A DNA stretch of 32,000 bases, taken from the NCBI GenBank assembly GCA_044447965.1, contig JBIOGJ010000020.1, positions 15,538 through 47,537 on the forward strand, in the 5' to 3' direction. The stretch is from Thermoanaerobaculales bacterium. Its GTDB lineage: Bacteria; Acidobacteriota; Thermoanaerobaculia; Thermoanaerobaculales; Thermoanaerobaculaceae. Both the position numbers and the translations under genes were made by a program. Positions 1 through 32,000 of this stretch are shown piece after piece. The notes under the pieces are model-generated. The model worked only from the letters and a program-made list of their open reading frames with translations. It was not told the DNA's origin and searched no databases. Each line of letters begins with the position of its first letter. The stretch's first letter is position 1.

Positions 1-2509
1 TGGCGACGCCCTCGGCGTTCATGATGAACGGGCCCATCCCCTCCTCGGGAGCGGCATCGGGCTTCATGTCGGGGATGTCCGCCCCGGCCCACTTCTTGCC
101 GCTCCAGTACACGTAGCGCCGGTTCGGGTCCCAGGGCTTGCCGCCCGGATCCGCGGAGGCGCGGTTGTAGAGGATGCGCCGGTTCGCCGGCCACGACCAC
201 GCCCACCCCGGTGTCGCGCCCAGGCCGCTCGGGTCGGCGGGATCGCGCCGGGCCATCTGGTTGCCGGCCTGCGTCCAGGCCCCGGCGAAGATCCAGCACC
301 CGCAGGCGGTAGAGCCGTCCGCCTGGAGCACCGCAAAGCCCGGTACCTGCTCGCCCTCGCGGGCCAGGAACGCACCCGCCGTCTTGGGGTCCGGCACATC
401 GGTGATCGCCCAGCCGTTGTACTCGCGGGCCAGCTCCTCCGCTGAGGGCGAGCGCGGGATCTTGTACGCCCAGGTGAGCTTGAGGATCGGGTCGGGGAAT
501 GCCCCGCCCTCCTTCTGGTAGAGCGCGCGGATGCGGCCGAACAGCTCGGCGATGATCTCGGCGTCTCCCTTCGCCTCACCGGGCGGGTCGGCCCCCTTCC
601 AGTGCCACTGCAGCCAGCGCCCGCTATTGACGAGCGATCCGTCTTCCTCGGCGAAGCATGTCGAGGGAAGGCGGAACACCTCGGTCTTGATGCTCGCGGT
701 GTCGACGTCGTTGAACTCCCCGTGATTCTTCCAGAACATCGAGGTCTCGGTCACGAGCGGATCGATGATCACGAGATAGGCGAGCTTGGAAAGCCCGGTC
801 ATGAGCTTGGTCTTGTCGGGGAACGATCCCAACGGGTTGAACCCCTGGCACACGTACCCGTTGACCTTGCCGTGTGCCATCAGCTCGAAGACGGTGAGGA
901 CGTCATACACCTTGTCGAGCTTCGGCAGCAGCTCGTACGCCCAGTCGTTGTCCTTGGTCGCCGCCGCGCCGTACCAGGCTTTCTGGAGCGAGACGAAGAA
1001 CTTGGGGTAGTTCTGCCAGTAGTTCATCTGGCCCGGCCGGAGCGGCTTCGGTGTCCGCTTGCCCAGATACGTGGCCACGTCCGGGTCGTCGTCCGTCGGC
1101 ATGGTCAGATAGCCCGGCAGTTGGTGCGACAGGAGCCCGAGATCCGTCAGCCCCTGGATGTTGGAGTGTCCGCGCAGGGCGTTCATGCCGCCGCCGGGCA
1201 TGCCGATGTTGCCGAGCAGAAGCTGGATGATCGCCATCGTGCGGATGTTCTGCGAGCCGACCGAGTGCTGCGTCCAGCCGAGCGCGTACAGGTTCGTCAT
1301 GGTCTTCTCGGGTGGCGCCGTCGAGGCGATCGCCGCGCACACGGCGAGGAACAAATCCTTGGGCGTGCCGGTGATCTCACAGACCTTCTCGACGGTGTAG
1401 CGCTCGTAGTGCTTCTTCATGAGCTGGAAGACGCAGCGCGGGCTCTGGAGCGTGGGATCGACCTTCGCATATCCGTCCTTGTCCAGCTCGTATGCCCAGG
1501 TCGTCTTGTCGTACTTGTGAGTTTTGGCGTCGTAGCCGGAGAACAGCCCGTCGGCGAAGGCGTAATCCTCGCGGACGAGGAACGGCGCGTTGGTGTACTC
1601 GCGGACGTAGTCGTGCTGGATGGCGTCGTGCGCGAGCAGGTAGTTGATCACGCCGCCGAGGAACGCGATGTCGGTGCCGGCGCGGATCGGCGCGTAGAGG
1701 TCGGCGACCGCCGCGGTCCTGGTGTAGCGCGGGTCCACGACGACCAGCTTCGCCTTGTTCTTGACCTTCGCCTCGATGACCCACTTGAATCCGCAGGGGT
1801 GTGCTTCGGCGGGGTTCCCGCCCATCACCACGATCACGTTCGCGTTCTTGATGTCAACCCAGTTGTTCGTCATTGCGCCACGGCCAAACGAGGGGGCCAG
1901 ACCGGCCACCGTTGGGCCGTGTCAAACACGTGCCTGGTTGTCGAGCGCCACACCTCCCAGGGCGCGAACCATCTTGTGCGTGAGGTACCCGGTCTCGTTC
2001 GATGATGCCGACGCGGCGAGCATGCCGAAGGTGTTCCAGCGGTTGACCGTCAGCCCCTTGTCGTTCTTCGCGATGAAGTTCTTGTCCCGGTCGTCCTTCA
2101 TCAGCCGCGCGATCCGGTCGAGGGCGAACTCCCACGAAACGCGCTCGAAGTGATCGCTGCCGGGCTTCCTGTACTCCGGATACTTCAGGCGCTGGGGCGA
2201 GTGGACGAAATCGAGTAACGACGCGCCCTTGGGGCAGAGCGTACCGCGGTTGACCGGGTGGTCGGGATCGCCCTCGATGTGCACGATCTCGGTGCGCGCG
2301 TTCTTCGCGCGGTCGCCGAGGCCGTAGATGATGACGCCGCATCCCACCGCGCAGTACGGGCACGTGTTGCGGGTCTCGCTCGTGTGGGCGAGCTTGAAGG
2401 TTCGAACCTCGGCAAACGCGTCTTTTGCCGAGAACCCTAGGGCCGTTAGGCTGGTGGCTCCTACGGCGGTAGCCGAGAGCTTCATGAAGCCTCGTCTGGT
2501 GACGTCCAT
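1..2509 (-). CDS. fdnG: Formate dehydrogenase alpha (catalytic molybdopterin) subunit, Tat-exported, selenocysteine-containing; C-terminus lies off the window
   Basis: Track ORF 1922..2509(-) starts with a twin-arginine signal (MDVTRRGFMKLSATAVGATSLTALGFSAKDAFA) and an FeS motif (CPYCAVGCG). It ends ...LDNQARV at TGA 1922-1924. The same frame stays open from 1921 to the window edge and reads HGPTVAGLAPSFGRGAMTNNWVDIKNANVIVVMGGNPAEAHP...GPFIMNAEGVA. This reproduces the FdnG/FdoG 'ARV-U-HGPTV' selenocysteine site. Confidence 0.9.
1879..1924 (-). promoter_or_regulatory. UGA(Sec) codon plus bacterial SECIS stem-loop
   Basis: The mRNA 3' of the UGA reads CACGGCC-CAAC-GG-U-GGCC-GGUCU-GGCC-CC-UCGUUU-GGCCGUG. 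The outer stem is CACGGCC/GGCCGUG. The apical stem has a bulged U and a GGUC-type loop. As I recall it, this is very similar to the E. coli fdhF SECIS core GGUUGCAGGUCUGCACC. Confidence 0.75.
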
Positions 2510-2620
2510 GCGACCCCCCTTCCGGAAACTTGAAAATAGTGTATCAACCTACGCAAGCCCCGGGAGCCGGAGAGAGCAGGCCGGCCGCAGAACCCCACAT
2601 GTGAAACGCGCGTTAGTCGC

Positions 2621-2652
2621 AATTTCAAAACCGGTGCGTGGACGCAGCCCGG
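2621..2652 (-). terminator. Candidate rho-independent terminator downstream of tRNA-Pro
   Basis: The minus strand reads CCGG(GC)UGCG-UCCA-CGCACCGG followed by UUUUGAAAUU. It lies ~95 nt 3' of the tRNA and upstream of the fdnG start. Confidence 0.45.
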
Positions 2653-2746
2653 CGCGGACGCGGAGCGAGGCGTGGCGTCAGCTCACGTTGCGAGACGGGA
2701 GCCGAAGACGCACGGAGAGCTTGACCGCCTTGTTGTTTGGTTTGTT

Positions 2747-2823
2747 TGGTCGGGACGGCGGGATTCGAACCCGCGACCACTTGAACCCCATTCAAGTACG
2801 CTACCAGGCTGCGCCACGTCCCG
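2747..2823 (-). tRNA. tRNA-Pro (anticodon GGG), CCA encoded
   Basis: The reverse complement folds as a cloverleaf: CGGGACG-TG-GCGC-AGCCTGGTA-GCGT-A-CTTGA-ATGGGGT-TCAAG-TGGTC-GCGGG-TTCGAAT-CCCGC-CGTCCCG-A-CCA. The anticodon loop is AU-GGG-GU and the T-loop is GTTCGAATC. Confidence 0.93.
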
Positions 2824-2923
2824 ACCCGGTGCTGCGGACCTCATCTGGTGCTGCGACTTCCAGGTGCTATCTGCCAGCGCTTCGAACGCGACCCCCCGGA
2901 TCGGACCGGAGCCGGCCAGCGTT

Positions 2924-3301
2924 TCACTTCAACATTGCGACGATCGCTTCCAACTCCCGGCGGGTGCTCTTCAACGCCCGCCGCAGGCTTTCTACCTGCG
3001 CGGCCGGCTTGCTGTCAAGCTTGCGCTCGGGCTGCGCCTGCTGGCCCGCCTCCTCGGCGAGTCGCTTCTTGGCGCCGGCCACCGTGAACCGCTCTTCGTA
3101 GAGGAGCTGCTTGATGTGGAGGATGAGCTGAACGTCGGCCCTGGTGTACGTACGCTGGCCGCCCGCGCCCTTGGACGGTGTCAGCTCGGGAAACTCGGTT
3201 TCCCAATAACGCAACACGAACGGCTTGACGCCGGCGATGTCGCACACCTCGCCGATCTTGAACTCGTCCTTGTCGGGTAGCACGACTGCTTCACCCGGCA
3301 T
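2924..3301 (-). CDS. MerR-family transcriptional regulator (125 aa)
   Basis: An N-terminal MerR-type HTH ([27 protein letters not shown]...[32 protein letters not shown]) is followed by a coiled-coil-like tail. I chose the ATG at 3301, which overlaps the upstream gene's stop by 11 nt. The longer track ORF (to 3457) would lie inside the upstream CDS. Confidence 0.85.
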
Positions 3302-4526
3302 GAGCGTCCTCCTCGGGGACCAGCGTAAGCCGCAGTTGGAGGGTGAGTCGCTTACCCCCGGTCCACGCGGTCGGTACTGGGACCTCGATCTCAAGCTCCC
3401 GCACGTCGCCGATTTGCGCGAGCGCGCGCGGCACCACACGCTGAATGGCGGTCTCAAACAGCGAAGGAGGCATCTCGCTCGCTGGCGTCTGCTCCGGTAT
3501 CACCTCGGTCTCCGCGGCAGCCTCCCCGGTTTCGCCACCCGCCTCCGTATCCTCGGCGAGCCCAAGGTCCATTGCGATTTCCGGCGGCGGAGTTGGCCTG
3601 GGCATCTCGAACACATCGTCGCCGAAGAAAACAGGCTCCGCGCCAGGCTGTTCGAACGGATCGTCGGGACTTGCAGCGTCCTCAATGGCCAGCCGCGGCA
3701 GGGGCCGGATGGCGACTTTATGCGTGACCTCGTCAGGTTCGGTCGCGCGTGCGGGTGGAGCTGGCGACGCCGTGGCAAATACCTCGGTGTCCCGCGGTGC
3801 GGCGGGGGCCGAGAAGTCGGCGGCAGGCGGAGCGAAGGAAAAGACCCGCGCGCCCTGTTGCGCCTCGGGCGGCGGCACCATTGTGAGCAGCGGTTTGGTT
3901 TCCTCCGCCTCACTCGCGGCAAATTCCACCGGAACCTTGAAACGGTCGCGCAGGGAACGCGCCACCAGCTTGACCACGCCCTGGAGCGTTTCCTCGAGGC
4001 CGATGCCGACGGTGGCCACCGCCTCGAAGAATGGGGCGTTGTGCTCGTTAACGAGTGCGTCGAGTTCCTCGACAGACATGACCTCGCCGAGATCGCGCTT
4101 GTTGTACTGCAACACGTGGGGAAGCTCCGCTAGATCGATCCCCTGTAGGAGCAGGTTCTGCTTGAGGTTTTCCCACGAGTCGCGGTTGGCGCGCAGCATC
4201 TCGCGCTGGGAGTCGGCAACGAAGACGACGCCGTCGGCGCCGCGCAGCACCACTTGGCGCGTGGCGTTGTAGTGCACCTGACCGGGCACGGTGTAGAGCT
4301 GCACGCGCAGCTTCATTCCGCGCAGGGTGCCGGCATCCACCGGAAGGAAATCAAAGAAGATCGTGCGATCGCCGCCGGCGGGCACGACCACCAATTCGCC
4401 CCTGGTCTCCGGCGGGTACCCCTGGTAAAGCGAGCGCAGGTTGGTCGTCTTGCCTCCAAGAGGAGGGCCGTAGTAGACGATCTTCGCGATAATCTCGCGA
4501 GCCTGCGGTCGAAATTGCACCATCAC
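3291..4526 (-). CDS. MglA-like Ras-superfamily small GTPase with a ~215 aa Pro/Ala/Glu-rich C-terminal extension
   Basis: The first ~195 aa match MglA hallmarks: [19 protein letters not shown] (P-loop), [12 protein letters not shown] (switch I with Arg), LYTVPGQ (switch II Gln), GVVFVADSQ and QYNKRDL (NKxD). The remainder is low-complexity and acidic or proline-rich, ending in a ~50 aa beta-like segment. The start is either GTG 4526 or ATG 4523; ATG 4523 shares one nt with the der stop (TGATG). Confidence 0.85.
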
Positions 4527-5851
4527 CCGCTCCGATCGCGCTTCCCCCGCATGTTAAACCTAATTGGCACTCCTGCCAACGGGAACGCCTCCCGCACTGC
4601 GTTCTCCAGGTAACGCAGGTAGGAAAAGTGCAGCGCGCCGGTGCCGCTGACGAAGAGGGCGAAGCGCGGCGGGGCGCTACCGGTCTGGGTGGCGTAGTAG
4701 AGCCGCGCCGGCCGCCTGCCCCCAGGCGGGGGCTGGCGCTCCCAGGCCGCACGCAGCACACGGTTGAGCTCGCCGGTGGTGAAGCGCTGGCGGAACGCAT
4801 CGCCCACCGTCAGCGCCATCGGCAACAGGTGCGGCAGGCCGAGACCGCTGATCGCCGAGACGAACAGGAACGGCGTGTCCTTGAGGAACTTGAGGCGTTC
4901 GAGCACTCGCTTCCTGAGTTGCTCCCGCGCCTCGCGCCCGCCGGCGTCGACCAGGTCGCTCTTGTTGACCACCACCACTACGCCGCGGCCAGCCTCGTTC
5001 ACGAGGCCGCCCACATGCGTGTCCTGCGCGGTCATCCCCTCGCCCGCGTCGATCAAGAGCAGGCACACTTGAGCCCGCTCGATGGCGCGGCGCGCCATCA
5101 GCACCGAGAGCACCTCGGGACCCTGGTCCGTCCGCCCCTTGCGGCGGATACCGGCGGTGTCGATGAGCCGGATCGTCCGGCCGCTGCAGGTAACCAGGGT
5201 ATCCACTGCGTCCCGGGTGGTGCCGGGCACCTCCGAGACCAGCACCCGCTCCTCACCCAGGAGACGGTTCAGCAGGGAGGACTTCCCCACATTCGGCCGT
5301 CCCACGATCGCCACCGCGAGCTCGGGCTCGCCCGCGATCTCCATTTCGTCGTCGGGAGGCGGAAGGACGAGCTCGAGCTCTTCCCACAGTTCGCCCACGC
5401 CGAGCCCGTGCTCGGCGGAAACCGCGACGACAGGGAACCCCAGGCCCGCGAAGTCCACCACCCCGTGAGCCGCGTCCCCCCGGTCGGCCTTGTTCACCGC
5501 CAGCACCACCGGACGGCCGGTGCGATGCAGGCTCTGCGCGATCTCGCTGTCCGCCGGGGTCAGCCCTTGCGAGCCGTCTACTACCAGCACCACCGCGTCG
5601 GCGCCATCGACCGCGGCAAGCGCCTGGCCGCGCACCATCGCCGGGATCTGCTCGGCAGAATCCGGCTCGAAGCCGCCGGTGTCAACGAGTACCACGGTGC
5701 CACCGTTCGGCCGCACGGCGTCGGCCGCGACGCGATCGCGGGTCATGCCCGGGAGGTTGTGGGTGATGGCGCGGCGGGTGTGCATGAGCCGGTTGAACAG
5801 CGTGGATTTGCCCACGTTTGGTCGGCCGACGATGGCGATGGTGGGAGGCAT
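4523..5851 (-). CDS. der: Ribosome-biogenesis GTPase Der (EngA), tandem GTPase domains plus KH-like C-terminus
   Basis: There are two G-domains: IAIVGRPNVGKSTLFNRL...DTGG...NKAD and VAIVGRPNVGKSSLLNRL...DTAGIRR...NKSD. The C-terminus reads PPRFALFVS...YLRYLEN. I chose the start at MPPTIAIVGRPNVGKS (ATG 5851). The 5' part of the track ORF (to 6274) is Arg-rich and non-homologous. Confidence 0.93.
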   Translation of the reverse strand: MPPTIAIVGRPNVGKSTLFNRLMHTRRAITHNLPGMTRDRVAADAVRPNGGTVVLVDTGGFEPDSAEQIPAMVRGQALAAVDGADAVVLVVDGSQGLTPADSEIAQSLHRTGRPVVLAVNKADRGDAAHGVVDFAGLGFPVVAVSAEHGLGVGELWEELELVLPPPDDEMEIAGEPELAVAIVGRPNVGKSSLLNRLLGEERVLVSEVPGTTRDAVDTLVTCSGRTIRLIDTAGIRRKGRTDQGPEVLSVLMARRAIERAQVCLLLIDAGEGMTAQDTHVGGLVNEAGRGVVVVVNKSDLVDAGGREAREQLRKRVLERLKFLKDTPFLFVSAISGLGLPHLLPMALTVGDAFRQRFTTGELNRVLRAAWERQPPPGGRRPARLYYATQTGSAPPRFALFVSGTGALHFSYLRYLENAVREAFPLAGVPIRFNMRGKRDRSG

Positions 5852-6144
5852 GGCTACGAAGGTCCGTGGCCCGCCGTCCGTCGCCCGTTGTTCAACACGA
5901 CATCGACGGGGATGTAGGGTCCGCGACAAGCAACTCGAATGAAACCGTCGGAGTCGGAGACGCAGCGAGGCAGATCCAGATGCCGATCCGAGCGACCGCA
6001 TGCGGGCGCGCACGCGACCTGGAAACCGCTGTTGGGCTGCATCCTCGACCTCCGCCGCGTGCGAATGTACCATTTGTCGTGAGTCGCCGGGATGAAGAGA
6101 CAATTCGCGACGTGCTCGTCCACGAAAAGCGCGGGGGACCATCC

Positions 6145-6564
6145 ATGACCGGCACAGCAGGCCCGGGCAAGCCCTCCAACTGGCGCGAGATCGCGCTGCT
6201 TGCGGTGGCAGCGGTGGCGATCGGCTGGACTTTCGCCCACCCCAGTCGGCCAGCGCCCGGGCTCGGTGTGGCACCGACGCCGCTACCCGCCCGCCTCGAT
6301 CCGGGGTTCCTCACCGATCTTGAACGCCTCGCGCCTCGAATCCCGGCCGGTGCAGCGGTAGGGCTCGCCGTACCCGAGGGGGCGACTCGGGTGTCCTCGT
6401 GGTACTGGACGATGGCGGCGTTCTCGTTCCCAGCCCAGGTGTGGCGTCCCATCGAACGGAGGGGCCCGGGATACCAATGGGCGCTCGCGCCCCGCGAGCT
6501 TGCCGTGACCGCCCCATGGCGTCGGGAGGCGTGCGGTCGAGGCTGGTGCCTGTGGCGGCCGTAA
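6145..6564 (+). CDS. Hypothetical small membrane-anchored protein (139 aa)
   Basis: The ATG at 6145 is followed by one hydrophobic helix (REIALLAVAAVAIGWTF). Third-codon positions are strongly G/C-biased throughout. It overlaps the next CDS start by 49 nt. I recognised no family. Confidence 0.4.
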   Translation: MTGTAGPGKPSNWREIALLAVAAVAIGWTFAHPSRPAPGLGVAPTPLPARLDPGFLTDLERLAPRIPAGAAVGLAVPEGATRVSSWYWTMAAFSFPAQVWRPIERRGPGYQWALAPRELAVTAPWRREACGRGWCLWRP

Positions 6565-7874
6565 CTCCCGTGCTGGCGTGGATCGTAGGCCTCGCCGCAT
6601 CGGCGCAGCTTTTCGGACGGTTGCGCGCCGCCGATCCGGGCAGCTCGCGCGGAGCGCGGCTCGCGGAGTCGCTCGTCGCAGGCTGGGTGATTGGCGGCGC
6701 TACGATGCTCGTTCTCGCGGCCTGCGGGTCGCCGCTTGGCCCGGCTGCGGCGATGGCGCCGTTGGCCATCGCGCTTGCGGTCGAACTGCTGCGGCGCCGG
6801 GGCCGCCGCTCGATCACCGCCGTGGCCGCTCCCAGAGCCGCGACACTCACGTGGCCCTCCGTCGCTCTCCTTTGTGTGGCCGGGCTGCGCCTCGCGGCCC
6901 ACCTCACACGCTGGCCCTGGGACCATCCGTGGAGCTGGGATCACTACGCGGTATGGGGCCTGAAGGCCCGCTTCCTGGTCGAGCCCCGCGGCCTGTGGCA
7001 CTACCTCTCGGTCGCGTCGGCGTACCCCTTCTCTCACGGCGAATACCCCCAGCTCCTGCCCGCCCACCTCGCCTCGGTCTCATGGCCGGCGGGGGATGGA
7101 AGGTTCGGCGCGGTTCCTGATGCGGTGCTCGCGCTGGCCGCGCTGGTGGTTCTATTCGAGCTATGGCGGCGCTGGCTCGGTTCCCTGGCCGCCTCGGCGT
7201 TGATACTGCTCCTCGTTTGGCCGGCCGAACTGTGGGCCGGGCACCTCGTGGGTCTCGCCGACCGGCCGATCGCGCTGCTCGCAGGTATCGCCGCCAGTCT
7301 CGCGCTGTCCGGTCCCAGTCGGTCCGACCTACCGCTGTTCGCCACGGCACTCGCCGGCATGGGCTTGCTCAAGAACGAGGGCCTACCCTTTGCTTTGCTG
7401 CTGGCTACGGCCGTGCTCGTGCGAGCGCGTTGCCAGTTCGCCGCCGCCGCTGCGGTTGCCTGCGGGCTCGCCCCCGTTCTCGCCTGGCACGGCCTCGTAT
7501 GGGGCGTTGGTCTCGGTAGCGACCGCTTGGTGGGCTTCACGGTTCCCGCCGATCCTGCCTCCGCGTGGCTCCGGTTCGTGCGCGCCCTGGCTGGATTTCT
7601 GGCCGCGCCCGACCTGCTCGTCCTCGCGCTTGCCATGGTGATCGGCGGGCTCGCCGCCTTGATCGTCCGCGGCTCTCGCATCGTTGCCGTGGCGGTTGTC
7701 GCGCAGGGGCTCTTGGTGGCCGTGATTACGGTGTACGGCCCCTACGACCTCGGCTGGCAACTCTCGACGTCGCTTCCGCGCCTGGTCGTGGGTCTCATTC
7801 CCGCCGCGCTCGCTTGCCTCGCCGGCTCCCTGGCCAATCACGAAATGGGGAGACCCCGGTTTGCGGTGCCATGA
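6516..7874 (+). CDS. Polytopic integral membrane protein, possibly a GT-C-type (ArnT/PMT-like) glycosyltransferase
   Basis: About 12-13 hydrophobic helices by eye. There is an extracytoplasmic-type loop (WDHPWSWDHYAVWGLKARF...YPFSHGEYPQLLPA) and a GLLKNEGLPF segment that resembles GT-C membrane glycosyltransferases. I chose the start at ATG 6516 (MASGGVRSRLVPV); the upstream part of the track ORF looks non-coding. Confidence 0.6.
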   Translation: MASGGVRSRLVPVAAVTPVLAWIVGLAASAQLFGRLRAADPGSSRGARLAESLVAGWVIGGATMLVLAACGSPLGPAAAMAPLAIALAVELLRRRGRRSITAVAAPRAATLTWPSVALLCVAGLRLAAHLTRWPWDHPWSWDHYAVWGLKARFLVEPRGLWHYLSVASAYPFSHGEYPQLLPAHLASVSWPAGDGRFGAVPDAVLALAALVVLFELWRRWLGSLAASALILLLVWPAELWAGHLVGLADRPIALLAGIAASLALSGPSRSDLPLFATALAGMGLLKNEGLPFALLLATAVLVRARCQFAAAAAVACGLAPVLAWHGLVWGVGLGSDRLVGFTVPADPASAWLRFVRALAGFLAAPDLLVLALAMVIGGLAALIVRGSRIVAVAVVAQGLLVAVITVYGPYDLGWQLSTSLPRLVVGLIPAALACLAGSLANHEMGRPRFAVP

Positions 7875-7889
7875 CCGCGCCGCGCGCGC

Positions 7890-8585
7890 TCACCCCGAGG
7901 CTGCGCCGAGGCACGCACAGCGGAAGGCGCGGAAGATCGCCACGTGCGGCTCCTGGGTAAGGTTCTCGGGATGCCACTGCACCCCTAGCACGAAGCGATC
8001 GCCCGCCGCGGGCTCGATCGCTTCGATCACTCCGTCCGGGGCGATTGCCGCTGCTACGAGTCCCGCACCGAGACGCGCGAGCCCCTGGTGGTGCCGCGAG
8101 TTCACCGGAACACGCTCGCCCGCGAGAGGTAAGAAGCGCGCCGCCGGGTCAACCCTCACCTCGTGAGTGAGGAAGTCCTTTGGGTCCGTAATCCGGTGCC
8201 CTGGCTTTCCGGCGCACTCGAGGTCCTGAATGAGCGTGCCGCCGCAGGCGACGTTGAGGAGCTGGCAGCCGTAACAGATGGCCAGCACCGGCCGGCGCTC
8301 GCGTGCCGCGCGTTCGAGCAGGGCGAGGTCGAGGGCGTCGCGCTCCGGGCGCAGGTGCAGCTCGACCCCTGCCTGCGCGATCTCACCGTAGCGCCACGGC
8401 TCCACGTCCGGACCGCCGGTGAGCAGCAAGCCGGCGATCGCGTTTTCGCGCGCCAGCACGGACGAGGCCGTTGCCGGCGTCACCGAGACCAGCTCGCCCG
8501 CCTCGCCGCCAGCGAGCGCCCAGGCGGTACCGAAGCGTTCGACCTCGAACGGCCGGTCATCCGAATGGACCAGCAAGACGCGCAC
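7890..8585 (-). CDS. Class-I glutamine amidotransferase / gamma-glutamyl-GABA hydrolase-like (peptidase C26 family)
   Basis: The nucleophile elbow is PVLAICYGCQLLN, and there is a C-terminal GVQWHPE His-Glu motif. At 231 aa the length is typical of the family. Confidence 0.85.
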   Translation of the reverse strand: MRVLLVHSDDRPFEVERFGTAWALAGGEAGELVSVTPATASSVLARENAIAGLLLTGGPDVEPWRYGEIAQAGVELHLRPERDALDLALLERAARERRPVLAICYGCQLLNVACGGTLIQDLECAGKPGHRITDPKDFLTHEVRVDPAARFLPLAGERVPVNSRHHQGLARLGAGLVAAAIAPDGVIEAIEPAAGDRFVLGVQWHPENLTQEPHVAIFRAFRCACLGAASG

Positions 8586-8617
8586 GCCCGGATTCTACCC
8601 GCCGCCGCGCCGTTCCC

Positions 8618-9157
8618 TCAGCCGCCCCCAATCGAGTCGGCGGCCGTCACGAGGTAGCGCGTCGCGATCAGCTCGGCGGCGACCGCCACGGCGCGGCGTA
8701 CGGGATCCGACAGGCCGGGGGAGATCTCCTCAGGGAGCGGACCCGTTTGACAGCAGAGCACCCTCACCTCGATGCTCCCCTCATCGGCGAGCTCGCGGAG
8801 CAGGTTGCTGGTGGGGAGCTGGTGGAATGAGAAATCGTCTTGCTTGGTGGCGGGGAGCTCCATCGGATCGAGGTCGAACACCTCGCCCGGCGTGCGGCCC
8901 CGATCCACGGCGTCAACGATGAGGATACGTTCGGGCCGCACCGAAGAGAGCGACACCGTAAATAGGAGCGTGCGCACGCCGGTGCCCGCGTCGAGGAGGT
9001 ACACGTCGGCGGGGATCTCAAAGTGCTGCTCGAGGTAGTCGATGACCGCGCTGCCGAAACCGTCGTCCCCGAACAGGACGTTGCCGCAGCCGAGGATCAA
9101 CGTGCGGGCGCGACAGAACGCAGGCAACGCCTCCCTGCTCGCCTCCTCCACCGACAC
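8618..9157 (-). CDS. [NiFe]-hydrogenase maturation endopeptidase (HyaD/HycI/FrhD family)
   Basis: TLILGCGNVLFGDDGFGSAVIDYL...YLLDAGTG...ILIVDAVD is the family signature. I chose the GTG at 9157 (or 9151), downstream of the large-subunit stop and preceded by GGGAGG. The 5' part of the long track ORF overlaps mvhA out of frame. Confidence 0.85.
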   Translation of the reverse strand: MSVEEASREALPAFCRARTLILGCGNVLFGDDGFGSAVIDYLEQHFEIPADVYLLDAGTGVRTLLFTVSLSSVRPERILIVDAVDRGRTPGEVFDLDPMELPATKQDDFSFHQLPTSNLLRELADEGSIEVRVLCCQTGPLPEEISPGLSDPVRRAVAVAAELIATRYLVTAADSIGGG

Positions 9158-9198
9158 CTCCCGGCGATCGTCAGCCAAGTGTAATCGACTAGGCACGG

Positions 9199-10641
9199 CT
9201 AGTTCGCAAGCGAGTCGATGAGCCTCCCTTCGACGTCGAAGATGTCGAGCTTCACGGCAAACCTGCCGTCCAGCCGGTGCGTCGCGCAGGAGAAGCAGGG
9301 GTCGTAGGCGCGAATCGCCATCTCCACCCGGTTGAGGATGCCCTGATCGTAGGCGCCGCCCTTGATGACGCTCTTCGCGGCCTTGGTGACCGACATGTTG
9401 ATCGGCGCGTTGTTGTGGGTGGTGCCCACGATGAGGTTGACGTTGGTGAGCATGCCGTTGGAGTCGGTGGTGTAGTCGTGGATCAAGGTGCCGCGTGGGG
9501 CCTCCACGCATCCCACCCCGCGTGCGGCGCGCGGCGTCACCTTGACGCGCGTCTCGGGGCTGGTGATCTCCGGGTCGGCAAGCAGGCGCACGGCGTTCTC
9601 GGCGCTGTAAAGCAGCTCGATCAGGCGCGCCCAATGGTAAAGCAGGGTGAGCTGGGCGGGACGCCCGAACAGACGCCGGAACTCCTCGAGCTCGGCCTGC
9701 GCGAGCGGCGTGTCAATGTGATCGCACACGTTGATCCGGGCCAGGGTGTTAGTACGGTAGATCCCGCTCGGGTGATCGAGGTCCATCGAGAACGAACCCC
9801 ACTTCTTCGCGTAGGGGAACTTGAGGTAGGTCCAAGGCTCGACGTGTTCCGCGATGAAGTCCGTGTAGCGCTCGGCCGGAAACTCCTCGAACGTGCCGTC
9901 AGGCGCCATCAGGCGTAGGAGACCGTCGTAAGCGTTGAGGGCGCCGTCCTTGGTCACCGTGCCGAGGAACCCGGTGTTGATCACCCCCAACGACTTCACC
10001 ACATCGAGGTACTTGGGGAAGATGCTCTCCTTCGCGAAGGCGATGGTGAACTTCGCGAGTTCGAGCGCCTCGGCCGCCACCGGTTGGAGTTGGTCGCGCT
10101 CCTCGCCGCTCAGAGGCTTGGAGAATCCGCCCGGCACGGCGGCCTGCGGGTGGATCGGCTTGCCCGCGAGAACCTCGAGCATCTTGGCGCAGGCGTGACG
10201 GACCCGCACCACGCGCCTGGCGAGCTCGGGGGCCGCCTGGACGATGCCGAGGACGTTGCGCACCCCGTAGTCCGCGTCCGGCCCGAGGACGAAGTCGGCG
10301 CCGGCGAGAAAGTAGAAGTGGAGGATGTGCTCCTCCATGTACGCAATGCTGTTGCACAGCTCGCGCAGCTTGCGCCCGGCCGGCGGCGGAGTGACGCCGA
10401 AGACCGCATCGCACGCCTTGGCCGCAGCGAGGTGGTGCGACCACGGGCACACGCCGCAGATGCGAGGCGTGATGCGTGGCATGTCCTCGACCGGGCGGCC
10501 GATGCAGAAGCGCTCGAAACCGCGCAGTTCGATGACGTTAACGCGCGCGGTATCGACATCACCGGCGTCGTTGAGTTGGATGGTGACTTTCGCGTGTCCC
10601 TCAATGCGGGTGACGGGTTGAATGACGAGCGTCTTAGCCAT
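9199..10641 (-). CDS. mvhA: [NiFe] hydrogenase large subunit, group 3 (Mvh/F420-non-reducing type by context)
   Basis: The N-terminal Ni-binding motif is RICGVCPWSHH and the C-terminal motif is DPCFSCATH. A ~25 aa tail follows, which the endopeptidase would be expected to remove. The N-terminus MAKTLVIQPVTRIEGH is typical. Confidence 0.93.
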   Translation of the reverse strand: MAKTLVIQPVTRIEGHAKVTIQLNDAGDVDTARVNVIELRGFERFCIGRPVEDMPRITPRICGVCPWSHHLAAAKACDAVFGVTPPPAGRKLRELCNSIAYMEEHILHFYFLAGADFVLGPDADYGVRNVLGIVQAAPELARRVVRVRHACAKMLEVLAGKPIHPQAAVPGGFSKPLSGEERDQLQPVAAEALELAKFTIAFAKESIFPKYLDVVKSLGVINTGFLGTVTKDGALNAYDGLLRLMAPDGTFEEFPAERYTDFIAEHVEPWTYLKFPYAKKWGSFSMDLDHPSGIYRTNTLARINVCDHIDTPLAQAELEEFRRLFGRPAQLTLLYHWARLIELLYSAENAVRLLADPEITSPETRVKVTPRAARGVGCVEAPRGTLIHDYTTDSNGMLTNVNLIVGTTHNNAPINMSVTKAAKSVIKGGAYDQGILNRVEMAIRAYDPCFSCATHRLDGRFAVKLDIFDVEGRLIDSLAN

Positions 10642-10644
10642 GGC

Positions 10645-11568
10645 TCACCTCCTCGGAGCGGGCCGCAGGCGCCCGGCGCCGCAGAAACGGTTGAAGGTCG
10701 GGGCTCGGTCGGAAATCTCCTTGGGGTCGAGACCGATCGTGGAGAGTGCCCCCATCATGTCGACCATCGGGTTGGCGGTCTCGGAGAGCGGCCCGAAGCA
10801 CCCCTCGCACGGCATGTAGGCCCGGATGCACCGGGGCGTGCCTTGCCCGCCGCCGCACCCCGAGCGCGTGGCCGGTCCGAGGCAGAGGAAGCCCTGCTCC
10901 ATCAGGCAACGCATCTCCGACAGCGGGCGGCCCGGGGTGAAGTCAGGCCCTTCCAGGCGGCGCTTGAGCGTCGACGCGGCCTTCTTCTCCCGGATAGTCG
11001 GACACTCGTCGCACACGCTCTTGGTCGGCAGCTCGATCGGCTTGCCTTCCAGCAGCGCCATGAGCGCACCCGCCACCATCTCGGGAGTGGTGGGACAGCC
11101 GGGCAGCTTGAGGTCTACCGGCACGACATCGCTCACCGGGTAGACGCGATCGGTCAGGTGTGGGATGTCCGTGGAGGGAATGCCGTCGTTATCGGTCGAG
11201 ACGCTGCCGTGGTAGACCTTCTCGAGCAGCTCGCCGGTTGCGTACAGATTGGCGAGCGCAGGGATGCCCCCAGAGCACGCACACGACCCCATCGCAATCA
11301 GGATCTTGCACTTCCGGCGCATCTCCTCGGCCAGCTTCCGGTTCTCCTCGTTGCGGATGCCGCCGGTGACGATGCCTATGTCGGCTTCCGGGACCTCCAT
11401 CTCGGTACCCTCTCCGGTCTGGCCGTAGAGCTTGTGGTCCATCAGCACCGGCATGTGCACGATATCGACCTGCTTGAGCACCTCAAGCAGCGGCTCGCCA
11501 ATGTCGAGGATCGTGACCTCGCATCCACCGCAGATGGCGAACCATTCCTCAGCAAGTCTTACCCCCAT
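10645..11568 (-). CDS. mvhG: [NiFe] hydrogenase small subunit, group 3 (no Tat signal)
   Basis: Motifs seen: FAICGGCEVTILD, IAMGSCACSGGIPA, LPGCPTTPE, and a Cys-rich C-terminus (CDECP...CLGPATRSGCGG...CEGCFGP). A strong RBS (AAAGGAGGTG) lies upstream. Confidence 0.9.
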   Translation of the reverse strand: MGVRLAEEWFAICGGCEVTILDIGEPLLEVLKQVDIVHMPVLMDHKLYGQTGEGTEMEVPEADIGIVTGGIRNEENRKLAEEMRRKCKILIAMGSCACSGGIPALANLYATGELLEKVYHGSVSTDNDGIPSTDIPHLTDRVYPVSDVVPVDLKLPGCPTTPEMVAGALMALLEGKPIELPTKSVCDECPTIREKKAASTLKRRLEGPDFTPGRPLSEMRCLMEQGFLCLGPATRSGCGGGQGTPRCIRAYMPCEGCFGPLSETANPMVDMMGALSTIGLDPKEISDRAPTFNRFCGAGRLRPAPRR

Positions 11569-11649
11569 ACCACACCTCCTTTCCCGGCCTTGCGGCCGTC
11601 GCGTCGCGGTTTGGTGTCCTCCCGGCCCTGCCTCATATCCGCGTCCTCC

Positions 11650-12072
11650 TCACGTCCGGTATGGGCTGGGGCCGAGCTTCCTCAACTGCTCGGTCATCTC
11701 GGTGATCACCTGGGCGAAGCGCGGCCCCTCCGAGGCCGACACCCACTCCAGGCGAAAGCGCTCCGGCTCCAAGCCGAAGTCCTCCAGCATCAAAGTGATG
11801 GCATCCGCGCGAGACTTCGCACGCAGGTTTCCCTCGAGGTAATGGCAGTCCCCAGGGTGGCAGCCGCAAATGAGGACACCGTCCGCGCCCCCGGTGAGTG
11901 CGTCCACCACGAGGTTCGGGTGCACCATCCCGCTGCACTGCACCCGGATGATGCGCAGGTTGGACGGGTACTGCAGGCGTGACGTCCCCGCCAGGTCGGC
12001 TCCCGCGTACGAGCACCAGTAGCAGCAGAAGGCGATGAGAACGGGCTCATGCGGCTGGCTCATCGCGCTCAT
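11650..12072 (-). CDS. mvhD: Methyl-viologen-reducing hydrogenase delta subunit (MvhD/FlpD family, [2Fe-2S])
   Basis: VLIAFCCYWCSYAGADLAG...IIRVQCSGMV...GADGVLICGCHPGDCHY is the MvhD signature. I chose the ATG at 12072, 7 nt after the upstream stop. Confidence 0.9.
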   Translation of the reverse strand: MSAMSQPHEPVLIAFCCYWCSYAGADLAGTSRLQYPSNLRIIRVQCSGMVHPNLVVDALTGGADGVLICGCHPGDCHYLEGNLRAKSRADAITLMLEDFGLEPERFRLEWVSASEGPRFAQVITEMTEQLRKLGPSPYRT

Positions 12073-12079
12073 CGCCGCC

Positions 12080-15000
12080 TCACGCCGTCCCCTGCAGCGC
12101 CGTCTTGACCATGGCGGAGAGTTGCTCGGGGCGGAAATGCCACACGAAAATCGCCTTCTTCGGGCAGGTGGCCTGGCACGTGCCGCACCCCTTGCACACC
12201 GCATCGTCGACCCGCACGCGTTTCTTGGTCTGGCCGTTGGCCGTGTACTCGACGAGCGTGATGGCGTGGAACGGACAGGGGTCGACGCAGTAGGCGCAGC
12301 CGTCGCAGTTCTCCTCGACCACGTGCGAGTGGGTCGCTTCGAGATCGATGTGGTCCTTGGAGAGGATCGCGGCGGCCCGCGCCGACGCGGCGGCGGCCTG
12401 CACGATCGTCTCCTCGATCGACTTCGCCGAATGGGCGAGCCCGGCGACGTAAACGCCGTCGGTGGCGAAATCCACCGGGCGCAGCTTCAGGTGGGCTTCG
12501 AGGAAGAAGCCGTCCTGGTTGAGCGGGACCTTGAGGAGCTGCGCGGTTGCCTTGTTCTCCTCGTAGGGGACCGTCCCCGCCGAGAGCACGACCAGGCCCG
12601 CGTCGATGGCAAGATCCTGCTTGAGCTGCGGGTCGTGGACCGTGACGACGAGGCCGCCCTCGCCACGGGTCACGACCGGCTTGGCGTCGTCCTCGTGACG
12701 CAGGAAGACGACCCCTTGCGCTCGCGCCTTGGTGTAGAAGCTCTCCCGGAACCCGTAGGTGCGGATGTCCCGGTAGAGCACGTAGACGCTGGTGCGCCCA
12801 GAGAGCTGCTTGATCCTCAGGGCGTTCTTGACCGCCTCGGCGCAGCAGACGCGCGAGCAGTAGGGATGCTCCGCATCGCGGGAGCCGACGCACTGGATCA
12901 TGACCACCGAGGACGGCAGCCATCCGCCTCCACGCGTGACGAGGCGTTCCTCCAGCTCGAGTTGGGTCACGACCCGGTCGTCCTCGCCGTAGAGGTGCTC
13001 CTTGGGCTTGTACTCGCGGGCTCCGGTGGCGACGACGACGACGCCGTGCTCGACTCGCTCGACAGCCCCATCGTAGGCGATCGTGGTCGTGAAACTACCC
13101 ACCGACCCCTCCACCTTCTCGACGGAGGCCCCGGTGAATACCCTGATGCTCGCGCTCCCGCGCACCCGGTCGATGAGGCGGCGCAGGGCCGCCTGTGGAT
13201 CGTCGCCGTTGAAGAGATAGCGGATGCGGGTGAGGTTGCCGCCGAGCTGCGCCTCTTTCTCGACGAGTGAGACGTCGAAGCCCTGGTCGGCAAAATCGAG
13301 CGCCGAGGTCATGCCGGCGAGGCCGCCGCCGATCACGAGCGCGGACCTCCTGACCGGGGCCTCCCCGCCTTGCAGCGGCTCGAGCAGCCGCGCCTTGGCG
13401 AGCGCCATGCGAACCAGGTCCTTCGCCTTGCGCGTCGCCCGCTCGGGCTCAGAGGAGTGCACCCAGGAGCACTGGTCACGGATGTTCGCCATCTCGAACA
13501 GGTAGGGGTTGAGGCCGGCCTCGCGGCAGGTGTTGCGGAAGAGCGGCTCGTGCGTGCGCGGCGAGCAGGAGGCCACCACCACCCGGTTCAAGCCGTGCTC
13601 GCGGATTTTCCCCTTGATCCGCTCCTGCGTGTCGGTCGAGCAGGTGTACAGATTCGTCTCAGCGTGGACGACGTTGGGCAGGCTGCGCGCATACTCCGCG
13701 ACGCTCGCCACGTCCACGACGCCGGCGATGTTGGTGCCGCAGTGACAGACGAAGACCCCCACCCGCGGCCCCTGTCCCGTCACGTCCAGCTCCGGCGGGT
13801 AGACGCTCGGCGTGACGAGAGTGCCGCGGACGTCGCGTAGCAGGTTGAGGACTTTGGAGGCCGCCCCGGACGCCTGCATCACGGTCTCCGGGATGTCCTT
13901 GGGCTCGGTGAACGGGCCGCAGGCGAAGATGCCGTCGCGCGAGGACTCGACCGGCTCGAAGGTCGAGGTCTTGCAGAAGCCGAACTCGTTCAGCGCGATC
14001 CCGAATGTGCTCGCGATGTCCTGCACGTTACGGGGCGGCAACAGGCCGGTGGACAGGACGACGAGGTCGTACTCCCGCTCGGTCTTTGTGTCGTCCTCGG
14101 TCAGGTACTTGATGACGACGCTCCCCGCCGTGGCGCCCGCCTCGATGATCGGCGGTCGGCACCGGATGTATCGCACCCCTTGGGCGAGCGCTCGCTGGTA
14201 GTACGCCTCGAACCCCTTGCCGAAAGCACGGGCGTCCATGAAGAAGATGTCGGTTTCGAGCGCGCTGCCGCTGTGCTCCTTCGCAATCAGGGCCTCCTTG
14301 GTGGCGTACATGCAGCAGACCGAGGAGCACCAGTCGCGCTCGGCGTCACGCGAGCCCACGCACTGGATGAAGGCGATCCTCGTGGGCGGCTTGTGATCCG
14401 AAGGCCGGACGACGTGGCCGGAGAACGGCCCGGAAGCGGAGAGGATCCGTTCGAACTCGGCCGCGGTGATGACGTTGGGAAGCCGGCCGTAGCCGAGGTC
14501 TGGCTTGAGGCGGGCGTCGAAGAGGTCGTAGCCCGGCGCGAGGACGATCGCCCCCACCTGCAGCTCGACGGTTCGATCCACGTCGTCGAACTTGATCGCC
14601 TTGACGCCGCAGACCTGTTCGCATACGCCGCAGACGCCGTGCTGGAGGTGGACGCAGGTCGCCGGGTCGATGGCCGGACGGCTCGGCACCATCTGCGGAT
14701 ACATGATCGAGATCGCGGGCCGGTTGCTGAGTCCGCGGTTGAACTCAGACGCAATCGGGATGGGCGCGGCGGCGCTCATGGCGGGGGAGACCAGCCGCTC
14801 GGTCGGGCAGACGAAGTCGCAGGCGCGACACGTCCAGCACGCCTCGTTGTGCTTGCCGTAGGGCGGTTCGACCCGGCGCCGCGGACCGCGGCCCGAGAAG
14901 CCGACCGCGGCGCGCCCCATTCGCTCCTCGCACATTCGCACGCACAGCCCGCAGTCGATGCAGTCGTCGTCCTTCTTCGCGATGCGCGTGTCGGTCACGC

Positions 15001-15331
15001 CGAGCGACGCTGCCACCTGGCGGACCGCCGGGGCCTCGGGGCAACGGGCGAGGAGAAGCTCGGCGACGATCCGGCGCGCGCTTGCGATCCGCGGCGTGTC
15101 GGTCCTCACGACCAACCCCTCGAGCGCGGGGGACTGGCACGACGCCTGGACCGAGGTAGCCCTGCCCGGGACGTCGACCTCGACAAGACACAGGCGACAG
15201 GCGCCGTACGGCAAGAGCGCCTTGTGGTGGCAGAGGGTGGGGACCTTGATCCCGAGGCCCTCGGCCGCCTCGAGCAGCGAGGTCCCCTCGGGGACCTGAA
15301 CCGCCTGGCCGTTGATGGTCAGCGCGATCAC
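12080..15331 (-). CDS. hdrA: Multidomain flavo-FeS protein (1083 aa): NuoG/HydA-type N-terminal [2Fe-2S]+2x[4Fe-4S] module, then the C-terminal three-quarters of an HdrA, then a second complete HdrA-like unit
   Basis: - aa 1-185: LTINGQ...CHHKALLPYGACRLC (2Fe-2S), CIDCGLCVRMC, CWTCRACDFVCP.
- aa ~190-515: CVHLQHGVCGVCEQVCGVKAI, VGAIVLAPGYD, NVITAAEFERIL, IAFIQCVGSRD..CSSVCCMYATKEA, IFACGP.
- aa ~520-1083: VGVFVCHCGTNIAG...NPYLFEMANIRDQCSWVH, ALVIGGGLAGMTSALDFA, MIQCVGSRD..CSRVCC, and a C-terminal CDGCAYCVDPCP / CKGCGTCQATCP.
- The GTG start at 15331 overlaps the upstream stop (GTGA). Confidence 0.88.
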   Translation of the reverse strand: MIALTINGQAVQVPEGTSLLEAAEGLGIKVPTLCHHKALLPYGACRLCLVEVDVPGRATSVQASCQSPALEGLVVRTDTPRIASARRIVAELLLARCPEAPAVRQVAASLGVTDTRIAKKDDDCIDCGLCVRMCEERMGRAAVGFSGRGPRRRVEPPYGKHNEACWTCRACDFVCPTERLVSPAMSAAAPIPIASEFNRGLSNRPAISIMYPQMVPSRPAIDPATCVHLQHGVCGVCEQVCGVKAIKFDDVDRTVELQVGAIVLAPGYDLFDARLKPDLGYGRLPNVITAAEFERILSASGPFSGHVVRPSDHKPPTRIAFIQCVGSRDAERDWCSSVCCMYATKEALIAKEHSGSALETDIFFMDARAFGKGFEAYYQRALAQGVRYIRCRPPIIEAGATAGSVVIKYLTEDDTKTEREYDLVVLSTGLLPPRNVQDIASTFGIALNEFGFCKTSTFEPVESSRDGIFACGPFTEPKDIPETVMQASGAASKVLNLLRDVRGTLVTPSVYPPELDVTGQGPRVGVFVCHCGTNIAGVVDVASVAEYARSLPNVVHAETNLYTCSTDTQERIKGKIREHGLNRVVVASCSPRTHEPLFRNTCREAGLNPYLFEMANIRDQCSWVHSSEPERATRKAKDLVRMALAKARLLEPLQGGEAPVRRSALVIGGGLAGMTSALDFADQGFDVSLVEKEAQLGGNLTRIRYLFNGDDPQAALRRLIDRVRGSASIRVFTGASVEKVEGSVGSFTTTIAYDGAVERVEHGVVVVATGAREYKPKEHLYGEDDRVVTQLELEERLVTRGGGWLPSSVVMIQCVGSRDAEHPYCSRVCCAEAVKNALRIKQLSGRTSVYVLYRDIRTYGFRESFYTKARAQGVVFLRHEDDAKPVVTRGEGGLVVTVHDPQLKQDLAIDAGLVVLSAGTVPYEENKATAQLLKVPLNQDGFFLEAHLKLRPVDFATDGVYVAGLAHSAKSIEETIVQAAAASARAAAILSKDHIDLEATHSHVVEENCDGCAYCVDPCPFHAITLVEYTANGQTKKRVRVDDAVCKGCGTCQATCPKKAIFVWHFRPEQLSAMVKTALQGTA

Positions 15332-17271
15332 GACGGCCTCTGCGCGCGCGCCTCTTCAGCGCGTCGCGCTCGCCACTCCGCTACGGGCACCGGCTCGGGC
15401 AGCGTGACCAGCTCCTCGGCTTCCCGGCCCGAGACCTTGCGCACGGCCGCGACCTTGGGCGGGCAGACCTCCAGGCACTGGCCGCACTTGGTGCACTTGG
15501 CCTGGTCGACCACATGCACGTGCTTGGCCGATCCCCGGATCGCCTCGCTCGTGCAGGCCTTCAGGCAGAGCTGACAGCCGGGACAGAGGTCCGGGTCGAT
15601 CGTGTACTTGACGAGGCTCTTGCACGCGAGCGCCGGACAGCGCCGCTCGCGGATGTGGGCCTCGTACTCGTCGCGGAAGTAGCGCAGCGTCGAGAGAACC
15701 GGGTTGGGCAGCGTCTGGCCCAATCCGCACATCGAGGCGTCCTTCACGGCCGCCCCCAGCTCTTCGAGGAACTCGATGTCGCCCTCTCGCCCGGCGCCGC
15801 CGGTGATCCGCGTCAGCACCTCGAGCAGCGCCGCGCTCCCTTCGCGGCACGACGAGCACTTCCCGCACGACTCGTCGTTGGTGAACTGGAGGAAGTACTT
15901 GGCGATGTCCACCACGCAGGTGTCTTCATCGAGCACGATCATCCCGCCGGAGCCCATGATCGAGCCCGCCTGCTGCAGGCTCTCGTAGTCGATCGGCAGG
16001 TCCACCAAGCTGGCCGGGATGCACCCGCCGGACGGCCCGCCGGTCTGGATCGCCTTGAGTTTTCTGCCCTGCGGGATGCCACCGCCGATGTCGTACACGA
16101 TCTCGCGCAGCGTGAGGCCCATCGGGACCTCGATCAGCCCGGTGTTGGTGATCTTGCCGACCAGGGAGAAGATCTTCGTCCCCTTGCCGGTGGCGGTGCC
16201 GACGCGCGCATACGCCTCGGCCCCGCGCACGATGATGACCGGCACGTTCGCGAGCGTCTCGACGTTGTTGATGACGGTGGGCTGGCCCCAGAGGCCCGAC
16301 TGCACCGGGAACGGGGGCCGCTGGCGCGGTTCCGGGATCGCTCCCTCGATCGAGCGCAGCAGTGACGTCTCCTCGCCGCATACGAAGGCGCCCGAACCCT
16401 CGCGGATCTCGATCTCGAAGGCGAAGCTCGAGCCGAGGATGCCCGGCCCAAGCAGGCCGTTCGCGCGGGCCTGCTCGATCGCTGTCCCCAGCCGGCGGAG
16501 CGCGAGCGGGTACTCGGAGCGGACGTAGACGTACCCCTTGGCGGCGCCGATCGCGTACGCCGCGATCGTCATGCCCTCGACCACCGCGTGCGGATCGGAC
16601 TCGAGCAGGCTGCGATCCATGTACGCGCCGGGGTCGCCCTCGTCGCAGTTGCCGACGATGTATCGGGGCGTCCGCGCCTCGGCTGCGCAGGCCTTCCACT
16701 TCCGGCCGGTCGGGAAACCGGCGCCGCCACGCCCGCGGAGGCCTGCGGCGGTAATCTCCTCAACGACGTCCGAAGGCGTCATCCCGACGACGACCTTCTC
16801 GAGCGCCGCATATCCGCCGCGCCCGATGTAGTCCTCGATCCTCTCTGGGTTGATCTGGCCCGCGTTGCGAAGAACGACGGGCGTCTGCTTCCGGAAGAAC
16901 GGGATCTCGGTGTCGAGCACGTGCTGCTGTGCGACACGACCGTCGCGGACGTGCTCGGCGAAGACCTCTGCCGCCTTGGCCCCGTCGAGGTGCGCGTAGA
17001 GCACCGGAGAGACGCCGCGGATCTCGACGGTGCTGGTCGGCTCGGCGGAGCAGAGCCCGGCGCAGCCGGTGGTCACGATCTGCACGTCCGTGCGCCCGCT
17101 CTTCGCGAGCTCGGCGCAGAAGGCGTCATGCACGGACTTCGCCCCGGCCGCCAGACCGCAGGTGCCCATGTGCACGACGACCCGCGCCCGGTAGCTCGTG
17201 CCCTCGAGGCTGAGGCCCTTCCTCGCGTCCTCGCGCAGCCTGCCGAGCGCTTGCACAGTGAGCTGGGGCAC
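15328..17271 (-). CDS. nuoF: NuoF/HoxF/HydB-like NAD(H)-binding FMN subunit, with an N-terminal thioredoxin-like [2Fe-2S] domain and a C-terminal 2x[4Fe-4S] ferredoxin domain
   Basis: Motifs seen: GLRGRGGAGFPTGRKW (FMN), NCDEGDPGAYMDR, SGAFVCGEETSLL, ESCGKCSSCREG...MCGLG (N3 cluster), CPGCQLCLKACT / CTKCGQCLEVCP, and an N-terminal VVVHMGTCGLAAG...GCAGLC. I chose the GTG at 17271, 1 nt after the upstream stop with GAGGCGG upstream. The track ORF's ATG at 17373 would overlap the upstream gene by ~100 nt. Confidence 0.9.
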   Translation of the reverse strand: MPQLTVQALGRLREDARKGLSLEGTSYRARVVVHMGTCGLAAGAKSVHDAFCAELAKSGRTDVQIVTTGCAGLCSAEPTSTVEIRGVSPVLYAHLDGAKAAEVFAEHVRDGRVAQQHVLDTEIPFFRKQTPVVLRNAGQINPERIEDYIGRGGYAALEKVVVGMTPSDVVEEITAAGLRGRGGAGFPTGRKWKACAAEARTPRYIVGNCDEGDPGAYMDRSLLESDPHAVVEGMTIAAYAIGAAKGYVYVRSEYPLALRRLGTAIEQARANGLLGPGILGSSFAFEIEIREGSGAFVCGEETSLLRSIEGAIPEPRQRPPFPVQSGLWGQPTVINNVETLANVPVIIVRGAEAYARVGTATGKGTKIFSLVGKITNTGLIEVPMGLTLREIVYDIGGGIPQGRKLKAIQTGGPSGGCIPASLVDLPIDYESLQQAGSIMGSGGMIVLDEDTCVVDIAKYFLQFTNDESCGKCSSCREGSAALLEVLTRITGGAGREGDIEFLEELGAAVKDASMCGLGQTLPNPVLSTLRYFRDEYEAHIRERRCPALACKSLVKYTIDPDLCPGCQLCLKACTSEAIRGSAKHVHVVDQAKCTKCGQCLEVCPPKVAAVRKVSGREAEELVTLPEPVPVAEWRARRAEEARAQRPS

Positions 17272-17272
17272 G

Positions 17273-18172
17273 TCAGGCCGCCTCACTCTTGCGGTACCGG
17301 TCGACGATCTTCGGGATGTCCTTGGCCGCAAGTTTCCCGTAGACCTCGCTCCCGATCGCCACCGCCGGGGCAAGGCCGCAGCAACCGATGCAGCGCACCG
17401 CCTTGAGGGTGAAGAGCCGGTCGCGAGTGGTCTCGTCCACGCCGATCTCGAGGACGTCCATGAACTTCTCCATCAGCCGCTCGGAGCCCCGCACGTAGCA
17501 CGTCGTCCCCATGCAGACGCTGATTGTGTGTTTGCCGCGTGGCGTGAGGCTGAAGGCACCGTAGAACGTCGCGACGCGGTAAAGGTGGGTGAGCGGGACG
17601 CCGGTCTCCTGTGACACGAAACGCAGGACGTCCTCCGGGAAATAGTTGAAGCGGGCGTTGATCTCCTGGAGGATCGGCATGAACGGACCCTCTCGCCCCT
17701 TCCAGCGCGCCAGGATTGCCTCGACTTCTTGCCGGGCTTCGGGTGCGAGGTCGACGGGCGCGCGCTGCTCCGCGGGGATCGGCTGCACGCGGTAGCGTAC
17801 GGGGCAACTCGCCACACAGCTCCCGCAGCCGGTGCATTTGTCCTCGTCGATGTAGCGGGCTCGCTTCTTGACCGTGACGCTGAAGTTCCCCGGGCCCCCT
17901 TCGATGTGCTCCACCTCCGCGAGGGTGAGCAGCTCGATGTCCTTGTGCCGGCTCAGGTCCGCGAGTCGCGGGGCCATTGTGCACATGGCACAGTCGTTGG
18001 TCGGGAAGGTCTTGTCGAGCTGCGCCATCACCCCGCCGACGCCAGCCTTCTGCTCGACCAGGAACACCTTGATCCCCGCGGCAGCGAGGTCGAGCGCCGC
18101 TTGCATGCCGCCGATCCCCCCGCCGACGACGAGCGCCGCCCCGACCTTCTGCGCGCGGGCGACGTCACTCAT
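17273..18172 (-). CDS. Fusion protein: HdrA N-terminal FAD-binding fragment (aa 1-~125) joined to a NuoE/HoxE-type thioredoxin-like [2Fe-2S] domain (aa ~140-299)
   Basis: The HdrA part reads ALVVGGGIGGMQAALDLAAAGIKVFLVE, MAQLDKTFPTNDCAMC, GNFSVTVKKRARYIDEDKCTGCGSCVASCP. The NuoE part reads PILQEINARFNYFPEDVLRFVSQETGVPLTHLYRVATFY, SVCMGTTCYVRG, VRCIGCCGLAPA. The ATG at 18172 overlaps the upstream stop (ATGA). Confidence 0.88.
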   Translation of the reverse strand: MSDVARAQKVGAALVVGGGIGGMQAALDLAAAGIKVFLVEQKAGVGGVMAQLDKTFPTNDCAMCTMAPRLADLSRHKDIELLTLAEVEHIEGGPGNFSVTVKKRARYIDEDKCTGCGSCVASCPVRYRVQPIPAEQRAPVDLAPEARQEVEAILARWKGREGPFMPILQEINARFNYFPEDVLRFVSQETGVPLTHLYRVATFYGAFSLTPRGKHTISVCMGTTCYVRGSERLMEKFMDVLEIGVDETTRDRLFTLKAVRCIGCCGLAPAVAIGSEVYGKLAAKDIPKIVDRYRKSEAA

Positions 18173-19491
18173 GCGCGCACGGGCGCGAGGCCCGCCTCCA
18201 TTGGTACTTCCTCTCTCGCCCTCTCACGGACTGCCTGGAAGTACAGGGCAAGAGGCCGATCGATCATGTGCGCCCACTCGCCGAACGGCACCTCCACCAC
18301 GACCATCGGCACGAGGATGACGAGGTGGGCGGCGTAGGCGTAGTGAGCGGTCAGCGCCATCCCGAGCAGCCGGAGGACGTGAATCGCGATCCCGCTCACA
18401 GCCGTGAGCCACAGCAGCAGTGGAAGCGTGACCGGTCCTTCCTTCCGCGCGGTCCCGTGCCGCCGGCGGATGCGCCGGAGGATCACGTCGGTCGTGCCCC
18501 AGAGGATGAACGCGGTGGCCAAGTAGCCCAGCCACCTCTGTGGGTGATACAGGGGGTAGATCTTGTCGGTCTGGAACCGGCCCAGGAACGCCACGGTCAG
18601 GACGAACATGAGCACCGTGCCGAGCGCCATCAGCCAGTGTTTGAGCCACCGCCGCGGGACCGCCTCGGCGCTCCCCGCGTAGAGCCACCAGCCGACCACC
18701 GGCGCGCCGCGCGCCTCCGACGGGCACTTCCGCAACTGGCGGTGGGTAAGCATGTGAACCATCAGCGTCCGGGCTTCGGCGAGGAGGTGGCGCGGCGCCG
18801 GTCGTGTCCGGCCCATGGTGAGCCGATACATCCGCCAGACATGGGTGACGAGGACGATCGCCGGCAGCGCGTAGACGAGCCACGTGAAGTAAAGGATCTT
18901 CGGGAACATGTGGCCGATGCCCATGGGGGTCGCGACGAAGTCCGGAACTGACAGCCCCACCCAACGGAGGTGGTATGCGACCACCAGTGCGAGCACGACA
19001 GCCCCCACTGCCAGGAGCGACCCTAAGTGCCACGCCCGGGAGCGGAGGATTCTGGCGGATAGCCCGGTCCAGTCGTACTCCCCTGTCAGGTAGCGACGCA
19101 GCGTCCGCATCGACGCCGCCGGGTCCGCCTGGCGCGGGCATTTGAGGGAGCAGTCCCCACAATCGTGACACAGCCACGGCTCCAGGCCCGCGACGACGGC
19201 CTCGCGGAGTCCGAGGACGACGTGGCGGATGGGCTTGCGCGGGAACGTCACATCGCCGAGCGCCAACTCGCAGGCGACCGAGCAGCCGCCACAGTTGAGG
19301 CAGCTCGTGTCGAACTTCCCCAGGCGTTGAACCTCGCTGAGCAGAGAGGAGTCGACCCGCAACGGGGACCGCGCTGCAACGCCCGCCTCCAGGCGTGCGG
19401 ACGCCATCACCTGACACGAGGCGGCGTCTAGCGGCGCAGTCACGGCCCCGCGCTGGTCGCTCGACGTACCCGCAGCGTCGTCCCGCCCCAT
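18169..19491 (-). CDS. QmoC-like membrane subunit: HdrC-type 2x[4Fe-4S] domain fused to a NarI/HdrE/DsrM-like (putative di-heme b) transmembrane domain
   Basis: The N-terminal soluble part has CLNCGGCSVACE ... CHDCGDCSLKCP. About 6 hydrophobic helices follow, with conserved-looking His residues and a C-terminal VPFGEWAHM motif (the NarI-family PFxxxxH type). The start is uncertain: GTG 19554, ATG 19491 or ATG 19407. Confidence 0.75.
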   Translation of the reverse strand: MGRDDAAGTSSDQRGAVTAPLDAASCQVMASARLEAGVAARSPLRVDSSLLSEVQRLGKFDTSCLNCGGCSVACELALGDVTFPRKPIRHVVLGLREAVVAGLEPWLCHDCGDCSLKCPRQADPAASMRTLRRYLTGEYDWTGLSARILRSRAWHLGSLLAVGAVVLALVVAYHLRWVGLSVPDFVATPMGIGHMFPKILYFTWLVYALPAIVLVTHVWRMYRLTMGRTRPAPRHLLAEARTLMVHMLTHRQLRKCPSEARGAPVVGWWLYAGSAEAVPRRWLKHWLMALGTVLMFVLTVAFLGRFQTDKIYPLYHPQRWLGYLATAFILWGTTDVILRRIRRRHGTARKEGPVTLPLLLWLTAVSGIAIHVLRLLGMALTAHYAYAAHLVILVPMVVVEVPFGEWAHMIDRPLALYFQAVRERAREEVPMEAGLAPVRA

Positions 19492-19627
19492 TGCGGCGTC
19501 CCCCCAGCCACCCCGGCGGTTGGCATCCGGCCGATCCCTCCCGATACCCACCACACACAGGAAAGACCGAACAAAACGCCTGATCGAAACCTGAGACTAC
19601 TCCCCCCCGACAGGTGACCCAGTTATC

Positions 19628-19656
19628 AGAATCAACCTGCGGTACGGCGTTGTCAA
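19628..19656 (-). promoter_or_regulatory. Weak candidate sigma70-type promoter for the hydrogenase operon
   Basis: The minus strand has TTGACA (19656-19651), a 17 nt spacer, then GATTCT. It lies in the lowest-GC intergenic stretch of the window (19555-19737). The -10 element is poor. Confidence 0.25.
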
Positions 19657-19737
19657 GGGGGTGTCACGTTAAGTAAACAGAGATTGCGTTTAAATATCAT
19701 GGCACGTCGTCAAAGACCGGTACTCGCGGTTATGGCT

Positions 19738-19992
19738 TCAGGACAAGCCGGAGCGGGCGAGGCACGCGTGGCGCGAAGCCGGAAGGATTGCGAGGTGCGG
19801 CTCTAGATCGGTGTTCTCCTTGTGCCACGGCATGGCCGCCGGCCCGAACCGCGTCCCATCAGTCGGCCCGATCGCATCGACGACCTCGTCGGAAACCGCT
19901 GCAATCACCACCAAGCCGGCGCGCGCCCAAGCGGCGCCGAGCCGTTCGACTTCGAAACGCTGCTCCTGCGAATGCACAGGCAATGCGCGCGC
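19738..19992 (-). pseudogene. Internally deleted remnant of a class-I glutamine amidotransferase, paralogous to the gene at 7890-8585
   Basis: The translation is ARALPVHSQEQRFEVERLGAAWARAGLVVIAAVSDEVVDAIGPTDGTRFGPAAMPWHKENTDLEPHLAILPASRHACLARSGLS*. It aligns to the first ~26 aa (MRVLLVHSDDRPFEVERFGTAWALAG) and the last ~59 aa (GAGLVAAAIAPDGVIEAIEPAAGDRFVLGVQWHPENLTQEPHVAIFRAFRCACLGAASG*) of the intact gene. There is no start codon and the catalytic Cys region is absent. Confidence 0.7.
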
Positions 19993-20054
19993 GCCGTGAT
20001 TCTCGTGCTGCGACTCCCAGCGTTCTTCGTGGGCCAATCCCCACTCCAGGCGGG

Positions 20055-20756
20055 TCAGACGCCGAGCACGATCACGATCAGCCCCGAGCCGGCGATCACC
20101 GCCCCCGCGAGCGCGTGCGACCAGCGCTCGAACGCCGCGAGGGGGAGCCGCTTCACGCCGGAGAGCGCGAGGGAGACCAACGTCAGCATGGTCGCGATCG
20201 TGATCACCGAGAAGACCACGGCGGTGAGCGCGGCGGTCTCCCAGCGCCCACGGCTTGCCGGCAACACGAACAGCGGTATCAGCGGCTCGCACGGTCCCAG
20301 CACGAAGATCGTAAAGAGTGCCCAGAACGTCGTGCGGGAGCGGTCGACTCCCGCGTGCTCGTGGCGTTGCTCGCCTTGCGTGTGGAGATGGACATGCCCA
20401 TGATGGACGTGCGGCACGAGTCCGGTCCGCTGCCGCACCGCGTGGCGCACGCCCCAGACGGCGTACGCGAGGCCGAATGCCACGAGTGCCCAGGCGGCGA
20501 GGCCGCCGCGAGCGTTCTCGGCAGCGGTGAGGTGGGCAACTCCGAATCCAAGCGCCAATCCGACGACACCGAGCACAACCGACGAACCGACGTGCCCCAG
20601 GCCGCACAGGAACGTCACCACCAAGGTCCGCCGCTGGCTCCACCCTCGTGCCTGGGCGAGCATCACGAACGGCAGGGTGTGATCCGGCCCCAGCACGGTA
20701 TGCGTCAGCGCGATCGCCGCCGCCGCGATGAGGAGGTCGAGCGAAAAGGCGTCCAT
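20055..20756 (-). CDS. Putative nickel/cobalt transporter (HupE/UreJ- or NicO/UreH-like membrane protein) with a His-rich loop
   Basis: There are 6-7 hydrophobic helices. The first helix has the motif ALTHTVLGPDHTLPFVML (the H-x4-G-x-DH type seen in HupE/UreJ-like Ni permeases). The central loop is PHVHHGHVHLHTQGEQRHEH and there is a GPCEPLIP motif. The ATG at 20756 overlaps the hypE stop (TGATG). Confidence 0.7.
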   Translation of the reverse strand: MDAFSLDLLIAAAAIALTHTVLGPDHTLPFVMLAQARGWSQRRTLVVTFLCGLGHVGSSVVLGVVGLALGFGVAHLTAAENARGGLAAWALVAFGLAYAVWGVRHAVRQRTGLVPHVHHGHVHLHTQGEQRHEHAGVDRSRTTFWALFTIFVLGPCEPLIPLFVLPASRGRWETAALTAVVFSVITIATMLTLVSLALSGVKRLPLAAFERWSHALAGAVIAGSGLIVIVLGV

Positions 20757-21832
20757 CAGCAGATCCGCGGCAGCTCGGCGCCAGCCAGGAGATCGAGCGG
20801 CCGCTCGGTGCCGTACGGTGTGCGCAGCGCCACCGGCCCGGCATGCGGCGAACGCGCCTCGACCCGGCCGATCCGCGCGGCCCCGTTGCCCAACGTATGC
20901 GCGGCAAGCGCCGCGAGCGCCCGCTCGCCGTCGTGCTCTGCCACCCACACGAGCGCCCGTCCCTCGCACGCGACGTAGAGCGGATCGAGGCCCAACAGCT
21001 CGCACACCGCCCGCACCTGCGGCCGGACCGGGATCGCCGCGCCTTCGAGCACGATGCGGCTCCCCGATCTCGACGCCACCTCGTGGCAGGTGGTGGCGAC
21101 GCCACCGCGAGTGGGATCGTGGAGCGCGTGCACGTCGGCGCCGGAGGCGAGCAGCGCATTCACCAACGAGGCGAGCGGCGCGCAATCGGAGGCGAGCCCT
21201 TCTCCGCCGATCTGGTGCCGGCATGCCATCACGGTCGCGCCATGGTCGCCGATCGGACCGGAGACGAGTACCGCGTCGCCCGCCGTGACACGGTGATCGC
21301 CAAGGTCGCGGCCGGGCGGCACCACGCCCAGACCCGAGGTGACCACGTACGCGCGGTCGCCCTTGCCGCGCGGCACCACCTTGGTGTCTCCGGCGACGAT
21401 CGCCACGCCCGCCTCTTTCGCCGCGCGCGCGGCGCCGCGCACGAAGGTGCGCAGCAGCTCGACCTCGAGACCCTCCTCGAGCACCAGCGCCCAGGTGAGC
21501 GCATGCGGCACCGCCCCTGCCACCGCGAGATCGTTGACGGTGCCACACACCGAGAGGTAGCCAAGGTCACCGCCGGGGAACACCGGCGGGTCCACGACAA
21601 ACGCATCGGTGGTGAGCGCCACCCGGCCCGGCGGCAGCGGTTCGAGGACGGCGGAGTCGGACAGCGTCGCGAGAGCCGGGTTGGCCAGGGCGGGCAGGAA
21701 CAGCTCTCGCACCAGCTCCTGGGTCAGGCGCCCGCCGCCGCCATGGGCGAGCAGGATCCGCTCGACCGCCGCACTCCCTTGCGGCTCCGCGTCTGTGGCC
21801 TCTGATCTACCCGCGGTGCGCTTCGCCATCAC
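20756..21832 (-). CDS. hypE: Hydrogenase maturation protein HypE (carbamoyl dehydratase)
   Basis: Motifs seen: LLAHGGGG, DAFVVDPPVFPGGDLG, CGTVNDLAVAGA, and the diagnostic C-terminal PRIC. Confidence 0.93.
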   Translation of the reverse strand: MMAKRTAGRSEATDAEPQGSAAVERILLAHGGGGRLTQELVRELFLPALANPALATLSDSAVLEPLPPGRVALTTDAFVVDPPVFPGGDLGYLSVCGTVNDLAVAGAVPHALTWALVLEEGLEVELLRTFVRGAARAAKEAGVAIVAGDTKVVPRGKGDRAYVVTSGLGVVPPGRDLGDHRVTAGDAVLVSGPIGDHGATVMACRHQIGGEGLASDCAPLASLVNALLASGADVHALHDPTRGGVATTCHEVASRSGSRIVLEGAAIPVRPQVRAVCELLGLDPLYVACEGRALVWVAEHDGERALAALAAHTLGNGAARIGRVEARSPHAGPVALRTPYGTERPLDLLAGAELPRIC

Positions 21833-21844
21833 CCACCTCTCGCC

Positions 21845-22942
21845 CTAGGCCTGCACCCGCTCGTGGCGATACCAGGCGGCGCAGGTCCCCTCGCTCGATA
21901 CCATGCACGCCCCAATCGCCGTGGACGGCGTGCAGATGGTCGCGAAAAGCGGACATTCAGGCGGATCGATGCTGCCCTTGAGAACCTCGCCGCAGCGGCA
22001 ACCCTCAGGCTCCACCGGCTCCGGCACGTCCACCTCGATGCGCGACGCGTCGCGGCGGGCGAACTCGGGCCGCAGCGCAAGCCCCGATCCTGGGATCGCA
22101 CCGAGCCCACGCCACACCACGTCTGCCGGAGTGAAGAAGCGATCCACGAGCGCACGTGCGGTCGTGTTGCCCTCCGCTGTCACCACCCGCGTGTAGAGGT
22201 TGACGACCTCGGTCCGACCGTGTGCGAGCCGATCAACCAGCGCCTCGACACCGCGCAGCACATCGGTGGGGGTGAAGCCGACGACGGCCGCCGGCAGGCC
22301 GAACTCCTCGGCAACGAAGGCGAAGGCGTTCGCGCCGGTGATTACCGAGACGTGGCCAGGAAGCAAGAAACCGTCCACCTTGACCTCGGGGTCGCGGGCG
22401 AGCGCACGCATCGGCGGCGGCATGATCTTGTGCCCGGAGAGGACGTGGAAGTTCGTGACTCCATCGGCCTCGGCTTCGGCCAACGCCGCAGCCACGGTAG
22501 GCACCGTGGTCTCGAAGCCAACCCCGAGGAAGACCACGGCTTGGTCAGGGTTTTCCCGCGCGAGCTGCAACGCATCCCGCGGCGAATAGACGATGTGCAC
22601 TGCGCCGCCCTCGGCCCGCACCCGCTCGAGACTGCCCTTCGACGACGGCACCCGCACGAGGTCGCCGAACGTCGCCACGATCGTTCCCGGCCGGCGCGCG
22701 AGCGCCTCGGCGCGGTCCACGTACCCCACCGGCGTAACGCACACCGGACAACCGGGACCCGCGATCAGGCGCACCGTGGGCGGCAACAGCCGGCGCAGCC
22801 CCGCGGCGGCAATCGCGTGGGTGTGCGTGCCGCAAACCTCCATCAGAGTGACCCGTCGCGTCAACCCCTCGGCCGCACCCACGATACGGGCCACCAGCCC
22901 CTTGACCGCATGGGGATCGACAAGGGCCGCCGCAATGCTCAT
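21845..22942 (-). CDS. hypD: Hydrogenase maturation protein HypD
   Basis: Motifs seen: MEVCGTHTH, GPGCPVCVTP, GFETT, PGHVS, and a C-terminal Cys cluster (CRCGEVLKG...CPLF...C). Confidence 0.93.
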   Translation of the reverse strand: MSIAAALVDPHAVKGLVARIVGAAEGLTRRVTLMEVCGTHTHAIAAAGLRRLLPPTVRLIAGPGCPVCVTPVGYVDRAEALARRPGTIVATFGDLVRVPSSKGSLERVRAEGGAVHIVYSPRDALQLARENPDQAVVFLGVGFETTVPTVAAALAEAEADGVTNFHVLSGHKIMPPPMRALARDPEVKVDGFLLPGHVSVITGANAFAFVAEEFGLPAAVVGFTPTDVLRGVEALVDRLAHGRTEVVNLYTRVVTAEGNTTARALVDRFFTPADVVWRGLGAIPGSGLALRPEFARRDASRIEVDVPEPVEPEGCRCGEVLKGSIDPPECPLFATICTPSTAIGACMVSSEGTCAAWYRHERVQA

Positions 22943-23166
22943 GCGTCGCCGCCCGCCGCGGCCACCTGACGCAACAGCTCCAGGGTCACCTGCGCCTCGG
23001 CTTCGTCAACCACACCAATGGCGTAGCCGGCGTGGACGAGGAGATACTCGCCCAGCTTCGCCTCCGGGTGCAGCAGCAGGGAGACTTCCCGCCGCACGCC
23101 GTCCAGTTCGGCCACGCCCAACGCCTCATCGCGCTCCACCAACTTCATCGGCACCGCCAGGCACAT
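22939..23166 (-). CDS. hypC: Hydrogenase maturation chaperone HypC (75 aa)
   Basis: The N-terminus is the canonical MCLAVPMKLV. The ATG at 23166 overlaps the hypF stop and the gene's own stop overlaps the hypD ATG (ATGA). The longer track ORF (to 23343) lies inside hypF. Confidence 0.9.
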   Translation of the reverse strand: MCLAVPMKLVERDEALGVAELDGVRREVSLLLHPEAKLGEYLLVHAGYAIGVVDEAEAQVTLELLRQVAAAGGDA

Positions 23167-25610
23167 CACGCGCCTCCTTGAACCACTGTCGCTTCGCCAC
23201 CGCTCGCGAGCGCGCCCAGCACCACCTGCCCATACGCGATCCCGCCGTCGCCGGGCGGCACGCTCCACGGCATCAAGACCTCGAGACCGAGCACTGTTAG
23301 CGTTTCCCCCAATCCCTGGCGGAGGAGCCGGTTCACCAGGCACCCTCCTCCTAAGGCTACCACCGGAACACCTCGCGGGATCACCCGCTTCGTCAACTCC
23401 GCGGCGAGCCGGCTGAACGTTGCATGAAAGCTGGCAGCGACCGATGCGGCTTGCTCGCCCGCGATCACCCGTCGCGCGGCCGCCGCGAGCAGCGCAGCGG
23501 TGGGGAGGACCGTGTTCCGTTGACGCTCTCCCGTGGAGGAATCACCACCCGCCCCATGGCGATCTCCCAACTGGACCTCGTCCCACGAGGCAACCGGGCC
23601 GATCCACGCCGTCGCGAGCGATTCGAGGCGGGCCGCGGCTTCCCCTTCGTAGCCATTGGCCGCAATCAAACCGAGCAGTGCGCCCGCCGCCTCGAACACC
23701 CGCCCCGCGCCGGTCGCCATCGGCCAGCCCGGCTGTTCCGCGAGGCGCGCCACGGTGGCGATCTCCCCAGCCGACACAAGGTCGGCCACCGGGAGACGCG
23801 GCACCAGCTCGCCCGCGCCAGCGCGGACGAGGGCGCCAGCCAGCACCCGCCACGGCGCCCGCACCGCCGCCTCGCCCCCCACCAGCGGCAGCGGCTCGAG
23901 GTGCGCGAGACGCCGCCAGCCGCCATCGCCACCGAGGAGCAACCACTCGCCGCCCCAGGCGGTGCCGTCCGGTCCCCACCCGGTGCCGTCAAGGATGAGC
24001 GCGAGCGCCTGCTCGTCGCGCCGGGGAAAGCGCCCGTGTTCGGCAAGCGTGGCGGCCGCATGCGCGACGTGGTGCTGCACCCGCGTGAGGCTAACGCCGC
24101 GATCTCGCGCCAGCTCCTCGCCGAGCCACGTGCTCGGGTAGTCCGGATGGCTGTCCACCACGATGCGCGCTCCCCGCGCGTCGAGGAACTCCTCGAGCTC
24201 CGCGATCGTCTCGCGCAGGAAGGCGCGTGCTGGCTCGCTGTCGAGGTCACCGACGTGTTGGGCGAAGAACGCCTCGCGGCCTACGCCCAAGCATGCGGTG
24301 GCCTGCAGGTATGGCCCAAGCGCGAGAACCGGGACTTCGCACGCCACCGGCAGCGGCAACGCCGCCGGCACGTAGCCGCGGGCGCGCCTGACCAGCACCG
24401 ACCCGGCCTCGGTCGCGCGCGCCACCGAGTCGTCCGCGCGGCGCACGACGTCGCGGTCATGGAGCAAGAAGAGGTCGGCGATGCCCGCCAGCCGCCCCAG
24501 CGCCTCGCGGTTACCTCGACAGATCGGTTCGTCCGCGGCGTTGCCTGAGGTCATTACCAATGCCTCCAACGGCAGGCCGCGGAACAGCTCCACGTGCAGT
24601 GGCGTGGTAGGCAGCATCACGCCGAGATCGGCGAGCCCGGGCGCCACGCCGGGCGCCACCGGCGCGGAAGGACGACGTGGCGCGAGCAGCACCGGCGCCC
24701 GTGGCGAGGTCAGTAATGCCTCGTCTACCGGCGCGAGAGCGACGAAGCGGCGCGCCGTCTCCAGGTCCCGCACCATCAGCGCCAGGGGTTTGCTCGGTCG
24801 GTGCTTGCGCTCGCGCAGCCGAGCGACGGCCGCTTCGTCATCCGCGCGGCAGGCAAGTTGGAACCCACCGAACCCCTTGACCGCCACGACTGACCCGGCA
24901 ACCAGCGCGTCGCGTGCCTGCTGCAACGCCGCGGCTCCCGTCGCTATCGCGGCAGCGGGGCCAGCATCGGTCGGCGCTGCATCAACCGCGGCGGGGCCCG
25001 CACCCCGATTTTCGAGCTGCGGCCCCTGGAGCCACAGCCGCGGCCCACACGCCGGGCAGCACACCGGCTCGGCGTGGAAACGGCGGTCGGTAGGGTCCTC
25101 GTATTCGGCTTGGCATCGCGGGCAGAGTGGGAAGCACGCCATCGAGGTGCGCTCGCGGTCGTACGGGAGCGCGGTCACAAGCGTGAAGCGCGGGCCGCAG
25201 TTCGTGCAGGTGGTGAACGGGTAGCGATGGCGTCGATCGGCGGGGTTCTCCATCTCTCTCCGGCACTCGGCGCACAGCGCTGCATCCGGGGGCACCAGCG
25301 CGCGCCGCCGCGCGCCGCCTTGCGACGTCAGTACCACGAAGTCGTGCTCGCCTTGCGGCGTCACCTCGTGAGTCGCGAGCTCCGCGAGGCTTGCGAGTGG
25401 CGGCAGCGAGAGCGGCAGCTCCCGCCGGAACGCTTGCACCTGCGCGAGCGGACCCTCGACTTCGATCACCACGCCGTCGGGGTCGTTGCGCACGAAGCCA
25501 CCGAGGCCCAACGAGCTGGCCAGCCGGTGCACCGTCGGCCGGAACCCCACGCCCTGCACCACCCCGCGACACACCAGCCGCAGCCGCGCTGGTTGGGCAG
25601 GCTCGCTCAC
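23166..25610 (-). CDS. hypF: Carbamoyltransferase HypF
   Basis: It has an acylphosphatase domain (VQGVGFRPTVHRLA), two Zn-finger pairs (CAECRREM...CTNCGPRF; CPRCQAEY...CPACGPRL), and YrdC-like and Kae1-like regions. I chose the GTG at 25610, which overlaps the hypB stop (GTGA). ATG 25658 is an alternative. Confidence 0.92.
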   Translation of the reverse strand: MSEPAQPARLRLVCRGVVQGVGFRPTVHRLASSLGLGGFVRNDPDGVVIEVEGPLAQVQAFRRELPLSLPPLASLAELATHEVTPQGEHDFVVLTSQGGARRRALVPPDAALCAECRREMENPADRRHRYPFTTCTNCGPRFTLVTALPYDRERTSMACFPLCPRCQAEYEDPTDRRFHAEPVCCPACGPRLWLQGPQLENRGAGPAAVDAAPTDAGPAAAIATGAAALQQARDALVAGSVVAVKGFGGFQLACRADDEAAVARLRERKHRPSKPLALMVRDLETARRFVALAPVDEALLTSPRAPVLLAPRRPSAPVAPGVAPGLADLGVMLPTTPLHVELFRGLPLEALVMTSGNAADEPICRGNREALGRLAGIADLFLLHDRDVVRRADDSVARATEAGSVLVRRARGYVPAALPLPVACEVPVLALGPYLQATACLGVGREAFFAQHVGDLDSEPARAFLRETIAELEEFLDARGARIVVDSHPDYPSTWLGEELARDRGVSLTRVQHHVAHAAATLAEHGRFPRRDEQALALILDGTGWGPDGTAWGGEWLLLGGDGGWRRLAHLEPLPLVGGEAAVRAPWRVLAGALVRAGAGELVPRLPVADLVSAGEIATVARLAEQPGWPMATGAGRVFEAAGALLGLIAANGYEGEAAARLESLATAWIGPVASWDEVQLGDRHGAGGDSSTGERQRNTVLPTAALLAAAARRVIAGEQAASVAASFHATFSRLAAELTKRVIPRGVPVVALGGGCLVNRLLRQGLGETLTVLGLEVLMPWSVPPGDGGIAYGQVVLGALASGGEATVVQGGA

Positions 25611-26278
25611 CCCGACGCCTTCAGCTTCGCGCGCCACCGCGCCTCGAGCAGGGCGCACCAGTCGGCAACGCCCTCCCCGCTGCGCGCCGAGGTGAGCAGC
25701 AGCGTGCCAGAGGGGTTGAGCGCGACCACTTGCCCGCGCACCGCATCGAGGTCAAAGCTGACGTGGGGCAGAAGATCGACCTTGCTGATCACCGCGACCT
25801 CGGCGCGGGCGAAGATCCCCGGATACTTGAACGGCTTGTCGTCGCCCTCGGTGACGGAGAGGAGCACCACCTTGAAGTCCTCGCCAAGGTCGTACGCGGT
25901 CGGGCAGATGAGGTTGCCGACGTTCTCAACGAACAGTACGTCGAGCGCCGGGAAGCGCGCCTCCTCGACCGCCTTGCGCACCTGTCGCGCGTCGAGATGG
26001 CAGGCGCCGCCGGTGAGGATTTGGACCGCCGGGATGGCGAGACGGCGCAGCCGCTCCGCATCGCGCTCGGTAGCGATATCGCCCTCAATTCCCCCGAGGC
26101 GGAGGCGACCCGCCAACGCGGCCACCGTGGCCTCGAGCAGCGTGGTCTTGCCCGAGCCAGGCGAGGAGATGAGGTTGACGACCAACGTGCCGGAGGCGGC
26201 AAAGCCCCGCCGCAGCTCTGCGGCCGCTTCCTCATTTGCCGCCAGCACCCGCGCGCGGACATCCACGACTTCAGCCAT
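25607..26278 (-). CDS. hypB: Hydrogenase nickel-incorporation GTPase HypB
   Basis: Motifs seen: SSPGSGKTTLL (P-loop), GGACHLDA (CH metal site), ENVGNLICP, ISKVDL. I chose the ATG at 26278 (MAEVVDV), which overlaps the hypA 3' end by 8 nt. Confidence 0.9.
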   Translation of the reverse strand: MAEVVDVRARVLAANEEAAAELRRGFAASGTLVVNLISSPGSGKTTLLEATVAALAGRLRLGGIEGDIATERDAERLRRLAIPAVQILTGGACHLDARQVRKAVEEARFPALDVLFVENVGNLICPTAYDLGEDFKVVLLSVTEGDDKPFKYPGIFARAEVAVISKVDLLPHVSFDLDAVRGQVVALNPSGTLLLTSARSGEGVADWCALLEARWRAKLKASG

Positions 26279-26666
26279 TCCCGGCCTCCTTCGCGCCCCC
26301 TGCTTGCTCGGCGTTGCTCCCGGGTTCCATCTCAACCCGCAACAGGTCGAGCTCCTGCCCGCCGCTCACCTGCAAGACTCCCCCGCAATCGGGGCACAGC
26401 CGAAGCCAGAACCCCCCGTCCCGAGGCTTGTCCATGCCACAAGTCGGGCAGTGCTGGCGCGCCGGTCGCCACTCCACCTCGATCTCGCTGCCGGCGTCGC
26501 GTCCGCCCGAGGTGAGCGCCTCCCAGGCAAAGCGAAGCAAATCAGGCTCGATGGCCGTCAGCTCCCCAACCGCCACGCTGACACGCAGCAATCTGGCGCC
26601 GCCGTGGTCGGCCAACACGCGGTCGCTGGTGGCGAGGATCTCTTGCGCGATCGACAGCTCGTGCAC
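26271..26666 (-). CDS. hypA: Hydrogenase nickel-insertion protein HypA
   Basis: It has the N-terminal MHE Ni-binding motif (MHELSIAQ) and a Zn site (CPTCG...CPDCGG). Confidence 0.9.
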   Translation of the reverse strand: MHELSIAQEILATSDRVLADHGGARLLRVSVAVGELTAIEPDLLRFAWEALTSGGRDAGSEIEVEWRPARQHCPTCGMDKPRDGGFWLRLCPDCGGVLQVSGGQELDLLRVEMEPGSNAEQAGGAKEAGNG

Positions 26667-26950
26667 GCTTCTCCGTCCTTGCCAGAGCCCGGTGGCTCCC
26701 CCAACGCACTCGCGGCGGGCAAGCCGGGCTCACGCCCCCACGCCGGGGTGCCGTGAACGCGGCGAGCGCGGGCTCCGTAAGCATACAGGGTTTGCTGGCT
26801 GAGGCCTCTCTGCCGAGCAAGAACCGCGCCAGCAAGGTACCATCGCAAGGGGCGACCCCGCTTGTGGCCGCACCCAGGTCGAGGAATGCAGTGCTTCCGC
26901 GCTGAAGTTGCAGGGTAGGCATCGCACGTGGCCAGGAAGGTGGCATCCCC

Positions 26951-29401
26951 ATGACACAACGACAGTTCGGTCCCCGGGCCGCGACTCTCCTCGTCGCAGC
27001 CCTGATCGGTTTCAACGTGCAAGCCGTCCAGGCCAAACCGGCGGCAGGCGCCACGGCTGGCACATCTTCGTCGGCGATGCTTCTACTGCCTCCGGAGACC
27101 CGCGCGTGGCCGGAAAAGGTGGCGCGTGAGGTTGCCGAGCGCGCCGCGCAGAGCAATGCACCGGTCCAAGTGCTGATCACGTTCCGCGTGCCCGATGCGA
27201 TCCGGCGGCTTGAGGTGGGGGCGCCCGGCGCACCCGCTCGACTGCGTTGGATCGCCGACACCGGGGGCAGCATCGGGCAGGACTTCGCGCCGTACGGCAT
27301 CGTTCTGTTGCAACGCTTCTCCCACCTCGCCACCGCATACGCGAGGGTGCCTCCCGATGCGCTGCCCGCGCTCGCCGCCGACGACCGGATCGACGAGATC
27401 GTCCCCGTTCGCACCGTCCACGCCCTCGATACGGCGGGCCGCGACTACATGCGCATTTCAACGATCCAGCCACCGTACAACGGTGCCGGAGTGGGGATCG
27501 CGATTCTCGACAGCGGTGTCGACTCCACCGTCCCCGAGCTCTCGCCGGTGGGGACCAAGACGATCTTGTTCTACGACGCCTACCACACGGTCGGCGAGCC
27601 CGCCTACGCCAAGGACGACTTCGGCCACGGTACCGAGGTGGCCGGAATCGCAGCCGCGATCGGCGTGAACGCCGGCACGCTTGGGGTGGCACCCAACGCG
27701 ACCGTGGTATCGGTCAAGGTCCTCGACAGCCTGGGCAACGGCGACGACGTCAAGATCCTCGGCGGCATCAACGCAATCCTGGCTAGCATCGGCGGCGGCA
27801 ACCCATACAACATCCGCGTCGCCAACATGTCGTTCGGCGGGTACTTTGGCAACGGCGCATCGGGCGTGCCACCACAGCCTTGCGACGATCCCGCCTCCGT
27901 GCCGCTGGTGGATGCCTTCACGCAGTTGAGCAACGCCGGTGTCGTACCGGTGGTGGCCGCCGGTAACGGGGGATGCACGAGCGGAGTGTCGTGGCCCGCG
28001 TGCATCTCCACCTCGTTGGCGGTGGGTGCCGTCTACGACGTGTCCGGCGCCGGCTTTTCCTACACCGGTGCGCAACAGTGCAATGGAAACCAGGGCTGCA
28101 CCGACAACACGCTGAGCCCCGGCATGGTCGCGTGTTTCTCCGATTCGGGGGAGAAACTCGATGTCTGGGCGCCCACCTGCTCGGTGGCGCCTCGAAAGGG
28201 TGGAGGCTACGACAATGGCTTTTGCGGTACCTCCGCCTCGGCGCCGTACGCCTCGGGTCTGGTGGCGCTGCTCGCCCAGGCGCAGCCCGGGACCACCGCG
28301 GCCGTGCTGAAGGCCGCGCTCCGCAACACCGGCACGCCAGTCACCGACACGCGAAACGGGTTGACGCGCAACGTCGCGGTCGCCGACCAAGCGCTCGCGG
28401 GGCTGGGTTGCACCGCGCCGCCGTCGCCGGCCGGCGTGCTCGGCAACAAGACCACGATCTGCCTTGGAGAGTCACTCGTGCTGAGCTGGAGCGCCGTGGC
28501 TGGGGCTGCGAGCTACACCGTGCAGGTAGCCACCGACCCCTCGTTCACCTCACCTTCCTCCACCGACACCACCTCGCTCTCCTTTGTCTATTCCTCGACT
28601 CAGGGCAGCGCCGCCACCTTCTACCTGCGGGTTCGCACCAACTTGGCGTGCGGCACACCGTCGGCCTGGTCGAGCACGGTGAGCGTGGCTTACACGCAGC
28701 AGTGCCAAGTGGCGTATTCGCATACCTACTTTGTCTCCGGCATCGCGCGCCTGCCCGGTGTCGCGCCGGCGTTTTGGTACGCGGACCTCGCCGCGCTCAA
28801 CCCCGGGAGCGGCGTGGCCAACCTGCGCTTGACCTTTTACGGCACCGCCACGCCGCCGGTGGTCCTCACCACAGTCGGCGCCCACGCCCAGATGAGCTGG
28901 CCTGACGTACTGGCCACCTTATTCGGCGACAGCGGGCCCGACAAGGGCGTGATCCTCCTCGACGCCGACCAACCGATCGAGGTGCTGTCGCGCACCTACT
29001 CCAAGGTCACCAACCCCTCAACCGGCGCCGTGGAGACGTTCGGCCAGCAGTACCAAGGGATGGAGGCGAACGCTGGGCTCGTCAACGGCTCGGTTGGCTA
29101 CCTGGCGAATCTGCGCAGCGATGGCGTCTTTCGCACCAACGTCGAGTTCGTCAACGTCGGCGCGGTCACGACTGACGTCGAGTTCCGCTTCTACACCAAC
29201 GCGGGCGTCCTCATCACGACGGTTACCGGCACGGCTGCGCCGCAGCGCTGGGGCCAGCTCGTGCGGGCCCTCCCCAGTGGCCAGGCGGCGGCGTTCGCCG
29301 AAGTGCGCGCGCTTGCGCCGGGCGCACGGATCCTCGCGTCCGCGTCGGTGATCGACGGCAACTCCACCGACCCGACCACGATCCCGCTCTTCGTCCCGTA
29401 G
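26951..29401 (+). CDS. Secreted subtilisin-like serine protease (peptidase S8) with Fn3-like and unknown C-terminal domains
   Basis: The signal peptide is MTQRQFGPRAATLLVAALIGFNVQAVQA|K. The catalytic triad motifs are IAILDSGVD (Asp), DFGHGTEVAGIAAA (His), ANMSFGG (oxyanion Asn) and CGTSASAPYASGLVALL (Ser). The RBS GGAAGGTGG lies upstream. Confidence 0.9.
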   Translation: MTQRQFGPRAATLLVAALIGFNVQAVQAKPAAGATAGTSSSAMLLLPPETRAWPEKVAREVAERAAQSNAPVQVLITFRVPDAIRRLEVGAPGAPARLRWIADTGGSIGQDFAPYGIVLLQRFSHLATAYARVPPDALPALAADDRIDEIVPVRTVHALDTAGRDYMRISTIQPPYNGAGVGIAILDSGVDSTVPELSPVGTKTILFYDAYHTVGEPAYAKDDFGHGTEVAGIAAAIGVNAGTLGVAPNATVVSVKVLDSLGNGDDVKILGGINAILASIGGGNPYNIRVANMSFGGYFGNGASGVPPQPCDDPASVPLVDAFTQLSNAGVVPVVAAGNGGCTSGVSWPACISTSLAVGAVYDVSGAGFSYTGAQQCNGNQGCTDNTLSPGMVACFSDSGEKLDVWAPTCSVAPRKGGGYDNGFCGTSASAPYASGLVALLAQAQPGTTAAVLKAALRNTGTPVTDTRNGLTRNVAVADQALAGLGCTAPPSPAGVLGNKTTICLGESLVLSWSAVAGAASYTVQVATDPSFTSPSSTDTTSLSFVYSSTQGSAATFYLRVRTNLACGTPSAWSSTVSVAYTQQCQVAYSHTYFVSGIARLPGVAPAFWYADLAALNPGSGVANLRLTFYGTATPPVVLTTVGAHAQMSWPDVLATLFGDSGPDKGVILLDADQPIEVLSRTYSKVTNPSTGAVETFGQQYQGMEANAGLVNGSVGYLANLRSDGVFRTNVEFVNVGAVTTDVEFRFYTNAGVLITTVTGTAAPQRWGQLVRALPSGQAAAFAEVRALAPGARILASASVIDGNSTDPTTIPLFVP

Positions 29402-29410
29402 GGGCGGAGA

Positions 29411-30172
29411 TCAACCCGAGGGTAGGAACAGCTCGGCGAACGCCGAGTCGGTCTCCCGCTCGATCACGGCGAGGTCAGCTTTGCGCACGCGCGCGACCGT
29501 CTCCGCGACCAGCCGCACGTACGCCGGCTCGTTACGCCTACCTCGATGCGGAACGGGTGCGAGGTAGGGGCTATCGGTCTCCACCAAGAGGCAACCGCTG
29601 GGAACCGCTTTCGCGGCCTCGCGAACGTTGTCACCGTTGGTAAACGTCACCATCCCCGAGATGCCAACAAATAGACCTCGCTCGGTCACTTCCTCGACCC
29701 CAGGCGCACCCTCGGTGAACGAGTGCGCGACTCCGCGCGTGCCGGGACACGCATCGAGAGCCGCGAGGAAGTCGACCCACGCCTCACGCTGGTGGAGCAC
29801 CACCGGCAGGTCGCGCTCGCGGGCAAGGGCAAGCTGCCAGGCCAGTGCCTGGCGCTGCTCCTCCCGGGGCGACAGGTCGTAGTGATAGTCAAGACCGATC
29901 TCGCCCACGGCAACGATTGCAGGTGAGGAAAGAAGGCGCTCGAGGCGCCGCTTCCAGGCCGCGTCCAGGGTGCTCGCCTCGTGGGGGTGAAAGCCGAGCG
30001 CCCCGACCACCTTGCCCTCCTGGGTGCCCGCCAGCTCAGCCACCGCGTCCAGGTCGGCCTGCCCGGTGGCGGGGGCGAGGATGCGGGTCACGCCCGCGTC
30101 GTGCGCCCGCGCCAACACGGCAGCGCGTTCGTCGGGTTCGAACATCGACAGGTGGGCATGGGAATCGATCAC
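29411..30172 (-). CDS. tatD: TatD-family metal-dependent hydrolase (DNase)
   Basis: Motifs seen: MIDSHAHL, GFHPHEA, AVGEIGLDYHY, VVLHQREA, GVAHSF, LLVETDSPYLAP. Confidence 0.9.
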   Translation of the reverse strand: MIDSHAHLSMFEPDERAAVLARAHDAGVTRILAPATGQADLDAVAELAGTQEGKVVGALGFHPHEASTLDAAWKRRLERLLSSPAIVAVGEIGLDYHYDLSPREEQRQALAWQLALARERDLPVVLHQREAWVDFLAALDACPGTRGVAHSFTEGAPGVEEVTERGLFVGISGMVTFTNGDNVREAAKAVPSGCLLVETDSPYLAPVPHRGRRNEPAYVRLVAETVARVRKADLAVIERETDSAFAELFLPSG

Positions 30173-30289
30173 CGCGTCCCCGCGAGGAGACTCTCCACCC
30201 TCAGCCGCGATGTGTCAACCGCGAACACTGGCAGCACCGTGCGGGCACGACCTTGCTCAGCGACGCTCCGGCGGCTAAGCTCCCACGCC

Positions 30290-31273
30290 ATGAGCGACGC
30301 TCCCTCCCTGGCCCTGGCCGTGATCGGAGTCGGCCACCTCGGGCGCCATCACGTCAGGCTCGCCTGCACCCTCCCCGGCTGGCGATGCGTTGGCGCATTC
30401 GACCTTGACCGCGACAAGCTCGAGGCGGTTTGCCGCGAGTTCGGCGCGACACCGCTTCCCGACCTTGAGACCGCAGTCGAGCGCTGCGAGGCGGCGGTGA
30501 TCGCCTCGCCGACCGTGACCCACGCCGAGATCGCCGCACGCTTTCTCGCTGCCGGCCGTCACGTGCTGGTGGAGAAGCCAATCGCCGCGAGTGTCACCGA
30601 GGCGGAAGCAATGGTCGCCCTGGCGGAGCGGCATGAGGTTAGGCTCGGGGTAGGCCACGTAGAGTTCTTCAACCCGGCGGTTCAAGCGGTGCTGGCGCGG
30701 CAGCCGCGACCGCGCTATCTCGAGGCGCAGCGCCTCTCGCCGTTCACCCGCCGCTCGCTCGACATCGACGTCGTGCTCGACCTCATGGTGCACGACCTGC
30801 AGCTCGCCCAGGCACTCAACCGCGGTGCGGCGATCAGGGAGGTGCGGGCCGTCGGTGTGCCGGTGCTCTCGCCCCGCGTGGACCTTACCAACGTGAGGCT
30901 TGCCTTCGCCAACGGCTGCGTGGCCAATCTCACCGCCAGCCGGGTCTCGGGCGAACGCGTCCGCAAGCTGCGGTTGTTTGAACCCGACGCGTACCACTCG
31001 ATCGACTACGCCGAGCAGACGGTCTCTGCCTTCCGGCTCGTCCGGGGAGGGCCGGAACCGGCGATTGAGCCGGTCGCGGTCCCCGTCATCAAGGGAGAGC
31101 CCCTCGCCGCGGAGCACCTCGCCTTTCAGCGCGCCTGCCGGGGCGAGGCCGGCACGTTTGTGGATGGTCGCTCGGGGACCGCAGCGCTAGCGGGAGCACG
31201 CGCCGTCGTGGAGGCCATCGACTTGGCGGCTGCCGACGGCTGGCCAGCCGATCGCGAGTTTATGGTTTCGTAG
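30290..31273 (+). CDS. Gfo/Idh/MocA-family NAD(P)-dependent oxidoreductase
   Basis: The N-terminal Rossmann motif is LAVIGVGHLGRHH, followed by AVIASPTVTHAEIA and HVLVEKP (the EKP motif). I chose the ATG at 30290 (MSDAPSL). The upstream part of the track ORF overlaps tatD antisense. Confidence 0.85.
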   Translation: MSDAPSLALAVIGVGHLGRHHVRLACTLPGWRCVGAFDLDRDKLEAVCREFGATPLPDLETAVERCEAAVIASPTVTHAEIAARFLAAGRHVLVEKPIAASVTEAEAMVALAERHEVRLGVGHVEFFNPAVQAVLARQPRPRYLEAQRLSPFTRRSLDIDVVLDLMVHDLQLAQALNRGAAIREVRAVGVPVLSPRVDLTNVRLAFANGCVANLTASRVSGERVRKLRLFEPDAYHSIDYAEQTVSAFRLVRGGPEPAIEPVAVPVIKGEPLAAEHLAFQRACRGEAGTFVDGRSGTAALAGARAVVEAIDLAAADGWPADREFMVS

Positions 31274-31337
31274 TATCCCCATACAACCTAATGGCTTATT
31301 GATCATGCCCAAATGAGGTGCGAACGCGCCGACGCCC

Positions 31338-31366
31338 TTGACAGCTCAGCCGCGCGCACCGATATT
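31338..31366 (+). promoter_or_regulatory. Sigma70-like promoter
   Basis: TTGACA (31338-31343), a 17 nt spacer, then GATATT (31361-31366). This is the best -35/-10 match I found in the window. Confidence 0.45.
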
Positions 31367-31371
31367 GGGAG

Positions 31372-31490
31372 TGCCTAACCGGCCGCGGGCGTTGAACGGA
31401 CACAGCAGCCGCGACAACCACTGCAAAAAGTCCGGGCGGACCTTCCGCCAAGCCGAAACCCGGCGCTGCCGGGTTTCGCTGTTTGTCGCG
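31372..31490 (+). ncRNA. Candidate ~120 nt small RNA or cis-regulatory leader, class unknown
   Basis: It is bounded by the promoter above and the terminator hairpin below. Internal hairpins can be drawn: CGCGG (31385-31389) pairs with CCGCG (31409-31413), and GGCGG-ACCUU-CCGCC forms at ~31435-31449. The only ORF here is Arg-rich with a TTG start and is implausible. Confidence 0.3.
31455..31490 (+). terminator. Candidate rho-independent terminator
   Basis: A perfect 9-bp stem GAAACCCGG / CCGGGUUUC with a 5 nt loop (CGCUG), followed by GCUGUUUGU. Confidence 0.5.
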
Positions 31491-31593
31491 CAGGCAATAG
31501 GGCGTCGAGAGCGTTCACCATTCGATGCGCTCCCGGTTTGACGCCACCACCAGCCACCGGTTAGTCTCGACCTACGCCGTCTCGGGAGGGGCC

Positions 31594-32000
31594 ATGGACG
31601 AACCCGTGCTGAAGCACGCCCGCCGGCTCCAGATCATCTGCATCGCGTTCGCAGCCAGCCTCGCCGCCTACGCCGGAGTGGTGTTCGGCCTACCCGACCC
31701 GGCTGGGCCGGCGTTGCCCCAGGCCGAGGCGTTGCGCTGGGGTTTCGTCTTCATCTCGGCCGCGAACCTTGCCACCGTGATGCCGACCTACCGAGCGATG
31801 ATGGCGGGTCCGCGTCGAGTCTTCGCAGTCGGGCGACAGGTCGAGCGCCTGCTCGCCGCGCACCTCACCGCCTACCTGGTGGCGTTAGCGCGGGTTGAGG
31901 GCGTGGCGGTGCTCGGGCTGCTGCTGTTCTTTCTCACCGGGCGTCGTGACTGGTTTTGGGTCTTGGTGGCTGTGGCAGCGCTTGGCACCGCCCTGCTCTG
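31594..32000 (+). CDS. Hypothetical membrane protein (N-terminal part; continues off the window)
   Basis: The ATG at 31594 is preceded by GGGAGGGG. The frame is open to the window end with G/C-biased third positions. Hydrophobic helices include IICIAFAASLAAYAGVVFGL and GVAVLGLLLFFL. I recognised no family. Confidence 0.55.
   Translation, partial: MDEPVLKHARRLQIICIAFAASLAAYAGVVFGLPDPAGPALPQAEALRWGFVFISAANLATVMPTYRAMMAGPRRVFAVGRQVERLLAAHLTAYLVALARVEGVAVLGLLLFFLTGRRDWFWVLVAVAALGTALL

Follow-up and report, generated by a model that had tools for sequence, protein, structure and literature searches.

A predicted [NiFe]-hydrogenase operon of a Thermoanaerobaculales bacterium that joins HdrA-Mvh, Bfu-type NuoEF and QmoC-like modules

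One of the questions that this locus raises is how a [NiFe]-hydrogenase, HdrA-type flavoproteins, a NAD(H) module and a QmoC-like membrane protein, all encoded in one row of genes, may act together. We analyzed a stretch of 32,000 nucleotides (the window) from an uncultured member of the Acidobacteriota, whose minus strand carries eight co-directional genes (19407..8618; g1 to g8, in order); all features given below lie on this strand. The first-pass annotation had described the genes as joined by 4-nt overlaps or gaps of 81 nt or less, and the coordinates confirm this, with junctions of -4 nt (g1/g2, ATGA), +1 nt (g2/g3), -4 nt (g3/g4, GTGA), +7 nt (g4/g5), +81 nt (g5/g6), +3 nt (g6/g7) and +47 nt (g7/g8). 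Every domain that it had named was found in Pfam and NCBIfam scans. Upstream of the operon lies the hypA-hypB-hypF-hypC-hypD-hypE cluster that had also been noticed (26666..20756; Pfam HypA, cobW, HypF domains, HupF_HypC, HypD and AIRS/AIRS_C), and a hyp cluster is likewise linked to the hydrogenase operon in L081, L082 and L084. The proposed 'Ni-transporter' gene was not confirmed: the product of the gene between hypE and g1 (20750..20055) is a DsbD_2-like membrane protein with only a weak Pfam match (DsbD_2, E 2e-6) and no match in the NCBIfam scan.

The last four genes encode the hydrogenase core. g5 (12072..11650, 140 aa) is the MvhD/VhuD [2Fe-2S] adaptor between hydrogenase and HdrA (Pfam FlpD/MvhD, E 7e-54; NCBIfam VhuD, 135 bits), and in most of the 85 related loci such a gene comes after the double-HdrA gene. 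The small subunit, g6 (11568..10645, 307 aa), is MvhG/VhuG-like, with a Pfam Oxidored_q6 domain and VhuG as its best NCBIfam match (247.9 bits). g7 (10641..9199, 480 aa) is a group 3 (Mvh/Vhu-like) large subunit: it matches Pfam NiFeSe_Hases and, best in NCBIfam, VhuA (444.7 bits), its translation contains the RICGVCPWSH and DPCFSCATH motifs, and among PDB chains it scores 430 bits with MvhA (9sw2_F), 410 with NiFe-HydL (7t2r_D) and 373 with HoxH (5xf9_D). The row ends with g8 (about 9151..8618, 177 aa), a HycI/FrhD-type hydrogenase maturation endopeptidase (Pfam HycI, E 5e-24; NCBIfam hydrog_prot and frhD).

In the first-pass annotation g2 and g4 were read as an 'HdrA(N)-NuoE' and a 'NuoG(N)-HdrA-HdrA' fusion. 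These domains are indeed present, but the fusions are not independent: the two proteins are the halves of one giant asymmetric double-HdrA gene that was split by insertion of NuoE, NuoF and NuoG(N), and the equivalents of g2 residues 1-126 and g4 residues 163-1080 are contiguous as one gene in 35 of the 85 related loci. The operon thus has two HdrA-type flavin units and not three. Unit 1 begins in g2 (18172..17273, 299 aa), where residues 1-126 (17795..18172) contain GGGIGG as the Rossmann motif for FAD, DKTFPTNDCAMC as the motif of the 'Cys197' ligand and, from the inserted-ferredoxin domain, its first CxxCxxCxxxCP motif. These HdrA motifs are invariant across 21 homologues. Pfam places the FAD Rossmann and Fer4 domains at residues 12-126 (equivalent to HdrA 145-259), a PDB alignment pairs residues 11-126 with HdrA 145-259, and the NCBIfam HdrA2 model is matched at positions 141-257. 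The rest of unit 1 lies in g4 (15331..12080, 1083 aa), in residues 185-515 (13787..14779), with the second Cys motif (C226/234/237/241), the FAD domain and a CVGSRD...CSSVCC cluster; this portion matches HdrA2 positions 251-562, its Cys are invariant, and residues 185-446 align with HdrA 252-511 in the PDB. Unit 1 has neither the N-terminal domain nor the C-terminal ferredoxin domain. Unit 2 (g4 residues 516-1083; 12083..13786) has both, the latter with 2x[4Fe-4S], around an FAD domain (GGGLAG, CVGSRD...CSRVCC); it contains neither the Cys197 motif nor an inserted-ferredoxin domain, NDCSIC being replaced by NGDDPQ. Its residues 521-751 and 932-1080 align with HdrA 3-234 and 507-651, and its AF2 model resembles 5odc_A (TM 0.75).

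The two units are complementary, since the Cys197 motif is found in g2 and absent from unit 2 while the N- and C-terminal domains are found in unit 2 only. Taken together, they have just a single copy each of the N-terminal cluster domain, the Cys197 ligand, the inserted-ferredoxin domain and the C-terminal ferredoxin domain. The sequences of g2 (1-126) and g4 (185-1083) show an asymmetric 'heterodimer' whose two HdrA units are covalently fused. The same domain complementarity has been described for fused or tandem HdrA (PMC9012536). In 54 homologues there is no variation in the motifs of the two FAD sites, the two CVGSRD...CC clusters, the N-terminal cluster and the 2+2 ferredoxin clusters. 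Within the inserted-ferredoxin domain, the NuoE/NuoF/NuoG(N) insertion lies between one cysteine motif and the other, so that this split 2x[4Fe-4S] domain must be completed from two polypeptides, by C113-123 of g2 and C226-241 of g4, both invariant. Unit 1 alone is probably wired as the bifurcating centre, and whether the FAD of unit 2 is catalytic remains undetermined.

What was inserted is, on the evidence of its matches, a NuoEF part specifically of the electron-bifurcating Bfu/HydBC type. Residues 146-295 of g2 (17288..17737) form a NuoE/HydC-type (BfuC) thioredoxin-like [2Fe-2S] domain (Pfam 2Fe-2S_thioredx at 151-293, E 7e-43) with invariant Cys220/225/261/265, and its best PDB match is 7t2r_C, the NiFe-HydC of the bifurcating A. 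mobile enzyme. The Bfu-type NuoF/HydB protein, g3 (17271..15328, 647 aa), contains the FMN/NADH site, preceded by a thioredoxin-like [2Fe-2S] domain at the N-terminus and followed by a 2x[4Fe-4S] domain at the C-terminus (Pfam Complex1_51K, SLBB, NADH_4Fe-4S and Fer4); it matches, over its full length, B subunits of solved bifurcating enzymes (8oh5_B, 7t2r_B, 7q4v_B, 9n5u_B and 9mqx_B) with 583-744 bits over residues about 30-605, whereas Thermus Nqo1 is matched with 386 bits in the core only. Residues 1-180 of g4 (14792..15331; Pfam Fer2_4 and Fer4_21) are a short module, similar to BfuA, NuoG(N) and HoxU, that contains one [2Fe-2S] cluster (C34/45/48/65) and 2x[4Fe-4S] (C124-134 and C165-175), whose Cys are invariant in 54 homologues, and this N-terminus matches the BfuA of 9mqx (9mqx_A) with 125 bits and with 40% identity in Foldseek. 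In 19 of the 85 related loci, a GltD/NfnB-like insert (Fer4_20 and Pyr_redox_2) occupies this inter-motif linker instead, placed about 35 residues further on, and this offset indicates that it was inserted independently. With two different NAD(P)H modules in one linker, the inserted-ferredoxin branch is repeatedly wired to pyridine nucleotides; in some relatives NuoF is itself fused to a GltD-like domain. Reduction of NAD+ by the Bfu module is inferred, and the choice between NAD and NADP is undetermined.

The proposed quinone site is g1 (19407..18169, 412 aa). Its reading frame extends as far up as 19554, and the ATG at 19407 is favoured by the alignment of homologues. Within 18169..19407 it encodes an N-terminal HdrC-like 2x[4Fe-4S] domain (Cys 36/39/42/46 and 80/83/86/90; Pfam Fer4_8/17) and a C-terminal NarI/HdrE-like putative dihaem cytochrome b, for which a hydropathy profile and the AF2 model predict six membrane helices. 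The NCBIfam qmoC model covers g1 over its full length with 137.8 bits, below the cut-off of 300. Alignments of 10-36 homologues show no exchange at the eight Cys or at His166/257/361/380, and conservation of 90% or more at His146/343/355. The Pfam NarI family model (Nitrate_red_gam) is matched by half of the g1 family (18 of 36 members), g1 of the window itself giving no match to it in the Pfam scan; the AF2 model is poor (pLDDT 59), and NarI, the PDB fold closest to it, falls short of significance (E 0.6). That g1 binds haem is putative, as is its quinone specificity, both being inferred from the conserved His only. Where g1 is present, [NiFe] genes adjoin it in 11 of 13 loci, whichever NAD(P)H module is found there, and in the Aminicenantes operon it stands at a different position. 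Several hydrogenase-bearing relatives (L019-L021, L029 and L034) do without g1, so the family as a whole does not depend on the quinone link. The place of g1 is filled in L034 by a CCG/HdrD-like gene, consistent with g1 replacing HdrBC in the high-potential arm.

A mechanism that would fit these data, to which we give even chances, is that the eight genes specify a single [NiFe]-hydrogenase complex, anchored in the membrane and facing the cytoplasm, in which H2 is oxidised and its electrons are bifurcated at an HdrA-type FAD. A single complex is suggested by the overlaps and short gaps, together with the fusion of NuoE and NuoG(N) to halves of a split HdrA that needs both polypeptides. By analogy with the solved MvhAGD-HdrABC, electrons from H2 would pass from the [NiFe] site through the MvhG clusters and the MvhD [2Fe-2S] to the C-terminal ferredoxin domain of unit 2, and from there through the N-terminal-domain cluster, completed by Cys61/64 of g2, to the FAD of unit 1. 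The high-potential electron would then leave through the CVGSRD...CC cluster, the g1 clusters and the b haems to menaquinone, and the low-potential electron through the split inserted-ferredoxin domain and the BfuA-like clusters to the NuoF FMN. There NAD+ would be reduced, and possibly ferredoxin too, as in other Bfu enzymes, although ferredoxin handling is undetermined. The net reaction would be 2 H2 + MK + NAD+ -> MKH2 + NADH + H+, or, with a second bifurcation, 4 H2 + 2 MK + NAD+ + Fdox -> 2 MKH2 + NADH + Fdred. The potentials are -414 mV for H2, -320 mV for NAD and -74 mV for MK. H2 is taken as the donor because MvhD joins the hydrogenase to the input site, an arrangement shared with MvhAGD-HdrABC, and because the reverse, H2 formation from quinol and a low-potential donor, is thermodynamically poor on established potentials. 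For quinone as the high-potential acceptor there is a precedent in EtfABCX/FixABCX (PMC9304861, PMC10734219). If this is true, exergonic quinone reduction pays for the reduction of NAD(P)+ or ferredoxin at low H2 partial pressure.

The same complex could also have the opposite role, with NAD(P)H, with or without reduced ferredoxin, as the electron source and H2 as the product, either by NADH-dependent, uphill H2 evolution at the expense of simultaneous quinone reduction (2 NADH + MK + 2 H+ -> 2 NAD+ + MKH2 + H2) or as a HydABC-like hydrogenase confurcating NADH and ferredoxin. Electron flow from NADH to H2 and MK is feasible on standard potentials, g3, g2 and g7 are about equally similar to the A. 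mobile NiFe-HydABCSL subunits and to Mvh, Bfu-type NuoEF modules are reversible and drive H2 evolution in HydABC and NiFe-HydABCSL (PMC9304861), and related Acidobacteria from peat have group 3 hydrogenases that have been called bidirectional and were upregulated under anoxia (PMC6018796). We nevertheless find this role unlikely, though not to be dismissed: in HdrA it is the output branch, with the inserted ferredoxin, that bears the NAD(P)H module, and the MvhD-linked input site is taken by the hydrogenase as in MvhAGD-HdrABC; moreover, an organism able to reduce quinone would hardly have to get rid of electrons as H2. Another option is a soluble-type H2:NAD+/ferredoxin bifurcation at the Bfu FMN/Fe-S centre only, with the double HdrA as a passive conduit or scaffold and the QmoC-like protein as a tether or an overflow or regulatory link instead of an obligatory acceptor. 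An HdrA-Mvh core with a NAD(P)H module exists without g1 in L019, L020, L021, L029 and L085, and in NiFe-HydABCSL a Bfu core with a [NiFe] dimer suffices for this bifurcation (PMC9304861). Yet the invariance of all HdrA cofactor motifs in 54 homologues is unexpected for a mere scaffold, g1 is kept in the operon across at least four phyla despite rearrangement, and its replacement in L034 is another high-potential-arm module, which leaves this option rather doubtful.

The direction of the quinone branch might itself be reversed, the QmoC-like subunit drawing menaquinol electrons that are confurcated with those of H2 to NAD(P)+ or another cytoplasmic acceptor. This seems improbable: MKH2 (-74 mV) and H2 (-414 mV) average about -244 mV, from which NAD+ (-320 mV) is not reducible under standard conditions, no aprBA, dsr or other acceptor gene was found within the 32-kb window, and the HdrC-like domain of g1 belongs to the HdrA output arm in solved Hdr structures. 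In its favour, QmoC is the closest curated family of g1, Qmo of sulfate reducers is believed to connect menaquinol with APS reductase (PMC3333476), and many close homologues of g1 come from Ca. Sulfotelmatobacter and further Acidobacteria with dsr genes (PMC6018796). Finally, the genes could be mere neighbours for separate enzymes, namely an Mvh hydrogenase, a module of NADH dehydrogenase and a membrane Fe-S protein unrelated to them; there are no direct co-purification or co-transcription data to exclude it, and a promoter/terminator scan was uninformative. Such a chance grouping is hardly credible and already strongly disfavoured, given the translationally coupled junctions, the covalent fusion of NuoE and NuoG(N) to halves of a split HdrA domain that can be completed only in trans, and the conservation of the same set in Acidobacteriota, Gemmatimonadota, Eisenbacteria and Aminicenantes.

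The H2-oxidising complex that we prefer is not confined to this genome as a gene set: a search for the same gene order and fusions found the modules kept together across phyla, in Acidobacteriaceae and the other groups just named as well as in further MAGs. This recurrence suggests that the arrangement is more than chance, and the combination is widespread among soil and sediment bacteria. The earlier proposal that three modules (Mvh/HdrA, NuoEF-type and QmoC-like) are merged here holds, as all three are encoded, their ligand motifs for FAD, FMN and Fe-S are intact, and fusions couple them physically. Its statement that no characterised enzyme with this subunit set is known also stands, in that full-text literature searches found no published description or purification of the combination. 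For this locus there is no biochemical, transcript or proteomic evidence, and the chemistry of H2, NAD(H) and menaquinone, with or without ferredoxin, is an inference.

The novelty lies in the subunit combination, while the individual modules and partial combinations are already known. The closest precedents for the whole set are MvhAGD-HdrABC, QmoABC, NiFe-HydABCSL, Bam-Bfu and HdrL. Bam-Bfu is a partial precedent that combines HdrA, MvhD and NuoEFG modules, and nuoEFG-mvhD-hdrA clusters occur in Desulfotignum. HdrL and the HdrA of ANME-1 are partial precedents as well, with an NfnB-like insert at nearly the same site. As in MvhAGD-HdrABC, the hydrogenase of this operon is attached via MvhD at the HdrA input site, whereas the place of HdrBC is taken here by g1, with its HdrC-like di-cluster domain fused to a NarI/HdrE-like membrane domain.

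The putative operon consists of eight co-directional genes on the minus strand (g1 to g8), called from codon-position G+C and an ORF listing in a window of ~68% G+C. The first gene, g1 (19407..18169, maximal ORF to 19554; 412 aa), encodes a QmoC-like membrane protein with a 4Fe-4S di-cluster. It is followed by g2 (18172..17273, 299 aa), which contains the front of an HdrA and a NuoE, by g3 (17271..15328, 647 aa), a NuoF with additional N- and C-terminal Fe-S domains, and by g4 (15331..12080, 1083 aa), in which a NuoG N-terminus, NuoG(N), precedes two HdrA-like units. The g4 product is 100% identical to an NCBI protein of a Thermoanaerobaculales MAG, which assigns the window to an uncultured representative of the Acidobacteriota. 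The remaining genes are the MvhD gene g5 (12072..11650, 140 aa; FlpD E 7e-54, VhuD 135 bits), the Mvh/Vhu-like small and large [NiFe] subunits g6 (11568..10645, 307 aa) and g7 (10641..9199, 480 aa), and g8 (about 9151..8618, 177 aa), a HycI-type protease. These Pfam and NCBIfam assignments agree with the domains that the first-pass annotation had given to all eight products. Its 4-nt overlaps (ATGA, GTGA) and gaps of at most 81 nt were also found, with spacings from g1 to g8 of -4 (ATGA), +1, -4 (GTGA), +7, +81, +3 and +47 nt, as was the upstream maturation cluster, hypA-B-F-C-D-E, at 26666..20756. The Ni-transporter label given to the gene between hypE and g1 (20055-20750, minus strand) could not be confirmed: the product is a membrane protein with an HTVLGPDH motif and only a weak DsbD_2 match (E 2e-6), and no NCBIfam model matched, so its identity stays unverified and it is possibly a metal permease. 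A class-I glutamine amidotransferase/peptidase C26 gene (7890-8585) lies on the same strand 32 nt past g8; it may or may not be co-transcribed with the operon and is not kept beside it in relatives. A promoter and terminator scan of 7800-20800 was uninformative, with no promoter and five terminator-like sites against 4.7 expected.

Several other features of the window lie outside the operon. The gene at 2-2548 (minus strand) encodes a molybdopterin oxidoreductase (Molybdop_Fe4S4 and Molybdopterin) with an in-frame TGA at 1922-1924 in the context ARV-U-HGPTVAG, and an Rfam SECIS_3 match (81 bits; 1869-1927, minus strand) is located right at this codon. The product is predicted to be a selenocysteine-containing, formate-dehydrogenase-like alpha subunit, and its gene is cut by the left edge of the window. 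A tRNA-Pro (GGG) is found at 2747-2823 (minus strand), between this gene and a MerR-family regulator (2924-3457), and a 491-aa ORF on the plus strand (6399-7874) has coding-like codon G+C and matched no Pfam family.

The hydrogenase module fulfils part of the definition of group 3c. The g7 translation contains RICGVCPWSH and DPCFSCATH followed by a 25-residue tail and, with the HycI-type protease gene downstream, meets the criterion of Ni-Fe ligand CxxC motifs and a cleavable tail. The best NCBIfam models are VhuA for g7 (444.7 bits, cut-off 800) and VhuG for g6, and among PDB entries g7 scores 430 bits to MvhA, 410 to NiFe-HydL of A. mobile and 373 to HoxH. The g5 product satisfies the criterion of an MvhD [2Fe-2S] subunit (FlpD, VhuD) between hydrogenase and HdrA. 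The further criterion of HdrB plus HdrC is not met: no CCG-domain (HdrB) protein is encoded by any major ORF of the window, and the only HdrC-like domain in it is the g1 N-terminus.

An important anatomical correction concerns the HdrA parts of g2 and g4. Alignment to solved HdrA structures places g2 residues 11-126 on HdrA 145-259 and g4 residues 185-446 on HdrA 252-511, so the break falls inside the inserted-ferredoxin domain, between its first CxxCxxCxxxCP motif (g2 C113-C123) and its second motif (g4 C226/234/237/241). The gap is filled by NuoE (the remainder of g2), NuoF (g3) and the NuoG(N)/BfuA-like module at the start of g4, which means that the operon contains one split double HdrA and no extra HdrA fragment. 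Three independent HdrA copies were considered and rejected, as the N-terminal part of g2 supplies the front that the first unit in g4 is missing. The HdrA(N)-NuoE and NuoG(N)-HdrA-HdrA fusions of the first-pass annotation are therefore correct in their domains, and they are halves of one split gene rather than independent fusions. With a g4 profile we searched a single genome of each GTDB species, which gave 80 loci, later 85, and compared all window proteins with these by tblastn. In 35 of the 85 loci, which include Elusimicrobia, Bathyarchaeia, Thermoplasmata, Asgard archaea and Methanoperedens, the segments corresponding to g2 residues 1-126 and g4 residues about 163-1080 are contiguous in one gene of roughly 1000 aa. 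Both cysteine motifs of the inserted-ferredoxin domain are invariant in their families, so that a 2x[4Fe-4S] domain could be completed only by association of g2 and g4; at the level of sequence, this is the strongest argument that the two products would form one complex.

The two HdrA-type units are asymmetric. Unit 1, g2(1-126) plus g4(185-515), combines the inserted-ferredoxin domain with an FAD motif, a CVGSRD...CSSVCC cluster site and the DKTFPTNDCAMC motif (the "Cys197" ligand), and has neither an N-terminal cluster domain nor a C-terminal ferredoxin domain. In unit 2, g4(516-1083), both the N-terminal domain and the C-terminal 2x[4Fe-4S] domain are present, together with an FAD motif and a second CVGSRD...CC site; this unit has NGDDPQ in place of the Cys197 motif and no inserted-ferredoxin domain. 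The FAD/[4Fe-4S] site is present twice, as g2 GGGIGG with g4 C324/335/339/340 and as g4 GGGLAG with C814/825/829/830, all invariant, and the N-terminal cluster domain with Cys197, the inserted and the C-terminal ferredoxin domains occur exactly once each, spread over the two units. These motifs satisfy both structural criteria for an HdrA, and a crossed-potential FAD or actual bifurcation can only be inferred. Complementary halves are also found in the fused or tandem HdrA of ANME archaea and in Moorella MetFV-HdrABC-MvhD, where they were read as a covalent heterodimer (PMC9012536). No QmoA/B model matched the HdrA units at E<=1e-8, and the best matches are methanogen HdrA/HdrA2. The AF2 model of g4 (pLDDT 75.8 overall) shows good HdrA domains, with a TM score of 0.75 to HdrA of 5ODC (5odc_A). 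Its residues 120-248, which cover the BfuA di-cluster region and half of the inserted-ferredoxin domain, have pLDDT <50 and allow no cluster-distance argument; such poor modelling would be in keeping with a region dependent on clusters and on a partner chain, although it proves nothing.

The module that interrupts unit 1 is of the type found in the cores of HydABC-type bifurcating enzymes (Bfu). Residues about 30-605 of g3 match 8oh5_B, 7t2r_B, 7q4v_B, 9n5u_B and 9mqx_B with 583-744 bits, which are the B subunits of bifurcating enzymes of solved structure (StnB, NiFe-HydB, HydB, Bfu-type NfnB and WOR-Bfu), and Thermus Nqo1 matches only the core (386 bits). The NuoE part of g2 (residues 148-294) is closest to NiFe-HydC, and g4 residues 1-180 correspond to a short BfuA with [2Fe-2S] and 2x[4Fe-4S], 40% identical to 9mqx_A, the BfuA subunit of 9MQX. 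Based on these matches the inserted module is assigned to the Bfu type, with BfuB (g3), BfuC (C-terminal part of g2) and BfuA (g4 N-terminus, unusually fused to HdrA) all represented. As defined by Schut et al., this type handles NAD(H) and ferredoxin (PMC9304861). The site in the window is probably equivalent to that of the NiFe-HydABCSL/Bfu family, and simultaneous turnover of the two substrates is an inference. A different insert, a Fer4_20 plus Pyr_redox_2 (GltD/NfnB-like) region of about 500 aa, occupies this inter-motif linker of unit 1 in 19 other loci. Its insertion point is downstream of that of NuoEFG by about 35 residues, and with this distance the two insertions look independent. 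The insert states form a modular-swap series of no insert, NfnB-like and NuoEFG. In the methanogen enzyme this inserted-ferredoxin branch of HdrA reduces ferredoxin. Since two different NAD(P)H-binding modules are found on it here, we argue that the branch ends in pyridine nucleotide.

Relatives of the operon show further variations in this region. In several of them NuoF continues at its C-terminus into a GltD/NfnB-like Fer4_20+Pyr_redox_2 region, giving proteins of about 1020-1060 aa (L002 4188-7238, L081 6811-9954, L083 3477-6536 and L085 848-4021), which is a second pyridine-nucleotide site in their complexes, resembling the Nfn/Stn type. Genes with CBS plus histidine-kinase-like ATPase, PHP and DRTGG domains lie between nuoF and the g4 homologue in L002 (7603-9576) and L034 (7512-9527), and the same cassette is found in L082 (7202-10004) and L083 (6577-9332); the window has no such regulatory cassette. 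It also lacks a conserved 66-68-aa ORF located between mvhD and the small subunit gene (L081 13709-13915, L082 13705-13908, L083 14397-14600, L084 13689-13889) and a 127-aa ORF between the g2 and g3 homologues of L082, L083 and L084 (L084 7740-8123). In L002, L009, L013 and L034 the DNA at the g2/g3 position matches the N-terminal [2Fe-2S] region of g3.

The remaining module is the membrane subunit. The g1 product aligns with positions 7-360 of the 360 in NCBIfam qmoC, with 137.8 bits against a cut-off of 300, and is therefore not a QmoC equivalog; JGI annotation calls several of its homologues QmoC. Its N-terminus resembles HdrC, eight cysteines in two CxxCxxCxxxC motifs are kept among homologues, His166, 257, 361 and 380 are invariant, His146, 343 and 355 are at least 90% conserved, and six helices are predicted. 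The NarI Pfam family is matched by half of the g1 family members (18/36, best E 6.4e-7), and NarI is also the top, non-significant, fold match of the AF2 model (pLDDT 59). The predicted architecture matches that of QmoC, an HdrC-like di-cluster with a membrane domain, and haem binding cannot be demonstrated in this way. A g1 gene is present in 13 of the 85 loci, together with all three HdrA types, and [NiFe] genes adjoin it in 11 of the 13; the other two are a truncated locus and a Methanoperedens. The complete window-like set recurs in Acidobacteriaceae (L001, L002), Gemmatimonadota (L081), Eisenbacteria (L082) and a 2.4-Mb metagenome contig (L084), and in Aminicenantes (L083) g1 is relocated between g4 and mvhD, still within the operon. 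Two loci show different pairings. In L034 a 453-aa protein with two CCG domains (HdrD/HdrB-like; 2537-3898) lies upstream of the g2 homologue in the place of g1, which suggests interchangeable high-potential arms and fits a replacement of HdrBC by g1 on that arm. In L018, a Ca. Methanoperedens MAG, a g1-like gene (42% identity) immediately precedes a contiguous double HdrA with mvhD (8860-16090), and there is no hydrogenase within 10 kb, so the pairing of a QmoC-like subunit with a double HdrA exists without Mvh.

We consider it highly probable that a single complex holds all three modules. The alternative that these genes are merely adjacent is contradicted by the fusions and by the conservation of the set. 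The sequence itself shows which parts are present, their ligand motifs, the splitting of one domain and the conserved linkage; the electron path is inferred by analogy with MvhAGD-HdrABC. In the mechanism that we propose, H2 would be the mid-potential donor, with electrons passing from MvhD to the C-terminal ferredoxin domain of unit 2, then to the N-terminal-domain cluster and to the FAD of unit 1. From there one electron would travel through the CVGSRD cluster to g1 and menaquinone (MK), and the other through the split inserted-ferredoxin domain and the BfuA clusters to the NuoF FMN and NAD+, perhaps also to ferredoxin. For this specific chemistry, H2 bifurcated to quinone and NAD(P)+ with or without ferredoxin, we see about an even chance and no better.

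The standard potentials are -414 mV for H2, -320 mV for NAD and -74 mV for MK, and from these the reaction of 2 H2 with MK and NAD+ is still exergonic when H2 is as low as sub-ppm. The reverse process, in which quinol and a low-potential donor would yield H2, is thermodynamically poor. A bifurcating flavin with quinone as the high-potential acceptor has a precedent in EtfABCX/FixABCX (PMC10734219). Other ways of running the same complex can be considered: it may work from NADH towards H2, or it may oxidize quinol as Qmo does, a role that is thermodynamically unattractive and for which acceptor genes are absent nearby. It is also possible that bifurcation takes place only at the Bfu core, with HdrA as a conduit and g1 as an accessory subunit, and the existence of some relatives without g1 speaks for this option. 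A more far-reaching version of the proposed H2-driven bifurcation, which we put forward tentatively and regard as rather unlikely, has two unlike bifurcating centres in series within one membrane-bound hydrogenase, the HdrA FAD (menaquinone and a low-potential wire) feeding the Bfu FMN/Fe-S centre (NAD+ and ferredoxin). If this were true, quinol, NADH and reduced ferredoxin could be obtained straight from low-pressure H2 without reverse electron transport, which would be feasible for bacteria that are abundant in soil and sediment (Acidobacteriota, Gemmatimonadota, Aminicenantes and others), and the ferredoxin domain split over two polypeptides would be the coupling point.

No description of a set combining QmoC-like, split HdrA, Bfu and Mvh modules was found by full-text searches, and an earlier mention in reviews of HdrA modules is not excluded; for peat Acidobacteria only "group 3 hydrogenases" are mentioned (PMC6018796). 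The subunit set is uncharacterised and is common in metagenomes. Homologues of g4 number >7,500 at E<=1e-20, those of g2 about 5,000 at E<=1e-30, the best 120 of which are full-length HdrA(N)-NuoE fusions, and those of g1 about 3,400 at E<=1e-5, with 394 relatives at E<=1e-10 among 50%-identity cluster representatives. Metagenome surveys routinely class bacterial group 3c-like hydrogenases as "heterodisulfide-linked, bifurcating", and to our knowledge the bacteria that have them do not have CoM-S-S-CoB. Our analysis suggests menaquinone and NAD(P)+ as the real partners of these enzymes in Acidobacteriota and several other phyla. If so, H2 uptake in anoxic soils, peat and sediments is tied differently to respiration and biosynthesis, HdrA-type bifurcation gains a quinone-dependent member, and two bifurcating modules (HdrA and Bfu) are naturally fused in one enzyme.

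Among known systems, MvhAGD-HdrABC (5ODC, 9SW2) shares with the window the MvhA/G-like dimer, the MvhD adaptor and an HdrA flavoprotein with all cluster motifs present, and the input path from H2 to the HdrA FAD and the bifurcation logic are probably identical. The window differs in having neither HdrB (CCG) nor a free HdrC, and so fails the heterodisulfide criterion; a QmoC-like membrane cytochrome takes the high-potential arm, a fused asymmetric double unit replaces the HdrA homodimer, and a NuoEFG-type module is hard-wired to the ferredoxin-reducing inserted domain, which is split. QmoABC of sulfate reducers resembles the window in its two HdrA-like flavin units, in an MvhD-like element and in the QmoC-type subunit (HdrC-like clusters with an HdrE/NarI-like membrane domain). 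However, g1 is under the qmoC cut-off, the window HdrA units match HdrA/HdrA2 best and are fused and split differently, MvhD is a separate gene whereas QmoB carries a C-terminal MvhD-like domain, a hydrogenase and NuoEF module are attached, and quinone reduction is proposed instead of quinol oxidation. A canonical Qmo, defined by separate QmoA and QmoB linked to aprBA, was rejected by the low g1 score and by the absence of aprBA from the window. In Hox enzymes of group 3d the HoxEFU diaphorase sits directly on HoxYH without HdrA or MvhD. This type was also rejected, because MvhD and the double HdrA come in between, NuoF has the extra domains of the Bfu type and HoxH is only the fifth-best PDB match. 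The NiFe-HydABCSL/Bfu family (Acetomicrobium mobile 7T2R; HydABC, StnABC, NfnABC, WOR-Bfu 9MQX) is similar in g7 (410 bits to NiFe-HydL) and in that g3, the C-terminal part of g2 and the g4 N-terminus are full-length BfuB, BfuC and short BfuA homologues. In known Bfu enzymes BfuA joins the third-substrate module directly, whereas in the window an HdrA, with BfuA(N) and BfuC fused into it, lies between hydrogenase and Bfu core, and a quinone-linked subunit is added.

The only characterised complex that we found with an HdrA-type module, an MvhD-like subunit and NuoEFG-like BfuABC is Bam-Bfu, the class II benzoyl-CoA reductase BamBCDEFGHI of Geobacter and Desulfosarcina, for which an outlet to the quinone pool is presumed and a two-step bifurcation was proposed (PMC9304861). 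Its catalytic module is a tungsten AOR (BamBC) and not a [NiFe] hydrogenase, its membrane or high-potential link is different, and its proposed flow from Bfu to HdrA has the opposite order to ours; a Bam relative was rejected, as the window has no AOR-family gene. In EtfABCX/FixABCX, too, the electrons of a bifurcating flavin are divided between menaquinone and a low-potential acceptor (PMC10734219, PMC9304861), but the proteins are unrelated and the donor is NADH there and H2 here. Desulfotignum has nuoEFG-mvhD-hdrA clusters without hydrogenase (PMC4046663), to which the type A loci of Desulfobacterales among our related loci (tblastn) correspond. Moorella MetFV-HdrABC-MvhD resembles the window in its double HdrA with complementary Cys197 and N-terminal domain (PMC9012536). 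HdrL of Desulfobacterium autotrophicum and ANME-1 HdrA9-11 have an NfnB-like NAD(P)H module inside the inserted-ferredoxin domain, with mvhD after it (PMC2702500, PMC9012536), an architecture that is type B among the loci compared here. Unlike these, the window has a three-gene NuoE/F/G(N) Bfu unit that splits hdrA upstream of the NfnB-type site, and adds to it a hydrogenase and a QmoC-like subunit.

Follow-up and report, generated by a model that had tools for sequence, protein, structure and literature searches.

HdrA divided between two genes of an acidobacterial hydrogenase operon, with a Bfu-type module lying between the pieces and fused to both

In a hydrogenase operon of an uncultured Acidobacterium, HdrA, a flavoprotein that splits electrons, was found as two gene pieces (in g1 and g3), with a complete Bfu-type module, linked to NADH and ferredoxin, lying between them and fused to both. 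Such an arrangement, which is widely conserved and for which no description was found in a literature search, would join two different electron-bifurcating machines. The operon lies within the window analyzed here, i.e., the entire stretch of 32,000 nucleotides, and comprises the following features, in which unit 1 is the divided HdrA and unit 2 is a second HdrA-like sequence, and for which all NCBIfam scores lie below the equivalog cut-offs:

18169..19491, minus: g0, QmoC-like membrane Fe-S subunit (NCBIfam qmoC NF038018, HdrC models, Pfam)
17273..18172, minus: g1, 299 aa; HdrA ~145-259, then a NuoE/BfuC domain
17858..18142, minus: g1 aa 11-105, N-terminal HdrA thioredoxin-reductase-like FAD piece (5odc_A 145-238)
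17798..17857, minus: g1 aa 106-125, first CxxCxxCxxxCP motif of the inserted ferredoxin (HdrA 239-259)
17732..17797, minus: g1 aa 126-147, linker from the HdrA fragment to NuoE/BfuC (homologue alignment)
17276..17731, minus: g1 aa 148-299, NuoE/HydC/BfuC thioredoxin-like [2Fe-2S] domain (PF01257)
15328..17271, minus: g2, BfuB/HydB-type NuoF homologue (Pfam and structure matches)
12080..15331, minus: g3, 1083 aa; NuoG-N/BfuA, then HdrA from ~252, then unit 2
14798..15331, minus: g3 aa 1-178, NuoG-N/type-2 BfuA module (Fer2_4, Fer4_21; 9mqx_A match)
14582..14797, minus: g3 aa 179-250, point at which HdrA resumes (5odc_A 252-315; P0272 ~132-190)
13787..14581, minus: g3 aa 251-515, remainder of the unit-1 FAD domain (5odc_A ~316-511; HdrA2 up to 562)
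13367..13786, minus: g3 aa 516-655, unit-2 N-terminal domain, VCHCGTNIAG...ANIRDQCSWVH (5odc_A 3-140)
12347..13366, minus: g3 aa 656-995, unit-2 FAD domain, GGGLAG and CVGSRD...CSRVCC (5odc_A, HdrA2 profile)
12083..12346, minus: g3 aa 996-1083, unit-2 C-terminal 2x[4Fe-4S] ferredoxin (5odc_A 568-651)
11650..12072, minus: g4, MvhD/VhuD [2Fe-2S] subunit (Pfam FlpD, E 2e-53; NCBIfam VhuD, 135 bits)
10645..11568, minus: g5, [NiFe]-hydrogenase small subunit, Mvh/Vhu G type (Pfam Oxidored_q6; NCBIfam VhuG, 248 bits)
9199..10641, minus: g6, [NiFe]-hydrogenase large subunit, group 3c, Mvh/Vhu A type (NCBIfam VhuA, 445 bits)
8621..9151, minus: hydrogenase maturation endopeptidase, HycI family (Pfam PF01750, E 5e-24)

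Alignment to the solved HdrA (5odc_A) placed HdrA residues 145-259 on g1 12-126 and residues 252-511 on g3 185-446 (unit 1), with residues 3-234 and 507-651 falling on g3 521-751 and 932-1080, respectively (unit 2). Similarly, positions 141-257 and 251-562 of the NCBIfam HdrA2 profile corresponded to g1 12-127 and g3 187-500. Unit 2 covers profile positions 1-230 and then ~326-651 (the second range in the HdrA profile), meaning that the inserted ferredoxin is skipped, and presents TRIRYLFNGDDPQAAL in place of the LDKTFPTNDCxxC motif when aligned to 5odc_A. With E-values of 1e-38 to 1e-165, these fragment alignments are far beyond chance. In P0272, an uninterrupted natural homologue of 1025 aa, residues 14-131 align to g1 9-126 (65% identity) and residues ~132-1025 to g3 ~191-1081 (57% identity). 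Because P0272 passes directly from the one to the other, the two fragments abut exactly. At the level of sequence, these comparisons confirm the proposal of the preliminary description, all of whose quoted ORFs and motifs were located on the minus strand where it had placed them, that an HdrA is interrupted within its inserted ferredoxin domain, the gap holding a NuoE-NuoF-NuoG(N)-type module; the two pieces are complementary parts of HdrA. The same description had a second, differently truncated HdrA following, and indeed, g3 521-1083 aligns to HdrA and lacks both the inserted ferredoxin and the LDKTFPTNDC motif. The gene junctions are tight, with g0 and g1 overlapping in ATGA, g1 and g2 being separated by 1 nt, and g2 and g3 overlapping in GTGA; the overlapping start and stop codons suggest translational coupling.

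Pfam examination of g1 revealed a FAD Rossmann fold (aa 13-70), a single Fer4 motif (aa 106-125) and a 2Fe-2S_thioredx domain (NuoE, PF01257; aa 151-293, E 7e-43). The piece spanning aa 11-105 carries GGGIGG and LDKTFPTNDCAMC, includes Cys61 and Cys64 as the equivalents of HdrA Cys194 and Cys197, shares 65% identity with P0272 aa 14-110 and is the best-conserved part of g1 (84% mean column identity). The final HdrA segment ahead of the break (aa 106-125) contains C113, C116, C119, C123 and P124 of motif 1, all invariant in 24 homologues, as is every cluster-ligating Cys of g1. Mean column identity is 61% in the ensuing linker, where R126, V129 and Q130 are nearly invariant. Among solved structures, the NuoE part is matched best by C subunits from bifurcating Bfu enzymes (7t2r_C, 8a6t_C, 7q4v_C, and 9mqx_C).

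The start of g2 was set at the GTG at 17271, the mechanical ORF reaching 17373. According to Pfam, the protein comprises an N-terminal Trx-like [2Fe-2S] domain, an FMN/NAD(H) site, the NuoF [4Fe-4S] domain and a C-terminal 2x[4Fe-4S] ferredoxin. Residues 31-604 match the B subunits of 9bov, 8oh5, 7t2r, 7q4v, 9n5u and 9mqx (E 1e-222 to 1e-184); the match to complex-I NuoF is confined to aa 132-544. When published Bfu hallmark criteria (PMC9304861) were applied, the equivalents of A. mobile BfuB C438, H525, C531 and C536 were found to be conserved. The N-terminal module of g3, in which Pfam detected Fer2_4 (aa 1-79) and a dicluster Fer4 (Fer4_21; aa 120-178), matches residues 6-181 of Wor-Bfu BfuA (9mqx_A; E 2e-35). 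It holds [2Fe-2S] ligands C34, C45, C48 and C65 and a 2x[4Fe-4S] ferredoxin (C124/127/130/134 and C165/168/171/175), and has no His-ligated cluster. As judged from these matches, what lies between the HdrA pieces is the whole of a bifurcating Bfu-type core (BfuC/BfuB/type-2 BfuA), and not a plain NuoEFG. The earlier notion of an NADH/FMN module is thereby refined, its position being upheld and its nature, given the B-subunit matches and B2 residues of g2, being more than that of a simple NADH/FMN module.

In g3, HdrA picks up again with PIPIASEFNRGLSNRPAISIMYPQMVP, from the stretch between the two Cys motifs of the inserted ferredoxin, and with motif 2 itself (C226, C234, C237, and C241). The remainder of the unit-1 FAD domain presents the [4Fe-4S] motif CVGSRD...CSSVCC (C324, C335, C339, and C340) and FACGP. 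In unit 2, the N-terminal domain contains C529, C531, C564, C589 and C621, and the FAD domain, which lacks Cys194/197 as well as the inserted ferredoxin, contains C814, C825, C829 and C830; Pfam assigned Pyr_redox_2 to ~aa 665-964 and a C-terminal dicluster to aa 1008-1060. Each of these cluster-ligating residues, together with all 12 Cys of aa 1-178 and all eight of aa 996-1083, is invariant in 36 homologues. The N-domain cluster of unit 2 needs a Cys197-type ligand from a partner unit (PMC9012536), which by analogy would here be g1 Cys64. Motif 2 is preceded, at a distance of 50 residues, by the A4 motif (C165-C175) of g3 itself, which might conceivably stand in for motif 1 in the pairing of Cys motifs. 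An AF2 model of g3 gave pLDDT values mostly of 70-90 over aa 251-515 and below 50 over the ferredoxin region (aa 117-250).

The ORF of g0 reaches 19554 and offers Met codons at 19491 and 19407, such that its start is uncertain. An HdrC-like N-terminus with two CxxCxxCxxxC motifs is followed by ~6 TM helices; aa 84-154 match NCBIfam HdrC models (Pfam Fer4 dicluster, aa 84-143), and the qmoC model NF038018 is matched end to end (positions 7-360 of 360), albeit with 137 bits against a cut-off of 300 bits. In g6, the group-3c L1/L2 motifs, as defined previously (PMC6085437), read RICGVCPWSH and AYDPCFSCATH.

Thirteen independent loci, distributed over Acidobacteriota, Desulfobacterota, Ignavibacteriota and Bacillota, share this gene order, and at least 120 protein clusters (90% identity) each were found for g1 and g3, covered full-length. 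A g0 homologue directly precedes g1 in L001-L010, and a g4 (MvhD) homologue follows that of g3 in every locus examined; no hydrogenase genes lie within the examined stretches of L011, L012 and L014. Some relatives carry HdrBC/HdrCB in place of the QmoC-like gene. Locus L013 encodes a single complete HdrA (N-domain to C-terminal ferredoxin) with BfuC/BfuB/BfuA-N at the same split point, together with HdrCB and MvhDGA, and further protein clusters hold g1 forms that include the N-domain. The inter-motif loop of the ferredoxin is empty in P0272, the operon of which reads HdrC-HdrB-tandem HdrA-MvhD-small-large-HycI, and contains an NfnB-like insert, ~40 residues downstream of the Bfu break point, in a 1498-aa paralogue from L003. 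This paralogue adjoins the orthologous split operon and holds in a single chain both fragments, to which it is 72% and 71% identical.

On balance, g0-g6 would probably form one H2-linked multi-subunit complex built on a pseudo-heterodimeric HdrA, with the low-potential branch wired into Bfu; we infer its assembly, direction and substrates from sequence, the direction of electron flow following Mvh-Hdr polarity. Two polypeptides (g1 aa 1-125 and g3 aa ~190-515) would together make up unit 1, which would keep Cys197, the FAD-domain [4Fe-4S] cluster and the inserted ferredoxin domain, with unit 2 (g3 aa 521-1083) providing the N-terminal-domain cluster and the C-terminal ferredoxin. Heterodimeric tandem HdrAs are marked by Cys197/N-domain complementarity (PMC9012536), and the pairing of units 1 and 2 appears best described in these terms, unit 1 having Cys197 and the ferredoxin insert. 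Given that the genes place the Bfu core (the C-terminal half of g1, g2, and g3 aa 1-178) between motifs 1 and 2 of the unit-1 ferredoxin, the halves of that domain lie on different chains, each covalently joined to one end of the Bfu module. H2 would be oxidized by MvhAG, with electrons entering through Mvh/MvhD. The high-potential electron would pass from the FAD-domain [4Fe-4S] cluster to the QmoC-like subunit and on to menaquinone, an HdrBC-like disulfide reductase possibly being the partner in some relatives. The low-potential electron would travel from the N-domain cluster (with g1 Cys64 as ligand) through the split ferredoxin clusters to BfuA cluster A4 and from there to the BfuBC FMN/Fe-S center, reducing NAD+ and probably ferredoxin as well. 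In HdrA, the low-potential path leads from FAD via cluster A3 to the inserted ferredoxin, itself hard-wired to polyferredoxins in methanogens (PMC13518236). The earlier suggestion that the inserted ferredoxin is the low-potential exit agrees with published structures (PMC13518236; PMC9012536), such that a low-potential branch of HdrA hard-wired to the Bfu module would, by analogy, be architecturally sound. One point against the one-complex proposal is energetic. Electron transfer from H2 is downhill both to menaquinone and to NAD+, and bifurcation would be sensible only if ferredoxin or another low-potential acceptor were also reduced. Also counting against it are the low pLDDT values of the g3 ferredoxin region and of a chimeric unit 1, the A4 motif as a rival for motif 1, the lack of hydrogenase genes in the examined stretches of L011, L012 and L014, and the NCBIfam scores below cut-off.

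As the window derives from a MAG, errors of assembly or binning, a frameshift artefact and a pseudogene in decay were considered, artefacts of assembly or frameshift having been raised in the preliminary description. Yet, 13 independent loci, drawn from various phyla and projects, show the same three genes with the same break point, the arrangement recurs in at least 120 protein clusters per gene, and the reading frames remain intact, their start and stop codons being coupled. Since conservation of this breadth excludes an assembly or frameshift artefact, an explanation of this kind is vanishingly improbable and effectively refuted. It is also very improbable that the pieces remain apart, with the first 125 residues of g1 forming an independent small FAD/Fe-S domain on NuoE and unit 1 of g3 being a degenerate, flavin-free scaffold. 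This could accommodate the uninformative AF2 chimera of unit 1 (a "healed" chain folded without an alignment; pLDDT 39.8), but not the exact abutment of the fragments on intact P0272 at 57-65% identity, the single-chain L003 paralogue matching both at 71-72% identity or the strong constraint on both halves. Moreover, unit 1 of g3 lacks a GxGxxG strand-helix-strand of its own, the HdrA part of g1 is just that element plus motif 1, and a dicluster ferredoxin domain is impossible from one Cys motif.

Opposite flow through the intact complex is conceivable, if unlikely. Here, Bfu would oxidize NADH and reduced ferredoxin, as in HydABC or NiFe-Bfu, and pass on electrons of about -400 mV, which would reach the [NiFe] site for H2 evolution after crossing the split ferredoxin, then the HdrA units and finally MvhD. 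HdrA would serve mainly as a wire, with an auxiliary or regulatory role left to the QmoC-like subunit. Genes of the DRTGG/CBS/HATPase/PHP type occur in HydABC-type operons, and such genes occupy the gap between g2 and g3 in L001, a gap of ~2.7 kb that is also seen in L004, L005, L009 and L014. The subunits closest to g1-C, g2 and g3-N come from bifurcating hydrogenases of the reversible kind, Bfu enzymes can run in either direction (PMC9304861), and fermentative anaerobes are among the carriers. This confurcating mode, however, leaves unexplained why 12 of the 13 loci reaching upstream of g1 have a high-potential module, be it QmoC-like or HdrBC (regulator genes precede g1 in L014, and the L011 stretch begins too near g1 to tell), and why one complete HdrA bifurcation unit is invariant (Cys197, N-domain cluster, FAD-domain cluster, and FAD motifs), and would have electrons running backwards along the low-potential exit path of Mvh-Hdr. 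A serial scheme, which we consider improbable, would have Bfu confurcate NADH and reduced ferredoxin to deliver mid-potential electrons to the HdrA FAD, which would bifurcate them to quinone (high) and, via MvhD, to the hydrogenase (low), allowing H2 evolution against high H2 pressure. Exactly such logic was proposed for Bam-Bfu by Schut et al., although the Bam mechanism is itself unproven and Bfu is here attached at the inserted ferredoxin, which in solved Hdr complexes is the low-potential exit rather than the point of donor entry.

As for known systems, MvhADG-HdrABC of Methanothermococcus thermolithotrophicus (5ODC) has in common with the present operon a group-3c [NiFe] hydrogenase, MvhD and the four HdrA domains with their Cys ligands, and in Mvh-Hdr the domain equivalent to g3 aa 996-1083 is where electrons enter from MvhD. 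There, HdrA is a homodimer and the high-potential partner is HdrBC; here, HdrA is an asymmetric tandem on two genes and the partner in the window is a QmoC-like membrane protein. In the Hdr-Vhu-Fwd and Fdh-Hdr-Fmd super-assemblies, the inserted ferredoxin is likewise wired to a partner (polyferredoxin) rather than serving a free ferredoxin; in the present operon, it is gene fusion that ties this domain to its partner, a Bfu NAD(H)/ferredoxin core. HdrAs with an NfnB insert, namely, ANME-1 HdrA9-11 (PMC9012536) and HdrL of Desulfobacterium autotrophicum (PMC2702500), a type of which L003 holds a close paralogue, accommodate one domain in one polypeptide, as opposed to a three-subunit Bfu core with the host gene broken in two.

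The class II benzoyl-CoA reductase BamBCDEFGHI (Bam-Bfu) is the sole described system with BfuABC (BamIHG, in that order), an HdrA-like protein (BamE) and an MvhD-like protein (BamF). Its subunits are encoded by separate, unbroken genes. Bam-Bfu has no hydrogenase, its catalytic module being a tungsten AOR (BamBC), and a BamB-like gene is absent from the window; two bifurcating modules in series were proposed (Schut et al.). With NiFe-Bfu (HydABCSL of Acetomicrobium mobile, 7T2R) and other Bfu enzymes, the likeness lies in the full-length matches of g2 and the NuoE part of g1 to the B and C subunits, g2 also sharing the residues that define the B2 cluster. In contrast to NiFe-Bfu, BfuA is here of type 2 (clusters A1, A2, and A4), as in Wor-Bfu (9MQX), the hydrogenase is of the Mvh type and linked via HdrA and MvhD with no direct link to BfuA, and HdrA fragments are fused to BfuA as well as to BfuC.

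QmoABC of sulfate reducers shares the general layout of two HdrA-like units, an MvhD-like element and an HdrC-like plus HdrE-like membrane subunit. The preliminary description saw units 1 and 2 with a separate MvhD as mirroring QmoA/QmoB, a putative analogy that the QmoC-like nature of g0 supports indirectly. Here, however, the qmoC score of g0 is far below the cut-off, MvhD is a separate protein, relatives carry HdrCB instead of the QmoC-like gene, and the window contains no aprBA, sat or dsr genes. Finally, relative to tandem or fused HdrA pseudo-heterodimers (ANME HdrA3/4, 5/6, and 12/13; Asgard HdrA-HdrA-MvhD fusions), the order of the units is reversed, with the Cys197 unit coming first, and it is this unit that is split and hosts the Bfu core.

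Examination of the 8.6-19.5 kb region of the window revealed one tightly packed operon on the minus strand, running from a QmoC-like gene (g0) through a gene encoding a HycI-type protease.

Features of the operon and its surroundings (positions within the window)
18169-~19491, minus strand: g0, membrane Fe-S protein
17273-18172, minus strand: g1, HdrA-N/NuoE fusion, 299 aa
15328-17271, minus strand: g2, BfuB, 647 aa
12080-15331, minus strand: g3, BfuA-N/HdrA fusion, 1083 aa
11650-12072, minus strand: g4, MvhD
10645-11568, minus strand: g5, [NiFe]-hydrogenase small subunit
9199-10641, minus strand: g6, [NiFe]-hydrogenase large subunit
8621-9151, minus strand: HycI-type maturation protease
20759-25658, minus strand: hypE, hypD and hypF, directly upstream of the operon
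20058-20756, minus strand: membrane protein, 233 aa
4523-6274, minus strand: GTPase EngA/Der, an unrelated neighbour
7890-8585, minus strand: class-I glutamine amidotransferase of the peptidase C26 family, an unrelated neighbour
26951-29401, plus strand: large subtilase, an unrelated neighbour

The g0/g1 and g2/g3 junctions are ATGA and GTGA overlaps, respectively, while g1 and g2 lie 1 nt apart. The hydrogenase belongs to group 3c (Mvh/Vhu), as reflected in the MvhG-type small subunit, the presence of MvhD and both large-subunit motifs of this group in g6, namely L1 (ICGxCxxxH) as RICGVCPWSH and L2 (AYDPCxxCATH) as AYDPCFSCATH. The top NCBIfam matches of the hydrogenase genes were VhuA, VhuG and VhuD, every score being below the equivalog cut-off. 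The association of HdrA with HdrBC, which goes with heterodisulfide reduction, is absent from the window, where the QmoC-like gene stands instead; g0 matched the QmoC profile NF038018 from end to end, with 137 bits against a cut-off of 300 bits. QmoC itself joins an HdrC-like 2x[4Fe-4S] domain to an HdrE/NarI-like membrane domain. HdrC/HdrB-like genes were found in three related loci (L012, L013 and L084). The 233-aa membrane protein, which begins at the hypE stop codon, contains a His-rich loop (HVHHGHVHLHTQGEQRHEH) and presents only a weak Pfam match to DsbD_2; possibly, it supplies the hydrogenase with nickel as a transporter. In the related locus L001, hypA and a cobW/hypB-like gene lie downstream, instead of the upstream hyp genes seen in the window.

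According to the preliminary description, one HdrA is split between g1 and g3. Each of the motifs quoted there was found in the window, and the split was borne out by the Pfam map and by alignments to 5odc_A, the solved HdrA of M. thermolithotrophicus, and to the NCBIfam HdrA2 profile. Pfam assigns to g1 a FAD Rossmann fold, one Fer4 motif (aa 106-125) and a NuoE-type 2Fe-2S_thioredx domain (aa 151-293), in this order, and to g3 Fer2_4 (aa 1-79), a dicluster Fer4 (aa 120-178), flavoprotein regions and a C-terminal dicluster. Residues 12-126 of g1 align without gaps to 5odc_A 145-259, with C61 and C64 corresponding to HdrA C194 and C197 of the LDKTFPTxDCxxC motif; together with GxGxxG, this motif marks the TrxR-like FAD domain of HdrA, and both are found in g1. 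Likewise, g3 residues 185-446, 521-751 and 932-1080 correspond to 5odc_A 252-511, 3-234 and 507-651, respectively. In terms of the HdrA2 profile, g1 covers positions 141-257 and the first HdrA part of g3 positions 251-562. The two CxxCxxCxxxC motifs of the inserted ferredoxin were both found, but on two polypeptides: g1 bears motif 1 (C113-C123), and motif 2 (C226-C241), which includes a 5-residue insertion, is on g3. Each of the eight Cys is invariant. No single polypeptide passed the HdrA2 cut-off of 1100 bits, g1 scoring 158 bits and g3 816 bits, the HdrA fold being spread over two genes.

That the two fragments are complementary parts of one HdrA fold, as also proposed earlier, was confirmed by alignment of both to P0272, a natural, uninterrupted homologue of 1025 aa. 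Residues 14-131 of P0272 correspond to g1 9-126 (65% identity) and residues ~132-1025 to g3 ~191-1081 (57% identity); the fragments therefore meet end to end, without any gap or duplication. P0272 offers the strongest evidence for considering the fragments as two halves of one protein. A different form of the same backbone is encoded by a paralogue in locus L003, a single chain of 1498 aa that shares 72% identity with g1 2-125 and 71% identity with g3 209-1080. Here, the same inter-motif loop carries an NfnB/GltD-like insert (Fer4_20 + Pyr_redox_2, aa ~170-600), positioned ~40 residues downstream of the Bfu break, which shows that this loop is able to take a different NAD(P)H module.

Operons containing the uninterrupted and the NfnB-bearing forms
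L084:4582-12649 (JGI 3300045453, Ga0484003_001720): insert-less operon, in the order HdrC-like, HdrB-like (CCG), tandem HdrA P0272, MvhD, small subunit, large subunit, HycI
L003:3425-7921 (GCA_947085385.1, CAMTWA010000003.1): paralogous operon directly upstream of the orthologue of the window operon; QmoC-like, 1498-aa HdrA-N/NfnB-like/HdrA-C/HdrA2 chain, MvhD, and no hydrogenase genes of its own

Together, P0272 and the L003 paralogue therefore place one HdrA backbone in three states, namely insert-less, with an NfnB-like module in cis, and with a Bfu module accompanied by gene fission. The last of these also occurs with a single complete HdrA. In L013, the g1 homologue (437 aa) includes the HdrA N-terminal domain and the g3 homologue (596 aa) runs from BfuA-N through the rest of HdrA to the C-terminal ferredoxin, with the break at the same place as in the window. 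As the operon also carries HdrC, HdrB, MvhD and MvhGA, L013 is a canonical Mvh-Hdr gene set with a Bfu core inside HdrA; the same form was found in further clusters, such as P0255 and P0256. The L013 contig (DATKXY010000041.1) is labelled 'archaeon'. This label is doubtful, since an NtrC-type sigma-54 activator (6356-7693), a bacterial kind of regulator, is encoded there as well.

The module filling the gap had been described as NuoE-NuoF-NuoG(N). While its position was upheld, its identity required refinement. Along its full length, g2 matched the solved B subunits of 9bov, 8oh5, 7t2r (NiFe-Bfu), 7q4v, 9n5u (NfnABC) and 9mqx (Wor-Bfu), with E values of 1e-222 to 1e-184, whereas complex-I NuoF matched only its core. 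Pfam assigned to g2 the architecture of BfuB, i.e., an N-terminal [2Fe-2S] domain, the FMN/NAD(H) site and C-terminal 2x[4Fe-4S]. In A. mobile BfuB, the B2 [2Fe-2S] cluster is ligated by C438, C476, H525, C531 and C536, the His being absent from non-bifurcating homologues (PMC9304861). Equivalents of C438, H525, C531 and C536 are retained in g2. The position of C476 is occupied by Thr in both g2 and the 8oh5 B subunit and by Cys in 7t2r_B and 9bov_B; as such, this proposed ligand is not universal among Bfu enzymes. Residues 148-294 of g1 are nearest to Bfu C subunits (7t2r, 8a6t, 7q4v and 9mqx) and residues 3-178 of g3 to the type-2 BfuA of Wor-Bfu (9mqx_A residues 6-181), with clusters A1, A2 and A4; neither Pfam nor structure-sequence matches revealed a His-ligated cluster domain in the BfuA part of g3. 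A complete BfuC/BfuB/BfuA core therefore occupies the gap in HdrA. In type-2 Bfu enzymes, as described by Schut et al. (PMC9304861), the core is fed through cluster A4; in g3, the A4 motif (C165-C175) sits 15 residues ahead of the point where HdrA resumes.

The split arrangement is conserved and widespread. Proteins of the g1 type (~295 aa, same Pfam architecture) form at least 120 clusters at 90% identity, which matched with identities of 64-99%, and those of the g3 type (~1085 aa) likewise form at least 120 such clusters, with 99-100% coverage. Source names include Thermoanaerobaculia, Terriglobia, Korobacteraceae, Blastocatellia, Aminicenantes, Gemmatimonadota, Eisenbacteria and Thermodesulfobacteriota. 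The earlier suggestion that orthologous split points be sought in related genomes was answered by 13 independent loci (L001-L014, L002 being a duplicate of L001) in which the order g1, BfuB, g3, MvhD is kept. A genome profile scan with the g1 alignment yielded at least 11 full-length loci, most of the matches listed being ordinary NuoE/HydC genes. A query spanning the junction (g1 aa 60-210), searched against a set of 1.84 billion cluster representatives, was matched on both sides of the break by roughly 25-30 of the 50%-identity clusters, a lower bound given that many representatives are fragmentary. The cluster-ligating Cys residues of the g1 and g3 homologues are all invariant, and, within g1, conservation is highest in the HdrA piece (mean column identity 84%, vs. 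78% for the NuoE part). An assembly or frameshift artefact was rejected on the basis of this conservation across g1 clusters, g3 clusters and loci.

Variations on the arrangement were also noted. In L001 (and L002), a cassette made up of small genes of the DRTGG, CBS-HATPase, PHP_C and HATPase_c types (L001:13143-15934), known from HydABC-type operons, lies between the BfuB gene and the g3 homologue, placing a further ~2.7 kb between the HdrA halves. A g2-g3 gap of ~2.7 kb also occurs in L004, L005, L009 and L014, with no such gap being seen in the window. Between g1 and BfuB, several loci, including L001 (10887-11270) and L013 (10912-11298), encode an extra Trx-like [2Fe-2S] protein of ~127 aa, homologous to the first 119 residues of g2. 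In P0116, a g1 homologue from a 1051-bp ENA contig, an unrelated ketoacyl synthase-like N-terminus (PF00109) replaces the FAD fold; this is probably a chimeric short contig.

The split unit (unit 1; the HdrA part of g1 and g3 190-515) is followed on g3 by a second HdrA unit (unit 2). Unit 1 contains Cys197 (g1 C64) along with the cluster of the FAD domain and the inserted ferredoxin and lacks an N-terminal domain as well as a C-terminal ferredoxin, while unit 2 presents the reverse set. Unit 2 covers positions 1-230 of the HdrA2 profile and resumes at ~326 of the HdrA profile, and so lacks the inserted ferredoxin; it also lacks Cys194/Cys197, with TRIRYLFNGDDPQAAL in place of MAQLDKTFPTNDCSIC. 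The CxGSRD...CSxxCC motif, the N-terminal domain cluster and the C-terminal dicluster ferredoxin are present and invariant, spread over the two units. The same complementarity was described for tandem or fused HdrA by Chadwick et al. (PMC9012536), who inferred a heterodimer where Cys197 of one unit completes the N-domain cluster of its partner. On this reasoning, and in light of the 5ODC geometry, the features retained here would together make up a single full bifurcation unit, with the FAD of unit 1 at its centre.

Four Cys motifs, one on g1 and three on g3, are available for two dicluster domains. By homology, motifs I and II of g3 would form the BfuA ferredoxin, while motif 1 of g1 and motif III of g3 would form the HdrA insert. 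Geometrically, the motifs could conceivably pair the other way round; in both cases, one ferredoxin domain has to be assembled from two polypeptides. In an AF2 model of g3 (36-sequence alignment), the FAD domains were good, with HdrA as the top fold in Foldseek, while the whole Fe-S region (aa 117-250) had pLDDT <50 and is unreliable for motif pairing. An artificially 'healed' unit 1 (g1 aa 1-124 + g3 aa 190-515), folded without an alignment, gave a pLDDT of 39.8, a value too low to be informative.

The component classes found here are known, namely Mvh-Hdr, tandem HdrA, NfnB-in-HdrA (ANME-1 HdrA9-11, HdrL), the Bfu family, Bam-Bfu and QmoC. Two features look new, namely the splitting of HdrA and the presence of a whole Bfu core in its ferredoxin loop, fused to both fragments. 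QmoABC is linked to aprBA, whereas no apr, sat or dsr genes were found among the ORFs scanned in the 32-kb window. A full-text literature search returned no description of an HdrA split by NuoEFG/Bfu, although an earlier mention may still exist; papers on carriers of similar genes speak only of 'mvhDCA' or 'NuoEFG next to hydrogenase'. In Desulfurivibrio, the annotated 'NuoEFG' (RS00815-00805) adjoins hydrogenase genes. The Bfu survey of Schut et al., with its 57 clades, left out metagenomes, and no Mvh/Hdr-linked Bfu type was found in the parts of that survey covered here (PMC9304861). The g1 protein is identical to NCBI MFI5166547.1 (Thermoanaerobaculales MAG, Acidobacteriota), where its sole annotation is 'NAD(P)H-dependent oxidoreductase subunit E', and genes of the g1 and g3 types are currently labelled 'NADH:ubiquinone oxidoreductase subunit E' and 'FAD-dependent oxidoreductase'. 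Acidobacteriota, Desulfobacterota and other environmental bacteria commonly carry these genes.

From the parts list and its conservation, both directly observed, we infer how the complex may function; overall, the earlier interpretation of the split is supported, and its proposal that the low-potential branch of HdrA would be hard-wired to an NADH/FMN module is architecturally sound. H2 would be oxidised by MvhAG. On the high-potential side, electrons would leave the FAD-domain [4Fe-4S] cluster for the QmoC-like g0, entering at its HdrC-like head, and from there reach menaquinone, with an HdrCB pair presumably replacing this exit in L012, L013 and L084. On the low-potential side, they would pass from the N-domain cluster through the split ferredoxin clusters and BfuA cluster A4 to the BfuBC core, which would reduce NAD+ and probably ferredoxin as well. 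This polarity is proposed because in solved Hdr complexes electrons run from FAD via cluster A3 to the inserted ferredoxin, and from there to a hard-wired polyferredoxin (PMC13518236).

Given the potentials listed in PMC9304861 (H2, -414 mV; MQ, -74 mV; NAD, -320/-280 mV; Fd, -420/-500 mV), a low-potential branch could be amply driven by the drop from H2 to menaquinone, although such a branch is sensible only when ferredoxin is among the compounds reduced, NAD+ by itself being insufficient. On the basis of sequence, evolution of H2 from NADH and reduced ferredoxin by the complex is a less probable alternative, and slightly less probable again is a Bam-like scheme with Bfu as the donor to the HdrA FAD. 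Bam-Bfu, the class II benzoyl-CoA reductase, also has Bfu, HdrA-like and MvhD-like subunits, but on separate genes. It has a tungsten AOR-type BamB with BamC; a scan of the operon and of other window ORFs found no AOR-family gene.

HdrA-type and Bfu-type enzymes represent two of the four known electron-bifurcating families. For the Bfu family, a reversible coupling of NAD(H) and ferredoxin with a third substrate is characteristic. Tentatively, the operon may encode a 'double bifurcation', in which a ferredoxin domain halved over two chains would hard-wire two mechanistically different engines, the FAD of HdrA and the FMN/Fe-S centre of Bfu, in series, such that the drop from H2 to menaquinone drives a second bifurcation yielding NADH and reduced ferredoxin; such a system could be widespread among the Acidobacteriota and Desulfobacterota of soils and sediments, with the same HdrA loop possibly serving as an evolutionary socket that takes nothing, NfnB or a whole Bfu core. 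The exit of low-potential electrons from HdrA and the handling of the third substrate by the Bfu core are both still being studied. Here, the link is encoded by the genes themselves, the low-potential exit domain of HdrA being halved and each half fused to one end of the Bfu core, which makes the operon a system, fixed at the genetic level, for studying whether two bifurcation sites are able to act in series and bears on the role of bacterial 'Mvh-type' group-3c hydrogenases outside methanogens. The no-insert, NfnB-insert and Bfu-insert series on one backbone offers ready-made controls for comparison. Finally, in L003 (10927-14097) and L012 (10810-13989), the BfuB/NuoF homologue is ~1056-1059 aa long, with a C-terminal GltD/NfnB-like domain (Fer4_20 + Pyr_redox_2), which suggests NADPH as an extra substrate in some versions.

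Follow-up and report, generated by a model that had tools for sequence, protein, structure and literature searches.

In the window, by which we mean the whole stretch of 32,000 nucleotides analysed here, a QmoC-like gene heads an operon with a group 3c-type [NiFe] hydrogenase at its end, and we consider it fairly probable (roughly 65%) that the gene product forms the membrane part of an HdrA/Mvh complex and faces the quinone there, in the place of HdrBC. The near-constant linkage of such genes to HdrA and Mvh genes suggests that these "soluble-type" hydrogenases exchange electrons with the quinone pool of the membrane and not with a heterodisulfide. The earlier note on this DNA had put the gene first in a hydrogenase operon, and this holds; its proposal that electrons flow toward quinone is, in our reading, only one of two possibilities.

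The QmoC-like gene occupies positions 18169 to 19491 of the minus strand and encodes 440 amino acids from an ATG at 19491. The span originally assigned to it, 18169-19554 with the strand not given, is a real open reading frame, namely the maximal one (minus strand, 461 amino acids from a GTG at 19554), but its 5' end is about 63 nt too long. The ATG at 19491 is probably the real start because homologues are 431-441 amino acids long and a GGGGGGA lies 7 nt upstream; the called protein, P0001, also has 440 amino acids. An alternative ATG is located at 19407. At the other end, the stop codon TGA (18171-18169) overlaps the ATG (18172-18170) of the next gene, HdrA(N)-NuoE, in the context GCGC-ATGA-GTGA, so that the ATGA overlap described before is read at 18172-18169.

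The N-terminal domain (19135..19302, minus strand) contains the pair of [4Fe-4S] motifs noticed at the outset, and both match Pfam dicluster families (Fer4_8, Fer4_17) and solved HdrC chains. The first, CLNCGGCSVACE (codons 19302-19267), has the pattern CxxCxxCxxxC(E), and the second, CHDCGDCSLKCP (codons 19170-19135), the pattern CxxCxxCxxxCP; the trailing proline is replaced by glutamate in the first. The single sequence matches the PDB HdrC chains 7bkb_C and 5odc_C at an E-value of 1e-5, and the family profile matches them at 1.2e-12 and 1e-10, respectively; a Foldseek search of the model against the PDB gave only non-significant HdrC matches, with E-values of 0.2-0.9. All 8 cluster cysteines are invariant across 87 aligned sequences. 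The motifs and the sequence matches argue for an HdrC-type dicluster domain.

Hydropathy, the AlphaFold2 model and hhalign delineate a six-helix NarI/HdrE-like membrane domain at residues 124-375, numbered from M50 (18283..19038, minus strand). About six hydrophobic helices had been claimed, and six were located at residues 124-149, 164-198, 253-274, 289-315, 327-347 and 351-375 by a Kyte-Doolittle scan and the model, which is confident (pLDDT 81, pTM 0.81). Positive-inside counts place the N-terminus inside, so the FeS domain is predicted to be cytoplasmic. The C-terminal motif V-P-F-G-E-W-A-H-M-I (18262..18291, minus strand), which includes the VPFGEWAHM pointed out previously and H380 (18270-18268), is conserved as PFG.W.H.

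The multiple histidines reported for the membrane domain include 3-4 that are invariant in the family. Besides H380, the candidate heme ligands are H166 (codon 18912-18910), H257 (18639-18637) and H361 (18327-18325). In NarI, the proximal heme is held by H56 and H205 and the distal heme by H66 and H187. The expected mapping onto these ligands was obtained in part: hhalign places H257, H361 and H380 on NarI H56, H187 and H205, and these three residues are kept in 86-87 of the 87 sequences, one true QmoC among them, but NarI H66 pairs with T271 and has no aligned histidine. The histidine at the start of the second helix, H166, is present in 36/36 sequences of the close clade, and 44 of 51 distant relatives have a histidine in this segment; from the position and conservation of H166, not from the alignment, we infer that it may serve as the second distal ligand. 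Three further conserved, clade-specific histidines, H146, H343 and H355, cluster near the periplasmic face.

Comparison of the 87-sequence profile with E. coli NarI by hhalign yielded P = 2.3e-4 over 185 columns and a score of 33.5; the 16 controls, made by reversal or block shuffling, scored 10.9-19.8. The stated probability for NarI is only 44%, the template being a single sequence. The comparison with the controls points to homology of the membrane domain with NarI beyond transmembrane composition. The HMM searches that had been suggested as a check gave a split outcome, in that the qmoC model aligned over its full length, whereas Pfam Nitrate_red_gam (PF02665) gave no match to the window protein at E-values up to 1; the gathering score of the latter model, 22.9 bits, is passed by 9 of 36 close homologues, at 24-28 bits. 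The NarI matches in the Foldseek search of the model against the PDB were non-significant (probability 0.35-0.54, E-values 0.6-1.4, TM-score about 0.3).

These features bear on the possibility that the protein is a passive membrane tether, or a conduit to a non-quinone membrane or periplasmic redox partner, without quinone chemistry. Such a role would fit the observations that a quinone-binding motif is not definable from the QmoC-like sequence and that the clade-specific histidines at the periplasmic face have no assigned role. However, the strict conservation of the cluster cysteines and the heme-ligand histidines argues for a redox function, conserved genes for cytochrome c or other periplasmic partners are absent from the neighbourhoods examined, and quinones or methanophenazine are the electron-exchange partners of every characterised relative, so that we regard a passive role as very improbable.

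The window genes that begin with the QmoC-like gene and end with the hydrogenase protease form one same-strand array in which stops and starts overlap or are nearly adjacent. The second gene (17273..18172, minus strand) encodes a fusion of an N-terminal FAD-binding fragment of HdrA with a NuoE/HoxE [2Fe-2S] domain (Pfam 2Fe-2S_thioredx; NCBIfam HdrA2 positions 141-257 and HoxE/NuoE). It is followed by a gene for a NuoF/HydB-type (Bfu "B") flavoprotein (15328..17271, minus strand; candidate start GTG 17271), identified with Pfam and NCBIfam, the domain matches of which include a [2Fe-2S] domain at the N-terminus and a 2x[4Fe-4S] domain at the C-terminus. The best PDB matches of this protein are the B subunits of bifurcating enzymes (9bov_B, 8oh5_B, 7t2r_B, 7q4v_B and 9n5u_B; E-values 1e-205 to 1e-222), and against solved Bfu B subunits it scores 690-740 bits over residues 65-638. 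A NuoF-like protein with extra domains together with a NuoE-like subunit suggests a Bfu core. The next gene (12080..15331, minus strand) encodes a 1083-residue fusion that, by Pfam, NCBIfam and PDB matches, begins with the N-terminal FeS domain of NuoG/HydA and continues with the remainder of the split HdrA and a second, complete HdrA. This fusion matches PDB 5odc_A in three stretches, the best of which aligns query 521-751 with HdrA 3-234; the best stretch against 9sfi_A aligns query 184-396 with HdrA 251-460.

The hydrogenase genes come next on the same strand: MvhD, the [2Fe-2S] adaptor between hydrogenase and HdrA (11650..12072, from a candidate start; Pfam FlpD, E-value 2e-53), an MvhG-type small subunit (10645..11568; Pfam Oxidored_q6) and a group 3c-like large subunit (9199..10641) with the motifs RICGVCPWSH ... 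DPCFSCATH. The best NCBIfam models for MvhAGD are VhuA (445 bits), VhuG (248 bits) and VhuD, all below their methanogen-specific cut-offs. No Tat signal is apparent in the N-terminus of the small subunit, MGVRLAEEW..., and the best PDB match of the large subunit is MvhA 9sw2_F (430 bits), ahead of HydABCSL (410) and HoxH (373). The combination of an MvhA-type subunit carrying CxxC motifs, an MvhG without a Tat signal and an MvhD is indicative of a group 3c (Mvh) hydrogenase. The last gene of the array, with an approximate start, encodes a hydrogenase maturation endopeptidase of the HycI family (8618..9157, minus strand; Pfam HycI, E-value 2.5e-23). An association of Mvh with a complete HdrABC, including the CCG subunit HdrB, was not found in the window: HdrA is present, HdrC occurs only as the N-domain of the QmoC-like protein, and neither Pfam nor an approximate regular-expression signature detected an HdrB/CCG protein, in line with the original reading, in which the QmoC-like subunit supplies the acceptor normally provided by HdrBC.

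The QmoC-like family comprises over 1000 members, and given the invariance of the cysteines and histidines in a family of this size, the observation is more than a product of chance. Relatives are encoded in at least 545 reference species genomes, and the operon linkage recurs across several phyla in the reference genomes, including Gemmatimonadota, Acidobacteriota and Bacteroidota/Ignavibacteriota, as would be expected if the arrangement in the window were conserved. The host lineages include Acidobacteriaceae/Terriglobales and Gemmatimonadota from peat and soil as well as Ignavibacteriota and Desulfobacterota from sediments. We counted neighbours in the best 79 loci, 48 of which have full flanks. 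Two architectures were distinguished among these best 79 loci, 24 of the NuoEF type and 53 of the HdrL type, and the linkage extends over both; in the sister HdrL architecture, a GltD-like module takes the position of NuoEF/Bfu. The approximate CCG/HdrB signature is absent from 78 of the 79 related loci and present in one.

The linkage data also bear on the possibility that the adjacent HdrA/NAD(P)H module is the sole partner of the QmoC-like protein, which would then act as a Qmo-like oxidoreductase of the NAD(P)H:quinone (or quinol:NAD(P)+/unknown acceptor) kind, while the hydrogenase, although encoded nearby, would be a different enzyme. The tightest linkage is indeed to HdrA, the gene for which starts directly downstream, within 150 nt, in 76/76 loci from the best 79; the HdrL-type loci have mvhGA some 3 kb upstream of the QmoC-like gene, behind a protease gene and a small ORF, where they may form a separate transcription unit; and three full-flank loci have no hydrogenase within 10 kb. 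Nevertheless, within this distance MvhD, the dedicated MvhAG-HdrA adaptor, is encoded in 46 of the 48 full-flank loci and MvhA/G in 45, compared to 48 for HdrA, whereas the three exceptions are long NuoEF-type clusters, the ends of which probably lie beyond the flank. In the window itself, the hydrogenase genes belong to the same packed array. A complex without the hydrogenase thus appears distinctly improbable to us.

The best NCBIfam family for the window protein is qmoC (NF038018), with 137.3 bits, an E-value of 8.3e-40 and an alignment covering 7-360 of 360 positions; this score is below the curated cut-off of 300 bits of this equivalog model, which the true QmoC P0197, the positive control, passes with 350.8 bits. 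Judged by these scores, the protein is a relative of QmoC and not an orthologue. The term "QmoC-like" stands, considering the full-length alignment and the common architecture, in which an HdrC-like 2x[4Fe-4S] domain is joined to a cytochrome-b domain of the HdrE/NarI type with six helices. The two proteins also have in common the 8 cysteines, C228, H257, H361 and H380, along with partners that comprise HdrA-family flavoproteins and an MvhD-type module. However, the window protein is only about 29% identical to P0197, the invariant H146, H343 and H355 of its family are absent from QmoC, and this family is encoded beside a NuoEF(Bfu) or GltD module, HdrA, MvhD and MvhAG rather than QmoAB/AprAB. 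The gene order differs as well, with the window gene being the first and true QmoC the last, in the order qmoA-qmoB-qmoC. A genuine QmoC, part of a QmoABC complex that serves APS reductase in dissimilatory sulfate reduction, might be suspected from the qmoC match, from the JGI labelling of some homologues as HdrC/QmoC and from the presence of sulfate reducers in some host lineages (Ca. Sulfotelmatobacter and some Gemmatimonadota; PMC11316326). Given the score and the gene order, this reading is nearly excluded: the window ORFs read include no aprAB, sat or dsr, the family is common in lineages named Acidobacteriaceae/Terriglobales, and in place of a qmoABC/aprBA setting, NuoEF/HdrA/MvhDGA follow in the window and in the 79 related loci.

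Returning to the complex with HdrA and Mvh, our proposed mechanism runs as follows. The HdrC-like cytoplasmic domain, presumably carrying two [4Fe-4S] clusters, would dock on HdrA like HdrC in HdrABC, and electrons would pass not to HdrB but to two b-type hemes in the NarI/HdrE-like domain of the same protein, the proximal heme being held by H257 and H380 and the distal one by H361 and H166. The hemes would exchange electrons with the membrane quinone pool. The HdrA flavin(s) would thereby couple three redox partners: H2/H+, which reacts at MvhAG and is connected by MvhD; NAD(P)H, perhaps along with ferredoxin, at the NuoEF/Bfu module (GltD-like in the HdrL type); and, at the QmoC-like subunit, quinone/quinol. 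The part of the high-potential partner, which the heterodisulfide plays in methanogens, would fall to quinone.

Most characterised NarI-type subunits function in quinol oxidation rather than quinone reduction. The same complex could accordingly run in the opposite direction, with the subunit acting as a quinol oxidase like NarI, HdrE or QmoC; menaquinol would be oxidised at the periplasmic face, contributing to the proton-motive force, and its electrons would be confurcated at HdrA with those of H2 or reduced ferredoxin to yield NAD(P)H or evolve H2. We consider this direction unlikely. With standard potentials of -74 mV for MKH2 and -414 mV for H2, the average is about -244 mV, too positive for NAD+ (-320 mV) without extra drive, and TcuB and EtfD, which have the same fold, run toward quinone reduction. 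Nonetheless, quinone is possibly not the acceptor because NarI, HdrE, DsrM and QmoC are all presented as oxidising quinol (see PMC3333476 and PMC9012536); moreover, H146, H343 and H355 are near the periplasmic face, where NarI binds quinol, and Bfu/HdrA modules are inherently reversible (PMC9304861). The sequence by itself is compatible with either direction of flow.

Group 3 [NiFe] hydrogenases are classed as soluble cytoplasmic enzymes, and what defines group 3c is an association with heterodisulfide reductase. To our knowledge, group 3c enzymes occur in many bacteria that neither synthesise CoM or CoB nor have HdrBC, so the high-potential electron partner of the bacterial enzymes has been an open question. 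One genome paper assumes HdrABC for group 3c enzymes (PMC11316326), and another notes the absence of HdrABC without an answer (PMC4053972). We found no description of the QmoC-like/Mvh hydrogenase arrangement in the searchable literature. With a QmoC-like cytochrome-b subunit that is conserved and translationally coupled, the quinone pool becomes a concrete and testable candidate. If this is correct, a quinone-linked member would join the HdrA and Bfu families of electron bifurcation. Given the number of species genomes and their peat, soil and sediment lineages, this reading bears on H2 cycling in these environments. Somewhat more doubtful, although conceivable, is the broader proposal that the HdrBC-less bacterial "group 3c" hydrogenases are a widespread, unrecognised membrane-anchored class, in which bifurcation or confurcation, HdrA-based and possibly also Bfu-based, links the quinone pool to H2/H+ and NAD(P)H (optionally with ferredoxin) via a QmoC-like FeS/di-heme subunit. 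Enzymes of this kind would enable soil and sediment bacteria to produce NAD(P)H from low-pressure H2, or to get rid of NAD(P)H by releasing H2, quinone being the thermodynamic lever.

Among known systems, MvhAGD-HdrABC of methanogens (PDB 5ODC) has solved subunits that match MvhA, MvhG, MvhD, HdrA and the HdrC-like domain, and the logic is likely the same, with H2 electrons passing via MvhD to the HdrA flavin and a high-potential branch via HdrC-type clusters. Unlike the methanogen complex, the window system has no HdrB/CCG subunit and therefore no heterodisulfide site, its HdrC-like domain continues into a membrane cytochrome b, it has an NAD(P)H module in addition, and HdrA is split and duplicated within fusion proteins. 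With HdrDE, DsrMK and NarGHI, it has in common the NarI-type membrane domain, the histidines on NarI H56, H187 and H205, the PF(S/G)xxxH motif and a cytoplasmic FeS partner that would feed or drain the proximal heme. In these systems, however, the FeS partner is not fused to the membrane domain and is HdrD/NarH-like rather than HdrC-like; NarI, in addition, has five helices as opposed to six, and its H66 lacks a counterpart, the candidate second distal ligand of the window protein being at the start of the second helix.

TcuB of tricarballylate utilisation, which judging from its NCBIfam name we take to be a precedent for an FeS-heme b-quinone route, and mycobacterial EtfD likewise use FeS clusters and heme b in the membrane to link a cytoplasmic flavoprotein with the quinone pool. 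TcuB HMMs match the QmoC-like superfamily weakly (E-value 2e-4 for the window protein), and EtfD (9ojn_A) matches the family profile in the FeS motif only, at an E-value of 0.03. The EtfD structure reveals a wire from FeS clusters through heme b to menaquinone (PMC13083937). These proteins differ from the window protein in their partners, TcuA and ETF, and EtfD has one heme and CCG domains.

Finally, a NuoEFG-like Bfu core combined with an HdrA module is also found in Bam-Bfu (class II benzoyl-CoA reductase BamB-I) and other Bfu-family enzymes such as NiFe-HydABCSL. For Bam, the high-potential electron is proposed to go "presumably ... to the quinone pool" (PMC9304861), and a term search of that paper did not find the combination of a group 3c hydrogenase/MvhD with a membrane quinone-type subunit. 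In contrast to Bam-Bfu, the catalytic module in the window is a group 3c-type [NiFe] hydrogenase, joined via MvhD, and the operon encodes a dedicated membrane subunit of the putative quinone-linked type.

The QmoC-like gene lies on the minus strand. The interval that the earlier note assigned to it without stating a strand (18169-19554) does hold an open reading frame, listed with 461 codons and a GTG start, whereas the plus-strand translation is riddled with stops; evidently, the reverse complement was what had been read. Both cluster motifs, CLNCGGCSVACE and CHDCGDCSLKCP, are found in the minus-strand translation, as are the His-rich hydrophobic C-terminal half and the VPFGEWAHM motif, and the described ATGA overlap is present, the stop codon TGA (18171-18169) sharing bases with the ATG of the next gene (18172-18170). 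The true start is likely the ATG at 19491, which would yield a protein of 440 amino acids. We prefer this start because the 440-residue form is 100% identical to the publicly called protein (P0001), agrees in length with the closest homologues (431-441 amino acids), and has a Shine-Dalgarno-like, G-rich stretch 7 nt before the ATG. Residue numbers nevertheless count from an internal Met (19407; M50 of the maximal ORF), the form on which the alignments are based. A promoter/terminator scan of 900 nt upstream of the gene (19300-20200) found no site, and Rfam gave no riboswitch or other match in the same stretch.

Pfam assigns only 4Fe-4S (ferredoxin-type) dicluster families to the protein, in its N-terminal part. 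The top NCBIfam model is qmoC (NF038018), which matches over its full length (E 8e-40; model positions 7-360 of 360), in line with the QmoC-like architecture proposed originally, but at 137 bits against a cut-off of 300 bits; the HdrC and TcuB models match more weakly. HdrC chains of methanogen HdrABC in the PDB match the N-terminal part, with E values of 1e-5 for the single sequence and 1e-12 for the family profile; these PDB sequence and profile searches returned only HdrC-like and other FeS domains, and no match to the membrane part. Topology prediction, one of the checks suggested in the earlier note, gives six transmembrane helices (124-149, 164-198, 253-274, 289-315, 327-347 and 351-375) followed by a C-terminal amphipathic helix; hydropathy agrees here with an AlphaFold2 model of good confidence (pLDDT 81, pTM 0.81). 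Loops 2-3 and 4-5 are rich in Lys and Arg, and loops 1-2 and 5-6 have almost none, which points to an N-in topology with a cytoplasmic FeS domain. The protein is a member of the QmoC/TcuB superfamily that would work like a QmoC or HdrE-type subunit. It falls outside the QmoC equivalog in score, gene order and partners.

The predicted kinship with NarI is only partly visible in domain models: Pfam Nitrate_red_gam does not match the target even at E up to 1, but exceeds its gathering score in 9 of 36 close homologues (24-28 bits vs 22.9). The clade of 36 was combined with distant representatives from an exhaustive search, including a true QmoC (P0197) that passes the qmoC cut-off with 351 bits, into a membrane-domain profile of 87 sequences. 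Aligned by hhalign with E. coli NarI, the sequence of which was checked against 1Q16 chain C, this profile gave 185 columns with P 2.3e-4 and a score of 33.5, compared to 10.9-19.8 for 16 reversed or block-shuffled NarI controls. In this register, H257, H361 and H380 correspond to NarI H56, H187 and H205, respectively, and the PFGEWAH segment is aligned with PFSRLIH of NarI. In NarI, H56 and H205 are the proximal-heme pair and H187 is a distal-heme ligand; three conserved His residues thus coincide with heme ligands. All three, together with the eight cluster Cys, are kept in 86-87 of the 87 sequences, true QmoC among them. NarI H66 stands opposite T271, with no His at that position of the alignment. 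We propose as the second distal ligand H166, at the periplasmic start of TM2, which is invariant in the clade of 36; the same segment contains a His in 44 of the 51 distant relatives, mostly as F-x-P-x-x-(V/I)-H.

Other comparisons were less informative. Foldseek searches of the PDB with the AlphaFold2 model yielded no significant hit, either for NarI (probability 0.35-0.54, E 0.6-1.4, TM ~0.3) or for HdrC (probability ~1, E 0.2-0.9). The narrow profile of the 36-sequence clade reached a probability of 2% against NarI in hhalign and aligned only the RYLTxQYDWTG linker, opposite the W-L-R-Y-D-Y-G-Q-Y-T-W loop of NarI, so that the broader profile of 87 sequences was required. The register that the narrow profile implies (TM1 = NarI TM2, H127 = H56) was discarded for assigning heme ligands, since H127 lacks conservation.

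Several further residues stand out. H146 (18970-18968), H343 (18379-18377) and H355 (18345-18343), all on the minus strand, are located near the periplasmic membrane face; they vary little or not at all within the clade and are mostly missing from distant QmoC-like relatives and absent from true QmoC. C228 (18726-18724, minus strand) belongs to the cytoplasmic loop between TM2 and TM3 and is shared by 85 of the 87 superfamily members. These four residues could indicate a quinone/proton site or an additional cofactor.

Downstream of the QmoC-like gene, tightly packed genes on the same (minus) strand encode, in order, a fusion of an N-terminal HdrA fragment with NuoE/HoxE (17273-18172); a NuoF homologue that carries extra N-terminal [2Fe-2S] and C-terminal 2x[4Fe-4S] domains; a 1083-residue protein that joins a NuoG-type N-terminus to what is left of the split HdrA and to another, complete HdrA; MvhD (FlpD, E 2e-53); MvhG; the hydrogenase large subunit; and a maturation protease. 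The nearest solved relatives of NuoF are B subunits of bifurcating enzymes of the Bfu type, including NiFe-HydABCSL, HydABC and NfnABC (E 1e-205 to 1e-222), and the large subunit is closest to MvhA (430 bits vs 410 for HydABCSL and 373 for HoxH). The CCG domain, the signature of HdrB, was detected by domain search in none of the operon proteins; the corresponding regular expression had no match in the window and matched in one of 79 related loci. The complex would accordingly possess HdrA and an HdrC-like domain but lack HdrB. HdrA itself is unusually split and duplicated across 12080-18172 (minus strand), with residues ~141-257 ahead of NuoE and the rest behind the NuoG-type domain, an arrangement reminiscent of the QmoA/QmoB pair or of an HdrA dimer in one complex.

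Upstream lie hypB, hypF, (hypC), hypD and hypE (20055-26335, minus strand), in an order identical to that in a Gemmatimonadota locus (L001) discussed below. They are followed, within the ORF 21548-20055 (minus strand), by a DsbD_2-family membrane protein that might be a Ni/Co transporter, and then by a stretch of ~450-500 nt that seems to be non-coding (19555-20054) before the QmoC-like gene. At the left edge, a gene for a selenocysteine formate dehydrogenase alpha subunit (1-2329, minus strand) runs out of the window. Its in-frame TGA (1924-1922, minus strand; context ALDNQARV-U-HGPTVAGL) is spanned by an Rfam SECIS_3 match at 1869-1927 (81 bits, E 6e-18), and a tRNA-Pro gene (anticodon GGG; 2747-2823, minus strand) separates it from the next gene.

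Relatives of the QmoC-like protein are numerous: a word-indexed search found more than 1000, an exhaustive search 1145 among 50%-identity representatives at E up to 1e-3, and a scan of one genome per species at least 545 loci. Among the matches listed, the closest (72% identity) come from Gemmatimonadota MAGs; other carriers belong to Acidobacteriota (Terriglobales/Acidobacteriaceae, Ca. Sulfotelmatobacter, Bryobacterales), Bacteroidota/Ignavibacteriota (Melioribacter), Myxococcota and Desulfobacterota. When the best 79 of the at least 545 loci were searched by tblastn with the window proteins, an HdrA gene began within 150 nt past the QmoC-like gene in all 76 loci with downstream DNA. Where at least 9 kb was available on both sides, HdrA was found within 10 kb in 48 of 48 loci, MvhD in 46 and MvhA/G in 45; the three loci without MvhA/G are long clusters of the NuoEF type holding inserted regulatory genes, and their ends probably fall outside the flank. 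A comparable cluster, in a Bacteroidota MAG (L004 = L009), carries regulatory-looking genes (CBS+HATPase_c, DRTGG, PHP, HATPase_c) as well as two 127-residue ORFs between the NuoE/NuoF genes and NuoG-HdrA (12074-17151). Such inserts occur in NuoEF-type clusters of other phyla and recall the accessory genes found in many HydABC operons.

Two architectures prevail among the best 79 loci. The NuoEF type, to which the window belongs, accounts for 24. A simpler type is seen in 53: there, the QmoC-like gene is followed by a ~1490-residue GltD-HdrA fusion, named HdrL in the Desulfobacterium autotrophicum genome paper (PMC2702500), and by MvhD, with mvhGA close by. An NAD(P)H-binding module, HdrA, MvhD, the hydrogenase and the QmoC-like membrane protein are common to both. 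In L001 (= L006; contig CAMTWA010000003.1, 3434-21296), the two stand in tandem with two QmoC-like paralogues: the first unit comprises QmoC-like, HdrL, MvhD and a 67-residue ORF, and the second QmoC-like, HdrA(N)-NuoE, a NuoF/GltD fusion, NuoG-HdrA, MvhD, the 67-residue ORF, MvhG and MvhA. A single mvhGA pair lies behind both units, so that one hydrogenase may be served by two membrane-anchored flavoprotein modules. The 67-residue ORF conserved after MvhD there is absent from the window.

In MvhAGD-HdrABC (5ODC and later structures), electrons from H2 reach the bifurcating FAD of HdrA via MvhD; the high-potential branch exits over the two clusters of HdrC to HdrB, and the low-potential branch over the ferredoxin-like clusters of HdrA. 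The fusion of an HdrC homologue to a NarI-type di-heme domain, combined with the missing HdrB, suggests that in the window complex the high-potential branch would end in the membrane quinone pool, which is the most economical reading. The third redox partner would come from the NAD(P)H module, possibly along with ferredoxin at the Bfu-type NuoF. The main rival is a subunit that runs in reverse and oxidizes quinol, as has been described for NarI, HdrE and QmoC; TcuB carries electrons the other way, from a cytoplasmic flavoprotein to menaquinone over FeS clusters and heme b. The same route has been described for the recently solved EtfD (PMC13083937). Calculation from standard potentials gives two feasible reactions: bifurcation from NAD(P)H (−320 mV) to H+/H2 (−414 mV) and menaquinone (−74 mV) and, at trace H2 pressure (E' well above −300 mV), bifurcation from H2 to NAD(P)+ and quinone. 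Sequence alone does not give the direction. Because HdrA units occur together with a Bfu-type core, two bifurcation sites may exist, as likewise proposed for Bam-Bfu (PMC9304861).

The observation that an FeS/cytochrome-b membrane subunit heads the hydrogenase operon is therefore confirmed by motifs, helices, C-terminal motif and gene overlap, and its interpretation is supported as far as sequence analysis reaches. We put at roughly 0.85 the probability that this subunit is redox-active and has a functional link to the HdrA/Mvh gene set, and consider it fairly probable that quinone is the high-potential partner taking the place of HdrBC. If so, many bacterial 'group 3c' hydrogenases would be membrane- and quinone-linked, which is not described in the literature searched, through a subunit that is widespread yet has been missed in annotation. 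Although not categorically new, this makes an open question on these hydrogenases directly testable by experiment.

In the full-text literature searched, we found no description of a QmoC-like/cytochrome-b subunit in an Mvh/HdrA hydrogenase cluster, although earlier mention in reviews of HdrA modules is possible. The 'Ca. Symbiobacter mobilis' genome paper reports Mvh (Cenrod_2144, 2145, 2148) together with an HdrA that has an NADH domain (2147), records HdrBC as missing and proposes soluble confurcation; Cenrod_2146, which goes unmentioned there, may be the same protein, to judge from gene order (PMC4053972). In a survey of marine Gemmatimonadota, MvhADG is simply said to link with HdrABC (PMC11316326). 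The searched text of the Bfu family paper covers Bam, Mbh and Nuo-type Bfu enzymes, and the combination seen in the window is not among these (PMC9304861). True QmoC, represented by P0197, is encoded last, in the order qmoA-qmoB-qmoC, whereas the QmoC-like gene is encoded first. The hydrogenase is Mvh-like, but the complex does not count as HdrABC-linked because HdrB is absent. The individual parts are all known; the novelty is in their combination.
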